Source: a virus. From it: a stretch of 64,000 nt of DNA. A model generated the notes under the pieces. That model did no database searches and had not been told where the DNA came from. It worked only from the letters and a program-made list of their open reading frames with translations. Where the stretch lies: positions 32,001 through 96,000 of the IMG/VR virus record IMGVR_UViG_3300045988_117466; one strand, 5' to 3'. This document shows, piece by piece, positions 1 to 64,000 of the stretch. The translations under genes and the position numbers were made by a program. How positions within the stretch are numbered: the stretch's first letter is position 1; each line of letters starts with the position of its first letter.

Positions 1-543
1 TGTGGGAATCTAATAGGTATCAGAGGAAGAAACTTAAATGAAGAAGAATTAGCAGCTGGACGAAAATATATGCCAATTACAGTGGAAGGAAAGACTTTGA
101 AGCATAATTTGGGAGATACGCTATATGGATTGTATCAAAATAAAGATGCGATTGTCCGATCTGGAAGATTGTTTTTGGTAGAAAGTGAAAAGTCTGTGCT
201 GCAAATTGAAACAATGTATCCAGATTATAATTATGCATTGGCGGTATGTGGATCAAATCTGACAGATCATCAATGTGAGATTATAAAAAGCTTAGGTGTT
301 GATCGATGTTATATTGCTTTTGATAAGGAATATATCGATCACAAAAGCAAAAGAGCATTGCTGTACTATGAAAAATTGTGCAAGCTTGCTGAGAAACTAA
401 ATCCATATATGTCAGTTTACCTGATTATGGATCGACAGAATTTACTTCAAGAAAAAGATAGTCCTTCTGATAGAGGGAAAGAAATCTTTGAAAAGCTCTT
501 AGATGATAAGATTGAAGTAAAGCCAAAAGAGAGAAAGGAGTAA
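1..543 (+). CDS. DNA primase, TOPRIM-domain C-terminal part; the 5' end lies outside the window
   Basis: Frame 1 is open from nt 1 (CGNLIGIRGRNLNEEE...), so the ATG at 70 is internal. The motif LFLVESEKSVLQ...ALAVCGSNLT...YIAFDKEY matches the DnaG-type TOPRIM pattern (E..., ...D.D). Confidence 0.6.
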   Translation, partial: CGNLIGIRGRNLNEEELAAGRKYMPITVEGKTLKHNLGDTLYGLYQNKDAIVRSGRLFLVESEKSVLQIETMYPDYNYALAVCGSNLTDHQCEIIKSLGVDRCYIAFDKEYIDHKSKRALLYYEKLCKLAEKLNPYMSVYLIMDRQNLLQEKDSPSDRGKEIFEKLLDDKIEVKPKERKE

Positions 544-545
544 CC

Positions 546-761
546 ATGAGAAGATTAGCATTTCTTGATTATGGTACAAAGGTAGTAGATACAGTTACTG
601 GTTATTGCGGTATTGTGACTGCTGCTGCGCATTATTACGACAAGTGCCCGAATCGGTATTACATTGAAGGTATCGACAGTACAGGGAGACCTTGTGGAGA
701 TTGGTTTGATGCAGAAAGATTAGAAGTAGAAGAGGAAGTAAACAATGATAGTCCAAAATGA
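546..761 (+). CDS. hypothetical protein (71 aa)
   Basis: The ATG lies 3 nt after the upstream stop and is preceded by AGGAG. No recognisable motif. Confidence 0.45.
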   Translation: MRRLAFLDYGTKVVDTVTGYCGIVTAAAHYYDKCPNRYYIEGIDSTGRPCGDWFDAERLEVEEEVNNDSPK

Positions 762-1743
762 TTTAATTGAATTGATCAAAGACTCTGTAGTGAATATGAC
801 CAAAGATGAGGCAAAAGAGTCTGGGCTACCGCAGTTCAGTTATTCCAAACTTGATGTATTACACCAATGTAACAGAAGATATAAACTGAAATACGTAGAC
901 AAAAACTATTCAAAAAGTTCAACAATTCCTTTGGAATTTGGTAGTTTATTACATAGAGTTTTAGAAGAAAAAGGAAATATGATTCTCTCTGGGGAAGAAG
1001 TTGATTATGGAAAGCTTAGAGAGATGCTTAATGATGGGGTTCCAGATGAAGAACTCCTTGGAGTTAAGGGTCTTGCAGGTAAATATTTAATGGACTTCTA
1101 TGAGGGAGATAATGCAACTGGAAGGAACTATCCTGAAAAGGCATACTTGTTTGAGACACAGGTATTGCCAAGTAGAATGGAATCAGAAGAATGGCATCCG
1201 ATTTGTACGGAACAGCCATTCTTTTTTAGTTTCGATGGGAAAATCGTTTTACATGGATTCATTGATAGAGTGGATCAGGATGCAGACGGGAATCTAAAAG
1301 TTATTGATTATAAGACATCCAAGAAGATGTTTTCAGAAGACAAATTGAAGACTCCATTACAGATGTTTATATATGATCTGGCCTGTTATGCATTGTTTGG
1401 TAAGATTCCAGTTGCTCACGAGTATGACTTTATTTGTATTGATCAACAAGTAACAGAAGAAGATGGTGTGTGTACAAAAGGCTATTTCAAGAGAGGACTT
1501 AAGAAATTGAGAAACCTTCTTGAACATGAGGAACAGATCACAAAAGATAATGATTTTGCTCCAAATGCAACTCCATTATGTTACTGGTGTGATTTTGCAG
1601 GTCATACACCGAATGCTGATCCAGCGTTGAAAGGTATGTGTCCTTATTATTCTTTATGGACACCTACTCAAAAGACGTTTAAGGTTAATGCTCGGTATGA
1701 AGAGAAACAAGATATTAGTTCAAATAGAAAGTTTATTTTCTAG
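745..1743 (+). CDS. PD-(D/E)XK exonuclease, RecB/Cas4-like, with a Cys cluster
   Basis: HGFIDRVDQDADGNLKVIDYKTSKK is the classic D...(D/E)xK nuclease motif. One N-terminal Cys plus a C-terminal CYWCDF...C resembles a Cas4/AddB Fe-S cluster. Confidence 0.7.
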   Translation: MIVQNDLIELIKDSVVNMTKDEAKESGLPQFSYSKLDVLHQCNRRYKLKYVDKNYSKSSTIPLEFGSLLHRVLEEKGNMILSGEEVDYGKLREMLNDGVPDEELLGVKGLAGKYLMDFYEGDNATGRNYPEKAYLFETQVLPSRMESEEWHPICTEQPFFFSFDGKIVLHGFIDRVDQDADGNLKVIDYKTSKKMFSEDKLKTPLQMFIYDLACYALFGKIPVAHEYDFICIDQQVTEEDGVCTKGYFKRGLKKLRNLLEHEEQITKDNDFAPNATPLCYWCDFAGHTPNADPALKGMCPYYSLWTPTQKTFKVNARYEEKQDISSNRKFIF

Positions 1744-1751
1744 GAGATAAC

Positions 1752-3161
1752 ATGACAGATTTAGAATTTTATTCATTACACAATCATACTGAGTATTCAA
1801 ATATCAGATTAATTGATTGTATCAATAAGATTCCTATGTTAATCAAAAGAGCAGTTAAATTGGGCATGAAAGGAATTGCGATCACCGACCATGAAACATT
1901 AAGTGGTCATATTCAGGCAATGATTTATGTTCGTGATGAGAAAAAGAAAGGTAACATTCCCAAGGATTTTAAATTGATTCTTGGGAATGAAATCTATCTA
2001 GTCAATGGAACTGCAGATTACATAAAGGAAAATTTTAAAGCTGGAGATGGGAAGTTGTTTTATCATTACATTCTTTTAGCAAAGGATGAAATTGGTCATA
2101 GACAGCTTAGAGAATTGAGTTCAAATGCATGGGATAGATCTTTTCAAACAGGAAAAATGACAAGAGTTCCTACTGAGAAATCAGACCTTGAGAAGATCAT
2201 AAGAAAAGAACCGGGTCATTTGATTGCATCGACAGCTTGTTTAGGCGGAGAGCTTCCTACATTGATTATGAAAATGGAAGGAGCTCAAAACGAATTGGAA
2301 TTATATGAAGCCAAATGTAGAATTGATGATTTCGTTCGATGGAACATTGATTTGTTTGGTGAAGATTTCTTCTTTGAAATGCAACCGGGAGCATCTGAAG
2401 AACAAGAAAAGGTTAATAAATGGTTACTTAAATTGTCAAAAGTTTATGGTGTTAAGTGTATCATAACAACCGATTCACATTATTTATCTAAGAATTCTCA
2501 GATGATTCATAAAGCGTATTTGCAAAGTAAAGAGGAAGAAAGAGAAGTAGATGATTTCTATCAGACTACATATTTAATGGAAATTCCAGAAATGTACGAT
2601 TACATGAAGTACTTTGACGAAGAAACTATAGCAGAAGCTATCAACAATACAGCGATCATTGGAAACAAGATTAAAGAGTATTCATTAAGTTGTTCTACGA
2701 TCGTCCCTGAAGCAGAAGTACCAAAATTTGAAGTAGAAAATTACTTTGAAAAATATTATCAGAGATTTACAACACTGCAAGAATACGCAAATAGCAGCAA
2801 CATCTATGACAGATATCTGTTGTACTTAATTGAAAAGGGATATCAGAAGAAAGAAATTCATGCAAAAGTTCGTAGGAATGACTTTACTGAAGAACAGAAA
2901 GTGGAACGAATAGCTATTGAATTACAAGAGATGGCATTAGTTACAGAAAAGATTAAGTCAAGTATTTCTTCCTATTATATATCAACCTTGGAGCTGATCA
3001 ATATTATGTGGGAAGAGGGAGATAGCTTAGTAGGAGTAGCCAGAGGATCGGTTACTGGTATGTATACGATGTACTTAATTGATTTAATACAAATGAATCC
3101 TTTAGATTGGGGATTGCCTCATTGGAGACATATTTCCCATGAGAAAGCAGAGTTATCGGAT
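1752..3161 (+). CDS. dnaE: DNA polymerase III alpha (DnaE-type) exon 1, PHP domain
   Basis: LHNHTEYSNIRLIDC...GIAITDHETLSGH is a PHP motif. The ORF sequence past 3161 looks non-homologous. The exon ends ...ELSD on a U, which can pair as U.G with the intron guide GTCCG (3170-3174). Confidence 0.8.
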
Positions 3162-4191
3162 TTGAAAAAGTCCGCTTATATAGTGATATATATGACAAAA
3201 TGTGGTGAACTTACAAATGTAAGGTGTGCGAAAGTGCTAACGGTATCAGTTAAATAAGGCAAGGCTCGAATACACTGACTAAGAGAACCTACGGTCTTGA
3301 AAGAGATAGCAGGCAATACCGTGCTAAGAATAATGTTAAATCTGTCAAAAGGCAGGTGTTAAGAAATAGAAGATTCAATAAGTTATATTTATTCTATTAC
3401 AAATAAAGTTACAGGATATATTTATGTAGGATCAACATCAAGAAGTGTTGAAGAAAGAACGAATGAACACTTTAGACAAGGAATGTTACAAAAATGTCCT
3501 AATTCAGAATTTTATAAAGATATTCAAAAATATGGAAAAGAAAATTTTGAAATAAAACAATTAGACGAATGCTTTACAAGACATCGTTATGTAATAGAAG
3601 AATATTGGTGGAAGAAATTATATAAAGAAAATTATTTAATGTATGAAATTAAGATGGGAAATAGCCATAGCAAAAATACAAAACAACGGATTGCGATTGC
3701 TAGGAACCGTCAAGACAGAATTGACTTTTATAATTCAGAAGAGTTTAAGGTTAAAACCAGTTTGAAGACTTCAGGAGAATTAAATGGTATGTGGGGCAAG
3801 AAAGATGAACAAGCCATAAACGGAAGAATGATATGTGCATTCCATGATAAAGAACATACACAAGTTTTTAAGATTTTCAATTCTGTAAAGACTGCATTAA
3901 ATTACATAGGCATAAAAGGACATGCTGGGCTGTTAAAAGCTTGTAGAGGAAATGAATTATACCATGGTTACTATTGGACGAAAGAATGGATTGATAGATA
4001 GATTTAACATTATTAAAGTGTAACGACTAAATTGGACAAACTTATAAAACTGTCCTAAGAGGAATAAGGTGAAAGTCCTTATCTGTAGTGCCACACACGA
4101 GAAATCCTTGTATAAGCAAGCCAATGGATTAACATTGGGTGATGAGATAGTCTAGTCCGTACAGAAATATCACGAAAGTGACGGTAGATCG
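3162..4191 (+). mobile_element. group I intron 1 in dnaE, carrying a GIY-YIG homing endonuclease gene
   Basis: P1 pairs exon CGGAU with intron GUCCG. The intron ends in G at 4191, the only in-frame G-preceded junction. The join restores SD|VDIDS, equivalent to the DnaE PDIDIDF motif. It shares GCTAACGGT / CAATACCGTGC core strings with intron 2. Confidence 0.75.
3366..4001 (+). CDS. GIY-YIG homing endonuclease (I-TevI-like), intron-encoded
   Basis: YIYSITNKVTGYIYVGSTSRSVEERTNEH is the GIY-YIG motif, and it lies upstream of the first ATG (3483). A NUMOD-like SHSKNTKQRI segment follows. The frame opens at 3363. The only start-like codon correctly spaced from AGGTG (3354-3358) is ATA at 3366. 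Confidence 0.7.
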   Translation: MEDSISYIYSITNKVTGYIYVGSTSRSVEERTNEHFRQGMLQKCPNSEFYKDIQKYGKENFEIKQLDECFTRHRYVIEEYWWKKLYKENYLMYEIKMGNSHSKNTKQRIAIARNRQDRIDFYNSEEFKVKTSLKTSGELNGMWGKKDEQAINGRMICAFHDKEHTQVFKIFNSVKTALNYIGIKGHAGLLKACRGNELYHGYYWTKEWIDR

Positions 4192-5326
4192 GTTGATATT
4201 GACTCACAAAAGAATCGTAGAGAACAAATTATCTCTGCTGTAAAAGATCGAAAAGGAGAAAGAAGAGTATTAAATTGTTGTACATTCAAAACAGAAGGTA
4301 GCAAATCGGCTATTTTAACTTCATGTAGAGCTTTAGGAATTGATCCAGATACTTCTAGTTATTTGGCTGGAATGGTGCCAGTAACAAGAGGTGCTACATG
4401 GAGTTTACATGATTGTATATACGGAAACGAAGAAAAAGAACGAGAAGCAGTGCCGGGGTTTGAGAATGAAATGAGAAGTCATGATCAATTACTTGATATT
4501 GCAATGGGAATTGAAGGACTAATTTGTGGAAGATCTATTCATGCTTCTGCAGTATATGTCTTTAATGAAGATTTTATTGCTCACAATGCTCGAATGAAAG
4601 CCCCAAATGGAGTGTTAACCACTCAGTTTAATATGGCTGATTCAGATGAGTGTGGTGGGTTAAAGATGGATTTCTTAACGATTGAAGCGCTTGACAAGAT
4701 CCGCCTGACAATGGAACAGCTCATTGATGCAGGGTATATGGAATGGCAAGGATCTTTAAGAGAAACGTATGATAAATATCTTCATCCAGATGTTCTTGAT
4801 TATGAAACTAGAGAAATGTGGGATTGGGTAGCAGAAAACAAAGTTGTGGATCTGTTCCAGTTTAATACACAGACTGGGTTACAGGCCGCAAGGCGTATCC
4901 AACCTCATAGTTTAGAAGAATTGGCTGCAGCAAACTCTATTATGAGACTTATGGTAACAGAAGAGGGAGCTGAACAGCCGATTGATACTTATATTAGATT
5001 TAAAAATGATATTGGCCAATGGTATGACTTGATGAAAACGAAGTATCATTTGACTGATCATGAAATTGAAATTTTAGAGAAATACCTCAAATCCAATTAT
5101 GGTGTAGGTGATACTCAGGAAATTGTAATGGAAATCAGTATGGATAAAGAGATTGCTGATTTTAGTGTTGCTGATAGCAATAAGCTGAGGAAAAGTATTG
5201 CAAAGAAGAAACCAGCTTTACAGCAAGCAATGAAAGAGCAATTTTTTGAGAGAGGAAAAGAAAACCATGCTTCAGATAATCTGTTGAACTACGTTTGGAA
5301 AGAAGTTGTAGGGAAACAGCTTGGGT
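4192..5326 (+). CDS. dnaE: DnaE exon 2
   Basis: VDIDSQKNRREQIISAVKDRKGERRVLNCCTFKTEGSKSAI... matches the polymerase core that follows PDIDIDF. The exon ends ...KQLG plus the first base of a Tyr codon. Confidence 0.8.
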
Positions 5327-5577
5327 TAAATGAAGGCTCAAGTAAAACTCAGGAAACACAAGCAAAAGTGGTGTCTGTTGTATACAGGCTAACGGTGGAC
5401 AACCAGTATTGGTCAATACCGTGCCGAGCTTAATTGAAGGTGTAGAGACTGAAGTAGGCAGAGATTAGCACTGTTGAATGCGCTGAGATAGGGTGATCAA
5501 TGTCTGAAGCAATAAATATGATCACTCAAGATAGAGTCCAATCCCTTTAAAATACTAGGTAACTAGGGGTATTAATG
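5327..5577 (+). mobile_element. ORF-less group I intron 2 in dnaE (251 nt)
   Basis: P1 pairs exon CUUGGGU with intron GCUCAAG (5336-5342), with U.G at the splice site. P10 pairs UGAA with exon-3 UUCA. The terminal base is G at 5577. The join yields GYSFSKNH, the conserved DnaE GY(G/S)FNKSH motif. Confidence 0.7.
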
Positions 5578-7016
5578 ATTCATTTTCTAAGAATCATACC
5601 TATCCATACAGTGCTATAGGATTGCAGGAGTTAAATCTTGCATACCATTATCCGATTATTTATTGGAATACAGCTTGCTTAACCGTAAATGCAGGAGCTG
5701 ATGAAGAATCCAAAGGATCTAAGCAGTCCACAGATTACGGAAAAGTAGCAACGTCTATAGCACAGATGCAGAAGAGAGGTATTAAAATTCAAGCTCCACT
5801 GATTAACAAAGCGGAATTAGGATTTAAAGCCGATGAAGAAAACAATGCAATCTTATTTGCATTAAAGAGTATTTCAGGAATCGGTGATGATGTAGTAGAA
5901 ATTATAAGACAAGCAAGACCATTTTCTTCATTTGAAGATTTTTATGAAAGAATGGTTGCTACAAAGCTGGTCAAAACAGGTCAGGTAATTCAGTTGATTA
6001 AAGCAGGTTGCTTTGATGAATTTGATGAAAATAGAGTAGATTTGCTTTACACGATCGTAAGATTATGTAAATGTAATTTAATCTCAAGTCTGACTAAATC
6101 ACAATTAAATCGTATGCAGGAATTACATTTTACATATCCAGAGCTTAATCTTATTCCAGATGAGGTTTTAGACGGGATTCAAGTATACAATTTCTCACAG
6201 TACGTAAAAGAATTGAAAGTTGTAAAGAAATATATTGATCCATCAAGAAAGATGTTGAAGTGTGGCTATCATGATGAAATCATTGAACTAGACAATAGAG
6301 CAATGCAATTTTTCATAAATCGCTACACAGAAGATTCTATCTATGATGTTAAAGATGAGCATTACTTGATTTACAAAAAGAAATTCAATAAAGAAACTGA
6401 AAAGAAATTAGAACCCCTTAGAGAGTATCTAGCTAGTCCAAACACATTATTAAAATATAATGAAGCTCTTGTGAAAGATGAAGCCAAGAAAGTGGTTACA
6501 GGAACTATATCTCATATGGAAATGGAATCACTGTGTGTTTATGTGCATGAACATGAATTGGCAGACCTTGATAGAGATGAATTTAATATCGTCAATTTCT
6601 TTAATCTTTCAGAAGAACCAGTAGTTGCATCTACGTATAAAAGAAAGGTTAAGAGGGTTGAGAATGGACAAGAGATTCAAGAAGTCAAAGAGTTTCCTAA
6701 GTATTTCATTAGTAAGATCTGGGGAACTGTCTTAGACAAGAATAAGGATCGACATACGATTACATTATTGACCCCTGAGGGAGTTGTAAATGTGAAATAT
6801 ACTAAAGGAGCTTTCCTACATTATAACAAGAAGACCTCAATGGAAGAGTCTTGGTTCAAGAGAGGTCAAATGATAATGGTTACGGGGTATCGCAATGGCG
6901 ATATGTTCAGATGCTATAACTATGGAGACACAATCTTCAAACATACTACATCATTGATTACAAACATCGGAGAGAAAGGAGTAGAGGTAATGACAGAAAG
7001 GATGAGAGAAGCATGA
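5578..7016 (+). CDS. dnaE: DnaE exon 3
   Basis: (Y)SFSKNHTYPYSAIGLQELNLAYHYPIIYW... continues the conserved DnaE region. An HhH-like GIGDDVVEII segment and an OB-like C-terminus follow. The three exons total 1327 codons in frame. Confidence 0.8.
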
Positions 7017-9313
7017 GATGTATAGGAAAAGCAGTTAAAACTATACATAGAAACAATGATTCTTATTTTACAATTGCTTCCTTTGATCTTGTAAAAGAGA
7101 TCGATGGTGAAGTTGAAATTCATCCAATATATAAAACATTTACAGTAGTCGGTATCATGCCATATTTAATGGAAGATGCCGACTATGAAATTTCAGCTAC
7201 AGAAGTAGAAAATAAGAAATATGGAAAGCAGTATCAAGTTAATTCGATCAATTTATATTTACCAAATGGAATTGAGAGTAAAGAAGGTCAAAAAGAATTT
7301 TTAGATATTATCTTTACGAAGCTTCAGGTAAAAGAGATGTATGAGGCATTAGATAATCCATACATGACCTTGAAAGATGGTGACATAGCTTCATTGGTCA
7401 AAGTTAAAAATTGTGGTATGAAGACAGCAGTTGCTTGGATTGATAAGTTCAAAACATATATGCCATTGTCAAATGCAATGAAAGAGCTTAGTGAATATGG
7501 TTTGACAGAAGCGTTATTAAGAAGAATTGTAAATCATTATAAATCGTCCGATATAGCAGTTGAGATTATTCAGAATAAACCATATAAGCTTATTGAAGTC
7601 AATGGTGTTGGATGGCACAAATGTGATGAGATTGCTATGAAAGGTGGCTTAAAGCCTGATTCACCAGAAAGAATTGGTACTTACATATTATATTATCTTC
7701 AAGAGAGAGCGAATGAGGGATATTCATATATTCCTGCGGATGCTAATACAGAGATAGAGAATGGTATTGTCTCAAAAACTCAAAAGCCAATCAATTTTAT
7801 TGATACAATGATAGAGTTTTTTGGAGATGATATTTCAGATGAGGCGCTAAAAGGTGGTTTAGATTATGTAAATGATCAACTATGGTTTAGTGACAATCGT
7901 AGGTTTGTAGGACTAAAAAGGATCTACGATCTAGAAATGAGCGTTGCTGAGAACCTAATTAGGATAAGAGATGGAGAAAACGATTTCAAGTATTCTAATT
8001 GGAAAGACATCATTAAGCAAAAGGAAATTGATCAAGGTTGGGAGTACAATGAACAACAGATTAAAGGTATTAAAGCAGTCTTAGAGAATCAAGTAGTTGT
8101 TATCACAGGTAAAGCTGGTACTGGTAAATCATCAATTGTAGATGCTATGATCGCTGTTTTACAGGGTTATTCATATGCACAAACGGCCTTAAGTGGACGA
8201 GCTGCAGCAAGAATGGCTGAAATTACACATGAAGAAGGATATACAATCCACCGTTTGTTAGGATTTCCTAAAGGAGATCGTGATCACGGTGGTTTTGTTT
8301 TTCATGAAGATAATAAATTACCAAGAGATATTATCATTCTTGATGAAGTGTCAATGGTAGACGGAGAATTGTTTAACAGGCTTGTAAAAGCGATTAAAAC
8401 AGGATCAAAGTTAATCATGTTAGGAGACACAGGACAGCTTGAATGTATTGGTTGCATGAACATAGCGGCTGATTTAATTGCATCAAAGGAAATTGTTTCT
8501 ATTGAATTAAGCCAGATCCACAGACAGGCTGCTAATTCAGGAATTATTACAGAGAGCATAAAAGCCAGAGAGGGTATTCAACTTATCGAAAAAGATTGGA
8601 TTGGAACTGAGGTTAGAGGTAAACTTAATGACTTGGTTTTAGATTGCTTCTCAGATAAAAGTAATACGTTTTATAAGGTAATGCAACATGCTTCATCCGA
8701 ACTTGAAGATGGAACAGACATTATGGATCTTATGGTAATTGCTCCATCGTATAAAAACGAGTCGGGTGTAGACAATTTAAATGCAGCTTTACAATCACTG
8801 TACAATCCAGATAGTCCTGAAAAGAAGGAAGTGTTTGTACAAAAGAGTTCTAAAGCTTGGATACTTCGTGAGGGAGATAAGATAATCAATGTGCAGAATG
8901 ATTATTATGCAAAGAATAAATTTACTGCAGGAATCTTTAATGGAAACATAGGAGTTGTTAAAAACATTGATATAGATGCTAATACAATTGCTGTTGATTT
9001 TCAGGATATTCCGGGGATTATGATTCTTCCAAAGAAAAATTGGAAAGATTTAGAATTAGGGTATGCAATCACTTGTCATAAAGCACAGGGATCTCAGTGT
9101 AAGAAAGTAATTGTTGGATTAGACTTTGGATCATTTATACAGCTTTCAAGAGAATGGGTATACACAGCAATGACAAGAGCTATTGATAAATGTTATATGG
9201 TTGCACAAAACAATGCCCTTAGGTATGCAGTAAGCAAGAATAGTATTTCTGTAAAGAGAACTCATTTAGTAAAGCTGTTGGCCTATAAAGCTGCTAATAA
9301 ATTTTCATTTTAG
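7013..9313 (+). CDS. RecD-like SF1 DNA helicase
   Basis: Walker A ITGKAGTGKSS, Walker B IILDEVSMVD, LGDTGQL, and C-terminal AITCHKAQGSQ...VYTAMTRA. The ATG overlaps the dnaE stop. Confidence 0.8.
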   Translation: MRCIGKAVKTIHRNNDSYFTIASFDLVKEIDGEVEIHPIYKTFTVVGIMPYLMEDADYEISATEVENKKYGKQYQVNSINLYLPNGIESKEGQKEFLDIIFTKLQVKEMYEALDNPYMTLKDGDIASLVKVKNCGMKTAVAWIDKFKTYMPLSNAMKELSEYGLTEALLRRIVNHYKSSDIAVEIIQNKPYKLIEVNGVGWHKCDEIAMKGGLKPDSPERIGTYILYYLQERANEGYSYIPADANTEIENGIVSKTQKPINFIDTMIEFFGDDISDEALKGGLDYVNDQLWFSDNRRFVGLKRIYDLEMSVAENLIRIRDGENDFKYSNWKDIIKQKEIDQGWEYNEQQIKGIKAVLENQVVVITGKAGTGKSSIVDAMIAVLQGYSYAQTALSGRAAARMAEITHEEGYTIHRLLGFPKGDRDHGGFVFHEDNKLPRDIIILDEVSMVDGELFNRLVKAIKTGSKLIMLGDTGQLECIGCMNIAADLIASKEIVSIELSQIHRQAANSGIITESIKAREGIQLIEKDWIGTEVRGKLNDLVLDCFSDKSNTFYKVMQHASSELEDGTDIMDLMVIAPSYKNESGVDNLNAALQSLYNPDSPEKKEVFVQKSSKAWILREGDKIINVQNDYYAKNKFTAGIFNGNIGVVKNIDIDANTIAVDFQDIPGIMILPKKNWKDLELGYAITCHKAQGSQCKKVIVGLDFGSFIQLSREWVYTAMTRAIDKCYMVAQNNALRYAVSKNSISVKRTHLVKLLAYKAANKFSF

Positions 9314-9350
9314 AGAGGTGATTGTATGAATTATCCCTGAAGAAGTTCTT

Positions 9351-9515
9351 ATGTATGATCCATTTTATATTGCTCTAGTATATGATGTCTCATATAAAGA
9401 AGTACAAAAAACATTTAATAACTATATTAAAAAATATGGAAATATGCTTTCTCGTAGAGAAATATATGATCTTGTTTACTCATATGTAAATCTACATAAG
9501 GAAGATATGAAATAA
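9351..9515 (+). CDS. small protein with the KYGN module (outlying member of the 16.0-18.1 kb paralog family)
   Basis: YDVSYKEVQKTFNNYIKKYGNMLSRREIYDLV parallels the N-terminal modules of the tandem family. The properly spaced SD serves the ATG at 9326, which stops after 4 codons (see findings). Confidence 0.4.
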   Translation: MYDPFYIALVYDVSYKEVQKTFNNYIKKYGNMLSRREIYDLVYSYVNLHKEDMK

Positions 9516-9535
9516 TTAAATATTTAAGCAAATTA

Positions 9536-9567
9536 GAACTCGGTGTTAATACATCGGGTTCTTTTTT
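9536..9567 (+). terminator. rho-independent terminator
   Basis: A 10-bp stem (GAACTCGGTG / CATCGGGTTC, two G.U pairs) with loop TTAATA, followed by TTTTTT. Confidence 0.7.
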
Positions 9568-9593
9568 AATTTACAAAGAAAAGGAGAAGAAAC

Positions 9594-9728
9594 ATGACAA
9601 CAGAAACAAAAATCACATTACTAAAAAGCAGAGTAGAACTTTTAAAGAGTAGAGGTACTCAGTGTGGCAGAATCATTGCAAAACTTCAGAGAAAAATTAG
9701 AAGTCTGGAGGGTTGTGTAAATGATTAA
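9594..9728 (+). CDS. hypothetical small protein (44 aa)
   Basis: AAGGAGAAG lies 5 nt upstream of the ATG. The ORF overlaps the start of the next gene. It falls below the ORF-track length cut-off. Confidence 0.35.
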   Translation: MTTETKITLLKSRVELLKSRGTQCGRIIAKLQRKIRSLEGCVND

Positions 9729-10998
9729 GATTGAACATCCAGTGTTTCCAAGTCCAGAGCAAATGGATTTTATTATAGAAGGTATGCGTAACCCTATGGA
9801 CAGTCATAAATTAAGCGATAGTTTTAAATGTACAGACACTAATGCGTGTCAAGACTGCCCCTCAAATGGCGGAGATAGATGCAGATCTTTCAGTCCTATT
9901 GGGGGGATGACTTTAGGAGACAAAGATTTTGCTTTAATGGGGAAATTAGCAAAGGCAGGTAGCGATCATAGAAAGTATCTCCGAATGATGCAGGTGGGAG
10001 TAAGAATTACAGCACCCTTGTATTTTTATAAAGAACTAGATACATACAAGGTTGGTACAGTATGTAATTCATGTAGCACAATGCATAAAATCCAAGCGAA
10101 AGAATTTACATTAGATGATTTTAGTTGTGAGCATTTATATTTCAATCCAATTTTGTGTAATATCGAACATACTATTAAATTGTTAAACGAATGGCGAGTT
10201 TTATTTAATTATACGGACGAGCAGCGTAAAGATTACTTTGAACAGAATGGACATCCAAGAGTATTAACCAAAAAAGAATGTTGGTGGCAGATGATTCAGT
10301 TGCTTCCATCAAGTTATAATCAAACACGAAATTATACATTTACATACGAAAATTTAATCAACATGTACTTCGCAAGGAGAAATCATAAATTGGACGAGTG
10401 GAGAATCTTCTGTCAGTGGATGTTAGACAATGTGCCATATTTCAAAGAATTAGTAGATTACATAGAAAAAGGAGACAACAAAGTGAGTAAAGGAATTAAG
10501 TTTAGTTATGTAGAAAAAGACGAAAAAGTAAAATCATTAAAAGAGTTCTTCTCTGCAGAAGGATTCAAAGTACCAGATGAGGAATTAGCTGCAATGACTG
10601 TAGAACTCCCTAAGAGAGCTACAAAAGGATCTGCAGGGTATGATTGCTATAGTCCAATTGGTTTCTGTTTAGAACCTGGACAGGAAATTAAATTACCTAC
10701 ATTGCTTAAGGCATATATGCCTCAGGATATTTTCTTAGGAGCTTATCCAAGAAGTGGATTAGGATTTAAGTATTATGCAAGATTAGCTAACACAGTTGGT
10801 ATCGTTGACAGCGACTATGCTGATAATGAAGGCAATGAGGGTCATATCTTTGTAAAGATCAGAAATGAAGGAGACAAGCCTATGAGTATTAATCCGGGAG
10901 ATGGTATTTGTCAGTTTATTTTCCAGAAGTATTTTACAACAGAAGACGATGAAGCTGAAGGAACTAGAGAAGGCGGTTTTGGTAGTACAGATAAATAG
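9721..10998 (+). CDS. fusion protein: divergent ThyX-like domain (N-terminal) plus dUTPase (C-terminal)
   Basis: The C-terminal half has dUTPase motifs GSAGYDCYSP, YPRSGLG, GIVDSDY and REGGFGSTD. The N-terminal half has a ThyX-like layout (ITAPLYFYKEL..., LLPSSYNQTRNYTFTYENLINMYFARRNHKLDEWRIF). The RHR...S..RY signature is replaced by TYK...STMH. Confidence 0.7.
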   Translation: MIKIEHPVFPSPEQMDFIIEGMRNPMDSHKLSDSFKCTDTNACQDCPSNGGDRCRSFSPIGGMTLGDKDFALMGKLAKAGSDHRKYLRMMQVGVRITAPLYFYKELDTYKVGTVCNSCSTMHKIQAKEFTLDDFSCEHLYFNPILCNIEHTIKLLNEWRVLFNYTDEQRKDYFEQNGHPRVLTKKECWWQMIQLLPSSYNQTRNYTFTYENLINMYFARRNHKLDEWRIFCQWMLDNVPYFKELVDYIEKGDNKVSKGIKFSYVEKDEKVKSLKEFFSAEGFKVPDEELAAMTVELPKRATKGSAGYDCYSPIGFCLEPGQEIKLPTLLKAYMPQDIFLGAYPRSGLGFKYYARLANTVGIVDSDYADNEGNEGHIFVKIRNEGDKPMSINPGDGICQFIFQKYFTTEDDEAEGTREGGFGSTDK

Positions 10999-11006
10999 GA
11001 GGCCTT

Positions 11007-11219
11007 ATGGACAATCATGAAAGAAATGATATCCATATAGGCTGTGCTATGGCTCTAGTTTTAGGAATCATTTGGATATTAATCTGGTTTGCAATCTATT
11101 CTATATTAGCAGCAGGAATGTTGTGGGTACTTACATTGATTGCACCAACTGTTACATTTTCAATTAAATTTATACTTATAGTCGGAGTGTTGTTGGCAAT
11201 CCTTCGATTTATTTTGTAA
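11007..11219 (+). CDS. small membrane protein (two predicted TM helices)
   Basis: Strong RBS (AGGAGG). The protein is hydrophobic throughout. Confidence 0.5.
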   Translation: MDNHERNDIHIGCAMALVLGIIWILIWFAIYSILAAGMLWVLTLIAPTVTFSIKFILIVGVLLAILRFIL

Positions 11220-11234
11220 GAAAGAAGTGATCAA

Positions 11235-11507
11235 GTGCTCAAGATTAAAAAGGCACATAAAGACAAAGATGAATGGATTTTATACAATCCAGACAACTTT
11301 GCATTACATACACATTGTAGGAGTTTCAGGGTCGCTTTGAGCATTAAAAAGAATGTAGAGAAGAAGCGATTACCAAGAAGCAGGAATTTAAGGACATTAG
11401 AGAGTCACAGGAGAGTAACAGGTAATCGCAAATACATTCGTCAATTGGATGCACTAATAGAAGAAGTTAAAAGTGAGAAAGGAGAAAAAAAGAATGATAA
11501 TTGCTAG
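11235..11507 (+). CDS. hypothetical basic protein
   Basis: GTG start 3 nt after GTGATCAA. Lys/Arg-rich. Confidence 0.45.
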   Translation: MLKIKKAHKDKDEWILYNPDNFALHTHCRSFRVALSIKKNVEKKRLPRSRNLRTLESHRRVTGNRKYIRQLDALIEEVKSEKGEKKNDNC

Positions 11508-11700
11508 CGTAATTAATATTATTGCAATTCTGATCTGGATTTCACTTATTGGATCGGGAGCTTATTTAATGCATACAGGTAAAAAATTAGGAGACAAAGA
11601 AAAACGAGAAAAAGGTCGTAGAACCGTCACAACAGGCTGTGTCTTTTGGTGCATTTATTATCCAATTTCAATCATTATTAGATTATTAGGAGGATTCTAA
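11494..11700 (+). CDS. small membrane protein
   Basis: The internal ATG at 11494 is preceded by GAAAGGAGAAAAAAAGA. TM helices IIASVINIIAILIWISLIG and VFWCIYYPISIII. Confidence 0.5.
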   Translation: MIIASVINIIAILIWISLIGSGAYLMHTGKKLGDKEKREKGRRTVTTGCVFWCIYYPISIIIRLLGGF

Positions 11701-11879
11701 TGAGTAAAGAAACAATTAAAATGTTTTGTATTCTTATATGGGGTTGCACTTTTATCCCCGGACTCTTTATTGAACATAAAGGAGATGTAAAAGGTGATAT
11801 AAAATTGTCAACGATAGGTGCATTCCTCAGAATGATTGGAAGCATTTCACTATTTGTTGCGGTATTAATGAATTTTTAA
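11700..11879 (+). CDS. small membrane protein (59 aa, below the ORF-track cut-off)
   Basis: The ATG overlaps the upstream TAA (TAATG). RBS is AGGAGG. The sequence is hydrophobic. Confidence 0.4.
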   Translation: MSKETIKMFCILIWGCTFIPGLFIEHKGDVKGDIKLSTIGAFLRMIGSISLFVAVLMNF

Positions 11880-11891
11880 GAGGAGAGTCAA

Positions 11892-12425
11892 ATGAGTAAA
11901 GTATTATTGGTTCTACTTGGAGAAAGTGGAACAGGTAAAACAACAATTGTCAACAGACTAAAACAGAAATATGGTATGAAAGAATTACCAAGTTATACAA
12001 CTCGACCTAAAAGAAAGGAAGATGAAGAAGGACATACATTTGTTTCTTTGGGAGAGTTTATGTTATTGAAAAATAAAGTTGCAGCGAACAAATATAGAGG
12101 TAATTTCTACTGTGCAACTAAAGAGCAGGTAGAAGAGTATGATACATATGTATGCGACTGTGAAGGTATTAAAATGCTTAAAGAAACTTATAAGGGAGAT
12201 AAAAAAATCATTGTAGTCAGATTGACTTGTCCTAGAGAAGAAAGAAAACGACGCATGGAAAAGGACAATAGATCACCACAAGAGATTCTTTTAAGAGATT
12301 CAAAAGACCCTGTAGAGTTTCAGTATGCAGATATGTTAGCGGATTACATGTTAGACAACGATAACCTTGAAGAAACTGTTGATGCTGTTCGTTATATTTA
12401 CGAGAAAGAATGTGAGGAAGGCTAA
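11892..12425 (+). CDS. guanylate kinase-like (d)NMP kinase
   Basis: P-loop GESGTGKTT and YTTRPKRKEDEEGHTFVS (the gmk TTRxxRxxExxGxxYxF pattern). Confidence 0.7.
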   Translation: MSKVLLVLLGESGTGKTTIVNRLKQKYGMKELPSYTTRPKRKEDEEGHTFVSLGEFMLLKNKVAANKYRGNFYCATKEQVEEYDTYVCDCEGIKMLKETYKGDKKIIVVRLTCPREERKRRMEKDNRSPQEILLRDSKDPVEFQYADMLADYMLDNDNLEETVDAVRYIYEKECEEG

Positions 12426-12985
12426 TGGAATACATAGTAGAATATCGTGCCGTTCTTAAAGAAAATAAGAGTGGGAATATTTTAGTAGAAATTCCAGATT
12501 TGCATATGTTTTGTTATGGATCATCTATGACAGAGGCCATGGACGAAACAGAGAGATGTATTACAGAAGAGTGTATTGAGAGGCTGAGGAATAATCAGCC
12601 TCTTCCAATGGTTACAGTTAAAAAAGAAGATCTGGATTCTTACATATTGAAAAATTTTGAACAGACAATGGTGATTCCAATGTTTGTGAAATTTGATTAT
12701 ACAAGACCTACTGAGATTGCAGATGTTAAAGAAAAGGCTGCTTCTTTAGGGGAGAGTGTTAAAAGATTAGGTTCTAAACTGAAAAAGTTATATGAGATTA
12801 AAAGAGATACTCGGAAGTTGAAGAAAAAATTACATAAAGAATCTGAACAAAATCTTAAAGAGATGAAACAGATCTTTGATGAATGGCATGGAATTATTGA
12901 CAAGGATATTAAAGGATCTAAAGGGAGAGTAGATGAAATTTTAGAAGAACTTAAAAATGTAGAAGATTTTGATAAGGAGGAATAA
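12425..12985 (+). CDS. HicB-like fold protein with a charged coiled-coil tail
   Basis: The N-terminus VEIPDLHMFCYGSSMTEAMDETERCI resembles the HicB/UPF0150 pattern. The C-terminal half is Lys/Glu-rich. Confidence 0.4.
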   Translation: MEYIVEYRAVLKENKSGNILVEIPDLHMFCYGSSMTEAMDETERCITEECIERLRNNQPLPMVTVKKEDLDSYILKNFEQTMVIPMFVKFDYTRPTEIADVKEKAASLGESVKRLGSKLKKLYEIKRDTRKLKKKLHKESEQNLKEMKQIFDEWHGIIDKDIKGSKGRVDEILEELKNVEDFDKEE

Positions 12986-12988
12986 ACA

Positions 12989-15214
12989 GTGCAGGTAGTT
13001 AAGAGAGATTGTTCTTTAGTAGATTTTGATAGGACAAAAATTTATAATGCCATTATGAAAGCCATGAAAAATGGATCAGGAATTGTTAAGTCTGATGTTG
13101 CAGAACAGATTGCAGAAGAAATTGAAGCAGAATGTAGAGAAAAAGCAGATGATGTTGATATTTCTACAATTGAATCAAGAGTATTTTTAAAGTTAATTGA
13201 GAAAGATCAAGGACTTACAGCTAAAGCATACGAAGGGTATAGGAAAGTAAGAGAATTCCAGAGAGAAAATAATACCATAGATGATGAAATTTTTCGTTTG
13301 ATCGAAGATTGTGATGATTACATTAAAGATGAAAACGCAAATAAAAATTCAGTTTTAAATCCTACAAAAAGAGATTACATAGCAGGATCAGTTAGCAAAG
13401 ATGCGACAGTAAGATATTTGCTTTCTCCAGAGATTGTACAAGCACATAAAGAGGGAATTATTCATTTCCATGATACAGATTATTTTATTCAAAAGATGCA
13501 CAATTGTGGATTAATTAATTTAGAAGACATGCTTCAGAATGGAACAGTGATCAGTGAAACATTGATCGAGAAGCCACATTCTTTTTCAACAGCCTGCAAT
13601 ATATCAACACAAATTATTGCTCAGGTTGCAAGTTCTCAATATGGTGGACAGAGTATTTCATTGGCTCATTTGGCACCATTTGTAGAAGTTAGTAGGAAGA
13701 AAATACAAACAGAAGTTGAAAAAGAATGGGAAGGAGTTATTGTTGATGACAAAGAAGAACGATTAAGAAGGATTGTATCCGATAGATTACGTTTAGAGAT
13801 TAAAAAGGGTGTACAAACAATTCAATATCAGCTAGTGACTTTAATGACAACAAACGGGCAATCACCTTTTATTACAATCTTTATGTATTTAAACGAAGCA
13901 AGAAACGAACAAGAGAAAAAAGATCTTGCCATGCTTATTGAAGAAATGATAGTACAACGAACAGAAGGTGTTAAAAACGAAGATGGTGTATTTATTGCAC
14001 CAGCATTTCCAAAATTAATTTATGTCCTAGAAGACGATAATTGCGATGAATCTACAGAGTATTGGTATCTGACAAAATTAGCAGCCAAATGTTCTGCAAA
14101 AAGATTGGTTCCAGATTACATCTCTGAAAAGGTTATGAAAGAGTTAAAAGGTGATGTTTATACTTGCATGGGGTGCAGGTCGTTCTTAACACCCGATCGT
14201 TTCACAGACAAAGGGATTGGCAATATTGCACGCGCAAAAAATTATGATCCTAAAGAACATAAATATTATGGAAGATTTAACCAAGGTGTCGTTACTATTT
14301 CACTTCCCGATCTTGCATTTTCATCTGCGGGAAATTTTGATACTTTTTGGGAACTATTCGAAGAGAGAACAGAATTGTGCCATAAAGCTTTAAAAGCAAG
14401 ACATCAACGACTACTTGGAACGAACTCTGATGTTGCTCCTGTTTTATGGCAGTATGGAGCTTATAGTCGATTGAAAAAACATGAGCCAATTGATAAGTTA
14501 CTTTTTGACGGATATTCAACAATTTCTTTAGGGTATGCGGGGCTATATGAGTGTGTAAAATTTATGACCGGACATTCTCATTCTGAAAAAGAGGGTGAGG
14601 AATTTGGTTTACAGATTATGCAAAAGTTAAATGATAAATGTACCGAATGGAAAGAATCAGAGAATATTGATTACAGTCTTTATGGAACTCCATTAGAGTC
14701 AACGACATATAAATTTGCAAAATGTTTAAAAAATAGATTCGGTGATGATATTTTTGAAAAGTTAGATGGAAGAGATAGAAACTATATCACTAATAGCTAT
14801 CATATTCCTGTGTTTGAAGAAATAGATGCTTTTGAAAAACTTAGAATAGAATCTAAATTTCAAAAACTATCTCCTGGTGGTGCAATTAGCTATATTGAAA
14901 CGCCCAATATGGAACACAATGTAAGTGCTCTATTAGAAGTTATTAAATATATGTATGATCATATTATGTACGCCGAAATTAACACAAAAAGCTGCTATTG
15001 TGAAGAATGTGGCTATTCTGGTGATATTCCACTGGTTGATGAAGACGGGATGCTTAAGTGGAAATGCCCTCAGTGTGGTAACGAGGATGGGTCAACAATG
15101 GATATAGCCTTTAGATGCTGTGGCTACGTCGGCACATCTAAAAATGGCGGCAATCAGGGACGATATGGAGATATTCATGATCGAGTTTATCATTTAGACG
15201 ATAAGGAGTTTTAA
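12989..15214 (+). CDS. nrdD: anaerobic ribonucleoside-triphosphate reductase
   Basis: N-terminal ATP-cone (VVKRDCSLVDFDRTKI), C-terminal Zn ribbon CEECG...CPQCG, and the glycyl-radical motif FRCCGYVG. GTG start after AAGGAGG. Confidence 0.9.
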   Translation: MQVVKRDCSLVDFDRTKIYNAIMKAMKNGSGIVKSDVAEQIAEEIEAECREKADDVDISTIESRVFLKLIEKDQGLTAKAYEGYRKVREFQRENNTIDDEIFRLIEDCDDYIKDENANKNSVLNPTKRDYIAGSVSKDATVRYLLSPEIVQAHKEGIIHFHDTDYFIQKMHNCGLINLEDMLQNGTVISETLIEKPHSFSTACNISTQIIAQVASSQYGGQSISLAHLAPFVEVSRKKIQTEVEKEWEGVIVDDKEERLRRIVSDRLRLEIKKGVQTIQYQLVTLMTTNGQSPFITIFMYLNEARNEQEKKDLAMLIEEMIVQRTEGVKNEDGVFIAPAFPKLIYVLEDDNCDESTEYWYLTKLAAKCSAKRLVPDYISEKVMKELKGDVYTCMGCRSFLTPDRFTDKGIGNIARAKNYDPKEHKYYGRFNQGVVTISLPDLAFSSAGNFDTFWELFEERTELCHKALKARHQRLLGTNSDVAPVLWQYGAYSRLKKHEPIDKLLFDGYSTISLGYAGLYECVKFMTGHSHSEKEGEEFGLQIMQKLNDKCTEWKESENIDYSLYGTPLESTTYKFAKCLKNRFGDDIFEKLDGRDRNYITNSYHIPVFEEIDAFEKLRIESKFQKLSPGGAISYIETPNMEHNVSALLEVIKYMYDHIMYAEINTKSCYCEECGYSGDIPLVDEDGMLKWKCPQCGNEDGSTMDIAFRCCGYVGTSKNGGNQGRYGDIHDRVYHLDDKEF

Positions 15215-15216
15215 CA

Positions 15217-15744
15217 ATGAGATACGCAGCAATAAGAAAAATGGATATTAGTAATGGAGAGGGACTTGGTGTCTCTCTCTTTGTTCAAGGATGTCATTTC
15301 CATTGTAAAAACTGTTTTAACAAAGAAACATGGAATTTTGATGGTGGCAATGAACTAACTTTTAAAGAAATTGAGGAACTATTGCATCAGTTATCAAAGC
15401 CTCAATATACAAGATTGAGTATTCTTGGTGGTGAACCATTGGCGAAAGAGAATATTGATGACGTTTTTGTCTTGTGTAAATTCGTCAAACAGTTTATGCC
15501 AGAAAAACAAATCTGGGTATACAGTGGATATACAATAGAAAATATGGGATTTCCTAATTTTCATGACATTGATCAATTAAAACGATTTAATGTTTTATAC
15601 CATACAGATGTTCTTGTAGACGGACAGTACGTAGATGAGCTAAAGAATATGTCTTACCCGTGGGCAGGATCAACCAACCAGAGAGTCATTAATGTACAGG
15701 AGTCATTAAAGAAAAATGAGGTAGTACTATGGAGAAAATCATAA
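15217..15744 (+). CDS. nrdG: anaerobic RNR activating enzyme (radical SAM)
   Basis: The GCHFHCKNCFN radical-SAM cysteine motif. The gene lies immediately downstream of nrdD. Confidence 0.85.
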   Translation: MRYAAIRKMDISNGEGLGVSLFVQGCHFHCKNCFNKETWNFDGGNELTFKEIEELLHQLSKPQYTRLSILGGEPLAKENIDDVFVLCKFVKQFMPEKQIWVYSGYTIENMGFPNFHDIDQLKRFNVLYHTDVLVDGQYVDELKNMSYPWAGSTNQRVINVQESLKKNEVVLWRKS

Positions 15745-15980
15745 TAGAAATTTTAACCATCTTAGGACGAAGTGGCGTTTTTGTTGCCTTGTGTTTTGGT
15801 GTTCAGATAATTATTTGGATAATTGCTGGGATAGTGAAAGCTATAAAAAAAAGAAGTATAAAAGCATTCCAACATATAGTATTTGATGACAAATGGGGAG
15901 CCCCTATGTGTTGGAGAATAATGGCTGCGAGTACATGTTTTTCAGTTCTTATGTATTTTATTATTAATGCTATTGGATAG
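15729..15980 (+). CDS. small membrane protein
   Basis: Two hydrophobic helices. Overlaps the end of nrdG. Confidence 0.45.
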   Translation: MEKIIIEILTILGRSGVFVALCFGVQIIIWIIAGIVKAIKKRSIKAFQHIVFDDKWGAPMCWRIMAASTCFSVLMYFIINAIG

Positions 15981-16037
15981 AAAAGGGGTGATTCTATTAT
16001 AGATATAAGTTTTGATCTTCGCCAAACAGAAGAGCTC

Positions 16038-16535
16038 TTGTGGAAAGAAGCAATGGCAAAGCTTCATAAAATATCAACAGAAGAAGTAGATTCATACGTA
16101 GATCAATGCCATAAAAAATATGGAAACCTACTTACTTCAGACCAACAAAGAAATTATATAAGAGCTGCCATTGAGTCTGATCATCCCTTCCAGTATTTCC
16201 AATTTACTGGAAGGGTTTTTCGTTTTAGAAGAAGTAATTTATTCTGGCTTCCCAATGTCCCCAGATGGTTTCGCAAATTTTATAGAGATGAAAAATGTGA
16301 GATTTATGAACATATACACACTTCAAAGATGAAACAATTCGGCTATATTTATTTCTTATTTTCTGAGAAAAAAGGTTGTGACAAAGATGACTATATAGTT
16401 AATATTGATCCTTGTGGGATAATGGCAATTCCTAAAGAGTTGTTTGAAAAATGTTATAATAAAAATGAAATAGCTTTATATGCATATTGCATAATGCAAC
16501 ACTATGATGCTTTAAAAAATAAATGTATGTGGTAA
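16038..16535 (+). CDS. KYGN-family paralog 1 (long form); the start may be ATT at 15996
   Basis: Shares with paralog 2 the modules KKYGNLL...YIRA, YFQFTGRVF, PRWF, GYIYF, DDYIV...GIM..PK..FE.CY.K.EIALY.YC. Confidence 0.55.
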   Translation: MWKEAMAKLHKISTEEVDSYVDQCHKKYGNLLTSDQQRNYIRAAIESDHPFQYFQFTGRVFRFRRSNLFWLPNVPRWFRKFYRDEKCEIYEHIHTSKMKQFGYIYFLFSEKKGCDKDDYIVNIDPCGIMAIPKELFEKCYNKNEIALYAYCIMQHYDALKNKCMW

Positions 16536-16550
16536 AAGGAAGGTGATCAA

Positions 16551-17075
16551 GTGGAATCAAAAACATCTAAAGAAAGATGGATTTATACAATCGCAGAGCT
16601 TTACGGAGTTTCAGTAGAAGATATTCAATTTATGTTAAACAAATGCATAACGATGTATGGGAATAGGCTTGATTTCGAACATCTTAAAAAATACGTGAGA
16701 GCTATTTTAAGGAAAATTGTTCCTATAAGGTATTTTCAATTTACTGGGAAAGTTTTTAAAGACGGATGGAGAAACATTTATCTTCCAGAGATTCCCATAT
16801 GGTTTCAACACTATAATACCAATTTAGATAAATGTGTCATTTCTGAAAGTAGGAGTGTGTACGATGATTTTGGAGAATGTGTTCATGTAAGAGGCTATAT
16901 ATATTTTAAAAACTCTCGCAAAAGAACATGTATAGAAGATGATTATATGGTCGATGTAGGGACATTCGGAATCATGTCGGTTCCTAAAAGCGTATTTGAA
17001 GACTGTTATGAAAAGGATGAAATAGCCCTATATAAATATTGTCAAGATCAGTATGATCTCGGTATGGACTGGTAG
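16551..17075 (+). CDS. KYGN-family paralog 2 (long form)
   Basis: GTG start 3 nt after AGGTGATCAA. Collinear similarity to 16038..16535. Confidence 0.6.
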   Translation: MESKTSKERWIYTIAELYGVSVEDIQFMLNKCITMYGNRLDFEHLKKYVRAILRKIVPIRYFQFTGKVFKDGWRNIYLPEIPIWFQHYNTNLDKCVISESRSVYDDFGECVHVRGYIYFKNSRKRTCIEDDYMVDVGTFGIMSVPKSVFEDCYEKDEIALYKYCQDQYDLGMDW

Positions 17076-17092
17076 GTAAAGGAGTGAACAGG

Positions 17093-17437
17093 ATGGTAAC
17101 AACGAGAACATTAGTAGATGCCACAGGCGCCAAAATAAATATAAACTGGGGAGCATGGAAGAGAGACGTCTTTATTTCTTCGGTTATAGCGGAATACAAT
17201 GTTTCTGCAGGAAAGATAAAAAACATTTTTGATCAATTAAATCAAAAATATGGAAATCTTTTTACAGAGGAACAGAAAAAAGATTACATAATTAAATTCT
17301 GTAAAAACACATGCGACCATCATTACCCTCATCCTTGGGGTGAAACATACTTAGGTATAAATGATGTTATTAGTACAGGAACAATAACATGTGATCGCTT
17401 ACAATGGACGGATGGCACTAGCACCATATGGGGTTAA
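17093..17437 (+). CDS. KYGN-family paralog 3 (N-terminal module only)
   Basis: YNVSAGKIKNIFDQLNQKYGNLFTEEQKKDYII. The ATG at 17093 follows AAAGGAGTGA. Confidence 0.5.
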   Translation: MVTTRTLVDATGAKININWGAWKRDVFISSVIAEYNVSAGKIKNIFDQLNQKYGNLFTEEQKKDYIIKFCKNTCDHHYPHPWGETYLGINDVISTGTITCDRLQWTDGTSTIWG

Positions 17438-17450
17438 AAGGAGTGATTGG

Positions 17451-17792
17451 ATGAATGAAGAATGGGTAAACAAAAATATGAGTATTCGAGAAGCTAGAAT
17501 TTGGTTAATGTTTTTGGAATACGAATGTCCTAAAGATAAAATTGAAGAACTATACGACCAAGTGGACAAGAGATATGGGAATAATTTAACAGAGAAACAA
17601 AAATTTGAATATGTGTCTCATATTTTGCAGAAAACAAAAGCTAAGCAATCAATTCGTGATGATTTAGCTACTCTTTGTTACGCAAGTGATGGGTCAAAAG
17701 CATTGGTAATAAGGAACCCCTTTGAAAGCTTTTCTGATGCAGTCCTTGAAGTTTTTAGTCCTATTATAGGAAAGGTGATCAAATATGACTAA
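17451..17792 (+). CDS. KYGN-family paralog 4 (N-terminal module only)
   Basis: KDKIEELYDQVDKRYGNNLTEKQKFEYV. The ATG at 17451 follows AAAAGGAGTGATTGG. Confidence 0.5.
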   Translation: MNEEWVNKNMSIREARIWLMFLEYECPKDKIEELYDQVDKRYGNNLTEKQKFEYVSHILQKTKAKQSIRDDLATLCYASDGSKALVIRNPFESFSDAVLEVFSPIIGKVIKYD

Positions 17793-18105
17793 CAGGGAAT
17801 TTGAAATACATTTGTTAAGTATCAGCAATAGAGAACCTGTATTTAGAATTAGAGATATGTTTAACCAAGTAGATTTCAAGTACGGCAATGTACTATCTGA
17901 AAATCAGAAGTTTAAATACGTAGCACGAACACTGGAGAGGAAAAGATTTAAACAGTTAACTTACGATGACTTAAATCCCATTTTCTTTGAAACAGCCAAA
18001 TCAAGAGGTGTTACATTGGCTCATACAGATAGCTTAGACGAAGAAACAATTAAAAATTTAGGATCTTTTTTAACTGATGCAATGAAAGATGGAGAACTAT
18101 TTTAG
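17785..18105 (+). CDS. KYGN-family paralog 5 (N-terminal module only)
   Basis: RIRDMFNQVDFKYGNVLSENQKFKYV. The ATG follows AAAGGTGATCAAAT. Confidence 0.5.
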   Translation: MTNREFEIHLLSISNREPVFRIRDMFNQVDFKYGNVLSENQKFKYVARTLERKRFKQLTYDDLNPIFFETAKSRGVTLAHTDSLDEETIKNLGSFLTDAMKDGELF

Positions 18106-18125
18106 GTTATGAGCGAGGTGATCAA

Positions 18126-18356
18126 ATGATTAAGATCCTTAAGCAAGGAAGGGCTACAGAGCAAGTTGAATGTCCTGAGTGTGAAGCATTGCTTCAATAT
18201 GGAGATATTGATATTCAACATTTAAAATATTTAGATAAGGATAAAGATATTCTGGAAGTTGATCACCTTATATTTTGTCCCCAATGTGGGAGAGGGATCA
18301 ATGTAAGAACAAAAGAATATATAAAAGGAGAAAAGGATGCTACAAACACAAAATAA
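18126..18356 (+). CDS. zinc-ribbon protein
   Basis: CPECEA...(x37)...CPQCG. Strong extended SD. Confidence 0.5.
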   Translation: MIKILKQGRATEQVECPECEALLQYGDIDIQHLKYLDKDKDILEVDHLIFCPQCGRGINVRTKEYIKGEKDATNTK

Positions 18357-18876
18357 TTGCCACATTAACACAACAACAAGAACAATCTTTTTAGGAGATG
18401 ATATAGATGAGAAGTCCATGAGTTATATTCAATTTTATCTATTAGAATTAATTCATGCAGATGATGCAAAAGACTCTAAGGAAAAAGATTTTAAAAGAGA
18501 GCCAATCAAAATATACATCAATTCTCATGGTGGTAGTGTGGACGATATGTGGGGACTTATTGATCTTATGCTACATAGTAAGACACCAATTCATACATAC
18601 TGTACAGGATATGCTTATAGTGCAGGTTTTAAAATCTTTTTGGCAGGCTCTAAAAGGTATTGTTACAAGCATTCAATGTTCTGTTACCATCAGTTAAGCC
18701 ATTGGGAGTGGGGGAAATATCAGGATCTTGTAGAGGAAAGAGAACTTATAGATACTCGTCAGAAAGAAATAGAAGATTATGTAGCTGATAGGACTAATAT
18801 GACAAAGAAGCTTCTGAAAGATATTAAAATCAAGAAAAAGGATTTTTACATACGTGTTGAAGATGCAGTTTTATAA
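18337..18876 (+). CDS. ClpP-family serine protease
   Basis: IYINSHGGSVDDMWGLIDLM, TGYAYSAGFKIFLAG (Ser) and MFCYHQ (His) match the ClpP INSPGG / GxAASMG / HQP layout. Confidence 0.7.
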   Translation: MLQTQNNCHINTTTRTIFLGDDIDEKSMSYIQFYLLELIHADDAKDSKEKDFKREPIKIYINSHGGSVDDMWGLIDLMLHSKTPIHTYCTGYAYSAGFKIFLAGSKRYCYKHSMFCYHQLSHWEWGKYQDLVEERELIDTRQKEIEDYVADRTNMTKKLLKDIKIKKKDFYIRVEDAVL

Positions 18877-18884
18877 AAAATGAG

Positions 18885-19076
18885 GTGATTAAAATTAGAA
18901 TCATTAAATATTTTATTGGATGGTACAAATTTGAAAGCATATTTGGTACAACGAGATTAAAGTGTATTGTCGAATCTTTCAAATATGCCATTACAAATAC
19001 TTGGTGTGATTTTAATAATTGGTTATTCGACAAAGGTATTAGGAAAACACATAGAAAAGATAAATTTAAATTTTGA
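18885..19076 (+). CDS. hypothetical protein (start uncertain: GTG 18885 or ATT 18894)
   Basis: An ORF lying between an extended SD (GAGGTGATTAAA) and the terminator at 19080. Confidence 0.3.
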   Translation: MIKIRIIKYFIGWYKFESIFGTTRLKCIVESFKYAITNTWCDFNNWLFDKGIRKTHRKDKFKF

Positions 19077-19079
19077 TCA

Positions 19080-19108
19080 GCTCTCCCTTGATTGGGAGGG
19101 CCTTTTTT
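19080..19108 (+). terminator. rho-independent terminator
   Basis: Stem GCTCTCCC / GGGAGGGC (8 bp, one G.U) with loop TTGATT, followed by CTTTTTT. Confidence 0.65.
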
Positions 19109-19126
19109 AGATTGGAGGATTTTATC

Positions 19127-19471
19127 ATGAATAAAAGACAAAGGAAGAAATGGTTAAAGCAGCACAATAAATATTTTGATCCAAGAGAGACTTGGTCATT
19201 AGATTGGACGATAGCAAAATTCGTATATCCAAGACTAAAAAAATTTAAGAAAGAAAATATTGGATTCCCCGGGATTTTTAATTCTATGGATGAGTGGAAT
19301 GAGATTTTAGACAAGATGTTATATTCTTTTAAAGTATTGAAAGACGATTGCGTAGGGCTCGATATTGATTTTAATGACCCAAATTGGAAAACTGAAATTG
19401 ATAAAGCCAATGAGAAAATTCAAGAAGGATTAGATTTGTTTGGGAAATATTTTAGACACTTATGGTGGTAA
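19127..19471 (+). CDS. hypothetical protein
   Basis: The ATG at 19127 follows TGGAGGATTTTATC. The N-terminus is basic (MNKRQRKKWLKQ). Confidence 0.5.
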   Translation: MNKRQRKKWLKQHNKYFDPRETWSLDWTIAKFVYPRLKKFKKENIGFPGIFNSMDEWNEILDKMLYSFKVLKDDCVGLDIDFNDPNWKTEIDKANEKIQEGLDLFGKYFRHLWW

Positions 19472-19484
19472 ACAGGAGGGTTTT

Positions 19485-19691
19485 ATGGAAATTAATTGGA
19501 CACCGGTAACAGAAAAGTTGCCAGAGCTGACAGGAGTATTTTATGAAGAAGAGTTTCTTGTATCTGTAAAGATCGGAGACGTAAGATTCAGAGAGATTGC
19601 CAGATTTGATGGAGAAGAATGGCACAATGTCTTATTTGATTCAGAAGATGTTGTAGCTTGGGCACCGTTGTTACCAGTATATGAAGATTAA
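19485..19691 (+). CDS. DUF551-like small phage protein
   Basis: The ATG follows CAGGAGGGTTTT. The W...LP...(x)...W...W pattern is typical of DUF551. Confidence 0.45.
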   Translation: MEINWTPVTEKLPELTGVFYEEEFLVSVKIGDVRFREIARFDGEEWHNVLFDSEDVVAWAPLLPVYED

Positions 19692-19707
19692 GTAAAGGAG
19701 TGGTTTT

Positions 19708-20265
19708 ATTTTAAGAAAGAGATTATTAGCTTTAGGATTATTGGCGACTGCAAACATAACATTGGGATTAGGATTACAGAATTGTAGAGCCGATGAAAAG
19801 CATCCAGAAATGCTTCAAGAGGCACTTACAGATGTCGATCAACACTATGATAAATGCAAGCAAGCAGACGAACAAAAGAGGATTGCTATTGAAAAGAAAC
19901 GACAGGAGAAGCTTAGAAGAGAACGTATTCGTAAAGAAAAGAGAGAGAATACTCCAATCTACATGGGACGATTTAAGATTACCTATTATTGGATCGGAGA
20001 AGACAACTGGGGATACAGAACAGCTCTTGGAGTGAGAAGTAGCAGATTCTATACAGTTGCCGTAGACCGTGACGTAATTCCTTTAGGGTCAAAGATTATT
20101 ATTGGGAATGACATTTATTGGGCTGTTGATACGGGAAGTAAAGTTAAAGGTAATATTATTGATATCTTTTCTGAAACTAAACTGGAAGACATGTATCATG
20201 ATGATGTTTGGATTATTAGAAAAGGATCAAGTGAACGTCTTGCTTTGAAATATAGGCATAAATAA
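19708..20265 (+). CDS. secreted 3D-domain (MltA/RlpA-like) cell-wall protein; probable ATT start
   Basis: FKITYYWIGEDNWG...YTVAVDRDVIPLGSKIII...WAVDTGSKVKGNIIDIF is a 3D-domain pattern. The signal-like LRKRLLALGLLATANITLG is included only if translation starts at ATT 19708, 8 nt after AAGGAG. Confidence 0.6.
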   Translation: MLRKRLLALGLLATANITLGLGLQNCRADEKHPEMLQEALTDVDQHYDKCKQADEQKRIAIEKKRQEKLRRERIRKEKRENTPIYMGRFKITYYWIGEDNWGYRTALGVRSSRFYTVAVDRDVIPLGSKIIIGNDIYWAVDTGSKVKGNIIDIFSETKLEDMYHDDVWIIRKGSSERLALKYRHK

Positions 20266-20289
20266 TTGAATAGAAGTAACAGGAAACCG

Positions 20290-20318
20290 GGAGAGTCGTT
20301 TGACTCTCCTTATTTTTA
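20290..20318 (+). terminator. rho-independent terminator
   Basis: Stem GGAGAGTC / GACTCTCC (8 bp) with loop GTTT, followed by TTATTTTTA. Confidence 0.7.
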
Positions 20319-20338
20319 TGCAAGAAAGGAGTTTTTAC

Positions 20339-21565
20339 ATGGCAGAATCAATGAGTAGTGAAATGTTGAATTATGCCATTGAGCAAGGTATAATTGATCT
20401 ATCGCACATACAGGATGCAGTAAATATGAATAAAAGAAAAGAAATTTTAGAGCAGCATCCATATAGTATTTGGGAGAGTAAGGATGGCAAATGGCATACC
20501 TACCTTCCTGACGAAGAAAAAGGTAGAGTTCCTAGAAAAAGGAAAACAAGAGGTGAAATAGAAGAACTGATTGTTCAATACTATGAAAATCAAACCAATT
20601 ATAAATTTTCCCATTGGTGGCAACTCTTTAGAGAAAGACAAAGGAAATTTGGAGTATGTAACAACACTCTTCAAAAATATGATTCGGATTATCGTAGATT
20701 TTTTCAAGATACTGATTTTGAATCTATGGATATTAGAGATGTAACAGAAGATGATATTACCGAATTTATGATTGCAACAATCAAAGAGCTTAACCTAAAA
20801 GAGAAAGCAGCAAAAGGAATGATCGGATACATCTCTGGTACATTTAAACGTGCTCGTATCAAAAGAATAATTAGGGAGAATCCTTGTGACTATGTAGAGC
20901 AAAAGGATTTTCTAAAATTTTGCGACACAAGTGAAAAGACACCAGAGCAAAGAACGGTATCAAAAGAAGAGTTGAAAAAGATTCTCACTATATTACAAGA
21001 AGACAAGATTAATAAACCAGAATATATTCAAGTGTATGCAGTTGAATTAGCTATATACACAGGAATGCGTATAGGAGAATTGCCTGCTTTAAAATGGGAA
21101 GATATTATTGAGAGCGAAGATGGTGGTTGTATTATCATTCGTAGATCCGAAAAATATGATAGAGCCGAAAAAAAATATTATATCGATAAAACAAAAACTA
21201 GGAAACAAAGAATGTTCCCATTAAGTGAAGATACCAGAAGAGTTCTTGGGCAAATTAAAAAGGTTTCAATGAAATATGGATTCCTTGGAGAATATATCTT
21301 CATGAATAAAGATGGAAAGATTCATGCCACATCTATCGATCATTGTCTTAGGTATCGTTGTAGAAAACTTGGAATACCAGAAAAAAGTATCCATGCAATT
21401 CGAAGAACTTTAAATTCTACATTAAGAACAGCAGGCGTTTCATCTGTAATTGCTGCATCTTTGCTCGGACATACAGAACAAGTAAACAAAAATAATTACA
21501 CGTATGACGTGTCAGATATGAAATATAAACACAATGTAGTATCAAAATTATATCAGATAATGTGA
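20339..21565 (+). CDS. int: tyrosine recombinase (phage integrase)
   Basis: AIYTGMRIGELPALKWEDI (catalytic Arg box), HAIRRTLNS, LLGHT...NYTY (His/Tyr box). The ATG at 20339 follows AAAGGAG. Confidence 0.85.
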   Translation: MAESMSSEMLNYAIEQGIIDLSHIQDAVNMNKRKEILEQHPYSIWESKDGKWHTYLPDEEKGRVPRKRKTRGEIEELIVQYYENQTNYKFSHWWQLFRERQRKFGVCNNTLQKYDSDYRRFFQDTDFESMDIRDVTEDDITEFMIATIKELNLKEKAAKGMIGYISGTFKRARIKRIIRENPCDYVEQKDFLKFCDTSEKTPEQRTVSKEELKKILTILQEDKINKPEYIQVYAVELAIYTGMRIGELPALKWEDIIESEDGGCIIIRRSEKYDRAEKKYYIDKTKTRKQRMFPLSEDTRRVLGQIKKVSMKYGFLGEYIFMNKDGKIHATSIDHCLRYRCRKLGIPEKSIHAIRRTLNSTLRTAGVSSVIAASLLGHTEQVNKNNYTYDVSDMKYKHNVVSKLYQIM

Positions 21566-21747
21566 TACCCTAGTTGATACCCTAATGAAAATAAGTACCG
21601 AAAAAGCACGTATTTATGCGGGTTCTGAAGTAGTGTTGCGGGTTCGATTCCCGCCTAGTCCATCGGAAGGAAGTACCGCAAACGCAGTATTTTCAAGGGT
21701 TTAACAAGGGTATGAAGAACAAATGTTCTGATACCCTTTGATACCCT
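21563..21747 (+). other. probable attP region (core plus arm-type repeats)
   Basis: Lies immediately 3' of int. Four direct copies of TGATACCCT (21563, 21575, 21729, 21739) and an inverted partial copy (21706-21714). A ~22-nt direct repeat AAGTACCGnAAAnGCAnGTATTT (21593, 21671) flanks a tRNA-like 3' end. Confidence 0.55.
21638..21662 (+). other. tRNA/tmRNA 3'-end mimic (T-arm plus acceptor 3' strand), not a complete gene
   Basis: GCGGG-TTCGATT-CCCGC, then CTAGTCC and A. No matching 5' acceptor strand, D arm or anticodon arm lies upstream. This is typical of the tRNA portion carried by phages that integrate into tRNA/ssrA genes. Confidence 0.55.
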
Positions 21748-21807
21748 GACAGTCGAAAGGAGGAAATCCTGTATGTGCGATACAAATTATTCCTCAACTT
21801 TGAATAA

Positions 21808-21836
21808 AAATCACTTCCGAGTGGTTTATTTTTTTT
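21808..21836 (+). terminator. possible terminator
   Basis: Stem AAATCACT / AGTGGTTT with loop TCCG, followed by ATTTTTTTT. Confidence 0.4.
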
Positions 21837-21928
21837 GCGTTTTTATGGTTATACTAAAGTATTCTTACACAAACAATTCACACAACAATCAAAAGAATAT
21901 TTTCGCATACTCATAAATCAAAACTCTC

Positions 21929-21958
21929 TTTACACCAAACACACGTTCGTGTTATAAT
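21929..21958 (+). promoter_or_regulatory. sigma-A type promoter with an operator-like palindrome
   Basis: TTTACA, an 18-nt spacer, then TGTTATAAT (extended -10). The inverted repeat ACACG-TT-CGTGT sits in the spacer. The site is 20 nt upstream of the RBS of 21978. Confidence 0.5.
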
Positions 21959-21977
21959 ATCCAAGAGGTGAAATAAA

Positions 21978-22301
21978 ATGTACAATACAACAAACATTCC
22001 AAAAGCTACCAAGAGAGTAAACATTTCAGGAGACACACCACCAGACATTTGGATGTCTATGTTAGATTCTTATGGTAAGCTTCAAAAATTCCACATCAGA
22101 GAACTACTTCTACAGGGTACTAGAAAAGAAACCAACTCAGCAAGACAAGAACGTGAAGTAGAATATTATAAAGGCAGAATAGAAGTGTTAGAACGATTTA
22201 ACATCTCTACCAAGACAAAGATACTAAAATACATCCCATCGTCAGACACATGGTATATTTGCGGAGAATATGCAGACTTATTAAAATCACAAAGTTTTTA
22301 A
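21978..22301 (+). CDS. hypothetical protein
   Basis: Strong RBS (AGAGGTGAAATAAA). No recognisable motif. Confidence 0.5.
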   Translation: MYNTTNIPKATKRVNISGDTPPDIWMSMLDSYGKLQKFHIRELLLQGTRKETNSARQEREVEYYKGRIEVLERFNISTKTKILKYIPSSDTWYICGEYADLLKSQSF

Positions 22302-22320
22302 ATAGATAGGAGGTGTTCTA

Positions 22321-22557
22321 ATGAACAAGTTATTCGGAGTAGAAATCGGCTCATTCTCAATTAGACACAATAAAAAAGATAATACTTACCGCCCAGTAAT
22401 TAATTACAAAAATAAATTATATATATTAAGGAAATTTAATAATCGTGATGATGCAATGAAGGCGCTGACAGAAGCTCAAAAGAAACTTTATGATCATGTG
22501 AGACCAGAAGTAGAAGAAGCATATATACAACAAAAAAGGAAGTTGGGAATACGATGA
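22321..22557 (+). CDS. AP2-like DNA-binding protein (tentative)
   Basis: FGVEIGSFSIRHNKKDNTYRPVINYKNKLYILRKFNNRDDAMKALTEA resembles the AP2 three-strand-plus-helix pattern. Confidence 0.4.
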   Translation: MNKLFGVEIGSFSIRHNKKDNTYRPVINYKNKLYILRKFNNRDDAMKALTEAQKKLYDHVRPEVEEAYIQQKRKLGIR

Positions 22558-22796
22558 GAATATACGAATACAACGAAAGCACTCAGACACTCAATACAGA
22601 GTGCGGATTATTCCATATAGGTGACACAGTACAACTTACAGAAATCGACTCTCAGACGCCTATAAAAACAACCTTATATGGAGCTAGAATTGATTCTACA
22701 GAATATATCCTAACATTCTTCGATGGGGAATGTGGGATGCCTTTATACTTGTCTGAGCATGAAATAGATGATATGTGTAGAGTATCAAAATCGTAA
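22554..22796 (+). CDS. hypothetical protein
   Basis: ATGA overlap with the upstream gene. Coding-like composition. Confidence 0.45.
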   Translation: MRIYEYNESTQTLNTECGLFHIGDTVQLTEIDSQTPIKTTLYGARIDSTEYILTFFDGECGMPLYLSEHEIDDMCRVSKS

Positions 22797-22802
22797 AAAA
22801 AT

Positions 22803-22834
22803 AGGGTACACCAGAAATTAATCTGATGTACCCT
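22803..22834. terminator. bidirectional terminator between the convergent plus and minus modules
   Basis: Stem AGGGTACA / TGTACCCT (8 bp, 16-nt loop), preceded by an A-run and followed by TAAATTTT. Confidence 0.5.
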
Positions 22835-23154
22835 TAAATTTTATAATACTCCGAATATCCTATCCAGAGTTTCTTTGTTAAATTATAATGTTTGCTTTTT
22901 AAATTCAGGCAAGGACACAAACACAATTTTCATTGCCAGCTCAATCTGCTTCCTCACATTGCCCCGTTGTAAAAAAAATACAAACTTGATTGTTCCCCTG
23001 AGCCACAATCATTAAGAGCGATTTCTTTACAGAAACCTAGTTTATTCTGCTCATTTTTATCCTCTCCGCAGCAGAGAGCAATATTTCTTTATCACTGACA
23101 AAGAAAACTAATAAAGAAAATACCGACTGATCGCCAAATCAATCATAGCTGTAC

Positions 23155-23652
23155 CTAATCAGAGAGTTCATGATTCTGAGAACCTACAGCAGAGTCGTGT
23201 CCCACTGTGAAATTAAAGGTTTCCAAATACTTTAATAATCCTATAATATCATTATATGTATATGGGTTCCTTACACAATCAGAAGATTTTACGCTATCTA
23301 ATATCTCTTCAATTTCTGCATACGTATCTTTCAATAACAATGTTATTTTCTTACGTATTCCTTCTAATTCTTTTTCATCGGAAATAGTTATATTTGGCAA
23401 TGGATCTTCTTTTGTTTTAGTATTTATATTTTTAGACAAAACCTTATACCAGCCGCGTCCCTTTTCGCTACTACATATAATTCCTTCTGTTCGCAATGTT
23501 ACTATCGCATTACTAAAAACAGTTATGCTGTAGTCATCTTCATAGGCTACCCCTTTGTTTTTTAATAATACTTTTAATTCTTTGGTCGAAAATTCATCAA
23601 TGTCTTTTAGACATTCTTTCATATATTCACAAAGCTCTCTGGATAATAGCAT
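23155..23652 (-). CDS. winged-helix-like protein of unknown function
   Basis: The internal ATG (23652) follows AAAGGAGATCAAAAAA. TLRTEGIICSSEKGRGWYKV looks like a wHTH wing. Confidence 0.45.
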   Translation of the reverse strand: MLLSRELCEYMKECLKDIDEFSTKELKVLLKNKGVAYEDDYSITVFSNAIVTLRTEGIICSSEKGRGWYKVLSKNINTKTKEDPLPNITISDEKELEGIRKKITLLLKDTYAEIEEILDSVKSSDCVRNPYTYNDIIGLLKYLETFNFTVGHDSAVGSQNHELSD

Positions 23653-23737
23653 TTTTTTGATCTCCTTTATCATTGGTTTATTGATTATGATCAGATTTTA
23701 GCACAAATTCTTTGAATTTTCCAGACAGGGTAACAAT

Positions 23738-23883
23738 CATGGCTTTTTCATGTGTCTCTTAAATAATTCCTCAGTCTTTCTGCAAGAACCCATAAACTCT
23801 TCACTCACAAGATTCTTGTTCCATTCTTGCAGAAATTCCTTAAACTTTTCTGGTTTGATCGCAACCATCTTATTTCTTTTCAT
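23738..23883 (-). CDS. possible small ORF (48 aa) downstream of the endolysin gene
   Basis: MKRNKMVAIKPEKFKEFLQEWNK... The RBS is weak, and the ORF is below the ORF-track cut-off. Confidence 0.25.
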
Positions 23884-23888
23884 ATCCC

Positions 23889-24608
23889 TTAGCATTTCTT
23901 TGTGTAAGACAGTTTAATCCAACCTTTACTTGTCTGACCCCAACCATTCTTGACAGCTTTAATTGTAACTATTGTCCCTTTCTTATATGATCCTACTTTT
24001 GCCCCTGAAGTAGAAGCAGTCTTACGGATATTGAGGGCAGAAGCAGTTACTTTTACTTTGTATGACTTAGAGGAAGGAGATGCTTTTGGTTTTACTACTG
24101 TAGAACCTGAGATGTCTGCTTTGAATTTAGCAAACCCTTTGCTATTTGGAGAAGCCCAAGGTTCAGGACAAATTTTTCCGCAAGTCCGAAAATGCGTGGT
24201 AATATGAGAAACAGGGACTCCATATTTCTTCATATAATATTTTGTCAATTCAACAGTTTGCTTATACACACCATTAGGCACTTTACCAACAGAATTACAC
24301 ATCTCGATATTCAAACTGTTTGCATTTGTGCATTTGCCCCAATCAACAGCATATTTTCTTTCATATAATTTACCAACACTCCATGCCACGTTAGATAATG
24401 GAACAGACTTATATACATAATCTCCACCATCAACAAATACATGTGCGCTTGCATTCCTATTTGGAGACTGGAAGTATTTACAATTTGCTTCGCTAGTGTC
24501 CCCTTTGTTGCCCGTGTAATGAATTACAATCCATTTAATATCTTTTAAGCTTCTCTTGGCACCATAGTTGTCAGAGTTACATTTTAATGTTTTAAATTTT
24601 AATGCCAT
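23889..24608 (-). CDS. endolysin: N-acetylmuramoyl-L-alanine amidase (Amidase_2/PGRP type) with a C-terminal SH3-like domain
   Basis: IKWIVIHYTGN...ASAHVFVDG...NIEMC...H...CPE is the amidase Zn-ligand layout. C-terminal LNIRKTASTSGAKVGSYKKGTIVTI...GWGQTSKGWI is SH3b-like. Confidence 0.85.
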   Translation of the reverse strand: MALKFKTLKCNSDNYGAKRSLKDIKWIVIHYTGNKGDTSEANCKYFQSPNRNASAHVFVDGGDYVYKSVPLSNVAWSVGKLYERKYAVDWGKCTNANSLNIEMCNSVGKVPNGVYKQTVELTKYYMKKYGVPVSHITTHFRTCGKICPEPWASPNSKGFAKFKADISGSTVVKPKASPSSKSYKVKVTASALNIRKTASTSGAKVGSYKKGTIVTIKAVKNGWGQTSKGWIKLSYTKKC

Positions 24609-24708
24609 AAATATCAAACTTCCTTTCTTTTATCTAAAAAGAGCAGTCACCATAACAGCAACTGCTCAAACAACTAATTATTCAATTACTAATTACCCAC
24701 TTAGCAAA

Positions 24709-25122
24709 TTACCCAACAATATCGTCAGACTCTTTACCCTCTGCGACATCATCTAATTCTTTTTCAAATAAATCCTTATCAACTTTTACGATCACGTCTT
24801 TCTTACCAATCTTATTCTTAATTTCCTCAGCCTCTTCAAGGGTTAATCTACCGTCTCTCAGAGCATAAGCAACTTCATCCGCAAACTGAGCCGTCCAAGT
24901 AAAGCTATGGTTTTTCCAATCTCCATACAGAGATGGAACGATTACAAACGCAATACCAACAATTTGATTAATCACATCTTCATGCACATCAATCACTGGC
25001 TTACCTACAGCTAAAAGTCCCATATTAATCCAAGAAAAAATCTGTAAGATTAAGCTCACAACAGTATGTGGTTTAACCTCAGACCAATTAATGCTTGCTA
25101 AAAATTCTTTAAATTTGTTCAT
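24709..25122 (-). CDS. holin (two TM helices plus a charged C-terminal tail)
   Basis: The ATG at 25122 follows GCAAAGGAGGATTGCATT. TM segments VVSLILQIFSWINMGLLAV and IVGIAFVIVPSLY. The tail is acidic. The gene lies directly upstream of the endolysin gene. Confidence 0.6.
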   Translation of the reverse strand: MNKFKEFLASINWSEVKPHTVVSLILQIFSWINMGLLAVGKPVIDVHEDVINQIVGIAFVIVPSLYGDWKNHSFTWTAQFADEVAYALRDGRLTLEEAEEIKNKIGKKDVIVKVDKDLFEKELDDVAEGKESDDIVG

Positions 25123-25156
25123 AATGCAATCCTCCTTTGCAATTAAAAAAGACCCA

Positions 25157-25765
25157 TCAAAATGATTCTTCATCTTTAATGGGCAATGCTTTAATCTCGT
25201 TATACATTTTTTCTCCAACGCCATTTTGATGTAATTGATCGTGATACACTTTGTAAATGGCATTGATATTTTCAAGTCCCGTAGGGGAAATACATCCCTT
25301 TTGTTTATAATATCTATGGGCTTGTTTGATTCTATCTCTGAGCATTGCAGCAACTCCGTCAGATAAAGCAACATCCATCACACAGGCATCGTCTAATTTT
25401 TGAGCTAACTCAGCAGTATGAGCAAATAATCGTTCCATACTTACTTTTTGGGCTGTTAATAACGCAGCCTGTTCTCTCATCATATCTTTAATAACTTGAA
25501 TATCTTTGTTCTGATTATCCAAAATCTGTGTTAACTTATCCAAAGTTTCTGTATGCTTATCTATCATTAAGCGTTGCTGTTCGATAACTTCTTTTTGATG
25601 TTTCTTTTCTAGTGAAGCTCTGGTTTCAAAACCAAACTTCTCATTTAGTTTAGAAGTAACATCAAAAAATTTATCTGCAAACAAAAGAACTGCAAAGATA
25701 AATACTATCAATGCAGCTCCATTTTGAGATAAGAAGTTAAATATAATATTCCAATTTTCTATCAT
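25157..25765 (-). CDS. membrane-anchored coiled-coil protein (lysis-cassette associated)
   Basis: An N-terminal TM helix (AALIVFIFAVLLF) followed by a heptad-rich region. Confidence 0.5.
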   Translation of the reverse strand: MIENWNIIFNFLSQNGAALIVFIFAVLLFADKFFDVTSKLNEKFGFETRASLEKKHQKEVIEQQRLMIDKHTETLDKLTQILDNQNKDIQVIKDMMREQAALLTAQKVSMERLFAHTAELAQKLDDACVMDVALSDGVAAMLRDRIKQAHRYYKQKGCISPTGLENINAIYKVYHDQLHQNGVGEKMYNEIKALPIKDEESF

Positions 25766-25815
25766 TGTCTTTTACCTTCCTAATACATAAAATCACTCCT
25801 CTTTCTCAACTAAAA

Positions 25816-26244
25816 TCACCATACATATTCTGGTTTTCCATTCATTTTCATTAAATATCTCAGCCAATCATCTGCAACGATGCACACTGCACTCAATAGA
25901 ATCCATAAGATTGTATAAGGTAAGCAAATCTGTCCACACAGATTAAAAGGCATCTGAGAGTAATCCCAAATGCCTAAGCCTAGCCATAAATTTAAAACAC
26001 ATCCTGCAATGAATTCCATTACGGTAACAATCAATCCTCCAAGAACCATTTGCTCACGAAAGGGCATAAGATGGTAGAAGAAGCGACTGTTATTAATTAA
26101 TCCAATATCAATAAAACAAACGCCACCTAACACTCCCATTGTCCAGTGTGTGTATCCTCGCCAGATGATCTCAATACCGCAGTATGCGAACGCCCCAATC
26201 AGAAACAGGATGAGATATTTACATGATTTCTTTACATGCAGCAT
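25816..26244 (-). CDS. polytopic membrane protein (4 TM helices)
   Basis: Hydrophobic throughout. RBS is GAAGGTGAATAGAT. Confidence 0.55.
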   Translation of the reverse strand: MLHVKKSCKYLILFLIGAFAYCGIEIIWRGYTHWTMGVLGGVCFIDIGLINNSRFFYHLMPFREQMVLGGLIVTVMEFIAGCVLNLWLGLGIWDYSQMPFNLCGQICLPYTILWILLSAVCIVADDWLRYLMKMNGKPEYVW

Positions 26245-26246
26245 AT

Positions 26247-26669
26247 CTATTCACCTTCTTTTTGATCTTCGTTCTCACTTTCGTCTTTACAAATAAGCTG
26301 TAAAATCATAGGATCTCCAACCATTGCACCAGAGTAGTTTTCCATAACATCACACAATTCATCGAATGTCATTCTCAATTTGTGAAACTCAATTTCTGAG
26401 GTTTCCATACTTAAAGGATTAAACTCAGCTAAGAATTTCTGCCCATTTTCTGTACCATTGATCTGAGCATCGGTTGTAATATCATATTTCTGTAATAGTT
26501 TTTGTTTCTCTTCAAAATATTCTTTCAGCTCTGTCTGGCACTTTCTAATTGTCTTAGCAAGTCCAAATGTTAAAGTACAAGGGGCTGGTTCAGCACTCTT
26601 TGTCAATGACCCATAAATTGTATTTAACTGTCCTAAGATCATATCTGCCTGCATATTTGTCATTTCCAT
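26247..26669 (-). CDS. hypothetical acidic protein
   Basis: RBS is AAAGGAGAATTTTAAT. No recognisable motif. Confidence 0.5.
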   Translation of the reverse strand: MEMTNMQADMILGQLNTIYGSLTKSAEPAPCTLTFGLAKTIRKCQTELKEYFEEKQKLLQKYDITTDAQINGTENGQKFLAEFNPLSMETSEIEFHKLRMTFDELCDVMENYSGAMVGDPMILQLICKDESENEDQKEGE

Positions 26670-26700
26670 ATTAAAATTCTCCTTTTCTCTTTTAAACTAA

Positions 26701-27531
26701 TTATTCTTCAGTTGTAACTGAATCTTTTCCTGTTTCATCTGTCTTGTCAGTCGTAGTTGAATCCGTTCCTTCTGAAGTGGTAGCAGGTTCTGTTGACTGC
26801 ACAGGAATCACTTCATATTTGATTTCAATCTTGTCTAATTCCTCTTTGCTAGAAGAACTGAAAATCTGCTGTTTAATTACGTTCATTTGTTGGAAATAAG
26901 GATAGATAAACGCTTTGATCATTGCTGTTAACTGCACAAATTCCTCAGCAGTAAATGTCTCACACGCACTCTTTTTACTATGCCATTCAAGAACTACTTG
27001 CTGACCAGCGGCAGTAAGAGCCTGATACTGCATAAAGTTCAGAGCCATTTCATTCTGATCTTCCTCGCTAACTCCATAAGGCTTGCCATTGAATTCCACG
27101 CTCTGACCTGCTAAGAACTCAGCGAGAGCAGTTTTGTTTTTCTCCTGTAAATAGTTCTTGTACTCATCAAGAGTCAGTGTGTTAATATCAACGACCTGAT
27201 TGACTTTTTCATCAAGTCGCTGCACTTGTTCTACGATATTTGCTCTTGTAAGAGATACGATCAGTGCATCTTCCCATTCTCCATTTGTGTTGTTATATAA
27301 TCCCTGCTGTAAAGAGATTTCCTTATAGTTGTTAAAGCATGTATAAGTTGCAATCTGCACATCATCTCTGTAGATGTCTAGCTCTTTAAAGTTTGTAAAT
27401 GCTGATTTAACTGCTTTTAGATCATCTGTGCAAACAACGAGCTTACATTCCATGTCAAACGTCATAGAATTAAACTGCATCAGATTAAACACTTTGTCTT
27501 CAGCGTTATCTAACTTCACTGTGTATACCAT
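26701..27531 (-). CDS. tail-fibre-associated protein (DUF4376-like C-terminal half, tentative)
   Basis: The ATG at 27531 follows AAAGGTGAAATACAT. The gene lies directly downstream of the giant fibre gene. Confidence 0.45.
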   Translation of the reverse strand: MVYTVKLDNAEDKVFNLMQFNSMTFDMECKLVVCTDDLKAVKSAFTNFKELDIYRDDVQIATYTCFNNYKEISLQQGLYNNTNGEWEDALIVSLTRANIVEQVQRLDEKVNQVVDINTLTLDEYKNYLQEKNKTALAEFLAGQSVEFNGKPYGVSEEDQNEMALNFMQYQALTAAGQQVVLEWHSKKSACETFTAEEFVQLTAMIKAFIYPYFQQMNVIKQQIFSSSSKEELDKIEIKYEVIPVQSTEPATTSEGTDSTTTDKTDETGKDSVTTEE

Positions 27532-27614
27532 ATGTATTTCACCTTTCTTTCTGTTTTTGGGCATACAAAAAGAGCAGCCCGAAAACTGCCCTGTGTATGT
27601 TATGTTATTTAGTT

Positions 27615-30600
27615 TTATAAGTTGAGTTTTGCAAATTTTTCTTCAAGTTCGGCAAGCCTTGATTCTAAATCGGCTTTTTCTTGTTTGAGTGTTTCTAATT
27701 CTTTTCTTGTCTTTTGAATCATATGAGTATTTAATGCAATAAATTCTGTATAGGAAACACCATATTCTGTTTCAATATCAACTTCGACATCTTTGCCAAA
27801 ACGCTTTTCAAGATCTTCCTGTACGAGTGGTCTATGTGTTACGACTGCAAACTCATCAGCATCATATCCTTCGGATTCTAAGACATCCTCTGTTTTATGA
27901 GCACCAAACCCAAAATGAGTTTTCTTACCATCGTAATCTCCGATGTAATTGAAGCCTATAGGATTTAAATTCATATAGAAATCTTCGTATTGGTCAAGAG
28001 TTGTAAAGTTTTCTTTAAGATTTTCATCTGAAGTAGATATACCGTGTGATGCCCAAATTGAAGACCCATATAAACGTAGTTGTTGACTATCATCTCCGAT
28101 ACATACACCGCCCCATGAAGTTCCTCTGGCAATTTGGAATCCATGCGCCCAGTAGAATGATTCACTATCGGAACCAATGACAACTGCACCAGAGCTATGC
28201 ACTTCTGAACAATAAAGCCAAGAGTTCGCAATAAGGTCGTTTGCCGTTAGGTTATGCCCACATGTAATATCGTTACTTGCCCAGTTAATTCTAAATGGTC
28301 TGTCATTTGTCCAACCACCATAAGGATCGCCAGAATTGGTGCGTAAAATATAAAAATCGGCACTATCATTTCTGAGCATACAACCGATATTACCGCTTAT
28401 AATACGTACTTGATCGCCACCACACTGGATTTCTCTTCCGCCATAAACGGTTCCTGCGGTTTCAATCAATCCACCATTTTTTACTGTAATTGAAGATGCA
28501 ACAAATCGCTCAGTTGTGATTTCATTAGACTTAATAAGCGTACCTATGCTATTAACAACACCATCTTCGTTGTAAGAAGTGAAAACAATACTGCCAGCTC
28601 CTATCAGTGTCCCAACGCAAGTGTTATCAGCATTTGGATAATCTTTACAGTAACTTGAATAATAGGCTTTGATCATACCGCCAGTTAAACAAATTCCATT
28701 GCTACTTGTTATGTCTGCTTTAATAGTCCCACTGTCTCCAATATATGTTTCTCCAGTGTTCCAAGCAGAAGTAGAAATGCCATCTTCGCCAAGATAGATG
28801 TCTCCATCGTTATTTTGTCCAAATATTTTTTTTGCACTATTAGAACCTATTGTAAACATTTCATTATTTTTTACATATAGGGCATTCGCAAGATTAAATT
28901 TTCCGATCTTACCCTTTATAGACACTAAACTTCCATCATATCCAACCCTAAACGGAGCTGAATCACTACTCTCTGCACCTGCCCAAAACGCTTGATTACC
29001 GCCGATACCAGTACACGTAGAACCACTTCCAGTGATGAGCCATTGGTCGGTAATTTTGTATTTACCGATTGTTCCGCCTTTTGCTGTGATATTTCCACTA
29101 GCATCCCACTTCAAATACTTACTATCAAAACTACCATCCTTAAGATTTAAGAATGATCCTGTCGAATTAGCTACATAATTCTTAGAACGAATAGCATCTG
29201 TTGCGATTTTATCTGCTGTAATAGAACCAGTGTAAATTTTACCGCCATCAATCCATGTAGTATTAGTTGTCCAATTTGATACAAGATCTACTTGTGGAAG
29301 ATAGTCTTCAGGAGCTGGAGTCCAATCGGTTGCTTTATTGCCTTTTTCAACTTTAAAGCTCTTTACCTGTACTGATCCACTTTGGATATAATCAGTTCTA
29401 ATACCACAATTCCAATATTCGTTTTGTACGTGATATTTATCAAGTACGGCAGAATATAGAAGTTCATATACTCCGCTCCCAGAAAATGTCGGTCTGAGAG
29501 TTGATGGAAAACTCCCGCCGTTCCAAAGCGTAACATTTCCTGATCCTTGCAACCATATTTGTATTGTTTTCCCGCTTGCTGCTACAAGATTATCATATTT
29601 AATATACATATGAACTGTTATCCTATCGCCTGCTTTTAGATCGTCCAAATAAACTCGTCCAATATCAAAACAGGTATTAGCACTACCATTAAAATATGTA
29701 TATGGCGTACTATATTCATTGGATGTCCCCCTTGCTAAATTCCTACCACCAACCTCTAAACCATCAACTTTGCTCTGTGCCACTTTTCCAATCTCACTCT
29801 TGGCATCGCTGCTTAAACTCTCAAAAGTAACTTTCCCTTTCAAATTTATCTTATTAGCAACAATATTCAAAAAATCATCTGTAAGCACCATGCTAGATGA
29901 TTTATCTCCACCCTTAACAATCCACTCAAACTTCTTAGCAGTCTGATTAGCAATAGTTTCTACATTTACGATCTTTCCATTTACATCTTCTGGTGCCAAT
30001 GTGAAAGGTGTAGCAGAAGTACCACGTTCGATCTTTAAGCAGATTTGCGAAATGTCGGAAGGTGTGATGGCTGAATCGTCTTTATACTTTACAATTACAG
30101 CAATGTATTTAGCATCTTTTACATCAACAATCTTTGGAAAATCACTCCAATCTGTACCAACATAACCAGCCCCTAACCATTTTTTATTAACATCAAAAGC
30201 GGTAATAAAAAGTTGAACTGGTTTCTTAGATTGATTGCTATAGGCATTTGAAATTGTAATTGTTCCAGATACAGGGACTAATTCCTTAACACGTATTCTT
30301 GTTGTCATAAAAGCCTTATTAGTATCATAATCGCAACCTACATTTGTTTTACCATCTTGAAATGTTCCTCGCTCCCAATTACTAGGCAAATTACTAACCA
30401 AGTTTTGACCGTTGATCTCATCATCTTCAGGAGCAGGAGTCCAATCTGTGGCTTTGTTACCTTTCTCAACCATAATTTCAGTAAAATAAACATTGTAAGA
30501 AGCAGAAGTATCAGATACCCCAACCATTAAGTTTAATTTATTGCAACCACTTCCTTTTGCATCAATAGTCCACGTATAAATGTTTTCAGTTGTGTCAACT

Positions 30601-33600
30601 GTAAAAACATGCCAGTCTTGACTAATTATTATATTGCCACTATTGATCCAATGAATCCCAACACTAAATTTTTGATTCGCTGCACTGCCTTTAATTCTTG
30701 CACTAAAAGTGATATGATCTCCTTCTTTAATGCTGCCTGCTGGCGTCCATTGATTAAATCCTTGATAATTTTGTTTATTACCAACAATATGTGCCCACAT
30801 TTTACCGTTGGAAGAAACTATTTCTCTAGTGGTAGGATTCCCCCAATCAGACCATTCTTTGCGTCCATTCTTGAAAGCACTATTTAAGATTAAATTTCTC
30901 CCACCAATCTCAAGTCCATCGAAGTCACTCTTGGTTACATAAGTCTGACCAACTCTAGTTTCAATCTTATCTACACTTGTCTTCCAAGTAGAATAATTAT
31001 TTACGAACTCATCAATATTGCCAGAGTTTCCAACAGTAGTCATAACTTTCTGGACTTTGCCACTAACACCCTCAAGATTAATCGTGTTTTCTACTAACTG
31101 ATTTGTAATATGTGATTGTCTTGCAACAGGAGTACCATAATAGCAGTTCATTAACTGGCATTCTGAAAGAGCAGAAATAGTTGTACCTAATTTAAATCCT
31201 TCTGTAGAAGCACCTTCATTTACAACAACTTCGATACAGTTCCACCCTTTTACAAATCCCAACGTCAAAGATTCACCTGTTCGATTGTAAGCGTCACTAC
31301 CACCGATCAACTTACCGTTCAAATAAATATGTGCTCCATCATCATGTGCGAATGTAATTGCAACACTTTTAGCAGCAGAGAATTTTACAAAAGTAAGAGC
31401 ATAGCCAATATAGTTATTATCATAGTTCCAAGCAATACTTAAATCCGTGTCATTAATTAATACACTCTGACTAGGTGTAAGATTTGTATTCTTAGCGAAT
31501 ACATCCATTGTACTCTTGCCTTGATATTCACTTGCAAACAAACTCTTAGGATAAATCTCATATCTCCACTTATTCAGTCCTTCATTCGCTTTGCTAATAT
31601 CACCCTTAACTAATGTTAACTCTCGCTCATAAGTAGTCTTTTCCACTCTTTGTTCAATGGCTTGCTTGTTGTTATCCACCTTTAAACTTACGTCAGATAT
31701 CTCTGATTTGGTAGATAAAATCGCTGTTTGAACGTCCTCAGGGGCTGGCGTCCAACCAGTAGGAGAAGAACCTTTTTCAAGTTTAATATCCCACAAATGG
31801 ATAGTATAAGCATCTGTTCCGTTCGAATATTGATTAACTCTTAATTTATATTTGGCTGTAACGGTTGGAGTAAATATAACATATCCTTTTCGCATATCAA
31901 AAAAGTCATTCGTTTTATCACTACACAACCATAGTGTTACCAGTTTCTTAGATGGATCTTGTCCGCTTGTGTCATGGTTCGCAGCCCAATTTCCATCAGT
32001 TTTTGCTTGTAGTACATATTTTTTGCCAGCTTCGAGTTCAATGGAAGTGATAATATCTTGGTATACAATCCACCCATCGGCTCTTGAATCAGTCTTTTCA
32101 AAAGGGGTATCTTTAGTATAAGAAGAAACTCCAGTTAGTAAATTCCTACCATCACCAATATCACTCACATCATAAATCTTAGCAATACTACATGTATCAT
32201 AAAAACTACTATCATTAGCAACAGCTCGGAAAGTAACCATAGTAACTGCATCACTATATAAGCTACTATCTTTGCTAACACTCAATACATTGTTACTGAT
32301 CGTTAATCCTTTCTGTCCACTTACAACATCTGCGAAGCTAACTCCGCCATCAATGCTGTATTGCCATTTGCCAAAGCTGATTTCTCCTTGAATTGTAGGT
32401 TTGATTGTAATTGTGTTCGGTGCGAATGTTTTGCCACCGTCCGTAGACTTAAAGTATTGAGATGAAGGTGTGATAGAGAGGTTTTTGGCATTGTCACCTT
32501 TTTGTCCTTTATCACCATATACACCAATAACCTTAGGTGTACTAATAGGTTCACTTGTACCATCACTATACTTGGTCTGATAACAATTCCATAAATATTT
32601 TTTATCAGTAGTGAGTTTTTGAGTAGTGATATCTATACTCCAACCAGAAGTAGAAGAAGTTACTCCCGAAGCTTGAGATGTTGCTAAGTAATACTGAACT
32701 GTTTCGGAAACTCCACGACCTTCTAAGTCTTCTGGATGAGGTGCATATGGAACTTCTACATTGTTCCTTGATAACATTGGACATGCGACATAGAAAACAG
32801 CAGGAGAGTTATTAGTCTGCAACATAAAAGTACAAGTTGTAGCAGTTTCATCTGTGCAATTACCAGAAATACTTACCTTAAACCAATTTCCATTGCCAGC
32901 AGCTTCAAAATCTGCTTTTGTAATTTGTTTATTGATTGAAGCGACAGGTTTATAGTCGTGACCTTGTCTAAATCCAATCCATGTGTCCACATTATTGGTT
33001 GTAATTTTACTAACATCGGGGCACATAACCCAGAATGTTAAATATAGATCTTCTCCAATGTTATAATCCGCAAAGTATATAGGTGGAACATCTAATCTTA
33101 CTGAGCTTTGGTTTGCAATTTTAATTGAATTATATCCATTGTATTTGTTTTCTGTATCAACACTAAAACCACTAGCAAGATTCCATTTTTTTGTACCAAC
33201 GGGGAATGAGCTATCTTGAAGAAGATTCCAACTAAACTTCTCACCATCAATTCCCTTGTCGCCAGTTGCTCCCTTTGTCAATACCCACGTATATTTAGAC
33301 GGATCACTTGAGTTGCTTTCTATAAAATCTGCATATTGTCCCATGTGCGTTTTGTTTGTACTATCAACAATAGAAAAATCAATAATTTTATCTACCTGTT
33401 TAACAGTTCCAACCAATGGATCACTACCAAAAGTTGTTGAGTTTGCAGTATAAGTTCCTACTTCAAGAGTTTTGTAAACCCATTTATCATTTTTCCCAAA
33501 TCTAACCAATGTGCTTTCTGTTAATGTAAAACGATAATTTTCACTACAAAGAAACGTAATATTTGCGTAGGCAATATGTACATGTGGGGTCTGTCCGTCT

Positions 33601-33980
33601 TGTCCCTTAACACCTTGAGGTCCTTGTTTCCCACAACTCCAAGAAAACTGTTTCTTAACAGTCTGCCCATCAAGCGTAATAGGAATCTCAATTACTCCTG
33701 CATCGGCACCGATAGTAGTACCAGCACTCACACTAAATGTAACTCTTTTACTGTTTTTACTGACAGTAATCCCACTGCCAGAAGTAATATTTCCAATCGT
33801 GTAATCAGTCCGTTCCTGGCTACCACGAATAACAATAATGTCTGTATAGTAACTTTGTGCGGAAGTTACTTTTCTATTTGAATCTGTGGCAAATTGCTGT
33901 GCTTCGTTTGTTAACATGACTGTAAATGGTTCTGTCATATTAGCAACAGTAATCTCACCATAGCCTAAAGTTTTACCCAT
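27615..33980 (-). CDS. giant tail fibre / receptor-binding protein (2121 aa) with a C-terminal intramolecular-chaperone (peptidase S74-type) domain
   Basis: Collagen-like GPQGVKGQDGQ. Five modules end in (V/L/I)E(K/R)G..(A/P)T.(W/F)T.APED or a variant. The C-terminal TSDENLKENF...GFNY...FGFGAHKTEDV plus a coiled coil matches the SDxxxK autoproteolytic chaperone. Confidence 0.8.
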   Translation of the reverse strand: MGKTLGYGEITVANMTEPFTVMLTNEAQQFATDSNRKVTSAQSYYTDIIVIRGSQERTDYTIGNITSGSGITVSKNSKRVTFSVSAGTTIGADAGVIEIPITLDGQTVKKQFSWSCGKQGPQGVKGQDGQTPHVHIAYANITFLCSENYRFTLTESTLVRFGKNDKWVYKTLEVGTYTANSTTFGSDPLVGTVKQVDKIIDFSIVDSTNKTHMGQYADFIESNSSDPSKYTWVLTKGATGDKGIDGEKFSWNLLQDSSFPVGTKKWNLASGFSVDTENKYNGYNSIKIANQSSVRLDVPPIYFADYNIGEDLYLTFWVMCPDVSKITTNNVDTWIGFRQGHDYKPVASINKQITKADFEAAGNGNWFKVSISGNCTDETATTCTFMLQTNNSPAVFYVACPMLSRNNVEVPYAPHPEDLEGRGVSETVQYYLATSQASGVTSSTSGWSIDITTQKLTTDKKYLWNCYQTKYSDGTSEPISTPKVIGVYGDKGQKGDNAKNLSITPSSQYFKSTDGGKTFAPNTITIKPTIQGEISFGKWQYSIDGGVSFADVVSGQKGLTISNNVLSVSKDSSLYSDAVTMVTFRAVANDSSFYDTCSIAKIYDVSDIGDGRNLLTGVSSYTKDTPFEKTDSRADGWIVYQDIITSIELEAGKKYVLQAKTDGNWAANHDTSGQDPSKKLVTLWLCSDKTNDFFDMRKGYVIFTPTVTAKYKLRVNQYSNGTDAYTIHLWDIKLEKGSSPTGWTPAPEDVQTAILSTKSEISDVSLKVDNNKQAIEQRVEKTTYERELTLVKGDISKANEGLNKWRYEIYPKSLFASEYQGKSTMDVFAKNTNLTPSQSVLINDTDLSIAWNYDNNYIGYALTFVKFSAAKSVAITFAHDDGAHIYLNGKLIGGSDAYNRTGESLTLGFVKGWNCIEVVVNEGASTEGFKLGTTISALSECQLMNCYYGTPVARQSHITNQLVENTINLEGVSGKVQKVMTTVGNSGNIDEFVNNYSTWKTSVDKIETRVGQTYVTKSDFDGLEIGGRNLILNSAFKNGRKEWSDWGNPTTREIVSSNGKMWAHIVGNKQNYQGFNQWTPAGSIKEGDHITFSARIKGSAANQKFSVGIHWINSGNIIISQDWHVFTVDTTENIYTWTIDAKGSGCNKLNLMVGVSDTSASYNVYFTEIMVEKGNKATDWTPAPEDDEINGQNLVSNLPSNWERGTFQDGKTNVGCDYDTNKAFMTTRIRVKELVPVSGTITISNAYSNQSKKPVQLFITAFDVNKKWLGAGYVGTDWSDFPKIVDVKDAKYIAVIVKYKDDSAITPSDISQICLKIERGTSATPFTLAPEDVNGKIVNVETIANQTAKKFEWIVKGGDKSSSMVLTDDFLNIVANKINLKGKVTFESLSSDAKSEIGKVAQSKVDGLEVGGRNLARGTSNEYSTPYTYFNGSANTCFDIGRVYLDDLKAGDRITVHMYIKYDNLVAASGKTIQIWLQGSGNVTLWNGGSFPSTLRPTFSGSGVYELLYSAVLDKYHVQNEYWNCGIRTDYIQSGSVQVKSFKVEKGNKATDWTPAPEDYLPQVDLVSNWTTNTTWIDGGKIYTGSITADKIATDAIRSKNYVANSTGSFLNLKDGSFDSKYLKWDASGNITAKGGTIGKYKITDQWLITGSGSTCTGIGGNQAFWAGAESSDSAPFRVGYDGSLVSIKGKIGKFNLANALYVKNNEMFTIGSNSAKKIFGQNNDGDIYLGEDGISTSAWNTGETYIGDSGTIKADITSSNGICLTGGMIKAYYSSYCKDYPNADNTCVGTLIGAGSIVFTSYNEDGVVNSIGTLIKSNEITTERFVASSITVKNGGLIETAGTVYGGREIQCGGDQVRIISGNIGCMLRNDSADFYILRTNSGDPYGGWTNDRPFRINWASNDITCGHNLTANDLIANSWLYCSEVHSSGAVVIGSDSESFYWAHGFQIARGTSWGGVCIGDDSQQLRLYGSSIWASHGISTSDENLKENFTTLDQYEDFYMNLNPIGFNYIGDYDGKKTHFGFGAHKTEDVLESEGYDADEFAVVTHRPLVQEDLEKRFGKDVEVDIETEYGVSYTEFIALNTHMIQKTRKELETLKQEKADLESRLAELEEKFAKLNL

Positions 33981-34053
33981 TCAAATATTTCCTCCTTAAC
34001 GATAATTAGGCGTACATTAAAAAAGACAATAATGTACGCCCTGACATTATTGC

Positions 34054-36516
34054 CTATTCACTATCATCAACGACTTCGCAGCCGAAGATCATTTTCCCAT
34101 TTACGACAGATGAATCTAAGAAAATTGCTTTTCCAGATGCATAATTAGAAGCTGTGTCCAATTCCACTCCTTTTTTATCTCTTCGAGTCCAGTTGTAAGT
34201 ATATTTTGGAAGATCGTTACCAGCAGCTGCTGACCAAGCTGTTCCATTATATTTCATTAAAGTAACTGTTTTAGCAGAAGCATCTACCTTATAATAAAAA
34301 TCCCCACTCGCAGGCTTTGCAGGAGCAGAAGTAGAGAATGTTGTAGATTTCAATGTATCAATTTCTTTTCCGTTTCTTGTAACGATTACATATAAAGCAC
34401 CTGCACCCTGTCCATTAATCAATTGATCCCCTAAAGAACTCAATACATTAATTGAACATGGATCACTCTGATCAATAACACTGACATATGCAGAATATGT
34501 CTTACCACCATAAACAGCATTGCATCTGAACGAAGCAACAGAATCTACCATGCTGGGCGTTACTGTTAAATTCGCAGATGTAGCATTTGCGATATTTTGG
34601 TATGCTCCGCTAACATATTTGCTCCATTGATATGTAACACCAGAAGTGACAGTAGTTGTACCATTTGTTAATGTCGTTTGTAGTAAAACGGTGTTACTGT
34701 CATTAATGATATGGCTTCCATTAGGAGCATAAGCCTGAAACAATACAGCATTTACACCATTCGTAGCTTTCGTATTTTTGCTCCAATTAAATTTATGCGT
34801 AGATGTTAATCCTGCTGCAACTATAGAAATAGTAATATCTCCACTCATGGCATTTGCTAAAGAAGCTCCATTCGCAACAGTTAAAATAATTGATCCTTCA
34901 GCAGAAGCAGTTGCATCTGTATTGGATTTTACAGTTATTCCACTTGGTAATGTTCCTACAGTAGCCTTACCTGCAATTCTTGTTGTCCCTTTATAGCAAG
35001 AATATGGAATTGTAATATCTTTAGCTGCACTGGCAGTTCCATTAGGGTTGCAAGGAATTACTTCGCTGTAATTTCCAAGAACTGTACTTACAGCAGAAGT
35101 ACCATCTTTACCATTCCCACCATTTTTACCATCCGCAATAATTGTTACGGTCTGAGTATCCAATAATGTAGTTGTACCGCCAGAAGCATATAATTCTGCT
35201 TTGATTGTCTTAATAGCCGTACTAGAAGGTGTATAGTCAACTCTAGTTTGATCAGAACTTGATGTGTATTTCACTGTATACGTATTTCCATCTGTGCTTT
35301 CAGAGATTTTAAATCTACCAGAATAAGCTGTTGCAGCTGTAGTATTTCCAATTCTCTTATAGGCACTGAACTTAGCCTGTGCTGGGCTAAGTACATTAGA
35401 AGCATTTAGTTTAAGAATATTACTTTCAGCTGTTACCTGATAAATAGTTGCATCACTACCAGATCTGTCTTTATTTAAAGAAAATCTTTTTGTAATATTT
35501 GCCTGACCTGATTTAGTACATACAAATTCAACATAGCCAGAATCAACAGTAATTCCTGTAACAGTATATTTTCTTGTGTCTCCATCCCATGTACCTGTGA
35601 TACCATTACTTGGAGTAGCTTTGATAGTCCAGTTTGCTGAGTCGTCAACTCCACCTTTGTAGATAGTAATTGTAGTATCAGCACCTGTAAGAGATGAACT
35701 ATATAATCCGCCATTGGCGTTACAAGGCACAGATTGTGTATCATTGCTTAACACACAACTATAAACATCTTTACCCGCAGCTCCATCTCTTAGTTTAACA
35801 ATCTGATGAATATCATATACATTATCGTCATTGGTAAGTAATCTAATGACTGCTACATCGTTTACAAACACTGCATCATTATGGTTCACAGTAAGAGTAG
35901 TAGTTGTACTAGCACTAGGGTAAGCAGCAAATGACCCATCTGATTTTTTATACTGCCATTGCTTTACAGAAGTGTTCGTCAATACAGCAGTTAATGTAAT
36001 AGAAGAAGCAGAGGTAATTGCTCCATCTCCATTGTATTTAAATGTAGTATCTCCAGTAATACTACAATCGGATAATTCGGTAGCTTGTTTTACTAGAGAA
36101 AATGACATCTGACATCTTGTTTCTGCTTTGATCTGAGTGTCTGGATCAGTATAAGCAATACTACAAATATAAGTGATCATCTCTGAGCTATTTGGTACCA
36201 ACATACTCTTGCTAACGCTTAACACTCCACTGGATACACTTTCTCCTGTAACAATGTCTGTAGATGCAGCAGATCCAACTTTTCTCTGCCAAGTAATACT
36301 TAAACCAGTCTGAGTAAGTGATACCTGTTTATTGTCAATAAAAATGACTGGAGTAAGTGTTAATTTACTTACTGACCAATCAGGATTATATTTTGTAGTT
36401 GCATTGGGATCATATGATACAAAATTTGGTTGATTTGATGTCACATATGCTTGTATCTGCTTCCCATCTGTCAGGTCTGTAATTGTAATCTCGCCATAGG
36501 CAAGCACTTTTCCCAT
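34054..36516 (-). CDS. tail fibre / host-specificity protein with repeated Ig-like modules (820 aa)
   Basis: Shares the N-terminus MGK.L.YGEIT with the next gene. Ser/Thr-rich beta-repeat composition. Confidence 0.65.
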   Translation of the reverse strand: MGKVLAYGEITITDLTDGKQIQAYVTSNQPNFVSYDPNATTKYNPDWSVSKLTLTPVIFIDNKQVSLTQTGLSITWQRKVGSAASTDIVTGESVSSGVLSVSKSMLVPNSSEMITYICSIAYTDPDTQIKAETRCQMSFSLVKQATELSDCSITGDTTFKYNGDGAITSASSITLTAVLTNTSVKQWQYKKSDGSFAAYPSASTTTTLTVNHNDAVFVNDVAVIRLLTNDDNVYDIHQIVKLRDGAAGKDVYSCVLSNDTQSVPCNANGGLYSSSLTGADTTITIYKGGVDDSANWTIKATPSNGITGTWDGDTRKYTVTGITVDSGYVEFVCTKSGQANITKRFSLNKDRSGSDATIYQVTAESNILKLNASNVLSPAQAKFSAYKRIGNTTAATAYSGRFKISESTDGNTYTVKYTSSSDQTRVDYTPSSTAIKTIKAELYASGGTTTLLDTQTVTIIADGKNGGNGKDGTSAVSTVLGNYSEVIPCNPNGTASAAKDITIPYSCYKGTTRIAGKATVGTLPSGITVKSNTDATASAEGSIILTVANGASLANAMSGDITISIVAAGLTSTHKFNWSKNTKATNGVNAVLFQAYAPNGSHIINDSNTVLLQTTLTNGTTTVTSGVTYQWSKYVSGAYQNIANATSANLTVTPSMVDSVASFRCNAVYGGKTYSAYVSVIDQSDPCSINVLSSLGDQLINGQGAGALYVIVTRNGKEIDTLKSTTFSTSAPAKPASGDFYYKVDASAKTVTLMKYNGTAWSAAAGNDLPKYTYNWTRRDKKGVELDTASNYASGKAIFLDSSVVNGKMIFGCEVVDDSE

Positions 36517-36529
36517 ATAATTTTCCTCC

Positions 36530-39500
36530 TTAATCTAAAGTAGTTGCTAATGTTTCTCCATCAACAACAAAAGAGCAACCAAAAGTCGCTCCATTCATAA
36601 TATCTTGTCTATTTACAACAACACTTTTCATACCAGAGTGTTGTTCATTCCAATAAGTATCTCCGTCTGTATCAGATGATTTTCTACACCATTCAAAGTG
36701 ATCTTCTGACCAATCGTTTGTTACATCCGTACCATTTTTGGTGAGTGTGATGCTTAATGTAGATGTTCCGTCTACACCAAGTCTTGCTCCTGTAGAAGAA
36801 GTAAGAATGATGTTATAACCCATCTCAGTCATTTGAGAATCAAAATCATCCAGTGTGCTGTTCACACTTTCCTTAAAGGTCGTATACTCAACTCCCCACA
36901 AACCGCCTTTACCATCATAAATCTGTGTAATATCAATACCGCCTTGTGCGTTCGCCTCAACAGTAGAAAAGCTTAATTTATCTTTTGAAACCGATTTATC
37001 TCCAAGCATATTATTTACAATCAAACCATCAGCAATCGCATCTTTCGTAATACCTTGGCTTGTCATGATCGTTGCACCTTTATCGTCTTTGATAATAATG
37101 CTTGGATTTTTCTCTGTATCATAACCAATCTGGATGCCTACATTTCCTTCTTTATCTAAGAATTGCATAGCACTTCCATTCATAATGAAGTTGCCGTTCT
37201 CTGAAAGAATACGCATGGTATCAGAGATTGTAATATCGCCTGCGGCTAAGTCACCGATAGTCATTTTGCCTGCAATACCATTAATGATCCATGCGGAGTC
37301 GAACTTTGCGTTTGCTGAGGATAGATTGAATACAATACCTGTTTCTGTGGAAGAAGCACCGATGATTGCACTTTTAATGTTTGCTACTTCAGTTGTTAAA
37401 TTCTTAAACTCACCAACATTAGCAATAACAACTCTTGCGTTAATATAATCGGCATCAATATACTTTGAAAAGAACTTCTCAAACTCAGCTTCAGTACCAA
37501 CAATTTTCTTAACATTTGTTTGATTTGCTGTAATATTTAAAACACTGTTAGGTTGACTATTAATATACTCAACCATATTTCCAACAGCATTACCAAAACC
37601 AACAGATGTAGTTAATTGTCCCGTGATTGCTTTAAGAAGCTCTGGAGTAAGAATTGCATTGATACTTTCATCAACTCCAGTGTAAGCAGTAGAAGTGATA
37701 GAATTTCTGTTATTCTTTGTAGAAGAGTTTAATAAGAATACTTCATCATCTCGTTTTGCTTGAGATTTGATCATATTGGTAAATGAAATTTCAAACTTTT
37801 CAGATGGGTCTTTAGGATTGAAACTAAAAGTGTACAATCTGAATTTCTCTAAATTACCATGACCACCGAATTCATTTCCATCGTCAATTTCTAACCAGAT
37901 ATAATCCCCAAGAACCAATTGATCTAAATAAGGAGAGAAGTTCTCATCACACAATAAATTCTCAATCTGAGGAGAGTAGATATATTGTGGCTGGGCCTGT
38001 GAAGATAATTCCTTAACTGCAGCCTGATATAAATCTTCAGCTCGATCAACATAAGTTTCGATATCATCAAGAGTTGTGATCAAATAATTCTCATTTACAT
38101 AATCAGTTGATACATATAATTTGAGAATTGTCTGGCCCTCTGAGTTAAGATTTCCATCTTTGTCAATAAAATTAAAGTCTGGATTCTTCTTTAGGCTACA
38201 ATCATCATGTGCTTCAGTTCGTTTATCTAAGTATCCCTGAACTTTATCACTTGCCTCTTTATATTCTTTTTCCCTTTCTTCAAGAGCGGCTTTTGCATCA
38301 GCTAATTTCTGAACATACTCCTGATATTCTTTATAGTAATCTGTCTTATTATCAGAAACATCATATGGCTTGTCATATCCTTCTTTTACAAGAGTGTCAA
38401 TAGAATTCTGATACATCTTGATACGAACTTTCAGCTCGTCAACACCAAACAATTCCCATGTAGTTTCCCACTTATCAATTGGCTTTATTTTGTCTTCATC
38501 TTGCTTAGGAATATTAGCTATTGCAATCTTAATATTTGGAATGACATTGTCCACATAAGCAGTATAAGAATACCAGCACATATCTTTGATCATTTGGGCT
38601 TTCAGATCATCTCCAGTTAAGATCGTTTCATATGTTCCATCTTCTTTCTTAATCGGCTCACCATTCTCATTCTTTTTAGCATATCCATACTCTAGTAAAA
38701 TGAAATTAACAGCATCTATATAGATGTCAAGTTGCTTCTGAAGTTCATCTTCCTTGAATGTATCCCAATCAGTTTTTAAACCATCATTAGGAACACGATT
38801 CTTAATTTCATCAGCAACTTTCTTATATTTGCCCCACATTCTAGTGAGATAAGAATAATACTCTCTACGAGTCATTTCTTTTGAAGTTCCATCGTCAAGA
38901 GTATAAGTTACTTTTTCATTCTTGGTGCTATCCCAATGTGTTCCTCTATATTTCAAATAAGCTTCATATTTGTCAATTAGATCCTTAGAAACCAATGGTT
39001 CTTTAAGAACGTATGATAAATTATCAATGGTAATTTCACCAAAGTTTACATATTTAATATCAAGATTCTCTCCACCGGCCACATTAAACTGTGTATAGAC
39101 ATCATTTGTTGCACCGGTTACACTTAAAGAATCAATATAGTTTGTTGTACTTAAAGAAATACCCGTGTCCTTACCAAGTTGACTGATATGATAACAATTG
39201 ATCTTCCTATTTAATATGTCAAATGTGAACACGCATCTATAAGCCTGTGCTACTTTCTGAGTTAAGAAAGCATAAACATTAATAGACTCTTCTTCAAATG
39301 TACCTCTTACGAAAAACCATTCATCTTCTCCGTTCTCATTTTGTCTCTTATAAGGAATAAGCCATTTGGTATTTCCCTCTTCATCAATATAAGATTCATC
39401 GACATGTCCAACAGACCACCCCGGCAAGTTTTCAAGAACTAAATCTAATAAACTTAACTGACGATTATTGGGATCATATAAAGCAACATAGCGCTTTAAG

Positions 39501-39955
39501 ATTTTATTACCTGTTAATTTATCTTCGATAACATTCCCATCAGCAGTATATTCTTTACTTCCTGTTTTTCCTGTATTAACATAGAAAGTAACTAAATCTT
39601 TATTCTCGAGCTCAACATCACAAGACTCAGCTTTGACAGTCTTCATCTCTGAATATCCATCAAACTGAACACTTGAGACCTCAGTGATCACAAAGTATCC
39701 GATACGATCTATATAAATTTCCATTCCCTTATCTAAATATCCATATCCATTTGATAAGACAAAATTTGCATCATTATTAACATCAATATACTTTTCTACA
39801 CTAAAACTCAATTCCCATCTGTCATTAAGAGTAGCAGTGAGAGAAGTAGTAGAAGTGTCAATGCTATTCAAGGCGCAAATTGCCTTGCCTTCTGGATTCA
39901 CCAGATAAAAATCATAGGGCTCTGTATGATTGAAAATGTCTTTTATAAATTCCAA
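36530..39955 (-). CDS. tail-associated lysin/Tal-like baseplate protein (prophage tail endopeptidase family, 1141 aa)
   Basis: The position after Dit and the N-terminal pattern (YDFYLVNPEG...LNDRWELSFSV) fit the family. TTG start. Confidence 0.65.
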   Translation of the reverse strand: MEFIKDIFNHTEPYDFYLVNPEGKAICALNSIDTSTTSLTATLNDRWELSFSVEKYIDVNNDANFVLSNGYGYLDKGMEIYIDRIGYFVITEVSSVQFDGYSEMKTVKAESCDVELENKDLVTFYVNTGKTGSKEYTADGNVIEDKLTGNKILKRYVALYDPNNRQLSLLDLVLENLPGWSVGHVDESYIDEEGNTKWLIPYKRQNENGEDEWFFVRGTFEEESINVYAFLTQKVAQAYRCVFTFDILNRKINCYHISQLGKDTGISLSTTNYIDSLSVTGATNDVYTQFNVAGGENLDIKYVNFGEITIDNLSYVLKEPLVSKDLIDKYEAYLKYRGTHWDSTKNEKVTYTLDDGTSKEMTRREYYSYLTRMWGKYKKVADEIKNRVPNDGLKTDWDTFKEDELQKQLDIYIDAVNFILLEYGYAKKNENGEPIKKEDGTYETILTGDDLKAQMIKDMCWYSYTAYVDNVIPNIKIAIANIPKQDEDKIKPIDKWETTWELFGVDELKVRIKMYQNSIDTLVKEGYDKPYDVSDNKTDYYKEYQEYVQKLADAKAALEEREKEYKEASDKVQGYLDKRTEAHDDCSLKKNPDFNFIDKDGNLNSEGQTILKLYVSTDYVNENYLITTLDDIETYVDRAEDLYQAAVKELSSQAQPQYIYSPQIENLLCDENFSPYLDQLVLGDYIWLEIDDGNEFGGHGNLEKFRLYTFSFNPKDPSEKFEISFTNMIKSQAKRDDEVFLLNSSTKNNRNSITSTAYTGVDESINAILTPELLKAITGQLTTSVGFGNAVGNMVEYINSQPNSVLNITANQTNVKKIVGTEAEFEKFFSKYIDADYINARVVIANVGEFKNLTTEVANIKSAIIGASSTETGIVFNLSSANAKFDSAWIINGIAGKMTIGDLAAGDITISDTMRILSENGNFIMNGSAMQFLDKEGNVGIQIGYDTEKNPSIIIKDDKGATIMTSQGITKDAIADGLIVNNMLGDKSVSKDKLSFSTVEANAQGGIDITQIYDGKGGLWGVEYTTFKESVNSTLDDFDSQMTEMGYNIILTSSTGARLGVDGTSTLSITLTKNGTDVTNDWSEDHFEWCRKSSDTDGDTYWNEQHSGMKSVVVNRQDIMNGATFGCSFVVDGETLATTLD

Positions 39956-39981
39956 TTCACTCTCACGCCTCCTTTCTGAAT

Positions 39982-40815
39982 TTAAAAAGCTCCAACCTTC
40001 TTAGGTTCGAGCCACTTGATTTTTATTTTGCAACGACCTGTAATTTCAATCCGATTTTCTCCCGGGACAAGTCGTAGCCAATATAATTTTTGTACAGTGT
40101 CCATCTTGAACACATTTGATAATACAATTCCTTTTCCATTCAGCTTAATAACTTGATGCTGACAATTGATCTCATAAGTACCTTTCGTATCCCATAAGTG
40201 CATTGTACTGTTATTGTCTGAATGATTTGTGATTTGAAGATCTGTCCAAAGCTCAGGGCTTTCAACTTCAATAATAGGATAAACATATTGTTCCAGCTCA
40301 TCTGATCCACAATCAAGAACTAAAGATCCATTATGATTAGGTGTTTCTAGTTTGTTTGTTAGGTCAAATAAATTACTTTCTTTTTCTACAAATCCATATG
40401 GTGCATTACACTCGAAGTCAACTTTTAAACCAGCAATTCCTCCAGCAAGAGCAGGAGTGACCTTAGTAACAATGGCATAATAAATGACATCATTCTTGCT
40501 ACCATCACAACCATAGAACTCTAATTTTCTATAGCTCTTAGGACTTGTTAACCACCTAGTAACTTCAGATACTTCATTTTCAGTAAATCGTTTCTGATCT
40601 TCATGAAGAAGAGTAATCTGGAATCCAAGTTTTCCTGAATATTTTGTATTATAGGCATGATAGATGTTACGATTCATAGTAGTTGAACCGTTTACGATCT
40701 CTCTATCAAGACTGAATGAATCTTCGGATTTGTCAAGATATCCAATGATCATTTTATGTGAAAAGTCCGATAGACTTTTATTGTTATAAGTAAAACTTAC
40801 TGCATTTGAATACAT
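39982..40815 (-). CDS. distal tail protein (Dit-like)
   Basis: Its position between the TMP and Tal genes, its size, and the RBS AAAGGAGACTTT. Confidence 0.6.
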   Translation of the reverse strand: MYSNAVSFTYNNKSLSDFSHKMIIGYLDKSEDSFSLDREIVNGSTTMNRNIYHAYNTKYSGKLGFQITLLHEDQKRFTENEVSEVTRWLTSPKSYRKLEFYGCDGSKNDVIYYAIVTKVTPALAGGIAGLKVDFECNAPYGFVEKESNLFDLTNKLETPNHNGSLVLDCGSDELEQYVYPIIEVESPELWTDLQITNHSDNNSTMHLWDTKGTYEINCQHQVIKLNGKGIVLSNVFKMDTVQKLYWLRLVPGENRIEITGRCKIKIKWLEPKKVGAF

Positions 40816-40870
40816 AAAGTCTCCTTTCTAAAAAATTATCCTGTAAGATGTACAAACTTGTTTTTTAACC

Positions 40871-40899
40871 TTTACTTTTGGAAGTTATTGTCATATAAT
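40871..40899 (+). promoter_or_regulatory. candidate plus-strand promoter overlapping a palindrome
   Basis: TTTACT, a 17-nt spacer, then TATAAT. The palindrome TGTCAT-ATA-ATGACA is centred on the -10. Confidence 0.3.
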
Positions 40900-41204
40900 G
40901 ACATTATTCGTATTTATATACGATGCCTTGAAGGATATGTGGTAGGAAGGGGCATGTCGAGTGCTAAGAACATTACTTGTCGTGATTAGTGTGGCTGCGG
41001 ATATTGCTAGCATAGCCTCACTCGTATTAACTGTACTCCAGTAACAAAAGATGATACATAGTTGTACGGAAGCAAAAGATTTTTGTATTTGACTCATAAT
41101 ATCTACATACCTTTTTTGCCCAATTGGTGTGCCGGATACTAGAAAGAAAACCCACGTAATAGATTAGGCGAAGATAATACAAAACCTGCTGCTTTAAAAA
41201 ATAA

Positions 41205-41233
41205 TTGAATCAATTCACGATATGTGCTATGAT
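41205..41233 (+). promoter_or_regulatory. candidate plus-strand promoter (extended -10)
   Basis: TTGAAT, a 17-nt spacer, then TGCTATGAT. Confidence 0.45.
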
Positions 41234-41239
41234 GATATT

Positions 41240-41487
41240 GACAAGTAAAGTTAAGACATGAGCTTAGCCACTTCAAACCAAATTCAGTAAGAATGGGCAT
41301 CTTACAGGAATTTGAATGATGATTAAAGGATAGTAAAAGGAGGTTACAAGGAGATTAATACTTTGCACTTATCCCGATTGGGAATCTTCCCTTTAACGGG
41401 TTAATCCAATCATCACTGTGAATTTAATTAAACAAATTCACCCATGAGAGAAGACACTCACTATTTACAGTGGGTGTCTTTTTCTTT
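41240..41487 (+). ncRNA. candidate structured non-coding RNA, antisense to the tail operon; a longer ~580-nt form from the 40871 promoter is possible
   Basis: No ORF longer than 13 codons has an RBS. Hairpins are GTGAATTT/AAATTCAC (41418-41441) and the terminator hairpin. The element is bounded by a promoter and a strong terminator. Confidence 0.35.
41451..41487 (+). terminator. rho-independent terminator (plus strand)
   Basis: An 11-bp stem AAGACACTCAC / GTGGGTGTCTT with loop TATTTACA, followed by TTTTTCTTT. Confidence 0.7.
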
Positions 41488-41491
41488 ACTT

Positions 41492-41710
41492 TTATAATAA
41501 ATTTCCATCCCTCATAGAAGCAATTTCTTCCTTAATGTACATAGACTTCATTTTAGGAGTCAGCTCATCAAAAGGAGTTAATCCTTCATCATCCATATAG
41601 TTCATCAGAGCTCCCAGTGAAATTGAATACAGTCTATTCCTGTATTTCATTCGCATAACTCCGATTAATAAAATTCCAATAACAAGTAATAATAATAAAT
41701 TAATTTCCAT
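41492..41710 (-). CDS. small single-pass membrane protein (72 aa)
   Basis: The ATG at 41710 follows TGGAGGAAATT. TM helix LLLLLVIGILLIGV. Confidence 0.5.
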   Translation of the reverse strand: MEINLLLLLVIGILLIGVMRMKYRNRLYSISLGALMNYMDDEGLTPFDELTPKMKSMYIKEEIASMRDGNLL

Positions 41711-41722
41711 AATTTCCTCCAA

Positions 41723-41756
41723 TTTTAAAAAGAGCCCATGCTTTCACATAGGCTCT
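41723..41756 (-). terminator. terminator immediately after the tape-measure stop codon
   Basis: Minus strand: AGAGCCTATG / CATGGGCTCT (10 bp, one mismatch) with loop TGAAAG, followed by TTTT. Confidence 0.5.
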
Positions 41757-41759
41757 ACA

Positions 41760-44700
41760 TTATTTACCGATCGTAGGTTTACGACCAATTTTGTGATATT
41801 CTTTTAGTTTGTTAGCTTGCTCTTGATCATAAACCTGTTTTGCAACAACCTTAAGATCATTCAGAACACTCTTATCAACCATGCCTCCAGATTCTACTTT
41901 GATCAATGCATCATAATAAGAAGAGAAGTCTCCAGTACCAGTCATAATATCTTTTGTCTTAGAGGCTTTAACAACTGATTCAGAAATCTTAACAGCTTGT
42001 TTTAGCACATCAGATGTTTCTGGCTTCAGTAAGATTTCGTCTCTACGGACAGTAGCAATACCGTGATCATGATTACTTTGGATTACACCATTAAGTTTAG
42101 AAATTGGTATTACATCATCAATGACACCACCGTTTCTTACACCTGCATTTTTCAGAGCTTTTAAGATTTTATTTGATTGAGCTTGAGTATATGTTTTCCC
42201 CTTAGCTAAATAAAATTCTTTACCCTTCTTAGAGTTTTTGCTAGTAATTACTCCGAGTTTTCTACCAAGGTCTCCCATTGGGCCTGGATTGTGTACAACA
42301 TCATAACCCTTACTGGCTAAATAATTATTTAGAGGAGACCAGCTTTTAAGCTGAGCTTGAGTATAAGGAGTTCCTGTGTGGAATTTTAATCCTAATGACT
42401 TAGCTTTCTTTTGAGCAGGAGAAAGTTGAATTGTAACACTGAAACTTACTACAATTCCATTAGCCGATCTACACGTTGGAGTAATTGTTCCCTCATTGTC
42501 GCCTTTTGTGGCTGTAATAGTACATGAACTACCAGAGCCTGACATTGTTACATATCCAAGGCTGTTAGGATACCAAGAAAATGATTGTCCAGCTCCATCT
42601 GGAGGAACAATATCAGAAACAGTAACAGTCTTACTTTCTCCAGGGGCTAAAGTAATAGATGCTGGGCTAACACTGAAAGACATAAGATTATGTGCCTGTT
42701 GTTCGGGTGTTTTCATAGAACCACTAACACCACTAGCATTTCCAGTTTCAACTTTTGAAGAATCAACCTTAGAACCCGTAATACCAGTTGTACCAGTTAC
42801 ATTGGTATCAGGATTTGCAACATTATTAGTCACAGAGCTGTTCTTGTTCTGAGTATCTTTTGCGTTCTGTTCAGGTGTCTTGCCATTAGCAGAGCTATTG
42901 TATTCAGAATGATATAACTCACTTAGACCATTAATAAGTCCAGAATTAATAGCAGTGTCATTAATCTTCTTAAAGACATCAGAATAAGAATCTCCAACCT
43001 GTTTTAAGAACTTGCTAATAAGCTTAGATTGTTCATCCAGAGAACCGCTTAAAGATTTAAGCTGTTTATCCAAAGACTCTTGTAATTTTTCAGTCAGATC
43101 ATCGTATCCTTGGGATTCCATAGAATATTGATGTTCTTTCTTAGTGTCATCCATCTGTTCCTGGGCATCAGCAATTTGAGCATCTAATTTAGCTCTTTGT
43201 GCTTTTGCAGCTTCTCCTTCGACACCCTCTAAAGCAGCACGCTGAGCTTCAAGTGCTTGCAAATCTTTTGTCTGACTCTTGATGTTTTTGTCGTAATCGT
43301 AGTATTCTTTCTTACGACTCAATGCCTCTTTACGTTTATTAATGACTTTGACGAGAGCATCAACTTCAGCTTGCATCGTTGTCTTACCAAGTTCTACAAT
43401 TTGATTCTTATAGTCATTGGTATTTGTTGCAGCCTCACGAAGTTGTTTGTTGATTTCAGCTAACTTACTTTCAAAAGTGGCATCGCCAACCATTCGTTTA
43501 CCATTCTCGTCAAAAGTATCATGTAATTTATAGAGAGCATTTCTTTGCTCCATAAGATCAGCCATGTTTTGTTGGCCTTGACGAACATTATCGCTCAAAA
43601 GAGCAATTTTAGCTTTACCGTCTGTAGTCAACTTACCTGTGTCAGGATCGTTTAAGTAATCCTGATTCAGCATATTCATAAGATCGTTATTCTCATCGAT
43701 ACGAGTATTTCTCTTATCAATCTTACGACTGCTTTCATCAAGAGGGATCATAATAGCTTCTTGACGTAACTGTTCATTCTTTTCATCTAAAGAATAATTC
43801 TCTTCACGCCTTGAATACCAATCATCATAAAGCTCTTTGTATCTTTCAGAATCCTTAGCAACCTTATTCATCAGTTCCTGATCAGTTTTCATGATCTCAG
43901 CATTGACAGCAGCTCTGTCATTATTTCTAGCAATCTGATCAGTTTTTGACTGTTTAGTAGCATAGTCGCCATGAGCTTCAGCCATAGAAGCAGTATGTTC
44001 TAAAGCAGTAGCAGCATGTTCAGCTTCATCTGCAAGTCTTGTCAATCTATCAATTTTGATCTGATCAATTTCTTTTCTCACATTTGCAATAGCAGTATCA
44101 GTATCAACAATATTATTCTTAAAAGTTTGAATCTGAGCTTCATATGTATTCTTTTGTTCATCTGTTAAGATTCCCTTTTTCTTAGCCTTATCATACTCTG
44201 CCTGATATTTATTCAATTCTTGTAGCTGAATATTTTTCTGATTCTGATATTGCTGAATCTGATTGTTTAAATTAGCTGTTTTATTATCAAAAGTATCTGT
44301 CCCTTGAGCAATATTAAGATCATTGATCTTTTGATAGTTCTCTAGGATAGCAGACGTTTTAGATGCCATAGCATCATAATAACTAACAACCTTTTCAAGT
44401 TTGGTTTGTACCAGTTCTTGTTGTTGTTTCCTAAGCTCTTCAACTTGCTGTTTGCATTGTTTAGCTTTATCATACCAGTTCTTATATTCTTCAACAGCGC
44501 TACGAATCTTATCATTACTAATAGTTTTGATATCAATAGACCCGTTACGTACTTTCTTGAAATAAGATTTTAAAGCTTTTTGGTTCTTAGCTTTTGAAGC
44601 TTTTTTTGTTTTAGGAGCTTTCTTAACTGCTTGTTTCTCAAAGCTTTCATAGAATTTCTTATATTTCTTATAGCCTTGATTATTAGCAGTGATAGAAGAA

Positions 44701-45189
44701 CCAACACTCTTTAAAGCTTCATCGTAATCATTAACAGCAGAAGTAAGATCATGAACATTTTCTGCTTTAGCTGTCCAAAGATCAGTAGCAGCAGAAAGAT
44801 TTTCAATCTTTACTTCAATGAAATCAAAAGCTTTACCTATCTTATTAAGATAATTTTCAAGAGCTGATTTCTTAGATTTGGTTTTCTTCTTACCATTCCC
44901 AGAACCAGACTTACCAGAACCGGTTTTAGATTTACTAGAAGAAGTAGTTTTCTTCTTTTTACCTACAGTAGTTTTACTACCATTAGATTTAATTTTAATT
45001 CCAGCAGAGTTAGCATGAGCAGATCCATGAGCAAATGCTCCTTCACCACCAACAATCTTAGCTCTACTTCCAGTTTTTCCTTTGTTTAGGAGTTCCTTTG
45101 TTTGTAGGTGATTAAATACTATATCACCACGTTTGAGGTTCACAAATTCTGGGCCTTGAGACCCTACTGTAAACCATCTATTACCACGT
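41760..45189 (-). CDS. tape measure protein, exon 3
   Basis: The frame is open from 45188 (RGNRWFTVGSQGPEFVNLKRGDIVFNH...), upstream of the GTG called by the ORF track, and has no RBS. Coiled-coil rich, with a Big_2-like segment. Confidence 0.75.
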
Positions 45190-45319
45190 CAATTATGTTT
45201 TCATCGGTTCGCAACACCGACAAGAGTTTTCACTCCTCATGCTTTCACATGAGTTCAGACTATATCTTTTACCTGATTTTATTGTATGTATGTTTTGTTT
45301 GTTTTTTATTTGTGGGTAT

Positions 45320-45353
45320 TAAAAAAGAGCAGAAGTAAAATTACTTTTGCTCT
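45320..45353 (-). terminator. intrinsic terminator-like hairpin inside the intron, after the cargo genes
   Basis: Minus strand: a 12-bp stem AGAGCAAAAGTA / TACTTCTGCTCT (one mismatch) with loop ATTT, followed by TTTTT. Confidence 0.55.
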
Positions 45354-45380
45354 TCGGTAGAGGTTAAATTAATTTGTTTA

Positions 45381-46268
45381 TTATGCTCCTATACTTCGCC
45401 ATTTGCCTTTTGACCATTTGCAAATTTCTTCATCATCTATACAAAGGACATATTTTTTATTCCCGATTTTACAATTACAATGAATCTCTTCATCTCGGAT
45501 ATCCCACCATGTTAAAGATCCTTTGATTTTAAAATTTACCTTAGTCCATGTGCCAGGTTTGAGATCGATGTATTTTTTATTCCCTGTTAGTTTTAAGTTT
45601 CTGTCATATTTTTTGTAATCACAATCTAAAGAATAAGCACCTTTAGAATAAATACGAATTTTTTTATTACTTGCGTTAAAAAGCTTTGTTTTAAAAATAT
45701 TTGATCGAGTATCGTATTTATGCAACCAGCCGTTCATATGAATGCTTTTATATGGTTTTACAATTACGGAAATTGTTTTTTTAAAAGTTGTTGTTTTGTC
45801 CCAGGCGTTTTTAATTATATGATTGTTTAAGTCATCATCATAGTTCCCATTTTCTCCATAGCGATAATCATCATATACAGCAAAATGGTCTTCATAACAA
45901 TCAACACTTAATGTTATTTTGGATTTACCAAATTTCTTTGCATCAACATATGTATATAAATCTTCAACTCCAATTCCTTCATAAGAGTCTAAGGATATAT
46001 TTTTATTAGATCTTGACCATGAAATTGAATTAACATCCAAAGTGTATCCACCCTCTTCATCACCATAGTGCTTCCATAGCGTAGCATCATTTTTCATAAA
46101 TTCCCCATTATAGTATAGCTTAGGAGTAATTTTTTTCATCTGTCCATAATACATTGTAATAGTTTTAGGGACAGAGATACTGAAACCTGCTTGAGCGCTT
46201 TTGGTGTTAATAATCCATAAAAAACTAAACACTAATATAAAGGACATTAATTTTAAAAATTTTTTCAC
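45381..46268 (-). CDS. secreted protein with a Big_2-like Ig domain (intron cargo)
   Basis: GTG at 46268 follows AAGGAGGAGGGTGCTATT. Signal peptide KKFLKLMSFILVFSFLWIINTKSAQA. Ig-like ISVPKTITMYYGQMKKITPKL...KSKITLSV. Confidence 0.6.
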   Translation of the reverse strand: MKKFLKLMSFILVFSFLWIINTKSAQAGFSISVPKTITMYYGQMKKITPKLYYNGEFMKNDATLWKHYGDEEGGYTLDVNSISWSRSNKNISLDSYEGIGVEDLYTYVDAKKFGKSKITLSVDCYEDHFAVYDDYRYGENGNYDDDLNNHIIKNAWDKTTTFKKTISVIVKPYKSIHMNGWLHKYDTRSNIFKTKLFNASNKKIRIYSKGAYSLDCDYKKYDRNLKLTGNKKYIDLKPGTWTKVNFKIKGSLTWWDIRDEEIHCNCKIGNKKYVLCIDDEEICKWSKGKWRSIGA

Positions 46269-46284
46269 AATAGCACCCTCCTCC

Positions 46285-47154
46285 TTAAAATTCCTTTGTA
46301 ATCGGTTTTGTGAATGGTGTTTCACTTTCATAATAAGTATATTGCCCAGGGGATACCTTATCAGAATTTCCATAAGAAACTATTTCCATTTTGACAATCT
46401 TGTCCTTTGTTTCAAAACTGCTTTCTTCCCACATAGATTGATATGCTTTTAAATTATAGTAGTATAGAGATTGATCGCTTACTACGGTTCCATTTTTATC
46501 ATAAAAACGAATATCAATATTGGCCATATCATAATCATAGTCTGTTAGATTTTTGATTTTTATTCTATATGTCCGATATCCGTATGTAGATGCTTTGACT
46601 TCAATTTTTTCAATTTTATACGTGTCATCTATAAGCGTGGCTCCTTTCGGACAATATCCATTCTCTTTTATAAGTTCGTCATATGATTTCTTATCCCCTT
46701 TGGTTGTAAAAGAAAGATGTGTCTGATCAACTAACTTTTTTAGAATTTCCGCACGCTGGCTATTGTATACATAATAATTGTATTGTATCTTAGTCGGAGC
46801 ACTGGTGTAATCATCAAATAAATCATTTTGTGTATTTAAGGTTTTAATATATTCAGAAATTAAATTTTGTGTATTCTTGTTTTCGAATTGGATTTTAGTT
46901 TCTGAATATTTGTTTAGTGGTTTTAATTCAGTAGCGATATACTTTTGCATCATAGCTGCGTAGTCAGATTGAGATTGATTACTATCATCGGTCTTATCAC
47001 TAATCTCCCATCTTTTTTCGAGCCCAGTTTTTAAATCATTTGCTACTTGTTTGTCTGTGATTTTGGCTTCTTTTTGAGGAGCATCTTTCCCACAAGCACA
47101 AAATAAACATAAACTTGTAAGAAGCATACATCCAATTAAAATTTTCTTTTTCAT
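46285..47154 (-). CDS. putative lipoprotein (intron cargo)
   Basis: The ATG at 47154 follows GGAGGGAAAATGT. MKKKILIGCMLLTSLCLFCACGKD is a lipoprotein-type signal with Cys near the cleavage region. Confidence 0.6.
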   Translation of the reverse strand: MKKKILIGCMLLTSLCLFCACGKDAPQKEAKITDKQVANDLKTGLEKRWEISDKTDDSNQSQSDYAAMMQKYIATELKPLNKYSETKIQFENKNTQNLISEYIKTLNTQNDLFDDYTSAPTKIQYNYYVYNSQRAEILKKLVDQTHLSFTTKGDKKSYDELIKENGYCPKGATLIDDTYKIEKIEVKASTYGYRTYRIKIKNLTDYDYDMANIDIRFYDKNGTVVSDQSLYYYNLKAYQSMWEESSFETKDKIVKMEIVSYGNSDKVSPGQYTYYESETPFTKPITKEF

Positions 47155-47542
47155 ACATTTTCCCTCCATAATTTATTTATAAAGCAATTATACATTATTT
47201 GACATGTTTTTCATAGAGAGAATATTTGTTTATCATATTTATCAGGTAATTTATCATTTCGATTTAAACATTACTGTACCGCCATTAGCTTGCGGCTCTA
47301 CTCCTCATAAGAGGATAGTCGTTGAACCTTATCCTATTCGGATCTTGGCTGCTGATTGTCCATTGTAGCAGAAGCAGGGGATTTAACCTCGCTTCCATAT
47401 AATTAATTCTTTTTACTTTCGTAGCGTTCACATCTAGGCATATTTCATCCTTCTGTTGTAGCTTAATTATCTTTAAGACTTTCCAGCAATTAGATAAATT
47501 TTCACATATGTATTACTACATAAGGTCGCATATGTGGTTTAT

Positions 47543-50500
47543 ACGACAAGTTCGTCTCCTAATTCTCCTGTAAGAGCTCGTTCATCTTGTTTTAATCCCC
47601 AATCGCCACCATTAGCATGAGCATCTCCAGCAGATGATTTGAGCTTATCCGTTTTCTCTTGTAAATATTTGTTCTTTTCAGCCTGCACAACAGGATTAAT
47701 TTCTGATAAATCAGAGATTTTTGTTGTTCCCATCGCAAGAGCACGGCTTCCAAGCTTCTTAATTGTTCCGTGAGCAAAAGCACCAAATTCTTCAATATCA
47801 TCAAGCTCATTGTCGTACCAGTCTGTTAAGTCATCAACAGTACCTTGAGCGAAAGCATTTGAATATGGAATGAAAGATCCGTGTGCATTTGCTGTACCAT
47901 GGGCTTTGCCTTTCTTTTTTTTCTTTCCTGAGCTTTTCTTACCTCCTGAGGGCTCAGAAGGAGTACTACCAGTAACGAAATCAACAATTCGAGTGATATG
48001 TTTTGCTGCCCATCCTGCGATTGTTCCATCAGCAAGAGAGGTGTCCGCCTTAAGTTGTGCAGTGTTTGTAACTTTTTGGCTTTTCCATTCCTGAACTTTT
48101 TGATTCGCTTCAGTAATATCTCCTTTAAGATGTCCGGTTTTATCAACCTCAATCCCAAGGTATTCTAAAAGCTTTTGATTAGCTTTAGAAGCATCTACGT
48201 CTAATTTTCCTTCTTTGTCAATTGGAATATTTAAAAAATCAGCTATTTCTTTGGTGGCTTTTTTAGTATCTGCATCAACTTTAACGGTTGTAGACTTCTT
48301 TCCGCCTTTGCCAAGATTATCAATATCTTGTTTTGCCTTTTTGGTATTAGCCTTTACTTCAATAGTAACTTGACCTTTTTTCTTATGTTTATTGTATTCA
48401 TCAACAAGACGTTTAATCTCTTTATCAATCTTATCATTGCCAGTTTTTTCTACGGTATTATCTTTGCCAACCTTAAGTCCAGATTTTAACTTATTAAGTT
48501 GAGTGTTTAATCCAGATTTTGTTTTGATTTGCTTTCTAAAAACACCATTATCACTTTTGCCACTGACCATATTGGCAGTTTCTTTTTCAAGTTTAGATAC
48601 AGTTGTGTTTAAATTTTTGATTCTGCTTTTTAATTTACTTTGAGCTTCATTAAGTTTTTTCTTTGCACTTGCTTTATCATCGTCAGTTTTAGCATCTTTC
48701 CAAGTATCATAAGCATTGCTATAATCCTTTTGAGCTTTCTGTACAGAATCTCTAGCAGATTTAACTTTTTGATAAGAATTTTTCTTCCAGGATTCATATT
48801 TTTCGGTAGAATCTATAGCGTAATGGTTTTTGTCAGCTGTTGATTTAGCATTTGTAATAATTGAGTTACCATATTCAAACGCCTCTTCAGAATACTTATT
48901 ACCATATTTGTTTACAAGCTTTTTATCATTGGAATCAACAGCTCCTTCAAATTTGCTTTCTGCATCTTTAAATTCAGCCTTATCCTGAGCAATCTCAATC
49001 TCAAACTTTAACTTCTTGACCATCTCATCTGGGATATCTTCGCCAGCGTTTTTCAGTTTAAGAATCTGCTGTCTGTAATCCTCAATCTGTTCTCCTAATG
49101 CTGTTTTACCAGCACCATCTTTCATATTTTTCCATTTATCAACCAGTTGGTCAACATAACTTTCAGCTTTTTCGTACTGTTCTGTAACAGATTTAAAATC
49201 AATCTTACCACCATAATCTTTTAAACGATTCAGTACAGCTTCGAAAGGTTCAATACCCATACCCATTGCTTTAGCGGCAGTAGCAGTATTAGTGATCTTT
49301 CCAGAATATGTACCTTCAGCAGTTTTCTTTAAAGTACCAAAATCAGTATTAGCTTTTTGGGATTTGGCAGATAAATCATCTAAGAATTTAACCAGACCGC
49401 TATCATCAGAAGTAAAATACTTAGTAGTCTTAGCCCATGTCTTATCAAAAGTAGCAGCATCAGTCTTACCAGATGAACTCATAACACTTGTCAATGTTTT
49501 GAAATCATCTGTTCCAATAAGTCCTTTGTCACGTTCTTTCTTCTGAGCATTGAATGCTTCACGCATTGCTAAGTAAGTATCACCAGAGTCAGCTGTTTCT
49601 TTTGCTTGAAGATAATCACTCCAAGTAGACTGAGAGTTTGCCTGATTGATTAATTTAAGACGCTCTTTCAACTGATCAAGACTACCTGTCCATTTCTCAG
49701 TTTTAGAATTTAAGATATCAAAGGCTTGAGATGCTTCAGTAAGATTCAAACCATCAATGAAAGATTGAGTATCTTTATTATCACCAAGCTTTTCCTTGAT
49801 ATCTTCAATCATTGATTGAACATCTTTACCATCTTTTAAAAATCCTTCAAAATTTCCTTTATCGTCTAATTTGAAATCAACATTAAAAGAATCAGCCAAA
49901 GATTTGTTTAATTGCTCAATACTAACCCCATCATCTGTGGCAGCCTCTTTAAGCTTATCATAAGCATCTTTGGTATTATTGAGCCAATTCTGAACACCCT
50001 TGTTACTAGATTTATCATAGCTTTTAATAAACTTATCAAGAGCTCCTTGTGCTTTATCATCTTTAGCAAATTTCTTTGCTGCAGCAATAGTATTTTCTCG
50101 TTGTTCCTTGACCCAATCTTTATCTTTTAGATTATCTCTAGTCGCAGTATCTATGTTATAAGTATTAGATCCTAATCCTGTAAGGAAGCTTTGAGCACGA
50201 CTACCCAATTTATTATAATCAGTAATACTACCTGGCAATGAAGTGGCAATATCTTGATTGTATTGATCAAGAGCCTTTTGGGTTTTAGTAAGCCCAATTT
50301 TATATTTTTGAGCATAACCTGAGATTTTAGCGATTTCTTCACTAAGATCAGTTCCCTTAGGTAAATAGTCTTCAGTTTTATCCAAGATCTGCTTATATGA
50401 ACCAATAAATTTGTTCATGTCAGCTTGTTTGTATAAATCGAAGGTTTGATCCTTTGGTAATTTCAACACATCTTTGGCAGCCTTGTTGAAAGCAGTAGTT

Positions 50501-51531
50501 AACTGGCTGGTTTTATCGCCTTGCAGACCGTTTCTTAACTGAGTAGTTAAGGTGTCCATGTCGTTGCCCCAGAACTTATCAACACCAGTTCCAGAAGCTT
50601 TCTTAACATTCTCTATGTTACCTTCAACTAACTTGTCCCAAGTTTCATCAGAAGCATATTTCTTTTGTGCGCTTTCTTGTTTCTTCTCCTGAGATTCAAT
50701 CGCTTTGTCCATCAATCCAGATGTTTTAGCAATTGCATTTCCTTCTGCATCATATCCTGAAATAAGAGAAGGAGTAGTATCTAAAATTTCCTTGCGGATA
50801 CTTAAGAATCTCTCATAAGAAGAAGTATCTAAACTGATGTTATTACCGTATTCGTCTACACCTTTGGATAAAGATTCAAATTCTACTTTATTCCCTTTGA
50901 GAGTGGAAATATTACTTTGGACATCAGACATTTTGTCCTGATAAGTGCTACGGGTTTTATCAGCTTTTTCTACCTTATCTTTGTCATAAGTAGCAGCTTT
51001 CTTAATGTTTTCAATTCCTTTAGAAAGAGCACTTCCTGCAAATTCCATGATTAGACTTGCACCTAATCCTAATAACACATTTGCGGCAAAAGCACCAGCC
51101 TTAGCAGCTATGCCAGAAGCTTTAACATTTTCCACGAAACCTGCTAATCCACCTGCGGCAGATTGAGCAATGCTACCAGATTTTTCAACCTCTTTGTTGA
51201 ATTCTTCAAGACCTTTTCCATAACTATTTTTCTTATCACTAAGATCATAATTATTTTGCTTAGCTTGACCGTAAAGAGTACTAGCTGTATCACGACCTTT
51301 TTCAGTCTTCATTTCATCCTGAAGTCGCTTAAACATGTCCTCTTTTTCTTTGGTAGACTTATTACCAAAGATTTCAGGAACCATGCTGTTACTAAAGAAA
51401 TCCTGCAATCTACTTTGATCAGACTGCATATTCTCATAATTAGCCTTACGTCTTGTAGGACTAAGTGCATTCAGAATAGCACTACCAATTGGAAATTCAT
51501 TTTTACCAGTTTCTTTATTGTACTGTACAAG
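47543..51531 (-). CDS. tape measure protein, exon 2
   Basis: No ATG or RBS at the 5' end. Gly/Ala-rich hydrophobic segment (AAGGLAGF...AANVLLGLGASLIMEFAG), long coiled coils, ending ...GELGDELV(V). Confidence 0.7.
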
Positions 51532-51901
51532 CAAACTGTTTACTCAAGGGCAGGGAAATACCCTATTTTCACACTGGTAAAATATGTATTTGACAATCAC
51601 TAATGCAATATTCTATACTAATTATGTAACAAGAAATATGTATCATATCTCAAAGTAATAACACACATGGGGCTCACAATTCAGTGAGCCTTTTGTGTAT
51701 CTGAAATTAAAGGAGAAGAGAGGTTCATAAAGATACCTCTTTTTCGCAATTAACCTTGCAATATTTGGAAACATAAGTTATAATTAGAAACATCATGGAA
51801 TAATTAGTTCCCCAATTAATTATTTTCATACTAAAGGCATTCCTAGGAGGTAGGGATGCCTTTTCTCCATTTATGGGGTAACGATTCGTTCACCCATCAA
51901 A

Positions 51902-52708
51902 TTAACTTTCTAACTGATCTTCCAGATCCTTAATCTTAGAATCTCTAAATGCAATTTTCTTTCCAGTACTACGATGATTTGTTTCTATGTATCTACGTTT
52001 CAGATTGTTTAGTACATACTCTGCAGTCATTCTGTACATTGGATTTAGAGAACCAGAAGTTTCAATAATCGATTCAAGTTTATCATCGATCATTGTTACG
52101 ATTTTCTGCTTATACTCAGTTGCATTTAGTTTTCTATGATACTCATAGCGGTCTTTCTTTTTTAAATGAACGTGAACATCAATGATCTTATCAACAGTGG
52201 CTTCCAGATTTGTGTAATCAGATTCTAAAAGAACACGATCAATGTTGCGTACAGAATATTTAATTTTATCTGCATCATACTGTCTCTGAAGCTGACATTC
52301 ATCTGAAACTGCTACATCATATAGATCGTTATTATCTTGCTGAAGTTGTGTGATCAGCTCAATCATTCTCTCAAAAGCATCTGTGTATCTAGCTGTAAAG
52401 ATAAGAGCTTTGTTACCAGTAAACTTGTTTACCAGCATTGCAAATCCTTTACGATCAATATAATACATAGGACGCTCCTGGTTATTTAAATCAAGATAAG
52501 AGCCGAGGGAAAAATTTCCGGCGGCTAATTCAGGGATAACTTCTATAAAATGACGAATCTTTTTCATTACATCTGCATGGTCTTTCCCATAAGTCTCAGC
52601 CACATTGAGAGAAGTGGTGTACACATCACCATTGATCTCTTCAAGACCAAATTCCTCATTAATTTCTGCGATTTCACATTCAATAGCTTTCTTTGTTTCT
52701 TTTAACAT
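51902..52708 (-). CDS. Rha-family phage regulatory protein (intron cargo)
   Basis: TSLNVAETYGKDHADVMKKIRHF...PMYYIDRKGFAMLVNKFTGNKALIFTARYTDAFERM matches the Phage_pRha pattern. Confidence 0.65.
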   Translation of the reverse strand: MLKETKKAIECEIAEINEEFGLEEINGDVYTTSLNVAETYGKDHADVMKKIRHFIEVIPELAAGNFSLGSYLDLNNQERPMYYIDRKGFAMLVNKFTGNKALIFTARYTDAFERMIELITQLQQDNNDLYDVAVSDECQLQRQYDADKIKYSVRNIDRVLLESDYTNLEATVDKIIDVHVHLKKKDRYEYHRKLNATEYKQKIVTMIDDKLESIIETSGSLNPMYRMTAEYVLNNLKRRYIETNHRSTGKKIAFRDSKIKDLEDQLES

Positions 52709-52793
52709 AATTCAATTTCTCCTTTTAATATAAACTTAATTTCAAAAGGGGTCGCATTTCACGACCCCCTATCAACAACAATCTCACCAAACT

Positions 52794-53600
52794 TTAATCT
52801 TCAAGATCCCCAACAACTCTGTAAACAAGTTTCTGACCTTTACCAGTTACATAAGTCTGTGGAACAATCACATTGCAAATCACATGTTCACCAACTTCAA
52901 AACATCCGTTCTCAACGTATCTCTGATATGGCATGTTGTCCCGCATCAGGATTCCATTACTTCTCAGAATCTCAAAAAGACGATTCCTTCCAATGTCATA
53001 TCCATCATTCTGCAACAATTTGGCCATTGTGTTCATGTCGATCGTATCAGAAGAAGCAGTAACACATCTTGCAAAATCTACATCTTCTTTGGAAGCTTCA
53101 AGTTCTCCACGAAGCTCTGCGATTGTAGCTTGCTGAATTTCTAATGCTTTGAGTACAAACTCAGCTTCAGACAGATTTTTATATGGAATGTATCCACCTG
53201 TACGTCTGATCTGTGGAAGAACTTCAGATGTTACCCATCTTTTGAAACGATGTAATTTTTCAATTCTCTCTTCAATAAGGGGGTCATTTTGTGACACCCC
53301 CTTTGCTTTAGCAGGTTGCATTAAGAATAATAATGAATATAGTCCTGATTCATTAAGAACTGTGATGTTTTGCATTCCTCCAGCGGTTTGAATTTTTGCC
53401 ATTGTTTTGTCAGCTTTGTCAATTCTACGCAAGCTACGCTTGTGATTTGTATCTCCAAAAGCTATGCATACATCTTTTCCAACAAACCAAGGTTCATTGT
53501 CAATCTCAACGCATCTGATTGATCCAAATTCGTCATTTACGAAGTTCATGATCTGATTGTTATTTCCTACTTCATTTTCTGCTTTTGTTAAATTTGCCAT
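52794..53600 (-). CDS. Bro-N / KilA-C (ANT) antirepressor-like protein (intron cargo)
   Basis: FGSIRCVEIDNEPWFVGKDVCIAFG...ESGLYSLLF...FKRWVTSEVLPQIRRTGGY is Bro-N. The C-terminal MAKLLQNDGYDIGRNRLFEILRSNGIL is KilA-C-like. Confidence 0.7.
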   Translation of the reverse strand: MANLTKAENEVGNNNQIMNFVNDEFGSIRCVEIDNEPWFVGKDVCIAFGDTNHKRSLRRIDKADKTMAKIQTAGGMQNITVLNESGLYSLLFLMQPAKAKGVSQNDPLIEERIEKLHRFKRWVTSEVLPQIRRTGGYIPYKNLSEAEFVLKALEIQQATIAELRGELEASKEDVDFARCVTASSDTIDMNTMAKLLQNDGYDIGRNRLFEILRSNGILMRDNMPYQRYVENGCFEVGEHVICNVIVPQTYVTGKGQKLVYRVVGDLED

Positions 53601-53767
53601 ATTAAATTCTCCTTTTCTTCAGAAAGGTGCACCAAATGGCATAGAACAGATGGTGCTGATGATTTGCTTATCCTTCTATGCATATATGGCTAATTTACTA
53701 CCCCTTTAAAACACCAGGCTCTACCTAATGTTTTAAGACTCAATTAATGTGGTAAGTCTGCTAGAGC

Positions 53768-53796
53768 AGTATAAAAAGAGTATTAAATTATGTTAA
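53768..53796 (-). promoter_or_regulatory. candidate promoter inside the intron, upstream of the Bro-N gene
   Basis: Minus strand: TTAACA, a 17-nt spacer, then TATACT. Confidence 0.35.
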
Positions 53797-54233
53797 TGAG
53801 TATTTATAATATATCATATAAAATTCATTTCCCTATGTGCAAGCATGTTTCCATGCTGATAATTTTCTAGCGGCACATTCGCATACAGTTCTGATCATCC
53901 CTTTCTGATGTCACTCGTAAGGTGAGTTAACCAGATTCCCATTATGATCGATGGACGTTCCTCTAATATAGAGGCTTCGCTGCGGATTCTGTATAAATAT
54001 TGATCTTATTACTATATCTTAGGAATTACCCCTTGCCCTTAATACATCACTGTACTAAGTTAGTAATCAATATCGTTTAACAGTTCCCGTACATAAATTA
54101 TCAAAAAGTATTTCAGTTTCGGTTGTTTTCTAAGCAATCTCTTATTTGTATCACCATTTCGATACAAACTCGTTCTGTGTTACCACTAGATTGCTCTGGG
54201 CATTGTACATGAGGACAACTGATAATTTGCCCT

Positions 54234-57200
54234 ACCCAGCTTTCCTTTCGCTCCTGCGACTCCTAAAGCACCCATAAAGGCTGTTCTAAGAAGCCCAGCT
54301 TTAGTTACTAAATTTGTTATTTGAGTTCCAGCATCTACAAGTCCTTTGATAAAATCAGAAGAAATAGAAGTGTTCCACATTTCTTGGAAACTTGCTGTCA
54401 GCTGATCAACTTTACCTTGGATGGAATCAAGTTGAGTTTCGTTTTCACGAAGAGCTGATCCTTCTGAGTTTTGTGTTTCGTTGTAGACTTTTTCAAGCAT
54501 CTCTGGCTTCTGTAAAATACTGGCAACAATATTAGCTCTATTTTTTCCTGCAATTTTCTCTAAAATAGAAGCTTGTTTAAGGTCACCACCATCGGTAGAA
54601 CCAATTTCGCTCCAGATCTTACCCAATCCAAGTAAAAATTCATATGGATTTTTATAAGATCCATCATCTTTTAATAAATCAAAGCCTTTGTAGTCGTTTG
54701 ATGCTACTTTAGTTTGATTTTTAATGAGATCTCTCAACTGAGATGTGTTCTGAATGTAACCATCAACATCTTCACCTGCTTCTTGAAGCACATTCATATC
54801 AGTGCCTCGAATTCTTAAGGATACTGTTTTTAAACCAGCTCCAACGCTCTCAGGATTTTGCACGACGGAATTCCCAACTGTAGTAAGAGCAACTGACTGT
54901 TCATAGTTAGCACCTGCCGCCTGTAAAGCACTAGCAGATCTCTGTAATGAACTAGCAATCTCATCTGATGAAATAGGCTCTAAGTTACCGATATTATTCA
55001 AAACATCAACAACATTCTCTACATCATCAGCACCCTTATCGAATCCCTGCATAATAGAAATCAATGCATTAGTAGCATCATCTACCTGCTCAAATTCTGA
55101 TACATTCATGAGAATACCTGTCCACTTAGACATCTTCTCAGAATCTTGTGTGTTATAACCTAATCTAGCCCAGTCAGCAGTAGATTTGGTTAATTCCACA
55201 GCATCTCTACCGATATCTTTACCAGTAGCATACATATCTTTTTCGACAGTAGCATAAACATCACTCGTATCACTTGTGACTTTCTTTAACTCTGTCATTG
55301 CAGCATCCATTTCTTTGATGCTTTCAATTCCTTGTTGGAATCCTTGCCATACGACATCGATTCCACCCATTGAGATCAAGTACTTACTTAACTTAGTAAC
55401 TTCTTGACCCATATCTCCAACAATTTGTCCGAACAAACTCTTATATTCAGAACGACTCTTAAGCTGTGATCTAGCAATACCAGTATCCTGATTAAAATTA
55501 ATAGCATACTTTTCAAGCTTTCCATCATCTCTTGATCTTGCTTTGATATAAGCAGCCATTCCATTTCTACCCATACTGGTTTCAAGAATGTTACTGTTTA
55601 CACCAGAAGCTCTAAATAATTCTTCAGCTTTAGCTTCATTGAAATCATTTAAGGATAATCCTTCTCCGATAACAGTTCCCTGATTGTTCTGGAGCTTAAA
55701 TTGGTTTCTAAGTCTACCATGTTCAGTAAGCTCAGCGTTCAGTCTATTAAGCTCTCTAATATCTTCCTCAATTTCTTTATTGTCAAAGAAAACATCTCCA
55801 CTATGTTTTTCTTTTAAATCTCTAATTCGGTTAACTGTAGCTTCAACCTTAGTCGCAAATTCTGTTGTATATTGTTCAAGATCTTGACTAACAATGGTCT
55901 TTGATAAAGCTCTGTCAGCAGCATTTTTAACACGATCAGATTTAGGATTAGTATTCCCTAATGCTGTACCATCGTTTGCTCCACCAACATTTCCACCGGC
56001 TAAAACCTTGTTCATGTTCTTCAAGCCAGTAGCAATCTCACCAGTAAGATTAAATTTCTTATTTAAGTTATCAACCAGTCTTGTAACTTCACGAATTGAA
56101 CTACCAATACCAGCAAAAGCACCTGCGATCTTAGCAGAATAAGCAGTAGACTTGTCAGCTAGATTAGCAATCTTATTTGTCATAGTCTCAATATCAGAAG
56201 CTTTCTTGTCTGTAAAAGACTGTCCTGTATTGAATTTAACTTTTAAATCAAGATTCTTTTTCAGATCATTGATAATCTTCTCAACAGTAACTAAATCGTC
56301 TAATACAGCATCAGTATTGATACCAACTTTAATAGGCTCAGAAGCTTTTTCTCTTAAAGAAGTAAGCTTGCTTTCGGCTTGTGTTAACTCTTCATCATTA
56401 ACATTGATGTCAATTTTTGTGTCTCCGCTGTTAGAATCCTCTTTAAATTTTTGAGTTGAAGTAATAGCTTTCTCAAGATCTTCAACATTGCCTTTAAAAT
56501 TAACCGCAACGTCAATAGCATCCTTAGAGCGAAGTTCATTTACTTGTTGAAGAATGTTATCAATATTCTCTGTATTAGCTTTAAAATTAATAGTAATATC
56601 TATATTTTCTTTTGATCTTAGTTCATTAATTTCTTGTAAAATTGTATTGAACTCGGAATCGTTTGCTTTAAGATTAACAACGATATCTTTGCCTTCGTAA
56701 GAAGCAATCTTTTCATCAACCTTAGCCAATGCAGATTCTAACTGAGAAGTGTCAGCAGTAACTTTTACAGAAGATTCTTTAGGGTGTTCACTTTCTGTAA
56801 CACTGTTTGTCTTAGTTTCAGTAACATTTCTGCTTGGAAATTCACGAATTGCATCTTTGTTTTTGCTTAACCATTCACGGCTTTCTTGAGACCAAGGAGT
56901 TTCAATAGTAGCTCCTTTTTCAGCTTTAATAGATGTGTATGTATCAACAGTTTTAACAGCTTCTTGAAGACCTTTGGCTTCCTCGGCATAGATATTTTCT
57001 CCGTTCTTAATCTTTTCATTGAATTTCTGGATATATTCTCTAGCGCTTTGGAAAGTACTGATCAGGTCTTTGTTACTCATGTCTTTCATGTCAGCAGGCA
57101 TTTCAAAATCTTTATCAACTTCCCTTTGATGGAGTTCTAATTTTTTAACTGCTTCAGATAAGAATTGTGTAATATTTTTATCAACAGCATGAGTAGTAGA

Positions 57201-58307
57201 ACCTTCTTCTGGCTGATAATTGCTTAGTATTTTACTGTAATACTCGGCTTTCTGTAATTCCTCATCGGTAAGAGTTTCACCTTTGGATTGTTTTTCCATC
57301 AGGTTCTTACTGCCGGCTTTTGCACCGTTGTATTGTTGAGGACTAATTGCTTGTCCTTCTTGAAATTTATATGGTTTACTAGAGTCAAACCCAGAAATCA
57401 AAATACCTTCTTGGGCTAAAATATCACTCCATTGTTTATTGAATTGGTTTTTAAGTTTATTGGTTACTCCTGTAGTCTTTTTGATATTTCTATCAGTGCT
57501 AGTCATAGCCTGAGTAAGAGCCTTATTAACCTGTTTAACAACATCCTCTTCGATCGGAGATAAAATATTTTTTAAGTCGATTCCCTGGGCTTGGAACAGG
57601 CTTTTATAACCTTCTGTACCTGCAAAATCAGTTTGTCCTGTTAGCAATTCTTTTATAAACTTTTGCCTAGAAGTAATAGTATTTCTTAACTCACCAGCCT
57701 GTTTGAGCATTTCATCGTTCTTACTCCAATCAGAATTTGACATTAAACCATGCAGTTCTTCAAAAGCTTTTCCAATATCTTCTTGAGCTAGCATTCCAGC
57801 CATTGCATATTCTTTAAAATCATTTAAAGAGATACCATTTTTAGAATTACCATGTAATTCGTTATATTGTGTTTTAGATTCGTTGTAAAAATCTTTATAT
57901 TTATCTTGCTTATAAGTCTTTTTTTGTACTTCGTGTACCTTAGAAGCAGCTCTTGTGGCAAGATCACTGTCCTCGTAGCTACGTTTAGAAACCTTGCTTA
58001 AATTGTCGTTCTTAATTTTTTCAAGATCATTGTAAGTAGTTTTAAGATTCTTTAACTTCTTTTCTGCATCGGCCAAATCTTTAGATTCATATACAAATTG
58101 AAAATTTGTTAATCCAGTTTTATCAATATAACTTCTGATGCTTTTAGCAACTTTATCCATAGAGGATTTATTGATATTAGCACCAATAGGTACTTGGACT
58201 TGTTTAAAACCATTTACTACTTCGCTTTTAGCTTTTTCTAAAGAGGCTTGATCAACGTCAACCCCCATAGAGGCAGTAAAAGAAATTACTTGTGTAGTTT
58301 CTGCCAT
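54234..58307 (-). CDS. tape measure protein, exon 1 (contains the TP901-type TMP core region)
   Basis: RBS GGGGGTGAAATAATAA precedes the ATG. DDATNALISIMQGF...SSDEIASSLQRSASALQAAGANYEQSVALTTVGNSVVQNPESVGAGLKTVSLRI matches the TMP core. The exon ends ...GVAGAKGKLG. Confidence 0.75.
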
Positions 58308-58310
58308 TTA

Positions 58311-58808
58311 TTATTTCACCCCCTGTGATTTAAAGTCAGCTATCATTGCAGCTTTTAATTCGTTCATATATTGCCCTTGTACGATCGCCATAGCTTCTTG
58401 GGCACAACTAGCTTCCAACTCAGCTCTTCGGCTGTTAACATCGTTCTCTATAGTCTGCATAGGACTAGGAGAAGAAGTAGGAGTTCCAACATTGTATCCA
58501 CCATGTTCTCCACCAATAAAGTCCCATTCAAATACTGTTTCAGGACTCTGATTATAATGCCCACCTATAGAAGCAGAAGAGATAGTAATTCCACCTTCCG
58601 CTGTTCCAGGCCCACTGATAGTTTTAACCAAAGGCTGACTAGCTTCATATAGTCCATAGCTTCGTCCATATTGCTTAGGACTGTAATCTCCATAAAAGCT
58701 GGCTGCAGCCAATTCACCAATTTCTTTCAATTTTTCTGATGCTAATTGAGCAGCCAAATTAGCTGCAGCAACATTCATTTTCGTTAACACTTCCTGTGCT
58801 TTGCTCAT
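58311..58808 (-). CDS. hypothetical tail-module protein (165 aa)
   Basis: RBS GGAAGGAGAATTAC. The gene abuts the TMP start. Confidence 0.5.
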   Translation of the reverse strand: MSKAQEVLTKMNVAAANLAAQLASEKLKEIGELAAASFYGDYSPKQYGRSYGLYEASQPLVKTISGPGTAEGGITISSASIGGHYNQSPETVFEWDFIGGEHGGYNVGTPTSSPSPMQTIENDVNSRRAELEASCAQEAMAIVQGQYMNELKAAMIADFKSQGVK

Positions 58809-58824
58809 GTAATTCTCCTTCCAC

Positions 58825-58850
58825 TAAAAAAGAGCCTCACATGAGACTCT
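58825..58850 (-). terminator. terminator/attenuator hairpin within the tail operon
   Basis: Minus strand: AGAGTCTCA / TGAGGCTCT followed by TTTTTT. Confidence 0.45.
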
Positions 58851-58857
58851 TTTAAAA

Positions 58858-59394
58858 TTATTCTACTTTTAATTTTTCAATCATTGTTTTCATAACTTCA
58901 GTACTATCAATTCCTTTAGCACCTTCTACAATAGCTTCCTGAATGCTTAGATTAATAAATCTTAATTCCCTTGAAACAATGGCTTCTAAAGAATTATGAT
59001 TTCTCATATGGTCTTCCCAAGCTAATTTATATAGCTTTTTAAATTCTTCAAAATCCTTTCCAATTTCCTCTAAGATTCTGTCAATCAATCCAGCTTTAGC
59101 AAGAGAATCTAATACCTCGTAAGTGCTTTCTCCTTCAAACTCAATATTTGTATAAAGCTGTAGAGCAGTAGTGATCAATACATGATAAGCACTGATTGAA
59201 TTTACAGTAACTGTATAGCTTTCGCTTTCTTTCCCCAACGCCTTAACGATTTCTTCAATTGCAGTAATTTTTATTGCAATTGGAACATAATGACCAATTT
59301 TTAAGCTTGGGATAGCATGTTCTAATGTAGCTCCCTCTACAGAGTTATTAAATTCCTCAATAATAGTGTCTAAATTTACTGTATTTTCTCCCAT
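58858..59394 (-). CDS. tail assembly chaperone-like acidic protein (tentative)
   Basis: Its position upstream of the TMP gene, acidic composition, and RBS AAAAGGAGAAATAACT. Confidence 0.4.
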   Translation of the reverse strand: MGENTVNLDTIIEEFNNSVEGATLEHAIPSLKIGHYVPIAIKITAIEEIVKALGKESESYTVTVNSISAYHVLITTALQLYTNIEFEGESTYEVLDSLAKAGLIDRILEEIGKDFEEFKKLYKLAWEDHMRNHNSLEAIVSRELRFINLSIQEAIVEGAKGIDSTEVMKTMIEKLKVE

Positions 59395-59396
59395 AG

Positions 59397-59867
59397 TTAT
59401 TTCTCCTTTTCTTTTTTCTGTTTCTCTTTTTCTTTGCGTCTCTTTCTTCTTTGAGACTGAATATATTCATAAGTTTTCCATCCACCATCAATCTTTGAGT
59501 ATGCTACCCAATAAAAGTTGATATGAGGATATTTATATAGAAGTAATTTTCTTTTCATAGGTGCCACATGATCTGGCATACCTTTTACATCAATGACATC
59601 TTCATGTCCGTCTTTATATGTAAGTACAAAATCTGCCACATATTTAATAGGAAGATATTTTTTATCTTGATGTTCAAATCCTTCCTGTAATAAATATTCT
59701 TTCTGCCGTTCACAATAGGTGATTTCCCCTGAAAGAATACCCGGAAGAACAGCATCTCTGTAAAATCTCATCTCAAGAGCAGAGTCAAATACGATTCCAT
59801 CACACATACGATTATCAGTTCGCTTACTAACATTGTACTTACTGTCTCTTTGTTTCTTTTCGCTCAT
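59397..59867 (-). CDS. DUF1064-type PD-(D/E)XK nuclease-like protein
   Basis: FDSALEMRFY...KYVADFVLTYKDGHEDVIDVKG (D...(D/E)xK), with a Lys/Arg/Glu tail. Confidence 0.55.
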   Translation of the reverse strand: MSEKKQRDSKYNVSKRTDNRMCDGIVFDSALEMRFYRDAVLPGILSGEITYCERQKEYLLQEGFEHQDKKYLPIKYVADFVLTYKDGHEDVIDVKGMPDHVAPMKRKLLLYKYPHINFYWVAYSKIDGGWKTYEYIQSQRRKRRKEKEKQKKEKEK

Positions 59868-59926
59868 AGTCCTCCTTATAAAATCCGTATACTAAAAACA
59901 GCAGAAGTACCTGCTGCCATAATGTT

Positions 59927-60145
59927 CTAAATTAATTCATGTTTACACCAAGCATCATACAGGTGCTTAGTGTCTTCTCTGTTCCAAACAAATAAAATTT
60001 TATTCTGATCGAATCTATTGTCTGGAATGATATCCAAAAGTTCAGCTCCATAACTTAAGTATTTAAAATTCTGAAGCATATTTGGAATAAATACACACTC
60101 ATCCGGTTCATAAGTCTTCCCGGTAATTCCACTTGTAGTTTTCAT
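59927..60145 (-). CDS. hypothetical protein (72 aa)
   Basis: Strong RBS (CAGGAGGAACT). Confidence 0.5.
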   Translation of the reverse strand: MKTTSGITGKTYEPDECVFIPNMLQNFKYLSYGAELLDIIPDNRFDQNKILFVWNREDTKHLYDAWCKHELI

Positions 60146-60243
60146 AGTTCCTCCTGTTTATAATTAAAAAAAGAGAGACACATAAAACCTAATGGCTATG
60201 TGTCTCTCAGTGATCATTTCTTTTCACTAAGAGATCCGCAAAC

Positions 60244-60582
60244 CTATCTCCATTTCTTCTTACTTCGAGAGTAAGAAGAAGGAGAAGAGGAAGGGGATTG
60301 AGCCGTTTTGTTGGTCTCAGCGAAAACTTTCTCAATAACGCCTAAAACGTCAGGGAGAAAGTCAGATTTGTTAGTTAAATCACACTTGTCCAGTTTTTGT
60401 CTTGTTTGTTCAGCATTGCATTCGCCTGTAGAATATCTCTGACAAGCATCAAATACTTTTCTACAATTGTCTGAATCAAAGATAAAATACCAAGATGGTT
60501 TATCTCTATCGACATCACAATGAGGACAGTAGTGATATGCCTTCCCACAACAAAAACAGGTTCTCTGTTTCGTTTCTCCCAT
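60244..60582 (-). CDS. Cys-rich zinc-finger protein
   Basis: CFCCGKAYHYCPHCD...C...C. RBS is TGGAGGAATATC. Confidence 0.5.
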   Translation of the reverse strand: MGETKQRTCFCCGKAYHYCPHCDVDRDKPSWYFIFDSDNCRKVFDACQRYSTGECNAEQTRQKLDKCDLTNKSDFLPDVLGVIEKVFAETNKTAQSPSSSPSSYSRSKKKWR

Positions 60583-60611
60583 GATATTCCTCCATTTCTA
60601 AATCGTTTCCA

Positions 60612-60645
60612 ATCAAATAGCTGCCTTATCATTTGACAAGACAGC
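60612..60645 (-). terminator. possible terminator after the putative tail tube gene
   Basis: Minus strand: GCTGTCTT / AAGGCAGC (8 bp, one G.U) followed by TATTTGATT. Confidence 0.35.
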
Positions 60646-60657
60646 TTTTAAATTTGA

Positions 60658-61461
60658 TTATTCTGTAGGCATTTTTGGTACGATGATATCGAAAAGTTTC
60701 TTTTCTTTATCACAGTACTGTTGCATACACTGGATTTCAAATGGATGTTTACCATCAGTAGAGAATGTTAAGTCTACATTAGAGCTTAACTTAGCCTGTG
60801 GGAATACAAGATAAGCATTGTACAGTGTACTTACGTTACATACGTCAGCACCTAAAATCTGTACAATCAGTTTTCCAGCTTTAGGGAATTTTGTAGCACT
60901 GTTAGTTACTTTAACAGCTTCATCTGTCTCATATTCGTATTCAACGAATAACTGAGAACCTTTAGATAAACCAGTTGGTAATGTTACACTATCTGTTCCT
61001 TTAGCATGAACAAATTTATCATCACTAGCAGCTGCACCATTAGTGTATTTCTTTCCTAATGTGCTATCACCTTTTAATTCATAGATGTATTTAATCTGCT
61101 CTGTAGGTGTGTGTTTTAATGTAACAGCAGTACCAGCTGTAATATCAATTGTTTCGAAAGCTGTAGCAATTACTTTAGACTCAGCATCAGCAACTTGTTT
61201 CTTTGTACCAAACTGAGCAGCAGCTAATCCTAAATCGAATAAAGAGTTAGTTGCAGAGAAAGTAGCTTTCTTAGCTCTATCGAATTCCATAATAGGAACT
61301 TCAAGAGCATCAGTAGCCTGAGTTGTGTCAGACTCGCATTTGATAGATGGCTCTGTAATCTGATTAATAGACCATAAGATTTCTCCTGTGTCTGTATCTA
61401 CCATGATTGCACGTAAGCATCTATCGATGACAAAGTTATTAATGTCGAATGTACTTGCCAT
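60658..61461 (-). CDS. putative major tail (tube) protein
   Basis: The strongest RBS in the module (CAAGGAGGATTAAAC). Bracketed by terminator hairpins. Position and size fit. No motif proof. Confidence 0.45.
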   Translation of the reverse strand: MASTFDINNFVIDRCLRAIMVDTDTGEILWSINQITEPSIKCESDTTQATDALEVPIMEFDRAKKATFSATNSLFDLGLAAAQFGTKKQVADAESKVIATAFETIDITAGTAVTLKHTPTEQIKYIYELKGDSTLGKKYTNGAAASDDKFVHAKGTDSVTLPTGLSKGSQLFVEYEYETDEAVKVTNSATKFPKAGKLIVQILGADVCNVSTLYNAYLVFPQAKLSSNVDLTFSTDGKHPFEIQCMQQYCDKEKKLFDIIVPKMPTE

Positions 61462-61496
61462 GTTTAATCCTCCTTGAAATATTTAAAAATTTGTAT

Positions 61497-61523
61497 AAAA
61501 AAAAGCAGCTCCATAAGAGCTAC
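61497..61523 (-). terminator. rho-independent terminator
   Basis: Minus strand: GTAGCTC / GAGCTGC (7 bp) with loop TTATG, followed by TTTTTTTT. Overlaps the stop of 61520..62236. Confidence 0.6.
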
Positions 61524-62236
61524 TTAATCCAATTAAGGTCTTCGGTTTTAATTTTTGAGGTATCTATCATACCTGAATAGCATCCTTGTAAAAGTGCAAC
61601 AGCTTGTTTCTTTTTCTGAATCTGTTCAACGCTAGACATAAAAGCTGAGATATTTAAATCTTGAACAGATTGATAATCATACTTGAACTCTTCAGTATTT
61701 ACCATTGAGATAACAAGAGGAAGAAGTATTGGTTCAAACTCTTTGTTTTGGTTCATTTCATATTTCATCTTGTCTTCTTCAATAAGGATTTTTTTAGTTT
61801 CTTCGTTACCAGCGATTTCTACTTTAGGTTTGAGGCCGTGCAAAGATCTAAAATAATCACATATTTTGATATAGGCTAGCTTGTCAATCATGATGTCGTC
61901 TTCCATATCAACAAGAACAAGGTCTCCATTTACTTGATTTTGAGCCATCTCAAATTTACTGAGATCAACTCCCATGAATAATCGTTGAGATATGTCAGTT
62001 TCAAGAGTTGGAGCCATGAGCATAAATAAATCAAAGTCTTCAACTTCTTCGTAGTCTAATCCCAATTTAAAAAGCCTGTATTTCATATCACTAGGAATAC
62101 AGGTTAATGTAAATACAGCTTGAAAGTATTTGTCTTCACCCATCTCTTTTATGTCTCTAAGAGTAGGCTGATGAATACTTATTGCATCATTGATATAATA
62201 ATCATCTCCGAAAATGATAGACAGGTCTTTATCCAT
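61520..62236 (-). CDS. hypothetical structural-module protein (238 aa)
   Basis: Translationally coupled to the upstream gene by overlap. Confidence 0.5.
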   Translation of the reverse strand: MDKDLSIIFGDDYYINDAISIHQPTLRDIKEMGEDKYFQAVFTLTCIPSDMKYRLFKLGLDYEEVEDFDLFMLMAPTLETDISQRLFMGVDLSKFEMAQNQVNGDLVLVDMEDDIMIDKLAYIKICDYFRSLHGLKPKVEIAGNEETKKILIEEDKMKYEMNQNKEFEPILLPLVISMVNTEEFKYDYQSVQDLNISAFMSSVEQIQKKKQAVALLQGCYSGMIDTSKIKTEDLNWIK

Positions 62237-62792
62237 GGTCTACCGTATTGTTAGGAATTTCCTCATGTGAGACATTGTTATGGGCATTATTTCTATTGTC
62301 CATTCGTCCCTGATAAGGATTACTTGGAGTGATCACTCGGAATTTCAATGTCCTGCAAACATATCTGGTATCAGTAGTTCCTGACACATCGTATGTAAGT
62401 TTCATTTGAAATCCTAAATTGTTACTCCACTGAAAATTATCTCTGATGCAATATCCTAAAAGATCATGTCTTTCAGCTCCATAAGGAGTAGCGAGATTAT
62501 CTTCGTGGCAAAATACTCTAAAAGTACATACCTGTTCTTTCATCATCCCATTTCTGTCATTGATATCTACATCATCAATGTCGAAACAAATGAAATTCTG
62601 GACTTCAGATTGTACTGGTTCAATATGAACTGCGGGGAATATGTTTACTCCCAAATATTCATCTGGAGAGTTTGAATCAAGTTTTGGGTTATCCAAAAGC
62701 TCGATAATATCAGAATCATTGTAAAGAATTTCTTTAATAATCCTTTTCTTGTAGATAATATCATCATCTATGTTCTGAAAATCTCTTATCAT
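62229..62792 (-). CDS. hypothetical structural-module protein (187 aa)
   Basis: RBS is ACGGAGGTGATTGGATT. Confidence 0.5.
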   Translation of the reverse strand: MIRDFQNIDDDIIYKKRIIKEILYNDSDIIELLDNPKLDSNSPDEYLGVNIFPAVHIEPVQSEVQNFICFDIDDVDINDRNGMMKEQVCTFRVFCHEDNLATPYGAERHDLLGYCIRDNFQWSNNLGFQMKLTYDVSGTTDTRYVCRTLKFRVITPSNPYQGRMDNRNNAHNNVSHEEIPNNTVDHG

Positions 62793-63382
62793 AATCCAAT
62801 CACCTCCGTCTGAAATTCAGCTGTTAAATCATGTACAAATGCTTGGATGGTGATCGTCTCACCAATTAGAGAGTACACCTTATGACATTTGATATTCACT
62901 GTTGTGTCATCACAAACAATGTCAAAGTCATCTAAGTGACCCTGTGGTACTATAACATTCCACTCCACTTTTTCAGGAGAAGAAGTAGTACCATCTCCAC
63001 GTTTAATAATAGTAGAGAATTTTTTAGCACTACCGCCACATTTAATCTGTGGTTTAGCACCAGCAAAGTTGATCACCAATTTATCATCTGGAAGATCAGG
63101 CAACGTAGGCTTGTCTTCATCAGTTTCAATAGTTGGTGGAACTTCGGTTTTATAATAGTCAGCAATCAACTCGTCCACATTGTCTGTGTGACCATTGAAA
63201 GCATCTTGTTTTAATGTAATTTTTGTAATCCCAAGAGGAACTGCATCCTCTCGTTTTGTAACTTTCCATGCCACTGGATGTAATGGATTACGTGTAATTA
63301 AGAATCGTGTATCGTAGTCTATGGTGTTAACCGTGTCATTGGTTGGAACCCAAAACTGTATCTGATTTTCCACAGAAGTCAC
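62789..63382 (-). CDS. structural protein with a C-terminal Ig-like domain; probably the 3' exon of an interrupted gene
   Basis: The GTG at 63382 has no RBS, and the frame stays open upstream into the region following the LAGLIDADG-like ORF. Confidence 0.45.
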   Translation of the reverse strand: MTSVENQIQFWVPTNDTVNTIDYDTRFLITRNPLHPVAWKVTKREDAVPLGITKITLKQDAFNGHTDNVDELIADYYKTEVPPTIETDEDKPTLPDLPDDKLVINFAGAKPQIKCGGSAKKFSTIIKRGDGTTSSPEKVEWNVIVPQGHLDDFDIVCDDTTVNIKCHKVYSLIGETITIQAFVHDLTAEFQTEVIGL

Positions 63383-63441
63383 GAGATAATCAGTCCAAGT
63401 TCCTTGATTGTTCTTTGATTTTTTGTCTAGTCTCGTAAGGA

Positions 63442-63978
63442 CTAGGCGATTTTGTTTACAAAAGAAGATAAGTATTTATCATATTTACGCTGTAAATAAA
63501 TAGTTGCGTCATTGTACATCCAATGCGCCATATATGTAGCATTTTTACCAGAGAAGTTTATAACTCCAGTAAAATCATTTCCTTTTTTGGCATTTCGAAT
63601 ATTGTATTTAACATCAGTAAAATTCTGGGTAAAATAGTTAATAAATCCCTCACAAAATGTTTTTGTTGATACAATTGAAAGATAATGGCCATGCGCCATA
63701 GTCCCATTTCCGTCAAAATAACCTCTAATAAAATGAGAATGTAAATCTTTTCTAAGCCATGTTGGGTATTCTAAGCAATAACTTTTTCTTGGGACCATCC
63801 CAAGTGATTGTAATTGGCGACACATGTGAGCACTAAAAATTAACATTCTATATTGATTTTGATAAGAATATCCAAAATCATGCTTATTTGAATAATCTAT
63901 AAATTCCAATGGATGTTCATTATCCATCTCCTTACAAATTCTTTCAAGGATAGGGCGATCTCCTTCTTGCAAAGACAT
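63442..63978 (-). CDS. LAGLIDADG-type homing endonuclease-like protein
   Basis: LGMVPRKSYCLEYPTWLRKDLHSHFIRGYFDGNGT matches the ...K(S)...P......F(I/L)RG(Y/F)FDGDG motif context. An in-frame stop lies 9 nt upstream of the ATG. Confidence 0.5.
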   Translation of the reverse strand: MSLQEGDRPILERICKEMDNEHPLEFIDYSNKHDFGYSYQNQYRMLIFSAHMCRQLQSLGMVPRKSYCLEYPTWLRKDLHSHFIRGYFDGNGTMAHGHYLSIVSTKTFCEGFINYFTQNFTDVKYNIRNAKKGNDFTGVINFSGKNATYMAHWMYNDATIYLQRKYDKYLSSFVNKIA

Positions 63979-64000
63979 GGAGATAGTTTATTTAGGCATA

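What the first reader, a model, noticed from the sequence alone, without database searches (positions are those of the whole stretch)
40816..41491. 675-bp non-coding, helix-rich island inside the tail operon, with its own antisense promoter and terminator
All neighbouring genes are tightly packed, but between the small membrane-protein gene (41492-41710) and dit (start at 40815) there is no credible ORF.

On the plus strand, antisense to the tail genes, the following are present:
- an extended -10 promoter: TTGAAT-17-TGCTATGAT (41205-41233)
- a second candidate promoter: TTTACT-17-TATAAT (40871-40899), overlapping the palindrome TGTCAT-ATA-ATGACA
- an 11-bp terminator hairpin with a T-run (41451-41487)

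These predict RNAs of about 245 nt or about 580 nt. The region is dense in complementary segments: TCGTAT/ATACGA (40908-40923), ATGCC/GGCAT (40923-40955), CGAGTG/CACTCG (40958-41024), the palindrome CCAATTGG, and GTGAATTT/AAATTCAC.

Large ornate RNAs of the ROOL and GOLLD classes occur in Firmicutes phages and have similar sizes. I cannot confirm family membership by eye. An antisense or type I antitoxin RNA is the alternative (see the next finding).
Basis: partly seen in the sequence, partly recalled or inferred. Interest (0 to 1): 0.7.

Follow-up and report, generated by a model that had tools for sequence, protein, structure and literature searches.

The report
Phage toxin peptide with tandem antitoxin RNA
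The "non-coding island" between two phage tail genes most likely holds a 27-residue membrane-peptide gene and, just downstream on the same strand, a small RNA whose pairing sites have co-evolved with that gene's ribosome-binding region, which is an unusual layout for a type I toxin-antitoxin-like module.

Summary
Two parts of the reading fail. The region is not ORF-free, and it is not a ROOL/GOLLD-type RNA (no Rfam match).

I compared 21 distinct versions of the island from related metagenomic phages. Their flanking Dit protein is 96-98% identical in all but one locus (79%), while the island DNA (compared with 300 bp of flank on each side) is only 78-92% identical. The comparison shows:
- a conserved plus-strand ORF (40961-41044, 27-31 aa, one hydrophobic helix) in at least five sequence classes, with mostly synonymous changes within a class;
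- a conserved extended -10 promoter (41205-41233), predicting an RNA of about 250 nt that ends at the terminator;
- a 5' stretch of about 43 nt in that RNA that pairs with the Shine-Dalgarno sequence, start codon and first codons of the ORF, and changes together with them class by class;
- a covarying 6-bp loop-loop match between a structured 3'-UTR domain (41081-41184) and a hairpin of the RNA.

The best explanation is a type I toxin-antitoxin-like module in which the antitoxin RNA lies in tandem on the same strand. The pairing could act in trans, or in cis as a fold-back in a read-through transcript. Transcription and toxicity are untested. I rate it a new variant of a known kind.

The parts
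40871..40899 (+). Promoter P1 (-35 TTTACT, 17-nt spacer, -10 TATAAT); predicted transcription start near 40906
   Evidence: 10 of 12 consensus matches. The -10 CATATAAT is invariant in 21 relatives. Transcription has not been shown.
40908..40923 (+). 5'-UTR hairpin TCGTAT-TTAT-ATACGA of the peptide mRNA
   Evidence: Helix 1: 96.8% of cells paired; pair 135/147 is GC, GU or AU.
40939..40981 (+). Translation initiation region that the small RNA is predicted to cover: purine-rich Shine-Dalgarno sequence 40941-40952, GTG start 40961, and codons up to about 7, including the perfect-match core 40973-40982
   Evidence: Duplex drawings for seven representative loci covering all five classes. Helix 2 has 5 compensatory pairs.
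40961..41044 (+). Small ORF, 27 aa, MLRTLLVVISVAADIASIASLVLTVLQ (GTG start): the putative membrane toxin
   Evidence: It is present at the same position in all 21 relatives as 27-31 aa hydrophobic peptides of at least five classes. Within a class, changes are mostly synonymous (pN/pS 0.11-0.50). It is the only conserved ORF in the island. It matches no Pfam, NCBIfam, PHROG or PADLOC family.
41081..41184 (+). Structured 3'-UTR domain S2: an outer stem 41081-41088/41177-41184, an inner stem 41101-41105/41160-41164, and a hairpin 41108-41111/41126-41129 whose loop carries the docking sequence UGCCCA (41117-41122)
   Evidence: Helices 3, 4 and 5 have 9 pairs changed on both sides and are 96-98% paired.
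41205..41233 (+). Promoter P2 (-35 TTGAAT, 17-nt spacer, extended -10 TGCTATGAT) with an A-rich upstream stretch; predicted start near 41240
   Evidence: ATTGAAT and T.TG.TAT.AT are invariant in all 21 relatives, while the spacer varies in sequence at fixed length.
41240..41487 (+). Predicted small RNA (putative antitoxin), about 248 nt here and 175-250 nt in relatives. It has a 5' region pairing with the translation initiation region (41240-41282), hairpin H1 (stem 41287-41292/41300-41305, loop UGGGCA at 41294-41299), a long stem H2 (41318-41324/41408-41414) enclosing a variable insert, an optional hairpin (41418-41441) and the terminator.
   Evidence: Folded alone it gives z = -4.56. H1, H2 and the terminator are helices 8-10. 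No ORF is conserved in it.
41294..41299 (+). H1 loop UGGGCA, complementary to the S2 loop UGCCCA (41117-41122): the proposed kissing contact
   Evidence: Helix 6 is 97.6% paired. C-G becomes U-A in 6 sequences and U-A becomes A-U in 2. The loop sequences are listed per locus.
41448..41487 (+). Intrinsic terminator (15-pair stem followed by a T-run). In 12 of the 21 sequences (the short variants) an A-run also precedes it, which would make it bidirectional.
   Evidence: Helix 10 has a U-G pair on the plus strand in 20 of 21 sequences, which would be a C-A mismatch on the minus strand.

Best explanation
The island is a self-contained plus-strand cassette inserted, in the opposite orientation, into the tail-gene block of a distant SPbeta-like phage that encodes an integrase. 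I read it as a type I toxin-antitoxin-like module with an unusual layout.

1. P1 would make an mRNA starting near 40906 for a 27-aa single-helix membrane peptide (40961-41044). Its 3' UTR folds into a conserved domain, S2.
2. P2, about 160 bp downstream of the stop codon on the same strand, would make a structured RNA of about 250 nt that ends at the terminator (about 41487).
3. The hairpin loop of this RNA (UGGGCA) would dock on the S2 loop (UGCCCA).
4. Its first 43 nt or so would then pair with the Shine-Dalgarno sequence, the start codon and the first codons of the peptide mRNA. This would block ribosome binding and probably create a double-stranded RNase III substrate.
5. No canonical terminator separates the two units. 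Read-through P1 transcripts would therefore carry the same inhibitory sequence in cis, as a fold-back, so the peptide would be made only when the 3' part is removed or the small RNA decays.

What is shown here: the ORF, the promoter and terminator motifs and their conservation, the helices, and the class-specific co-variation of the pairing partners.

What is inferred: that the RNAs are transcribed, that the peptide is toxic, the order of binding steps, the involvement of RNase III, and the biological role. Possible roles are prophage stabilisation or competition between related phages; the second would fit the many specificity classes.
For: - **The ORF is real.** It sits at the same position in 21 of 21 variants as 27-31 aa hydrophobic peptides, each with a purine-rich Shine-Dalgarno sequence 7-8 nt before ATG or GTG. 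Within a class, synonymous changes outnumber non-synonymous ones: L004/L045 have 3 synonymous and 1 non-synonymous change, and pN/pS is 0.11-0.50. No other frame is conserved.
- **Both promoters and the terminator are conserved and on the plus strand**. GC skew is positive only within the island.
- **The RNA 5' region and the translation initiation region co-evolve.** Same-class duplexes are -24 to -34 kcal/mol with perfect Watson-Crick runs of 9-12 bp. Pairs from different classes are -8 to -28 kcal/mol with runs of 4-8 bp. In every row printed, no partner from another class beats the same-class duplexes (the printed matrices elide four columns). The drawn duplexes cover the Shine-Dalgarno sequence and the start codon in all representatives drawn.
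- **The named structure is strongly supported**. It is 97.2% paired. Nineteen pairs show changes on both sides, against 0-4 when partners are slid by 1-3 columns, and 91 such cells against 0-9. This includes 5 compensatory pairs in the long-range helix between mRNA and RNA and 2 in the loop-loop helix.
- **Strand.** Outside the terminator, G-U cells outnumber A-C cells 34 to 17, and the terminator has a U-G pair in 20 of 21 sequences.
- **The predicted RNA is unusually stable when folded alone** (z = -4.56).
- **Context.** The phage is related to SPbeta (YorL-like DNA polymerase 44% identical; integrase). SPbeta carries the type I systems bsrG/SR4 and yonT/SR6 (PMC5848175, PMC3531473). In phi3T the yomI-yomH junction is only about 98 bp, so the island is an insertion.
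Against: - There are no RNA data, so neither the transcription starts nor the RNA ends are shown.
- Toxicity is untested. The peptide matches no known toxin family, and the window's class lacks the basic C-terminus seen in the other classes.
- Covariation cannot distinguish pairing in trans from pairing in cis within a single read-through RNA of about 580 nt, and Watson-Crick helices are symmetric between strands.
- RNAalifold energies are slightly better on the minus strand.
- The single-sequence fold of the mRNA part is not unusually stable (z = +0.86).
- All 21 variants come from one narrow phage lineage, so the counted cells are not independent events. I estimate about five independent classes.
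- A same-strand tandem layout is not among the arrangements described for type I systems in the 2014 review I checked, which lists overlapping and divergent ones (PMC4147584).
Confidence: 0.6

Rival explanations
1. The peptide is not a toxin. It is a functional small membrane protein of the phage, for example a superinfection-exclusion factor or a modulator of lysis timing, and the tandem small RNA simply tunes its synthesis.
For: The ORF, the RNA and their co-evolving pairing fit any sRNA-regulated small protein equally well. No known toxin family is matched. The cassette sits among structural genes.
Against: Tight multi-site repression of the translation initiation region (Shine-Dalgarno sequence, start codon, early codons and a docking loop), a weak Shine-Dalgarno sequence, a 27-31 aa single-helix peptide, and many mutually specific alleles are the hallmarks of type I toxin-antitoxin pairs. 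These are comparisons from general knowledge and from PMC4147584. The related phage SPbeta carries such systems.
Confidence: 0.2
2. The island is one long structured non-coding RNA of about 580 nt on the plus strand. The long-range helices and the loop-loop contact are intramolecular, and the small ORF is incidental.
For: Covariation supports the helices but not their cis or trans nature. RNAalifold on the whole region recovers the long-range helix, and so does the single-sequence MFE. There is no canonical terminator between the two units.
Against: The ORF has a conserved start codon, Shine-Dalgarno sequence, length and hydrophobic character, with mostly synonymous change within classes. P2 has invariant hexamers with a variable spacer of fixed length, placed exactly where the complementary segment begins. 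No Rfam large-RNA family matches. The H2 insert is freely exchanged or deleted.
Confidence: 0.08
3. The functional RNA is on the minus strand, in one of two forms. It could be a structured intercistronic element of the tail-operon mRNA. Or it could be a cis-antisense RNA started from a -10-like TAnnAT element (reverse complement of 41156-41161) that runs across the peptide ORF, acting as a classical overlapping antitoxin or restarting Dit transcription.
For: All flanking genes are on the minus strand. Fold z-score and alifold energies are slightly better on the minus strand. The otherwise unexplained conserved block 41149-41169 reads TAnnAT on the minus strand in most classes (seen in the alignment). 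The terminator is bidirectional in the short variants.
Against: The -35 is poor (TTTTGT), the element is TATTAC in the window's own class, and the promoter scan did not report it. G-U against A-C counts favour the plus strand 34 to 17. The terminator has a U-G pair only on the plus strand in 20 of 21 sequences. A cis-antisense RNA would not need the co-varying complementarity in trans. This rival could be true in addition to the main model.
Confidence: 0.1

Closest known systems
par locus of pAD1 (Fst toxin; RNA I / RNA II), Enterococcus faecalis
   Same: Both have a hydrophobic peptide of about 30 aa. Both have an RNA antitoxin that contacts the toxin mRNA at more than one separate site: the translation initiation region plus a distant stem-loop, with a loop-loop contact proposed to come first. 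These properties of par are from my own knowledge of the system, not from a tool result.
   Different: In par the two RNAs are transcribed convergently across direct repeats and share a bidirectional terminator. Here both genes are on the same strand in tandem, and the complementary segments are inverted repeats. No Pfam or NCBIfam family of any kind matched the peptides.
hok/sok (plasmid R1) fold-back inhibition
   Same: If P1 transcripts read through, the 3' part of the RNA pairs with and masks the translation initiation region, as the fbi element does in full-length hok mRNA (own knowledge). Activation would then need 3' processing.
   Different: Sok is a cis-encoded 5' antisense RNA and acts through the overlapping mok frame. 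Here the masking sequence has its own promoter and can also act as a free RNA. The peptide matched no Pfam family.
tisB/istR-1, zorO/orzO, shoB/ohsC and dinQ/agrB (E. coli)
   Same: The antitoxin gene does not overlap the toxin gene and pairs through a short region of limited complementarity (PMC4147584, PMC3919570).
   Different: Those antitoxins are divergently transcribed and target the long 5' UTR, not the initiation site or coding sequence (PMC4147584). Here the RNA gene lies downstream on the same strand and covers the Shine-Dalgarno sequence, the start codon and the first codons.
bsrG/SR4 and yonT/SR6 of Bacillus phage SPbeta
   Same: These are type I systems carried by the phage group to which this phage is distantly related (PMC5848175, PMC3531473). 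They also have small hydrophobic toxins and structured antitoxin RNAs of 100-200 nt.
   Different: SR6 is a cis-encoded antisense RNA overlapping the 3' end of the toxin gene (PMC5848175); that SR4 has the same layout is from my own knowledge. The toxins, at 38 and 58 aa, matched nothing in my searches. The SPbeta-type junction homologous to this site has no insert.
ROOL, GOLLD, HEARO and raiA large non-coding RNAs
   Same: Phage context, a size of several hundred nucleotides, and many helices.
   Different: There is no covariance-model match even at E = 10. The region contains a conserved ORF and an internal promoter.

Membership tests
Type I toxin-antitoxin system | Small (under 60 aa) hydrophobic or membrane peptide ORF with its own translation signals | tested here: met
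   A 27-31 aa single-helix ORF with a Shine-Dalgarno sequence and a start codon is found in 21 of 21 variants, with synonymous-biased change within classes.
Type I toxin-antitoxin system | Adjacent non-coding RNA gene with its own promoter and terminator | tested here: inconclusive
   A conserved extended -10 promoter and an intrinsic terminator are present, no ORF is conserved in the RNA, and its fold is stable. Transcription itself cannot be shown with these tools.
Type I toxin-antitoxin system | Antitoxin RNA base-pairs with the toxin mRNA at a site that controls translation or stability | tested here: met
   Class-specific, co-varying complementarity covers the Shine-Dalgarno sequence, the start codon and the early codons, plus a loop-loop match. 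This is a computational result only.
Type I toxin-antitoxin system | Antitoxin encoded antisense-overlapping or divergently next to the toxin gene (the arrangements described in PMC4147584) | tested here: not met
   Both units are on the plus strand, in tandem and non-overlapping. This is why I rate it a variant rather than an ordinary member.
Type I toxin-antitoxin system | Peptide is toxic when expressed, and the RNA neutralises it | not testable with these tools
   This needs expression experiments.
ROOL / GOLLD / HEARO / raiA / riboswitch / group I intron (Rfam) | Match to the family covariance model at or near its gathering score | tested here: not met
   There were 0 hits at gathering score over 64 kb. 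At E up to 10 over 40700-41800, only unrelated families appeared, all at 20 bits or less.
Known type I toxin protein families (Fst, Hok/Gef, Ldr, TxpA/BsrG-type, holin-like toxin and others) | Profile match of the peptide | tested here: not met
   All 10 peptide variants were scanned against Pfam, NCBIfam, PHROGs and PADLOC at E up to 10. Only chance-level hits appeared.
par/Fst-type organisation | Convergent transcription of toxin and antitoxin RNAs that share a bidirectional terminator | tested here: not met
   P1 and P2 point the same way. The shared terminator is used co-directionally.

The most novel reading that the evidence does not exclude
This would be a previously undescribed architecture of RNA-controlled toxin module. 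The antitoxin RNA gene sits in the 3' region of the toxin transcript on the same strand, works both as a free RNA and as a cis fold-back, and recognises its target through three co-evolving contacts: a docking loop in a dedicated 3'-UTR domain, a 5' tail on the early codons, and a segment complementary to the Shine-Dalgarno sequence. At least five mutually specific alleles circulate among otherwise near-identical gut phages. This would suggest an incompatibility or immunity-like role in competition between related phages, rather than simple prophage addiction.
Probability: 0.3. Interest if true: 0.75.

Novelty: new variant of a known kind. Interest (0 to 1): 0.6.

Why it matters
Type I toxin-antitoxin systems are found mostly by homology or by looking for antisense overlap. 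A tandem, same-strand module with an orphan 27-aa peptide is invisible to both approaches, and gene callers skip ORFs of this size. If confirmed, three things would follow.
- A new gene arrangement and a new toxin family would be added to the known repertoire.
- It would be a natural example of several orthogonal RNA-RNA specificity classes in one genetic background. That is useful for studying how antisense specificity evolves and for designing orthogonal RNA regulators.
- It would show that large SPbeta-like phages of gut anaerobes carry such modules inside their tail operons, which raises the question of their role in lysogeny or in conflicts between phages.

Tried and rejected
- **Rfam.** The whole window at gathering score gave nothing, and the island at E up to 10 gave only chance hits. 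There are no tRNA or tmRNA genes.
- **BLAST against GenBank phages.** The island in distant mode and a 10-kb stretch in near mode both gave no match.
- **Exact-pattern scans of IMG/VR.** The H1 hairpin pattern returned only the same 15 contigs. The 5'-UTR pattern returned those contigs plus 5 others. I inspected the 5 others and they are chance matches inside coding sequence. One P2 pattern had a spacer error of one base and found nothing, so that scan was wasted.
- **Scans of reference genomes.** Dit gave no relative. The DNA polymerase gave only a 46% match in a Christensenellales MAG and a 21% match in an uncultured Clostridiales assembly. The host therefore stays unidentified beyond 'probably an anaerobic member of Bacillota/Clostridia'.
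- **Peptide homology searches.** The search for homologous proteins refuses queries under 40 aa. The search for related loci could not use the peptide alignment. The profile libraries gave nothing.
- **Other ORFs in the island.** The minus-strand ORFs of 68, 53 and 51 aa and the plus-strand ORFs of 43 and 26 aa are not conserved in relatives.
- **Small ORFs inside the RNA's variable insert.** They are inconsistent between classes (by eye).
- **Paralogues of the module elsewhere in the window.** nhmmer with four profiles found only the island itself.
- **A crude screen for other small hydrophobic ORFs** in intergenic gaps found nothing comparable, but its filter also missed the peptide itself, so it carries little weight.
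- **RNAduplex on long segments** produced uninformative long weak duplexes with z near 0. The signal appeared only when I compared the defined initiation region and the RNA 5' region across classes.
- **Strand assignment for S2 from G-U counts alone** is only about 2:1 in favour of the plus strand.
Full report
**1. What is at the coordinates**

The 676-bp gap 40816-41491 lies between Dit (39982-40815, minus strand; Pfam DUF6558 and SPP1_Dit, PHROG 'distal tail protein') and a 76-aa minus-strand ORF (41492-41722). A 1127-aa minus-strand protein lies upstream of that ORF.

- TTTACT-17-TATAAT at 40871-40899;
- TTGAAT-17-TATGAT with a TG extension at 41205-41233;
- a 15-pair hairpin with a T-run at 41448-41483.

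The number of promoter-like sites in that 3-kb scan (11) is what shuffled sequence gives (12.8 ± 3.5). The motif matches alone therefore prove nothing.

The region folds more stably than shuffled sequence on both strands (z = -3.6 and -5.8). GC skew is positive on the plus strand only within the island.

Rfam gives no hit at gathering score in the whole window. At E up to 10 on the island it gives only noise. There are no tRNA genes and no BLAST match to GenBank phages.

**2. Relatives**

Searching IMG/VR and public metagenomes with Dit gave 31 loci, of which 30 contain the complete island. Their Dit protein is 96-98% identical to the window's in all but one, which is 79% identical (L045). The island with 300 bp of flank on each side is only 78-92% identical at the DNA level.

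The loci collapse to 21 distinct island sequences, aligned as A1. The flanks are nearly fixed while the island varies, and that contrast allows the tests below.

The phage is a distant relative of Bacillus phage SPbeta. Its YorL-like DNA polymerase is 44% identical and its Dit is about 24% identical to YomH. It encodes a tyrosine integrase and an anaerobic ribonucleotide reductase.

In phi3T, an SPbeta-type phage, the homologous yomI-yomH junction is about 98 bp. The island is therefore an insertion.

**3. A conserved small ORF**

In every variant, a purine-rich Shine-Dalgarno sequence (GTAGRAAG followed by more purines) is followed 7-8 nt later by ATG, or GTG in the window's class. A 27-31 codon frame then encodes a single hydrophobic helix. 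The peptide classes are:

| Class | Peptide |
|---|---|
| A (window) | MLRTLLVVISVAADIASIASLVLTVLQ |
| B | MVDTLLTVLHNAADIANIAAFVILLIRK |
| C | MTQTLFDMLGAAANVATIVGLVLYLLHK |
| D | MRRIILDIVAIASGISTVAMLVLMLIRY |
| E | MKQTILEIVAVAGDISAIAMLVLMLIRY |
| F | MLTVFLTVLAAAGDIAGIVNATAFVISLIKK |

D and E are close variants of each other and count as one class in the pairing tests below.

Other observations on the peptides:
- Identity to the window's peptide is 33-48% across classes.
- Within a class, changes are mainly synonymous. L004/L045 have 3 synonymous and 1 non-synonymous change. pN/pS is 0.11-0.50 for the D/E/L045 group.
- By eye, the window and L001 differ mostly at synonymous sites over their first 26 codons (sequences).
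- No other ORF of 22 aa or more on either strand is shared between classes.
- The peptides match no family in Pfam, NCBIfam, PHROGs or PADLOC.

**4. A conserved internal promoter and a structured RNA**

In P2, ATTGAAT and T.TG.TAT.AT are invariant in all 21 sequences. The 17-nt spacer keeps its length but not its sequence, which is the pattern expected of a real promoter.

Transcription from about 41240 to the terminator would give an RNA of 248 nt in the window and 175-250 nt in relatives. Folded alone it is unusually stable (z = -4.56).

Its conserved elements are:
- hairpin H1 (41287-41292/41300-41305);
- stem H2 (41318-41324/41408-41414), which encloses an insert that is exchanged or shortened between variants;
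- the terminator.

**5. Co-evolving pairing with the peptide mRNA**

The first bases of the predicted RNA (41239-41248, TGACAAGTAA) are complementary to codons 5-8 of the ORF (40973-40982, TTACTTGTCG). The homologous positions are complementary in every class, although the sequences differ:

| Class | mRNA segment | RNA segment |
|---|---|---|
| B | TTACTTACC | GGTAAGTAA |
| C | AACTTTGTTTG | CAAACAAAGTT |
| D | TCATACTCGATA | TATCGAGTATGA |
| F | GTTTTTCTTAC | GTAAGAAAAAC |

An alignment-free test compared the initiation region (40938-41000) with the RNA 5' region (41236-41288) for 14 distinct combinations (the printed matrices elide four columns).
- Same-class pairs give -24 to -34 kcal/mol and perfect runs of 9-12 bp.
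- Pairs from different classes give -8 to -28 kcal/mol and runs of 4-8 bp.
- In every row printed, no partner from another class beats the same-class duplexes.

The drawn duplexes extend from the early codons across the start codon to the Shine-Dalgarno sequence in all representatives drawn, so about 43 nt of the RNA are involved.

**6. A docking domain**

Between the stop codon and P2, the mRNA 3' UTR forms a conserved multi-stem domain, S2 (41081-41184). Nine of its pairs change on both sides.

The loop of its inner hairpin (UGCCCA, 41117-41122) is complementary to the H1 loop of the RNA (UGGGCA, 41294-41299). The two loops change together:
- UGUCCA/UGGACA in class B;
- AGUCCA/UGGACU in L011;
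- AGUCC/GGACU in L045.

I estimate at least three compensatory events.

Both loops must be on the same strand to pair, because the reverse complements would be identical rather than complementary.

**7. Formal count**

For the full named structure (68 pairs, with the pseudoknotted contacts written separately), 97.2% of cells are paired. Nineteen pairs carry changes on both sides, against 0-4 when partners are slid by 1-3 columns. There are 91 such cells against 0-9. No shuffle out of 500 reaches the observed values for four of the five measures; the fifth (further pair types) is below the shuffled mean.

ATGCC/GGCAT and CGAGTG/CACTCG are window-specific, and GTGAATTT/AAATTCAC lies in a segment absent from 11 of the 21 sequences.

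**8. Strand**

Watson-Crick covariation is symmetric between strands, and alifold energies are marginally better on the minus strand. Six observations favour the plus strand:
- Both conserved promoters are on it.
- The T-run of the terminator is on it.
- The ORF is on it.
- G-U cells outnumber A-C cells 34 to 17 outside the terminator.
- The terminator has a U-G pair in 20 of 21 sequences.
- GC skew is positive there.

**9. Mechanism proposed**

The proposed order is a loop-loop contact first and then extension from the RNA's 5' end. This is inferred by analogy with par/Fst and other antisense systems, from my own knowledge. RNase III cleavage of the duplex is inferred from the Bacillus prophage systems (PMC3531473).

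No canonical terminator follows S2. Read-through from P1 would therefore give an RNA of about 580 nt in which the same segment masks the initiation region in cis. The long-range helix appears in the single-sequence MFE and centroid and in the alignment fold. This resembles hok fold-back inhibition. Cis and trans action are not exclusive, and sequence data cannot separate them.

**10. Comparison with known systems, and novelty**

The 2014 review of type I arrangements lists overlapping and divergent layouts. For the divergent ones it states that the antitoxins target the 5' UTR and do not overlap the initiation site (PMC4147584). My text searches found no description of a same-strand tandem arrangement, but absence from that library is weak evidence.

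The SPbeta systems are cis-antisense and overlap the 3' end of the toxin gene (PMC5848175 for yonT/SR6). The peptide is an orphan.

I therefore rate the finding a new variant of a known kind. I do not rate it a plain new member, because the defining arrangement feature is not met. I do not rate it categorically new either, because the logic is that of type I systems.

**11. Open points**

- The conserved unpaired block 41149-41169 reads as a -10-like TAnnAT on the minus strand. This may be a cis-antisense or restart promoter.
- It is unclear how the tail genes downstream of a terminator that is bidirectional in 12 of the 21 sequences are transcribed.
- The host is unidentified. The nearest genome hit of the polymerase is a Christensenellales MAG at 46%.
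- The reason for at least five specificity classes among near-identical phages is unknown.
- The H2 insert is shared between class A and some class C loci while the specificity parts differ. The specificity elements are therefore inherited as a unit, and the rest of the RNA recombines freely.

Noticed in passing
window 1752-7016 (+): The SPbeta YorL-like DNA polymerase is split over three ORFs (1752-3257, 4363-5433, 5622-7016). A 172-aa ORF with no Pfam match (3483-4001) lies in the first gap. No group I or II intron reached the Rfam gathering score.
   Followed up: partly
window 40839-40848 (-), 41300-41309 (+), 47566-47575 (-): The 10-mer TCTTACAGGA occurs exactly three times. One copy is just upstream of the Dit ribosome-binding site, one is the 3' half of RNA hairpin H1, and one is near the end of ORF 47539-51534. 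At up to 1 mismatch there are 14 hits against 5.4 expected, 12 of them on the late-gene strand. It could be a regulatory or late-promoter motif, or a codon-usage effect.
   Followed up: partly
window 41448-41483; L008 and L031 (A1 columns 728-763): In L008, L031 and the identical loci L009 and L039, the upper part and loop of the terminator hairpin are inverted relative to the others. In L031 the U-G wobble is moved to the other strand as well. In the 12 short variants the hairpin has an A-run upstream and a T-run downstream. It would then also terminate minus-strand tail-operon transcription.
   Followed up: partly
window 41149-41169: This conserved block is unpaired in the S2 model (AAAACCCACGTAATAGATTAGGC). 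On the minus strand it reads TAnnAT in most classes (TATTAC in the window's class), 17 nt from TTTTGT. It may be a weak minus-strand promoter. Its conservation is otherwise unexplained.
   Followed up: partly
window 41328-41406; L003, L006, L010, L012, L041: The island is mosaic. The insert inside stem H2 of the RNA is identical in L001-type class A loci and four class C loci (the window's own copy differs from these by one base). L003 (class C) carries a different insert, and classes B, D, E and F carry short ones.
   Followed up: yes
window 47170-47538, 51604-51901, 53601-54185: These are further gaps of 300-585 bp without ORFs of 100 aa or more inside the minus-strand structural gene block. 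nhmmer profiles of the island find no paralogue there. I did not analyse their content.
   Followed up: partly
window 41760-45143 (-) and 54186-58307 (-): The PHROG tape-measure match is to the 1373-aa protein at 54186-58307. The 1127-aa protein next to the island has no PHROG family and only a weak Fn3-like hit.
   Followed up: no

What the first reader, a model, noticed from the sequence alone, without database searches (positions are those of the whole stretch)
41760..58307. Three 'tape-measure-like' ORFs are probably exons of one ~3830-codon tape-measure gene
The ORF track shows three large coiled-coil ORFs on the minus strand (54186-58307, 47539-51534, 41760-45143), separated by 2.4-2.7 kb.
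- Only the first has an RBS and ATG. The other two open without an SD, and their frames stay open upstream of the start codon called by the track.
- ORF 2 ends ...ALTGELGDELVV. The open frame ahead of ORF 3 reads RGNRWFTVGSQGPEFVNLKRGDIVFNHLQTKELL.
- Joined, these give one contiguous block of the kind I recall near the C-terminal part of Firmicutes-phage TMPs (GE.GPE.V..G....VG..G.E.V.L..GD.I.N). That recollection is from memory and has not been checked by alignment.
- The TP901-type TMP core is in exon 1 and the Gly/Ala-rich hydrophobic segment is in exon 2, which is the usual TMP order.
- Splice sites chosen from the P1/P10 pairings (see the two intron findings) keep the frame: 1358 + 2473 codons including the stop, giving 3830 aa.
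- At the usual ~1.5 Angstrom per residue, that implies a tail of roughly half a micrometre, which is very long.
Basis: partly seen in the sequence, partly recalled or inferred. Interest (0 to 1): 0.85.

Follow-up and report, generated by a model that had tools for sequence, protein, structure and literature searches.

The report
Phage tape-measure gene with two introns
Three large neighbouring reading frames in this gut phage are pieces of one 3830-residue tail tape-measure gene split by two self-splicing (group I) introns, a known arrangement, although these introns carry swappable cell-envelope and regulator genes instead of the usual homing endonuclease.

Summary

- **Exons.** They are 58307-54234, 51531-47543 and 45189-41760 on the minus strand. 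Joined, they give one 11,493-nt frame of 3830 aa.
- **Junction 2.** The joined sequence reads ...GELGDELVV|RGNRWFTVG..., which matches without gaps a domain that is contiguous in hundreds of uninterrupted 2000-5600-aa homologues.
- **Junction 1.** 33 giant homologues align in one piece across it.
- **Both insertions look like group I introns.** Each has an upstream exon ending in U paired to G in a guide sequence, a final intron G, P10, and P/Q/R/S core elements.
- **Intron 2.** Its two halves match Rfam RF00028 separately (41.2 and 28.3 bits). They are separated by 1.9 kb of cargo in the P8 loop.
- **Intron 1.** It has no Rfam hit itself. Homologous introns at the same site in 45-51%-identical relatives show compensatory changes in P1, P2, P7 and P8, and one of them hits RF00028.
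- **Selection.** All exons are under purifying selection (dN/dS about 0.05-0.15).
- **Novelty.** Multi-intron tape-measure genes are already described in Bacillus cereus prophages, so this is a new member of a known kind.
- **The less ordinary part.** Neither intron carries a recognisable nuclease. The cargo is antirepressor-like proteins and lipoprotein or secreted proteins, and it is exchanged as cassettes between near-identical ribozymes.
- **Not tested.** Splicing itself and tail length.

The parts
58316..58323 (-). Shine-Dalgarno site (GGGGGTGA) of the tape-measure gene, 8 nt upstream of the ATG at 58307
54234..58307 (-). Exon 1 (1358 codons). Contains the TP901-type tape-measure core and ends ...AGAKGKLG with U54234.
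51532..54233 (-). Intron 1 (2702 nt), a group I intron. The catalytic core lies in the first ~400 nt, two cargo ORFs sit downstream of P9, and the last base is G51532.
54196..54209 (-). Intron 1 internal guide sequence. GCCCAG (54201-54196) pairs with exon CUGGGU (54239-54234), forming P1 with a U.G wobble at the splice site. UGUACAA (54209-54203) pairs with exon 2 UUGUACA (51530-51524), forming P10.
   Evidence: P1 shows a compensatory change in L004 and L006 (GUGGGU/GCCCAC).
53835..54194 (-). Intron 1 ribozyme core.
- P2: 54194-54188 / 54140-54134
- P2.1: 54168-54161 / 54152-54145
- P4: 54091-54086 / 53986-53981
- P5 plus a long P5 extension
- P6 and P6a: 53974-53970 / 53964-53960
- P7: 53949-53944 / 53898-53893
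- P8: 53935-53930 / 53909-53904
- P9 with a GAAA-capped hairpin: 53878-53835
- P3 is only tentatively assigned.
   Evidence: RNAalifold with compensatory pairs; coordinates.
53885..53891 (-). Intron 1 P9.0 5' strand, GAACUGU. It pairs with ACAGUUU (51539-51533), immediately before the terminal G51532.
52794..53600 (-). Intron 1 cargo ORF 1 (268 aa). Bro-N plus KilAC/ANT domains, an antirepressor-like protein with no nuclease domain.
51902..52708 (-). Intron 1 cargo ORF 2 (268 aa), a Rha-family regulator. This slot is replaced or shortened in relatives.
51532..51901 (-). Intron 1 conserved, highly structured 3' tail. It is 94-96% identical in relatives and its folding z-score is -4.7.
47543..51531 (-). 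Exon 2 (1329 codons plus 2 nt). Begins LVQYNK, contains the hydrophobic Gly/Ala-rich segment, and ends ...GELGDELV plus the GU of the split Val codon.
45190..47542 (-). Intron 2 (2353 nt), a group I intron with P7.1/P7.2-type hairpins and 1.9 kb of cargo in the P8 loop. A UAA stop lies 1 nt inside the intron, and the last base is G45190.
47241..47542 (-). Intron 2 5' ribozyme half.
- Guide sequence GCGAC (47529-47525) pairs with exon GUCGU (47547-47543).
- P10: CCAC 47537-47534 pairs with GUGG 45187-45184
- P2
- P3: 47499-47493 / 47255-47249
- P4: 47488-47483 / 47355-47350
- P6a
- P7 5' strand: 47320-47315
- P7.1: 47314-47303
- P7.2: 47296-47278
- P8 5' strand: 47249-47241
   Evidence: (RF00028, 41.2 bits, E 2.7e-9, model positions 5-158).
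46285..47154 (-). Intron 2 cargo ORF 1, a 289-aa predicted lipoprotein (MKKKILIGCMLLTSLCLFCAC|G). A TATAAT -10 box lies about 20 nt upstream of its RBS.
45381..46268 (-). Intron 2 cargo ORF 2, a ~295-aa protein with an N-terminal signal peptide (VKKFLKLMSFILVFSFLWIINTKSAQA). No known family.
45321..45353 (-). Terminator-like hairpin (13-bp stem with one mismatch, followed by U6) closing the cargo cassette. The conserved 3' block of the intron starts here.
45190..45277 (-). Intron 2 3' ribozyme half.
- P8 3' strand: 45277-45269
- P7 3' strand AUAGUC: 45263-45258
- P9: 45253-45236
- Two further hairpins
- Terminal G: 45190
   Evidence: (RF00028, 28.3 bits, E 6.2e-6, model positions 189-253).
41760..45189 (-). 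Exon 3 (1 nt plus 1143 codons including the stop). Begins (V)RGNRWFTVGSQGPEF. Its C-terminus is colinear with the end of homologue P0136. The distal tail protein gene follows downstream at 39982-40815.

Best explanation
The region holds one tail tape-measure gene of an SPbeta-like siphovirus that probably infects Lachnospiraceae of the human gut. The gene is interrupted by two unrelated group I introns.

**Proposed mechanism**
1. The late transcript runs through all 16.5 kb.
2. Each ribozyme pairs its internal guide sequence with the last 5-6 nt of the upstream exon (P1, with a U.G wobble at the cleavage site).
3. Free guanosine cleaves the 5' splice site.
4. P10, plus P9.0 in intron 1, aligns the downstream exon.
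5. The exon's 3'-OH attacks after the terminal intron G.

The exons are joined in frame at 54234|51531 and 47543|45189, giving an 11,493-nt mRNA for a 3830-aa protein.

**Cargo.** The ORFs sit in peripheral loops (P8 of intron 2, downstream of P9 in intron 1) and are not needed for catalysis. They are expressed as separate proteins from their own ribosome-binding sites and probably their own promoters.

**Shown.** Exon continuity by homology, splice-site rules, the core helices and their covariation, purifying selection on all exons, and the cargo boundaries.

**Inferred.** That the RNAs actually self-splice, when the cargo is expressed, and the tail length.
For: **Protein continuity**
- A 198-aa peptide spanning junction 2 finds 903 clusters at E<1e-10.
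- Hundreds of 2000-5600-aa proteins match query positions ~90-180 in one stretch across the junction at 119/120.
- P0134, P0136, P0149 and P0152 read ...LTGELG.EL(V/I)VRGNRWFTVG.NGAEF... with no gap at the junction.
- 33 of these proteins give a single BLASTP HSP across junction 1. Examples are P0212 (aa 939-1607, E 4e-91) and P0160 (aa 962-1643).
- P0134 covers aa 1465-2968 in one HSP, and its gene is followed directly by Dit.
- L006, a 45%-identical relative, has no insertion at junction 2.

**Intron 2**
- The 5' half scores 41.2 bits against RF00028 (E 2.7e-9, model positions 5-158, starting at P1 on the splice site).
- The 3' half scores 28.3 bits (E 6.2e-6, model positions 189-253).
- A 9-bp P8 stem joins the two halves across the cargo.

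**Intron 1**
- P1 has 6 bp with a U.G wobble, P10 has 7 bp, and P9.0 has 7 bp.
- RNAalifold on the window, L004 and L006 independently recovers P1, P2, P2.1, P6, P6a, P7 and P8. 24 of the pairs show changes on both sides.
- The L004 intron at the same codon hits RF00028 over the full model (37.3 bits, E 6e-6).

**Selection**
- dN/dS against relatives, computed as the ratio of the dN and dS values reported, is 0.11 for exon 2, 0.10 for exon 1b, 0.15 for the start of exon 3 and 0.05 for exon 1.

**Intron polymorphism**
- Relatives carry a third insertion at aa 1145/1156 that the window lacks, so their 1167-aa and 203-aa ORFs are one continuous frame here.

**Context**
- The TIGR01760 core is present.
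- Dit lies downstream.
- Gene order and ORF lengths match L001, which carries YonD, YonB, YomW and YomU-type genes.
Against: - No RNA or protein data exist for this phage.
- No Rfam hit reaches the curated gathering score of 50 bits. The whole-window scan found nothing.
- Intron 1 itself gets no RF00028 hit even in a 651-nt slice.
- P3 of intron 1 is not securely assigned, and about 27 nt separate the best P3 candidate from P4.
- Ribosomes reading out of exon 1 would run 15 codons into intron 1, across its guide sequence, before stopping.
- A strong terminator-like hairpin lies inside intron 2, upstream of its 3' half, and the late transcript would have to read through it.
- No intron-less allele of either site was found among close relatives.
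- Around junction 1 the protein alignment is gappy, so the exact junction there rests on the RNA pairing rules.
Confidence: 0.9

Rival explanations
1. The tape-measure function is split. The three ORFs would be translated separately into three polypeptides that assemble in the tail, and the intervening DNA would be ordinary intergenic cargo.
For: Gene callers annotate them as separate proteins in all relatives. The cargo genes look like ordinary phage accessory genes with their own RBS.
Against: - ORF2 and ORF3 have no Shine-Dalgarno site, and their only candidate starts are TTG and GTG.
- Junction 2 cuts a conserved domain in mid-motif, and that domain is contiguous in hundreds of homologues.
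- Group I cores with guide sequences matched to the exon ends sit exactly at both boundaries.
Confidence: 0.04
2. The gene is dead. On this view the insertions are degenerate, non-splicing intron remnants or other mobile DNA in a defective phage, and the downstream ORFs are relics.
For: No homing endonuclease is present. Neither intron passes the Rfam gathering score. A terminator-like hairpin lies within intron 2.
Against: - The three exons total 3830 codons without a single internal stop.
- dN/dS is about 0.05-0.15 in all three exons (derived).
- The same architecture occurs in every relative examined, on contigs up to 183 kb.
- The ribozyme halves are 98-99.7% identical across 17 loci whose adjacent exon differs by up to 26% in protein sequence.
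Confidence: 0.04
3. The insertions are removed at the DNA level, for example by recombinase-mediated excision during the lytic cycle, or are skipped during translation, rather than being spliced from RNA.
For: Nothing specific. It is considered only because the insertions are large (2.4-2.7 kb) and carry genes.
Against: - No recombinase gene lies in or next to the insertions, and there are no flanking direct repeats at the boundaries.
- Group I hallmarks account for the boundaries to the nucleotide.
- A bypass of more than 2 kb has no precedent (own knowledge).
Confidence: 0.01

Closest known systems
Group I introns TMP-IVS1, -IVS2 and -IVS3 in tape-measure genes of Bacillus cereus-group prophages (Tourasse & Kolsto 2008, PMC2504315)
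   Same: - Several group I introns lie at different sites of one Firmicutes-phage tape-measure gene.
- The insertions are in frame, with a stop at or near the intron start.
- P1/P10 are adapted to each site.
- Some introns lack a complete homing endonuclease.
- Presence and absence vary among related phages.
   Different: - The gene here is about three times longer (3830 aa against more than 1200 aa).
- The host lineage differs: gut Lachnospiraceae-type, SPbeta-like phage.
- The introns are 2.4-2.7 kb because they carry two non-nuclease cargo genes each.
SPbeta bnrdE/bnrdF and T4 td/nrdB/sunY group I introns
   Same: They are self-splicing introns in phage genes, with ORFs looped out of peripheral helices. 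Own knowledge: P6a in td, P9.1 in sunY. The phage here is SPbeta-like by gene content.
   Different: Those introns interrupt nucleotide-metabolism genes and encode GIY-YIG, HNH or LAGLIDADG homing endonucleases. The cargo here has no nuclease domain.
Staphylococcus phage Twort orf142, with three group I introns in one gene (own knowledge; Twort is listed in PMC2504315 Table 3)
   Same: Multiple group I introns interrupt a single phage gene, and the ORF fragments are mis-called as separate genes.
   Different: The Twort introns are short and closely related to each other. The two introns here differ in architecture: intron 2 has P7.1/P7.2-type hairpins, while intron 1 has a large P2/P2.1 and P5 extension.
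Intron-fragmented essential genes of gut 'Jug' jumbo phages (PMC12880540)
   Same: These are gut phages whose genes appear fragmented because of group I introns. Splicing was confirmed there by metatranscriptome reads across junctions, which is the test needed here.
   Different: The Jug introns average about 206 nt, lie in terL, nrdD and polymerase genes of 360-402-kb Bacteroides phages, and are associated with homing endonucleases.

Membership tests
Group I intron (both insertions) | The 5' exon ends in U, which forms a U.G wobble in P1 with an internal guide sequence near the intron's 5' end. | tested here: met
   - Intron 1: CUGGGU (54239-54234) pairs with GCCCAG (54201-54196).
- Intron 2: GUCGU (47547-47543) pairs with GCGAC (47529-47525).
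- In intron 1 the U.G is invariant and the outer P1 pair is compensated in L004 and L006.
Group I intron (both insertions) | The last intron nucleotide is G, and the 3' exon pairs with the guide sequence (P10). | tested here: met
   - The terminal bases are G51532 and G45190.
- P10 of intron 1 is 7 bp: 54209-54203 with 51530-51524.
- P10 of intron 2 is 4 contiguous bp, or 5 of 6 positions: 47537-47534 with 45187-45184.
- Intron 1 also has a 7-bp P9.0.
Group I intron: intron 2 | A conserved catalytic core (P3-P9, P/Q/R/S elements) recognised by the Rfam RF00028 covariance model. | tested here: met
   - The two halves hit separately: 41.2 bits, E 2.7e-9, model positions 5-158, and 28.3 bits, E 6.2e-6, model positions 189-253.
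- A 9-bp P8 stem joins them.
- The E-values apply to short slices only.
Group I intron: Rfam curated membership | A single hit at or above the RF00028 gathering score (50 bits). | tested here: not met
   - The whole window gives 0 hits at gathering.
- Each half of intron 2 scores below 50 bits.
- Intron 1 has no hit.
- The likely reasons are 1.9-2.3 kb of cargo inside the structure and long P2/P5 extensions.
- A cargo-deleted construct could not be scanned with these tools.
Group I intron: intron 1 | Core helices supported by covariation among homologues. | tested here: met
   - RNAalifold on three homologues predicts P1, P2, P2.1, P6, P6a, P7 and P8.
- 15 plus 9 pairs are kept through changes on both sides.
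- Homologue L004 hits RF00028 at 37.3 bits, E 6e-6.
- Only three diverged sequences were available, so the statistics are thin.
Group I intron: intron 1 | A P3 helix forming the P3-P7 pseudoknot, with a short J3/4 junction. | tested here: inconclusive
   - L006 (UCAUCG/UGGUGA) and L004 (CAGUA/UACUG) have a P3 candidate right after UUAGAAAA and right after P7.
- In the window the equivalent is 3 bp, or else a shifted AACCG/UGGUU that overlaps P8.
- About 27 nt separate it from P4.
- These assignments were made by eye on the sequences.
Group I intron | Guanosine-dependent self-splicing activity. | not testable with these tools
   This needs in-vitro transcription and splicing, or RNA-seq.
Mobile group I intron with a homing endonuclease | The intron encodes a LAGLIDADG, GIY-YIG, HNH, His-Cys or PD-(D/E)xK nuclease. 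| tested here: not met
   - Intron 1 cargo is Bro-N plus ANT and Rha.
- Intron 2 cargo is a lipoprotein and a secreted protein.
- No nuclease domain was found with Pfam, PHROGs, NCBIfam, PADLOC or PDB sequences.
- Six further cargo families in relatives also lack one.
Phage tail tape-measure protein (TP901 type) | The TIGR01760/PF10145 core scores above the curated cut-offs. | tested here: met
   TIGR01760 scores 60.7 bits (cut-off 28.8) over aa 989-1337. PF10145 scores 61.8 bits (cut-off 33.2).
Phage tail tape-measure protein | Position in the tail module, between the tube and chaperone genes and the distal tail protein. | tested here: met
   - Dit (DUF6558, SPP1_Dit, phrog_33) is at 39982-40815 and a minor tail protein at 36530-39955.
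- The upstream gene order and ORF lengths match L001, which has YomU_Tube and YomW.
- The two small ORFs just upstream have no family hit.
Phage tail tape-measure protein | Protein length sets tail length (about 1.5 A per residue). | not testable with these tools
   3830 x 1.5 A = 574.5 nm is arithmetic only. Electron microscopy is needed.

The most novel reading that the evidence does not exclude
In this phage lineage the group I introns may have been turned into carriers of exchangeable accessory-gene cassettes rather than homing endonucleases.

**What was observed**
- Intron 2 keeps a near-invariant ribozyme (98-99.7% identical in 18 loci).
- It also keeps a fixed expression frame: a -10 box and RBS up to the start codon, then a terminator hairpin.
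- Between these, at least eight unrelated families of lipoproteins and zinc-ribbon membrane proteins are swapped in six combinations.
- Intron 1 carries antirepressor-like regulators in the same way.

**What this could mean**
- The cargo could be lysogeny-expressed envelope or exclusion factors.
- They would sit harmlessly inside an essential late gene because the ribozyme removes them from the mRNA.
- They would also be genetically linked to the tape-measure allele, the protein that Ltp-type exclusion lipoproteins are known to target.
Probability: 0.3. Interest if true: 0.65.

Novelty: new member of a known kind. Interest (0 to 1): 0.45.

Why it matters
**Annotation.** In this abundant group of about 130-180-kb gut phages the tape-measure gene is systematically called as 3-4 separate 'hypothetical' or 'minor tail' proteins. 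Recognising the introns restores one 3830-aa protein. It also gives a testable tail-length prediction of about 0.57 um.

**Biology.**
- The case extends multi-intron tape-measure genes from Bacillus prophages to SPbeta-like gut phages.
- It shows at least three intron sites in one gene, with presence and absence varying among relatives.
- It documents large group I introns whose cargo is envelope proteins and regulators rather than a nuclease, exchanged as cassettes.
- If the cargo proves functional, for example in superinfection exclusion or lysis-lysogeny control, introns would count as a site where phages carry accessory genes.

Tried and rejected
- **Rfam.** A whole-window scan at gathering and an 18-kb scan at E<=10 found no intron. 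Only short slices exposed the intron 2 halves. Slices of intron 1's 5' and 3' parts gave nothing.
- **Homologue search with the full protein.** A search with the full 3830-aa protein timed out.
- **Homologue search around junction 1.** The best 120 hits were all exon-sized ORFs of close relatives, and none spanned the junction. Continuity came only from the 50%-representative search.
- **Intron-less alleles.** Degenerate DNA patterns for the ligated junctions found no match in IMG/VR or JGI metagenomes.
- **Annotated phages.** A megablast against them gave only a 47-nt match.
- **RNAduplex.** Run on the long intron halves, it produced meaningless giant duplexes. It was replaced by an exact-stem search.
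- **Q-element scan.** A scan of IMG/VR with ATCCGCAGCSAAGCCTY hit at least 120 loci, including contigs labelled GVMAG. The motif is not specific to this intron family.
- **TIGR01760 on the joined protein.** The match did not extend across junction 1.
- **L135.** The contig of the closest relative without intron 2 is cut 276 nt upstream of its gene, so its junction 1 could not be examined.
- **Cargo function.** PDB sequence and PADLOC searches gave nothing usable for the cargo proteins.
- **Other mechanisms.** Group II introns, inteins, translational bypass and DNA excision were considered and rejected. There is no reverse transcriptase ORF and no recombinase, and the insertions are out of frame with stops.

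Full report
**1. The observation**

They are separated by 2652 and 2396 nt.
- ORF1 has a good ribosome-binding site, GGGGGTGA, 8 nt before its ATG. ORF2 and ORF3 'start' at TTG and GTG with nothing comparable upstream.
- The ORF3 frame is open for 15 codons above the called GTG and reads RGNRWFTVGSQGPEF. It is closed by a TGA that straddles the proposed 3' splice site.
- The ORF2 frame is open for only 4 codons above its TTG, so that part of the observation carries no weight.
- Joining 58307-54234, 51531-47543 and 45189-41760 gives 11,493 nt with a single terminal stop, which is 3830 aa.
- Exon 1 contains the TP901-type tape-measure core. TIGR01760 scores 60.7 bits against a cut-off of 28.8 over aa 989-1337, and PF10145 also matches.
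- The Gly/Ala-rich hydrophobic segment starts at aa 1476, in exon 2.

**2. Are the three ORFs one protein?**

*Junction 2.*
- A 198-aa peptide spanning junction 2 was scored against 1.84 billion representative proteins. It found 903 clusters at E<1e-10.
- Apart from two exon-2-type ORFs that stop at the junction, the hits are mostly 2000-5600-aa proteins. They match query positions ~90-180 in one stretch, straight across the junction at 119/120.
- Aligned, several read the same as the joined window sequence with no gap. P0136 reads ALTGELGQELVVRGNRWFTVGDNGAEF. P0134 reads SLTGELGTELVVRGNRWFTVGENGAEF. P0149 and P0152 are similar.

*Junction 1.*
- 33 of the same giant proteins give a single BLASTP HSP spanning aa 1358/1359. 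Examples are P0212 (aa 939-1607, E 4e-91) and P0160 (aa 962-1643).
- The few dozen residues around the junction are variable and gappy. Continuity is shown, but the exact join there rests on RNA rules.

*Other support.*
- P0134 (2415 aa) covers aa 1465-2968 in one HSP. Its gene is followed directly by the distal tail protein gene, as in the window.
- L006, a 45%-identical relative, has no insertion at junction 2.
- Lachnospiraceae genome assemblies encode contiguous versions of the junction 2 domain.

**3. What are the insertions?**

*Intron 2 (47542-45190).*
- A short-slice Rfam scan gives RF00028 (group I intron) at 41.2 bits, E 2.7e-9. It covers model positions 5-158 from 47548 to 47249, so it begins with P1 on the splice site.
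- The 3' end gives 28.3 bits, E 6.2e-6, covering model positions 189-253 at 45300-45236.
- The two halves are joined by a perfect 9-bp P8 stem, 47249-47241 with 45277-45269.
- The 1.9 kb of cargo therefore lies in the P8 loop, which explains why whole-window scans saw nothing.
- P1 is GUCGU/GCGAC with the terminal U.G. A UAA stop lies one base inside the intron. The last base is G45190. CCAC pairs with GUGG of exon 3 to form P10.
- Two hairpins between P7 and P3' look like the P7.1/P7.2 of subgroup IA. That assignment rests on my own knowledge and was not tested with subtype models.

*Intron 1 (54233-51532).*
- It has no Rfam hit of its own.
- By sequence it has a 6-bp P1 (CUGGGU/GCCCAG, with U.G at the site) and an adjacent 7-bp P10 (UGUACAA/UUGUACA). 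It also has a 7-bp P9.0 between the bases just after P7 and those just before the terminal G51532.
- Relatives L004 and L006, whose tape-measure proteins are 51% and 45% identical, carry a homologous intron at the same codon.
- The L004 copy, which lacks the long P5 extension, hits RF00028 over the full model (37.3 bits, E 6e-6).
- RNAalifold on the three sequences, run without guidance, recovers P1, P2, P2.1, P6, P6a, P7 and P8. It reports 15 plus 9 pairs kept through changes on both sides.
  - P1: CUGGGU/GCCCAG changes to GUGGGU/GCCCAC.
  - P7: GAUCAU/AUGAUC changes to GACUAU/AUAGUC.
  - P2: 5 of 7 pairs show such changes.
- P3 remains uncertain in the window copy.
- The core closes by about 53835. 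The two ORFs and a conserved, strongly structured 370-nt tail (z = -4.7) follow it.

**4. Function of the exons**

- dN/dS against relatives, computed as the ratio of the dN and dS values reported, is 0.11 for exon 2 (1328 codons), 0.10 for exon 1b, 0.15 for the start of exon 3 and 0.05 for exon 1.
- The same split architecture occurs in every relative examined. These are seven metagenome loci and 14 IMG/VR loci, on contigs up to 183 kb.
- This argues against a dead gene.

**5. A natural control in the same gene**

- Most relatives have a first ORF of only 1165-1170 aa.
- They carry an extra insertion at aa 1145 (L001-L003, 849 nt, no ORF) or aa 1156 (L007, with a DUF723/CapR ORF). The window lacks this insertion.
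- What is called as a 1167-aa ORF plus a 203-aa ORF in those relatives is one uninterrupted frame here.
- Many more distant giant homologues begin at positions equivalent to aa 1112, 1157, 1228, 1255 or 1280, inside the TP901 core. This suggests still more interruption sites in this family.

**6. Cargo**

- None of the four intron ORFs has a nuclease domain.
  - Intron 1 encodes a Bro-N plus KilAC/ANT protein and a Rha-family protein. PHROGs labels both as anti-repressor or regulator.
  - Intron 2 encodes a lipoprotein and a signal-peptide protein of unknown family.
- The window's intron 2 was compared with 17 related loci.
  - The ribozyme halves are 97.8-99.7% identical, although the adjoining exon 2 tail is only 74-94% identical in protein.
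  - The cargo between them varies from 1.4 to 2.1 kb.
  - It comprises at least eight unrelated protein families in six combinations, all on the sense strand.
  - These are lipoproteins with lipoboxes, zinc-ribbon proteins with a transmembrane segment, and a DUF4177 protein.
- In L001 and L007, which carry a different cargo set, the conserved blocks end a few bases inside the first cargo ORF, after a TATAAT box and RBS. They resume exactly at a terminator-like hairpin, 45353-45321.
- The Rha slot of intron 1 is exchanged in the same way.
- L006 carries zinc-ribbon cargo on the opposite strand.
- Whether these cassettes are expressed in lysogeny is untested. So is how the late transcript passes the internal terminator.

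**7. Comparison with what is known**

[quoted passage not shown] Those introns were in frame, had early stops, some lacked a complete endonuclease, and were shared patchily between phages.
- Group I introns that fragment essential genes of large gut phages have been confirmed by metatranscriptomics (PMC12880540).
- The central claim is therefore a new member of a known kind.
- I found no report of antirepressor-type or envelope-protein cassettes inside phage group I introns. The literature search was limited, and absence there is weak evidence.

**8. Tail length**

- 3830 aa at 1.5 A per residue gives 574.5 nm.
- This is arithmetic on an assumption. The C-terminal part is probably not all helical.
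- Homologues of up to 5604 aa exist, so the protein is long but not an outlier in its family.

**9. Verdict**

- The finding is ordinary in kind. It is useful for annotation, and it has a moderately interesting side story in the nuclease-free, cassette-swapping cargo.

Noticed in passing
Window 54873|54872 (after aa 1145) and 54840|54839 (after aa 1156); L001 13436-14284; L007 ~13472-15014: Most relatives carry a third insertion in the TP901 core that the window lacks. In L001-L003 it is 849 nt with no ORF and has a group-I-like P1 (UAGGU/GCCUA) and a terminal G. In L007 it sits 11 codons downstream and carries a DUF723/CapR ORF. L001 would also lose 11 residues (NSVVQNPESVG) relative to the window.
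   Followed up: partly
Window 45290-47240 and the equivalent region of L001-L003 and L136-L149: The P8-loop cargo of intron 2 is modular. At least eight unrelated families (lipoproteins, zinc-ribbon membrane proteins, DUF4177) occur in six combinations between ribozyme halves that are 98-99.7% identical. In L001 and L007 the exchange boundaries fall at the cargo start codon and at the terminator hairpin.
   Followed up: yes
Window 45321-45353 (minus strand): A strong intrinsic-terminator-like hairpin (13-bp stem followed by U6) lies inside intron 2, upstream of its 3' ribozyme half. A tape-measure transcript would have to read through it. The simple terminator scan missed it because its loop is only 2 nt.
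   Followed up: partly
Window 47240-47560 compared with 47545-48144, and loci L136-L149: The intron 2 ribozyme is far more conserved (98-99.7% in nucleotides) than the adjoining exon (74-94% in protein). Exon sequence next to the intron is also more similar than distal exon sequence: in P0003, aa 2568-2688 are 96.7% identical against 65% further upstream. This looks like co-conversion or recent spread, even though no endonuclease is present.
   Followed up: partly
Proteins P0165, P0172, P0195, P0269, P0256, P0130, P0133, P0214: Many giant homologues begin at residue 1-2 aligned to window aa 1112, 1157, 1162, 1228, 1255 or 1280, inside the tape-measure core. Their genes are probably also interrupted, at other sites.
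   Followed up: no
Window 40816-41759: A 945-nt gap separates the tape-measure stop from the Dit gene, whereas in L006 and L135 Dit follows directly. It holds one 76-aa ORF with a hydrophobic segment (41492-41722) and about 680 nt with no ORF. There is no Rfam hit and no similarity to annotated phages.
   Followed up: partly
Window 51590-51619 (plus strand): A near-consensus sigma-70-type promoter (TTGACA, 18-nt spacer, TATACT; 11 of 12 matches) lies on the antisense strand within the conserved 3' tail of intron 1, pointing into the Rha cargo ORF. Promoter-like sites in the region are not more frequent than in shuffled sequence.
   Followed up: no
L006 13319-14536: In this 45%-identical relative the intron at junction 1 carries two cargo ORFs on the strand opposite to the tape-measure gene: a 222-aa zinc-ribbon protein and a 114-aa protein.
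   Followed up: no
Window 59397-59867 (minus strand): A DUF1064 ORF (90.8 bits) lies in the tail module, downstream of the ORF that corresponds by position and length to L001's tube gene and upstream of the tape-measure gene. Relative L001 also has an ORF with a faint LAGLIDADG match between tail genes (3934-4866). These may be free-standing mobile genes.
   Followed up: no

What the first reader, a model, noticed from the sequence alone, without database searches (positions are those of the whole stretch)
45190..47542. td-like group I intron in the tape-measure gene carries a lipoprotein and a secreted Ig-like protein instead of a homing endonuclease
On the minus strand all four classical group I core elements are readable:
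- P: AATTGCTGGAAAG
- Q: AATCAGCAGCC
- R: GTTCAACGACTATCC, followed by TCTTATGAGGAGTAG. As I recall it, T4 td reads AACGACTATCCCTTTGGGGAGTAG.
- S: AAGATATAGTCTGAAC

P1 pairs exon GUCGU with GCGAC, with U.G at the splice site. The 3' end ...AACATAATTG resembles the td end ...AACATAATG.

Between R and S lie about 1.9 kb with two well-initiated genes. Both encode exported proteins (lipoprotein-type and Sec-type signals). Neither has a GIY-YIG, HNH, LAGLIDADG or His-Cys box motif.

I am not aware of a described self-splicing intron used as a carrier for moron-like envelope genes. Prophage lipoproteins such as Ltp of phage TP-J34 are known to block DNA injection by acting on the incoming phage's TMP. 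A lipoprotein gene embedded in the TMP gene therefore suggests superinfection exclusion, but this is inference only.
Basis: partly seen in the sequence, partly recalled or inferred. Interest (0 to 1): 0.85.

Follow-up and report, generated by a model that had tools for sequence, protein, structure and literature searches.

The report
Self-splicing intron carrying swappable surface genes
A group I self-splicing intron in the tail tape-measure gene of a temperate gut phage of Anaerostipes hadrus holds, in one RNA loop, a two-gene cassette for cell-surface proteins with its own promoter-like site and terminator hairpin instead of a homing endonuclease; the cassette differs between related phages, and a decayed copy of the intron with the lipoprotein gene intact sits in the host chromosome.

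Summary
A 2353-nt subgroup-IA group I intron (minus strand, 47542..45190) interrupts a tape-measure gene inside a conserved motif.

- **Ribozyme:** P1 with U.G, P2-P9.2, terminal G and P10 are all readable. Rfam hits both halves. Against five bona fide relatives, 33 of 93 pairs show compensatory change.
- **Splicing:** the predicted junction keeps the frame and aligns without gaps to uninterrupted tape-measure proteins.
- **Cargo:** the P8 loop holds 1963 nt: promoter-like site, lipoprotein gene, secreted tandem Ig-like protein gene, terminator hairpin. No nuclease, transposase or defence-family match was found.

New findings:
1. The same intron sits at the same site in more than 20 metagenomic phage contigs. 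The ribozyme arms are 98-100% identical except in one divergent relative, but there are at least eight different cargo sets, nearly all membrane or exported proteins.
2. The Anaerostipes hadrus chromosome carries a 5'-truncated, core-deleted copy plus 14 nt of exon 2. The lipoprotein gene there is intact (dN/dS about 0.1).
3. A second candidate intron upstream carries antirepressor and Rha genes.

Superinfection exclusion remains an inference. I rate this a new variant of a known kind.

The parts
47543..51531 (-). Tape-measure exon upstream of the focal intron. It ends ...GELGDELVV with GT of the last codon at 47544-47543. The mechanical ORF 47539..51534 runs 4 nt into the intron (A + TAA stop).
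   Evidence: The junction motif matches annotated tape-measure proteins.
45190..47542 (-). Group I intron (subgroup IA), 2353 nt: 302-nt 5' ribozyme arm, 1963-nt P8-loop insert, 88-nt 3' arm.
47525..47547 (-). P1 hairpin. Exon GUCGU plus AUA pairs with the internal guide UAUGCGAC, with U.G at the 5' splice site (47543|47542). The loop ACCAC (47538..47534) is the P10 partner of exon 2.
47241..47522 (-). Ribozyme core, 5' arm: P2 (47522..47507), P3 5' (47500..47493), P/P4 (47491..47479), P5 and P5a-c, Q/P4' (47357..47347), P6/P6a (47343..47331), R/P7 5' (47327..47313), P7.1 (47314..47303), P7.2 (47296..47278), P3' (47255..47248), P8 5' strand ACCUGAU (47247..47241).
   Evidence: Compensatory changes occur in P5a, P6a, P7.1 and P7.2.
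47187..47214 (-). Sigma-70-like promoter of the cargo cassette (ATGAAA, 16 nt, TATAAT; 10 of 12 matches). It is retained in related phage introns and in the chromosomal copies.
46285..47154 (-). Cargo gene 1: lipoprotein, 289 aa. RBS GGAGGG; lipobox LFCA|C. AlphaFold model: N-terminal five-helix bundle (34-167) plus C-terminal beta-sandwich (179-288). Matches PHROG 34415.
45381..46268 (-). Cargo gene 2: secreted protein, 295 aa. RBS GGAGGAGGG, GTG start, signal peptide ending AQA|G. Variable N-terminal Big_2-like Ig domain plus conserved C-terminal beta-sandwich domain.
45321..45353 (-). Intrinsic-terminator-like hairpin plus T6 closing the cassette (dG -13.9 kcal/mol, z = -5.6). The outer stem AGAGCA/UGCUCU and the T-run are found in every family member. 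The inner stem changes compensatorily in L005.
45190..45277 (-). Ribozyme 3' arm: P8 3' strand AUCAGGU (45277..45271), S/J8-7 plus P7' (45268..45253), P9 (45253..45236), P9.1, P9.2 (45220..45204), terminal G at 45190.
41760..45189 (-). Tape-measure exon downstream of the intron. It starts A45189, completing the GTA codon, then RGNRWFTVGSQGPEFVNLKRGDIVFNH... There is no RBS or plausible start of its own. GUGGU 45187..45183 forms P10.
51532..54233 (-). Candidate second group I-like intron in the same gene (2702 nt), carrying an ANT/Bro-N antirepressor gene (53600..52797) and a Rha gene (52708..51905) downstream of its core. P1 is CUGGGU/GCCCAG with U.G at 54234|54233. P10 is UUGUACA/UGUACAA, adjacent in the guide sequence. 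Unverified.
   Evidence: There is no Rfam hit.

Best explanation
The element is a functional subgroup-IA group I intron in the tape-measure gene of a large temperate siphophage of Anaerostipes hadrus.

**Lytic growth (inferred from anatomy, not shown).** The late transcript contains the intron. P1 (U.G at the 5' splice site), the P3-P9 core, the terminal G and P10 direct GTP-initiated self-splicing. This joins ...GDELVV to RGNRWF... and restores one tape-measure reading frame.

**The cargo cassette.** The 1963-nt P8 loop is not an endonuclease gene. It is a moron-type cassette: a sigma-70-like promoter, a lipoprotein gene, a gene for a secreted two-domain Ig-like protein, and an intrinsic-terminator-like hairpin.

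**Expression (inferred).** The cassette is transcribed by host RNA polymerase on its own, including in lysogens. Its products go to the outer face of the membrane and to the wall.

**Role of the intron.** It acts as a safe harbour that lets accessory genes sit inside an essential gene without destroying it. The near-invariant ribozyme arms, promoter and terminator frame a slot whose content is exchanged by recombination. Related phages carry at least eight different sets of envelope-protein genes in that slot.

**Chromosomal copy.** A fragment running from about intron nt 85 to 14 nt into exon 2 was captured by the A. hadrus chromosome. There the ribozyme decayed but the lipoprotein gene stayed under purifying selection.

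**Function (inference, about 35%).** Most likely the cargo proteins act at the cell surface against incoming related phages (superinfection exclusion or receptor masking). Less likely, they change host surface properties.
For: **Ribozyme**
- Rfam RF00028 matches both halves.
- RNAalifold independently recovers P1, P4, P5, P5a-c, P6, P6a, P7, P7.1 and P9; 35 of 64 pairs are compensatory.
- The full hand-drawn structure, including the P3/P7 pseudoknot and P10, has 91.8% of cells paired against 33-40% for slid controls. 33 pairs changed on both sides, and 0 of 500 shuffles reach that.

**Splice junction**
- It is in frame.
- It aligns without gaps to Lactococcus phage tape-measure proteins across residues 59-114, with the junction at 80/81.
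- It aligns likewise to an uninterrupted 2722-aa ORF in MT835469.1.
- Exon 2 has no start site or RBS.

**Selection for splicing**
- The ribozyme arms are 98-100% identical in all related phages examined except L005 (86% and 96%).
- In the chromosomal copy, where splicing is irrelevant, P1-P4 are missing, Q/P6 is deleted and P7 is mutated.

**Cassette**
- Promoter-like site; terminator hairpin with z = -5.6.
- The terminator hairpin was found in every member, and the promoter/5'UTR in most; both are present in the chromosomal copies.
- Cargo sets differ between phages.
- No endonuclease, transposase or defence-family hits.

**Cargo proteins**
- Lipoboxes are present in five different first-gene families.
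- ORF2 is Ig-like.

**Chromosomal copy**
- It sits between housekeeping genes of A. hadrus.
- ORF1 dN/dS is 0.08-0.13.

**Temperate phage:** integrase at 20300-21562.
Against: - There are no RNA data, so splicing is inferred only.
- I could not scan an ORF-deleted construct with the Rfam model. The two partial scores (41.2 and 15.6 bits) only informally exceed the 50-bit gathering threshold.
- A terminator hairpin inside the intron should attenuate late transcription of exon 2 and the downstream tail genes unless it is read through. No antitermination system was identified.
- The promoter is a consensus match only. The scan found 20 such sites in 2.7 kb against 13 expected.
- No intron-less allele, cargo-less intron or endonuclease-bearing version was found in this lineage. 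How the intron arrived, and whether it is mobile, is unknown.
- The cargo proteins have no characterised homologue. The lipoprotein is unrelated to Ltp and matches no PADLOC family.
Confidence: 0.75

Rival explanations
1. The ribozyme is dead. The tape-measure function is supplied by two separate polypeptides (exon 1 product ending ...ELVV*, exon 2 product from GTG 45143). The 'intron' is just an intergenic region that once was an intron and now houses morons.
For: - The exon 1 ORF ends in a stop two codons into the intron, and the ORF listing offers a GTG start at 45143.
- The internal terminator would naturally separate two transcription units.
- No full-length Rfam hit.
Against: - The GTG at 45143 has no Shine-Dalgarno site and lies 15 codons inside conserved protein sequence. 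That sequence aligns contiguously across the junction in intron-less homologues.
- The ribozyme arms are 98-100% conserved in nearly all related phages, with compensatory changes in the divergent L005 copy (P6a, P7.1, P7.2).
- The chromosomal copy shows how the same sequence decays when splicing is not needed.
Confidence: 0.07
2. The intron and cassette are as described, but the cargo is a lysogenic-conversion module that changes host surface properties (adhesion to mucus or other cells, wall remodelling, nutrient capture), not a phage-exclusion system.
For: - ORF2 has Big_2/intimin-like Ig domains typical of adhesins.
- The N-terminal helical domain of ORF1 is shared with cellular proteins of Clostridia that carry a peptidoglycan-binding domain.
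- No PADLOC hit.
- Long-term retention in the host chromosome under purifying selection fits any host benefit.
Against: - Cargo sets turn over extremely fast between near-identical introns.
- The N-terminal domain of ORF2 is hypervariable at 38-46% identity, while ORF1 in the same cassettes is 85-92% identical. Both are more typical of arms-race genes.
- Placement inside the tape-measure gene, which is a known target of exclusion lipoproteins (Bebeacua 2013, cited in PMC3952083), may not be coincidental.
- None of this is decisive.
Confidence: 0.3
3. The insert is a degenerate mobility module: a cryptic homing endonuclease, or an IStron-type transposon whose transposase genes were replaced.
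For: - The nearest ribozyme relatives are IStrons (C. botulinum phage D-1873, Bacillus phage LY2, with transposase genes downstream) and an intron with a GIY-YIG gene (Enterocloster phage CB457P2).
- An endonuclease once in P8 could have been displaced.
Against: - No GIY-YIG, HNH, LAGLIDADG, His-Cys, TnpA or TnpB signal in the window's cargo or in seven proteins from the other cargo sets.
- Both window proteins have export signals and all-beta or helical non-enzymatic folds.
- IStron cargo lies 3' of the complete ribozyme core rather than in an internal loop, whereas this cargo lies in P8.
Confidence: 0.03
4. Because the cassette ends in a terminator, the two intron halves are made on separate transcripts and the tape-measure exons are joined by trans-splicing through P8 and the tertiary contacts.
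For: - A terminator hairpin with a T-run lies 44 nt upstream of the P8 3' strand.
- From my own knowledge, split group I introns broken in peripheral loops can trans-splice.
Against: - No promoter was identified between the terminator and P8'.
- Read-through of a -13.9 kcal/mol hairpin is a simpler explanation.
- There is no precedent in phages that I know of.
Confidence: 0.03

Closest known systems
Subgroup IA2 phage group I introns with homing-endonuclease ORFs (T4 td / I-TevI; Enterocloster phage CB457P2 intron with an I-TevI-like gene)
   Same: Same ribozyme architecture (P1-P10 with P7.1 and P7.2) and the same P, Q, R and S consensus. Inserted in a highly conserved coding motif of a phage gene. 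Carries an ORF-bearing insert that does not disturb the core.
   Different: The insert is not an endonuclease gene. It is a two-gene promoter-to-terminator cassette for exported proteins. It lies in P8, and it differs between otherwise near-identical introns. No intron-less alleles were found.
Group I introns in tape-measure genes of Bacillus cereus-group prophages (TMP-IVS1-3; Tourasse and Kolsto 2008, PMC2504315)
   Same: Group I introns of class IA1/IA2 inside prophage tape-measure genes. Several can occur per gene. At least TMP-IVS3b lacks a complete homing endonuclease gene.
   Different: In the section I read, those introns are not described as carrying accessory genes. Here the intron holds a variable 1.3-2.0 kb cargo of envelope-protein genes.
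IStrons (CdISt1, CboIStron: group I intron fused to IS605/IS607 tnpA and tnpB; PMC10690162)
   Same: A precedent for an IA2 group I intron carrying non-endonuclease genes so that an insertion in a coding gene is phenotypically silent. The IStron ribozymes are among the nearest sequence relatives, 75-78% identical over the core.
   Different: IStron cargo is the element's own transposition machinery and lies 3' of the complete core, overlapping an omega RNA. Here the cargo has no mobility genes, sits in the P8 loop, and encodes surface proteins.
Prophage morons encoding exclusion lipoproteins (Ltp of S. thermophilus phage TP-J34, which targets the incoming tape-measure protein)
   Same: A gene with its own promoter-like site and terminator hairpin, in a temperate phage, encoding a surface lipoprotein. 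Presence varies among close relatives, and copies are scattered in bacterial chromosomes (this work).
   Different: No sequence or fold similarity to Ltp. Located inside an intron inside the tape-measure gene rather than in the lysogeny module. The exclusion function is untested.

Membership tests
Group I intron (Rfam RF00028), subgroup IA | P1 helix formed by the 5' exon end and an internal guide sequence, with U.G at the 5' splice site | tested here: met
   GUCGU|AUA pairs with UAUGCGAC; U47543 pairs with G. The helix is kept, with compensatory changes, in relatives (helix 1).
Group I intron (Rfam RF00028), subgroup IA | Conserved core P3-P4-P5-P6-P7-P8 with P/Q/R/S elements and the P3/P7 pseudoknot | tested here: met
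   All helices were located. 91.8% of cells are paired and 33 of 93 pairs are compensatory, against 6-15 for slid controls. RNAalifold recovers the nested helices independently.
Group I intron (Rfam RF00028), subgroup IA | Score at or above the curated Rfam gathering threshold (50 bits) | tested here: inconclusive
   The whole-window scan gave 0 hits. The halves score 41.2 bits (model 5-158) and 15.6 bits (model 221-251). The tool cannot scan an ORF-deleted construct. Five aligned relatives include three that score 70-96 bits.
Group I intron (Rfam RF00028), subgroup IA | Terminal guanosine at the 3' end and P10 pairing with the 3' exon | tested here: met
   The intron ends ...AUAAUUG (G45190). 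Exon 2 GUGGU pairs with ACCAC in the P1 loop. This is invariant in the family, so there is no covariation evidence (helix 3).
Group I intron (Rfam RF00028), subgroup IA | P7.1 and P7.2 between P7 and P3' (subgroup IA hallmark) | tested here: met
   CCUC-UUAU-GAGG, and GCCGC-loop-GCGGU. In L005, P7.2 becomes AUUAC/GUAAU, with four of five pairs changed and still paired.
Group I intron (Rfam RF00028), subgroup IA | GTP-dependent self-splicing | not testable with these tools
   Needs in vitro transcription and splicing, or RNA-seq.
Mobile (homing) group I intron | Intron-encoded homing endonuclease (GIY-YIG, HNH, LAGLIDADG, His-Cys box, PD-(D/E)XK) | tested here: not met
   No such Pfam family was found in the window's cargo or in seven proteins from the other cargo sets.
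Mobile (homing) group I intron | Coexistence of intron-plus and intron-minus alleles among close relatives | tested here: not met
   There is no exact or degenerate intron-less junction in IMG/VR or JGI metagenomes. No protein spans the junction at high identity. Only distant homologues at about 40-50% identity are uninterrupted.
IStron | tnpA and/or tnpB (IS605/IS607) within the intron and an omega RNA at the 3' end | tested here: not met
   No transposase domains. No Rfam omega-RNA-type hit in the window, whereas RAGATH-18 is found in the Bacillus IStron locus L032.
Moron (autonomously expressed accessory cassette of a temperate phage) | Own promoter and terminator flanking the gene(s) | tested here: met
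   Computational only. Promoter-like site with 10 of 12 matches. Hairpin of -13.9 kcal/mol plus T6. Both are conserved across phages and in the chromosomal copy.
Moron (autonomously expressed accessory cassette of a temperate phage) | Variable presence or content among otherwise similar phages; phage is temperate | tested here: met
   At least eight cargo sets in a conserved frame. An integrase is present in the window.
Moron (autonomously expressed accessory cassette of a temperate phage) | Expression from the repressed prophage | not testable with these tools
   Needs transcript mapping in lysogens.
Ltp-type superinfection-exclusion lipoprotein | Surface lipoprotein (signal peptide with lipobox) | tested here: met
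   MKKKILIGCMLLTSLCLFCA|C. By eye it fits the general lipobox pattern (a run of hydrophobic residues followed by [AGS]-C). No predictor was run.
Ltp-type superinfection-exclusion lipoprotein | Homology to Ltp | tested here: not met
   No Pfam or PDB sequence match. The predicted fold is a five-helix bundle plus beta-sandwich, and the best PDB fold hits are IrmA and DUF1425.
Ltp-type superinfection-exclusion lipoprotein | Blocks DNA injection of incoming phage via its tape-measure protein | not testable with these tools
   Needs plating and injection assays.

The most novel reading that the evidence does not exclude
In this lineage of about 130-kb gut phages, group I introns have been converted from selfish endonuclease carriers into cassette platforms.

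- The invariant ribozyme arms serve as homology arms.
- Through them, self-contained accessory modules are swapped between co-infecting phages, prophages and a 'fossil' intron in the host chromosome. The modules are surface proteins in one intron and antirepressor/Rha regulators in a second intron of the same tape-measure gene.
- The chromosomal fossil is a domesticated exclusion gene that protects Anaerostipes hadrus against the phage family it came from.
- Placement inside the tape-measure gene links each exclusion module to the tape-measure allele it must spare or target.
Probability: 0.25. Interest if true: 0.88.

Novelty: new variant of a known kind. Interest (0 to 1): 0.74.

Why it matters
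Self-splicing introns in phages are regarded as selfish DNA whose only passengers are the nucleases or transposases that move them. Here the passenger slot holds ordinary accessory genes with their own expression signals.

- **A general principle.** An intron can make any essential gene a safe insertion site for host-interaction genes. Annotation pipelines would miss this, because they would call a broken tape-measure gene plus 'hypothetical proteins'.
- **Direct evidence of benefit to the cell.** The bacterium kept the lipoprotein gene under purifying selection after the ribozyme around it decayed. That marks it as a strong candidate for a new phage-exclusion or surface-modification protein in an abundant butyrate-producing gut commensal.
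- **Candidates for the same function.** The at least eight alternative cargo sets form a ready-made panel of candidate proteins.
- **A testable question.** The system allows experiments on how a ribozyme folds around a 2-kb transcribed, translated and terminated insert.

Tried and rejected
**Searches that found nothing or could not be run**
- Whole-window Rfam scans at gathering and at E-value threshold found no intron. Only scans of the separate halves did. The tools cannot scan an ORF-deleted construct.
- tblastn of both cargo proteins against 50,697 phage records: no match.
- PADLOC: no match. Pfam: nothing meaningful.
- PDB sequence search with the ORF1 profile: nothing. Fold searches gave only generic beta-sandwich or Ig hits.
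- Intron-less allele: not found by the degenerate pattern or the exact 20-mer in IMG/VR, by the exact 20-mer in JGI metagenomes, or by a protein search across the junction.
- Cargo-less intron (P8 loop of 30 nt or less): none found.
- The intron 3' arm pattern in GTDB species-representative genomes: 0 hits. The ORF1 profile there gave only remote Blautia hits. Host assignment therefore rests on a MAG name and on an exactly matching A. hadrus flanking protein.

**Ideas considered and dropped**
- I first read the ribozyme as far more conserved than its exons, which would imply recent lateral spread. I dropped this when the exon profile showed that the adjacent 200-300 nt of exon are also 93-99% identical.
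- I considered the cargo as a mobile element of its own. I saw no obvious terminal repeats around the insert beyond the P8 stem, by inspection of the sequence. No repeat search was run.

**Unresolved side checks**
- Upstream gap 54233..51532: Rfam negative, and no tape-measure protein bridges it by tblastn. It remains a candidate from manual and comparative analysis only.
- Gaps in the DnaE gene: Rfam negative.

Full report
**1. The observation**

- The upstream ORF (47539..51534) ends ...GELGDELVV. The last exon base is T47543.
- Exon GUCGU plus intron AUA pairs with UAUGCGAC 11 nt downstream. This gives an 8-bp P1 with U.G at the splice site.
- The intron ends ...AACAUAAUUG at G45190.
- Exon 2 begins A45189, which completes the GTA codon. 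It continues in frame as RGNRWFTVGSQGPEFVNLKRGDIVFNH...
- Exon 2 GUGGU can pair with ACCAC in the P1 loop (P10).

**2. Is it a group I intron?**

The whole-window Rfam scan finds nothing. The 5' 300 nt alone match RF00028 at 41.2 bits (E = 2.8e-9, model 5-158). The 3' piece matches model 221-251 at 15.6 bits. The model is presumably broken by a 1963-nt insert.

The 5' core is 73-78% identical to introns in Clostridium phages c-st and D-1873 (annotated 'Group I catalytic intron'), and in Clostridioides, Enterocloster, Bacillus and Alicyclobacillus phages. Three of five relatives that I fetched score 70-96 bits as complete RF00028 hits.

I replaced the P8 loop by GAAA and aligned six family members with those five relatives.
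- RNAalifold independently recovered P1, P4, P5, P5a-c, P6, P6a, P7, P7.1 and P9. 35 of 64 pairs were compensatory.
- My full hand-drawn structure has 93 pairs, including the P3/P7 pseudoknot, P7.2, P8, P9.1, P9.2 and P10.
- In that structure 91.8% of cells are paired, against 33-40% when partners are slid by 1-3 columns.
- 33 pairs changed on both sides, against 6-15 for slid controls. 0 of 500 shuffles reach the observed values.
- P7.1 and P7.2 place the intron in subgroup IA. The IStron literature assigns its close relatives to IA2, Twort-like.

**3. Is the host gene the tape-measure gene, and is the junction right?**
- A 150-aa peptide built across the predicted junction aligns in one piece, over residues 59-114 with the junction at 80/81, to annotated tape-measure proteins of Lactococcus phages BK5-T, 4268 and bIL286 at about 51% identity.
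- It aligns without a gap at the junction to an uninterrupted 2722-aa ORF of a 176-kb faecal phage, MT835469.1. There GDELVV|RGNRW matches GTESIV-RDGQW.
- The ORF further upstream (54186..58307) has the PhageMin_Tail domain.
- The distal tail protein gene (DUF6558/SPP1_Dit; Dit) lies about 0.9 kb downstream of exon 2, after one small ORF.
- Exon 2 has no ribosome-binding site. The only 'start' is a GTG 15 codons inside conserved sequence.

**4. The cargo**

P8 (ACCUGAU 47247..47241 with AUCAGGU 45277..45271) closes a 1963-nt loop. Its contents are:
- a sigma-70-like site, ATGAAA-16-TATAAT (47214..47187);
- ORF1 (47154..46285), with RBS GGAGGG;
- ORF2 (46268..45381), with RBS GGAGGAGGG and a GTG start;
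- a hairpin plus T6 (45353..45321; -13.9 kcal/mol, z = -5.6). The simple terminator scan missed it because of one mismatch in the stem.

ORF1 (289 aa) has a lipoprotein signal, ...LCLFCA|CGKD.
- It matches PHROG 34415, of unknown function.
- It is modelled (pLDDT 77) as a five-helix bundle plus a C-terminal beta-sandwich. Only generic fold matches were found, and there is no PDB sequence relative.
- Its N-terminal helical domain is shared with cellular proteins of Clostridia that also carry a PG_binding_1 domain.

ORF2 (295 aa) has a Sec signal, ...SAQA|G.
- It is modelled (pLDDT 76) as tandem Ig-like sandwiches; the top hits are the intimin D00-D0 domains.
- Its N-terminal domain aligns with the Big_2 region of longer homologues. 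Its C-terminal domain is the conserved part.

No nuclease, transposase or PADLOC family matches either protein.

**5. The same intron elsewhere: a conserved frame with a variable slot**

The exon-intron junction sequence occurs in 13 IMG/VR contigs of 44-134 kb. Look-ups of cargo homologues brought in further phage contigs. In all of them the intron is at the same site. Its length ranges from 1798 to 2515 nt.

| Segment | Identity to the window |
|---|---|
| 5' ribozyme arm | 98-99.7% (86% in the most divergent relative, L005) |
| 3' ribozyme arm | 99-100% (96% in L005) |
| Promoter/5'UTR | 83-95% |
| Cargo | 51-73%, effectively unalignable |

The terminator hairpin is always present.

The cargo sets seen are:
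- lipoprotein 289 + Ig-like 295 (the window);
- lipoprotein 289 + Ig-like 269;
- lipoprotein 293 (39% identical) + a zinc-ribbon/transmembrane protein of 254-259 aa;
- lipoprotein 365 + Ig-like 280;
- lipoprotein 365 alone;
- lipoprotein 380 + zinc-ribbon protein 259;
- lipoprotein 380 + zinc-ribbon protein 200;
- DUF4177 protein + a 438-aa zinc-ribbon/transmembrane protein.

Almost all are membrane or exported proteins, and none is a nuclease.

The adjacent exons are also well conserved. The 300 nt upstream are 93-97% identical, after which identity collapses to about 50%. The 200 nt downstream are 96-99% identical. The ribozyme is therefore not an outlier. The cargo is.

No intron-less allele and no cargo-less intron were found in IMG/VR, in JGI metagenomes or in the 5.8-billion-protein collection.

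**6. A fossil copy in the host chromosome**

ORF1 homologues at 85-92% identity lie between housekeeping genes: the mannitol PTS operon on one side, and cysN/cysD or LCP/FtsEX/PcsB genes on the other. A flanking protein is identical to an Anaerostipes hadrus protein, and one cluster member is named from an A. hadrus MAG.

blastn shows that the chromosomal segment matches the window from about intron nt 85 to 14 nt into exon 2 (ACGTGGTAACAGAT). It therefore derives from a phage tape-measure intron, not the reverse.

In the chromosomal copy the ribozyme is broken:
- P1 through the 5' strand of P5a is absent;
- the P5'-Q-P6 segment is replaced by a short palindrome;
- the P7 strand GACUAU has become AGCUAU, and P3' is mutated.

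The promoter-like site, RBS, ORF1, terminator and P8'-P9.2 are retained. The second gene is either a 281-aa Ig-like protein (46% identical to ORF2) or a decayed 69-aa remnant.

ORF1 dN/dS is 0.08-0.13 in every phage-chromosome and chromosome-chromosome comparison. The two chromosomal alleles (dS 1.0) are each closer to a phage allele (dS 0.39 and 0.43) than to each other, although they share identical insertion junctions. Their chromosomal flanks are 91-92% identical.

I read this as a single capture followed by gene conversion from infecting phages through the retained arms. This is an inference. Independent capture at the same site is not excluded.

**7. Mechanism**

*Shown:*
- the anatomy of a complete IA ribozyme with comparative support;
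- an in-frame junction matching uninterrupted homologues;
- a promoter-to-terminator cassette of exported proteins in P8;
- cargo turnover within a conserved frame;
- retention of the lipoprotein gene, but not the ribozyme, in the host.

*Inferred:*
- self-splicing restores the tape-measure mRNA during lytic growth;
- the cassette is transcribed by host polymerase in lysogens (the phage has an integrase);
- the terminator is read through late in infection;
- the proteins act at the cell surface.

Superinfection exclusion is the reading I favour, at about 35%. The reasons are the hypervariability, the surface location, the host domestication, and the precedent that Ltp targets tape-measure proteins. 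The lipoprotein is not an Ltp homologue, however, and an adhesin or surface-conversion role is a serious rival.

**8. Comparison with what is known**

Group I introns in prophage tape-measure genes are described: B. cereus group, three sites, classes IA1/IA2, with at least one lacking a complete endonuclease gene (PMC2504315). IStrons show that IA2 introns can carry non-endonuclease genes (PMC10690162). They are among the nearest ribozyme relatives here.

I could not find any description of the following:
- an intron whose internal loop is a slot for exchangeable, autonomously expressed envelope-protein genes;
- a chromosomal intron fossil kept for its cargo.

Hence my rating: a new variant of a known kind.

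**9. Beyond the finding**

The 2.7-kb gap between the PhageMin_Tail ORF and the 1331-aa ORF (54233..51532) looks like a second intron.
- The 1331-aa ORF has no RBS or ATG.
- Exon CUGGGU pairs with GCCCAG, with U.G at 54234|54233.
- The adjacent UGUACAA pairs with UUGUACA, starting one base after a G at 51532. The resulting junction...GAKGKLG|LVQYNKETG..., is in frame.
- A P4-P6 domain with group I-like P and Q elements is predicted.
- An R/S-like P7 (GAUCAU/AUGAUC) shows two compensatory changes in L005.
- Its cargo, an ANT/Bro-N antirepressor gene and a Rha gene, lies after the core, as in IStrons.
- Against it: Rfam finds nothing, and I could not place a canonical P3.

I give this about 50%. 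If it is real, the tape-measure protein is about 3830 aa, encoded in three exons.

Noticed in passing
window 51532-54233 (minus strand): Candidate second group I-like intron in the same tape-measure gene. P1 is CUGGGU/GCCCAG with U.G at 54234|54233. P10 is UUGUACA/UGUACAA, adjacent in the guide sequence. It has a group I-like P4-P6 domain, and P7 GAUCAU/AUGAUC shows compensatory changes in L005. The in-frame junction is ...GAKGKLG|LVQYNK. Cargo: ANT/Bro-N antirepressor (53600..52797) and Rha (52708..51905). There is no Rfam hit and P3 is unclear.
   Followed up: partly
L001 5727-7386; L023 7727-9927 (also L002-L004, L024-L027): The Anaerostipes hadrus chromosome holds a 5'-truncated, core-deleted copy of the focal intron plus 14 nt of exon 2. 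The promoter-like site, lipoprotein gene (dN/dS about 0.1) and terminator are intact. The two chromosomal alleles are each closer to a phage allele than to each other.
   Followed up: yes
L023 ~7646-7700 and ~9998-10055; L023 ~7470-7585: The chromosomal insert is flanked, at about 30 and 75 nt distance, by an imperfect direct repeat of about 45 nt (aaggtcaatgRaaTYtataaMcaccgatttRttRag). A long perfect palindrome lies just upstream. Their relation to the capture event is unknown.
   Followed up: no
window 1752-7016 (+ strand): The DNA polymerase III alpha (DnaE) gene is split into three ORFs: PHP plus the N-terminal part of the NTPase domain (1752-3257), the rest of the NTPase domain plus the finger domain (4363-5433), and HHH_6 (5622-7016). 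The gaps are 1.1 kb (holding a 172-aa ORF with no Pfam hit) and 0.19 kb. These may be further introns. Rfam finds nothing there.
   Followed up: partly
window 20300-21654: A tyrosine integrase gene (20300-21562) is followed within 80 nt by a 17-nt match to the 3' end of tmRNA (21638-21654, RF00023 model 347-363, E = 0.008). This suggests an attP that overlaps the host ssrA gene.
   Followed up: no
window 47543-51531 versus L005-L022: The tape-measure exon upstream of the intron is mosaic. It is 93-97% identical to relatives for 300 nt next to the intron, then drops abruptly to about 50%. Exon 2 stays at about 92-96% apart from one Ser/Lys-rich patch.
   Followed up: partly
window 45381-46268 (ORF2) and homologues P0073-P0080, L023 8883-9728, L034 5883-6692: The N-terminal Ig-like domain of ORF2 is hypervariable: ORF2 overall is 38-46% identical between cassettes whose ORF1 is 85-92% identical. 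The C-terminal domain (YDTRSN...IRIYSKGAYSLDCDYKKYDR...TWWD..DEEIH) is strongly conserved. That domain also ends longer Big_2 proteins of about 455-470 aa.
   Followed up: partly
L029 (C. botulinum phage D-1873), L032 (Bacillus phage vB_BceH_LY2), L031 (Enterocloster phage CB457P2): The nearest ribozyme relatives are IStron-type elements: intron plus transposase genes, in LY2 directly after a truncated portal ORF, with a RAGATH-18 RNA at the 3' end. Another relative is an intron carrying an I-TevI-like gene. In the records the portal and other host genes are annotated as separate or truncated ORFs.
   Followed up: no
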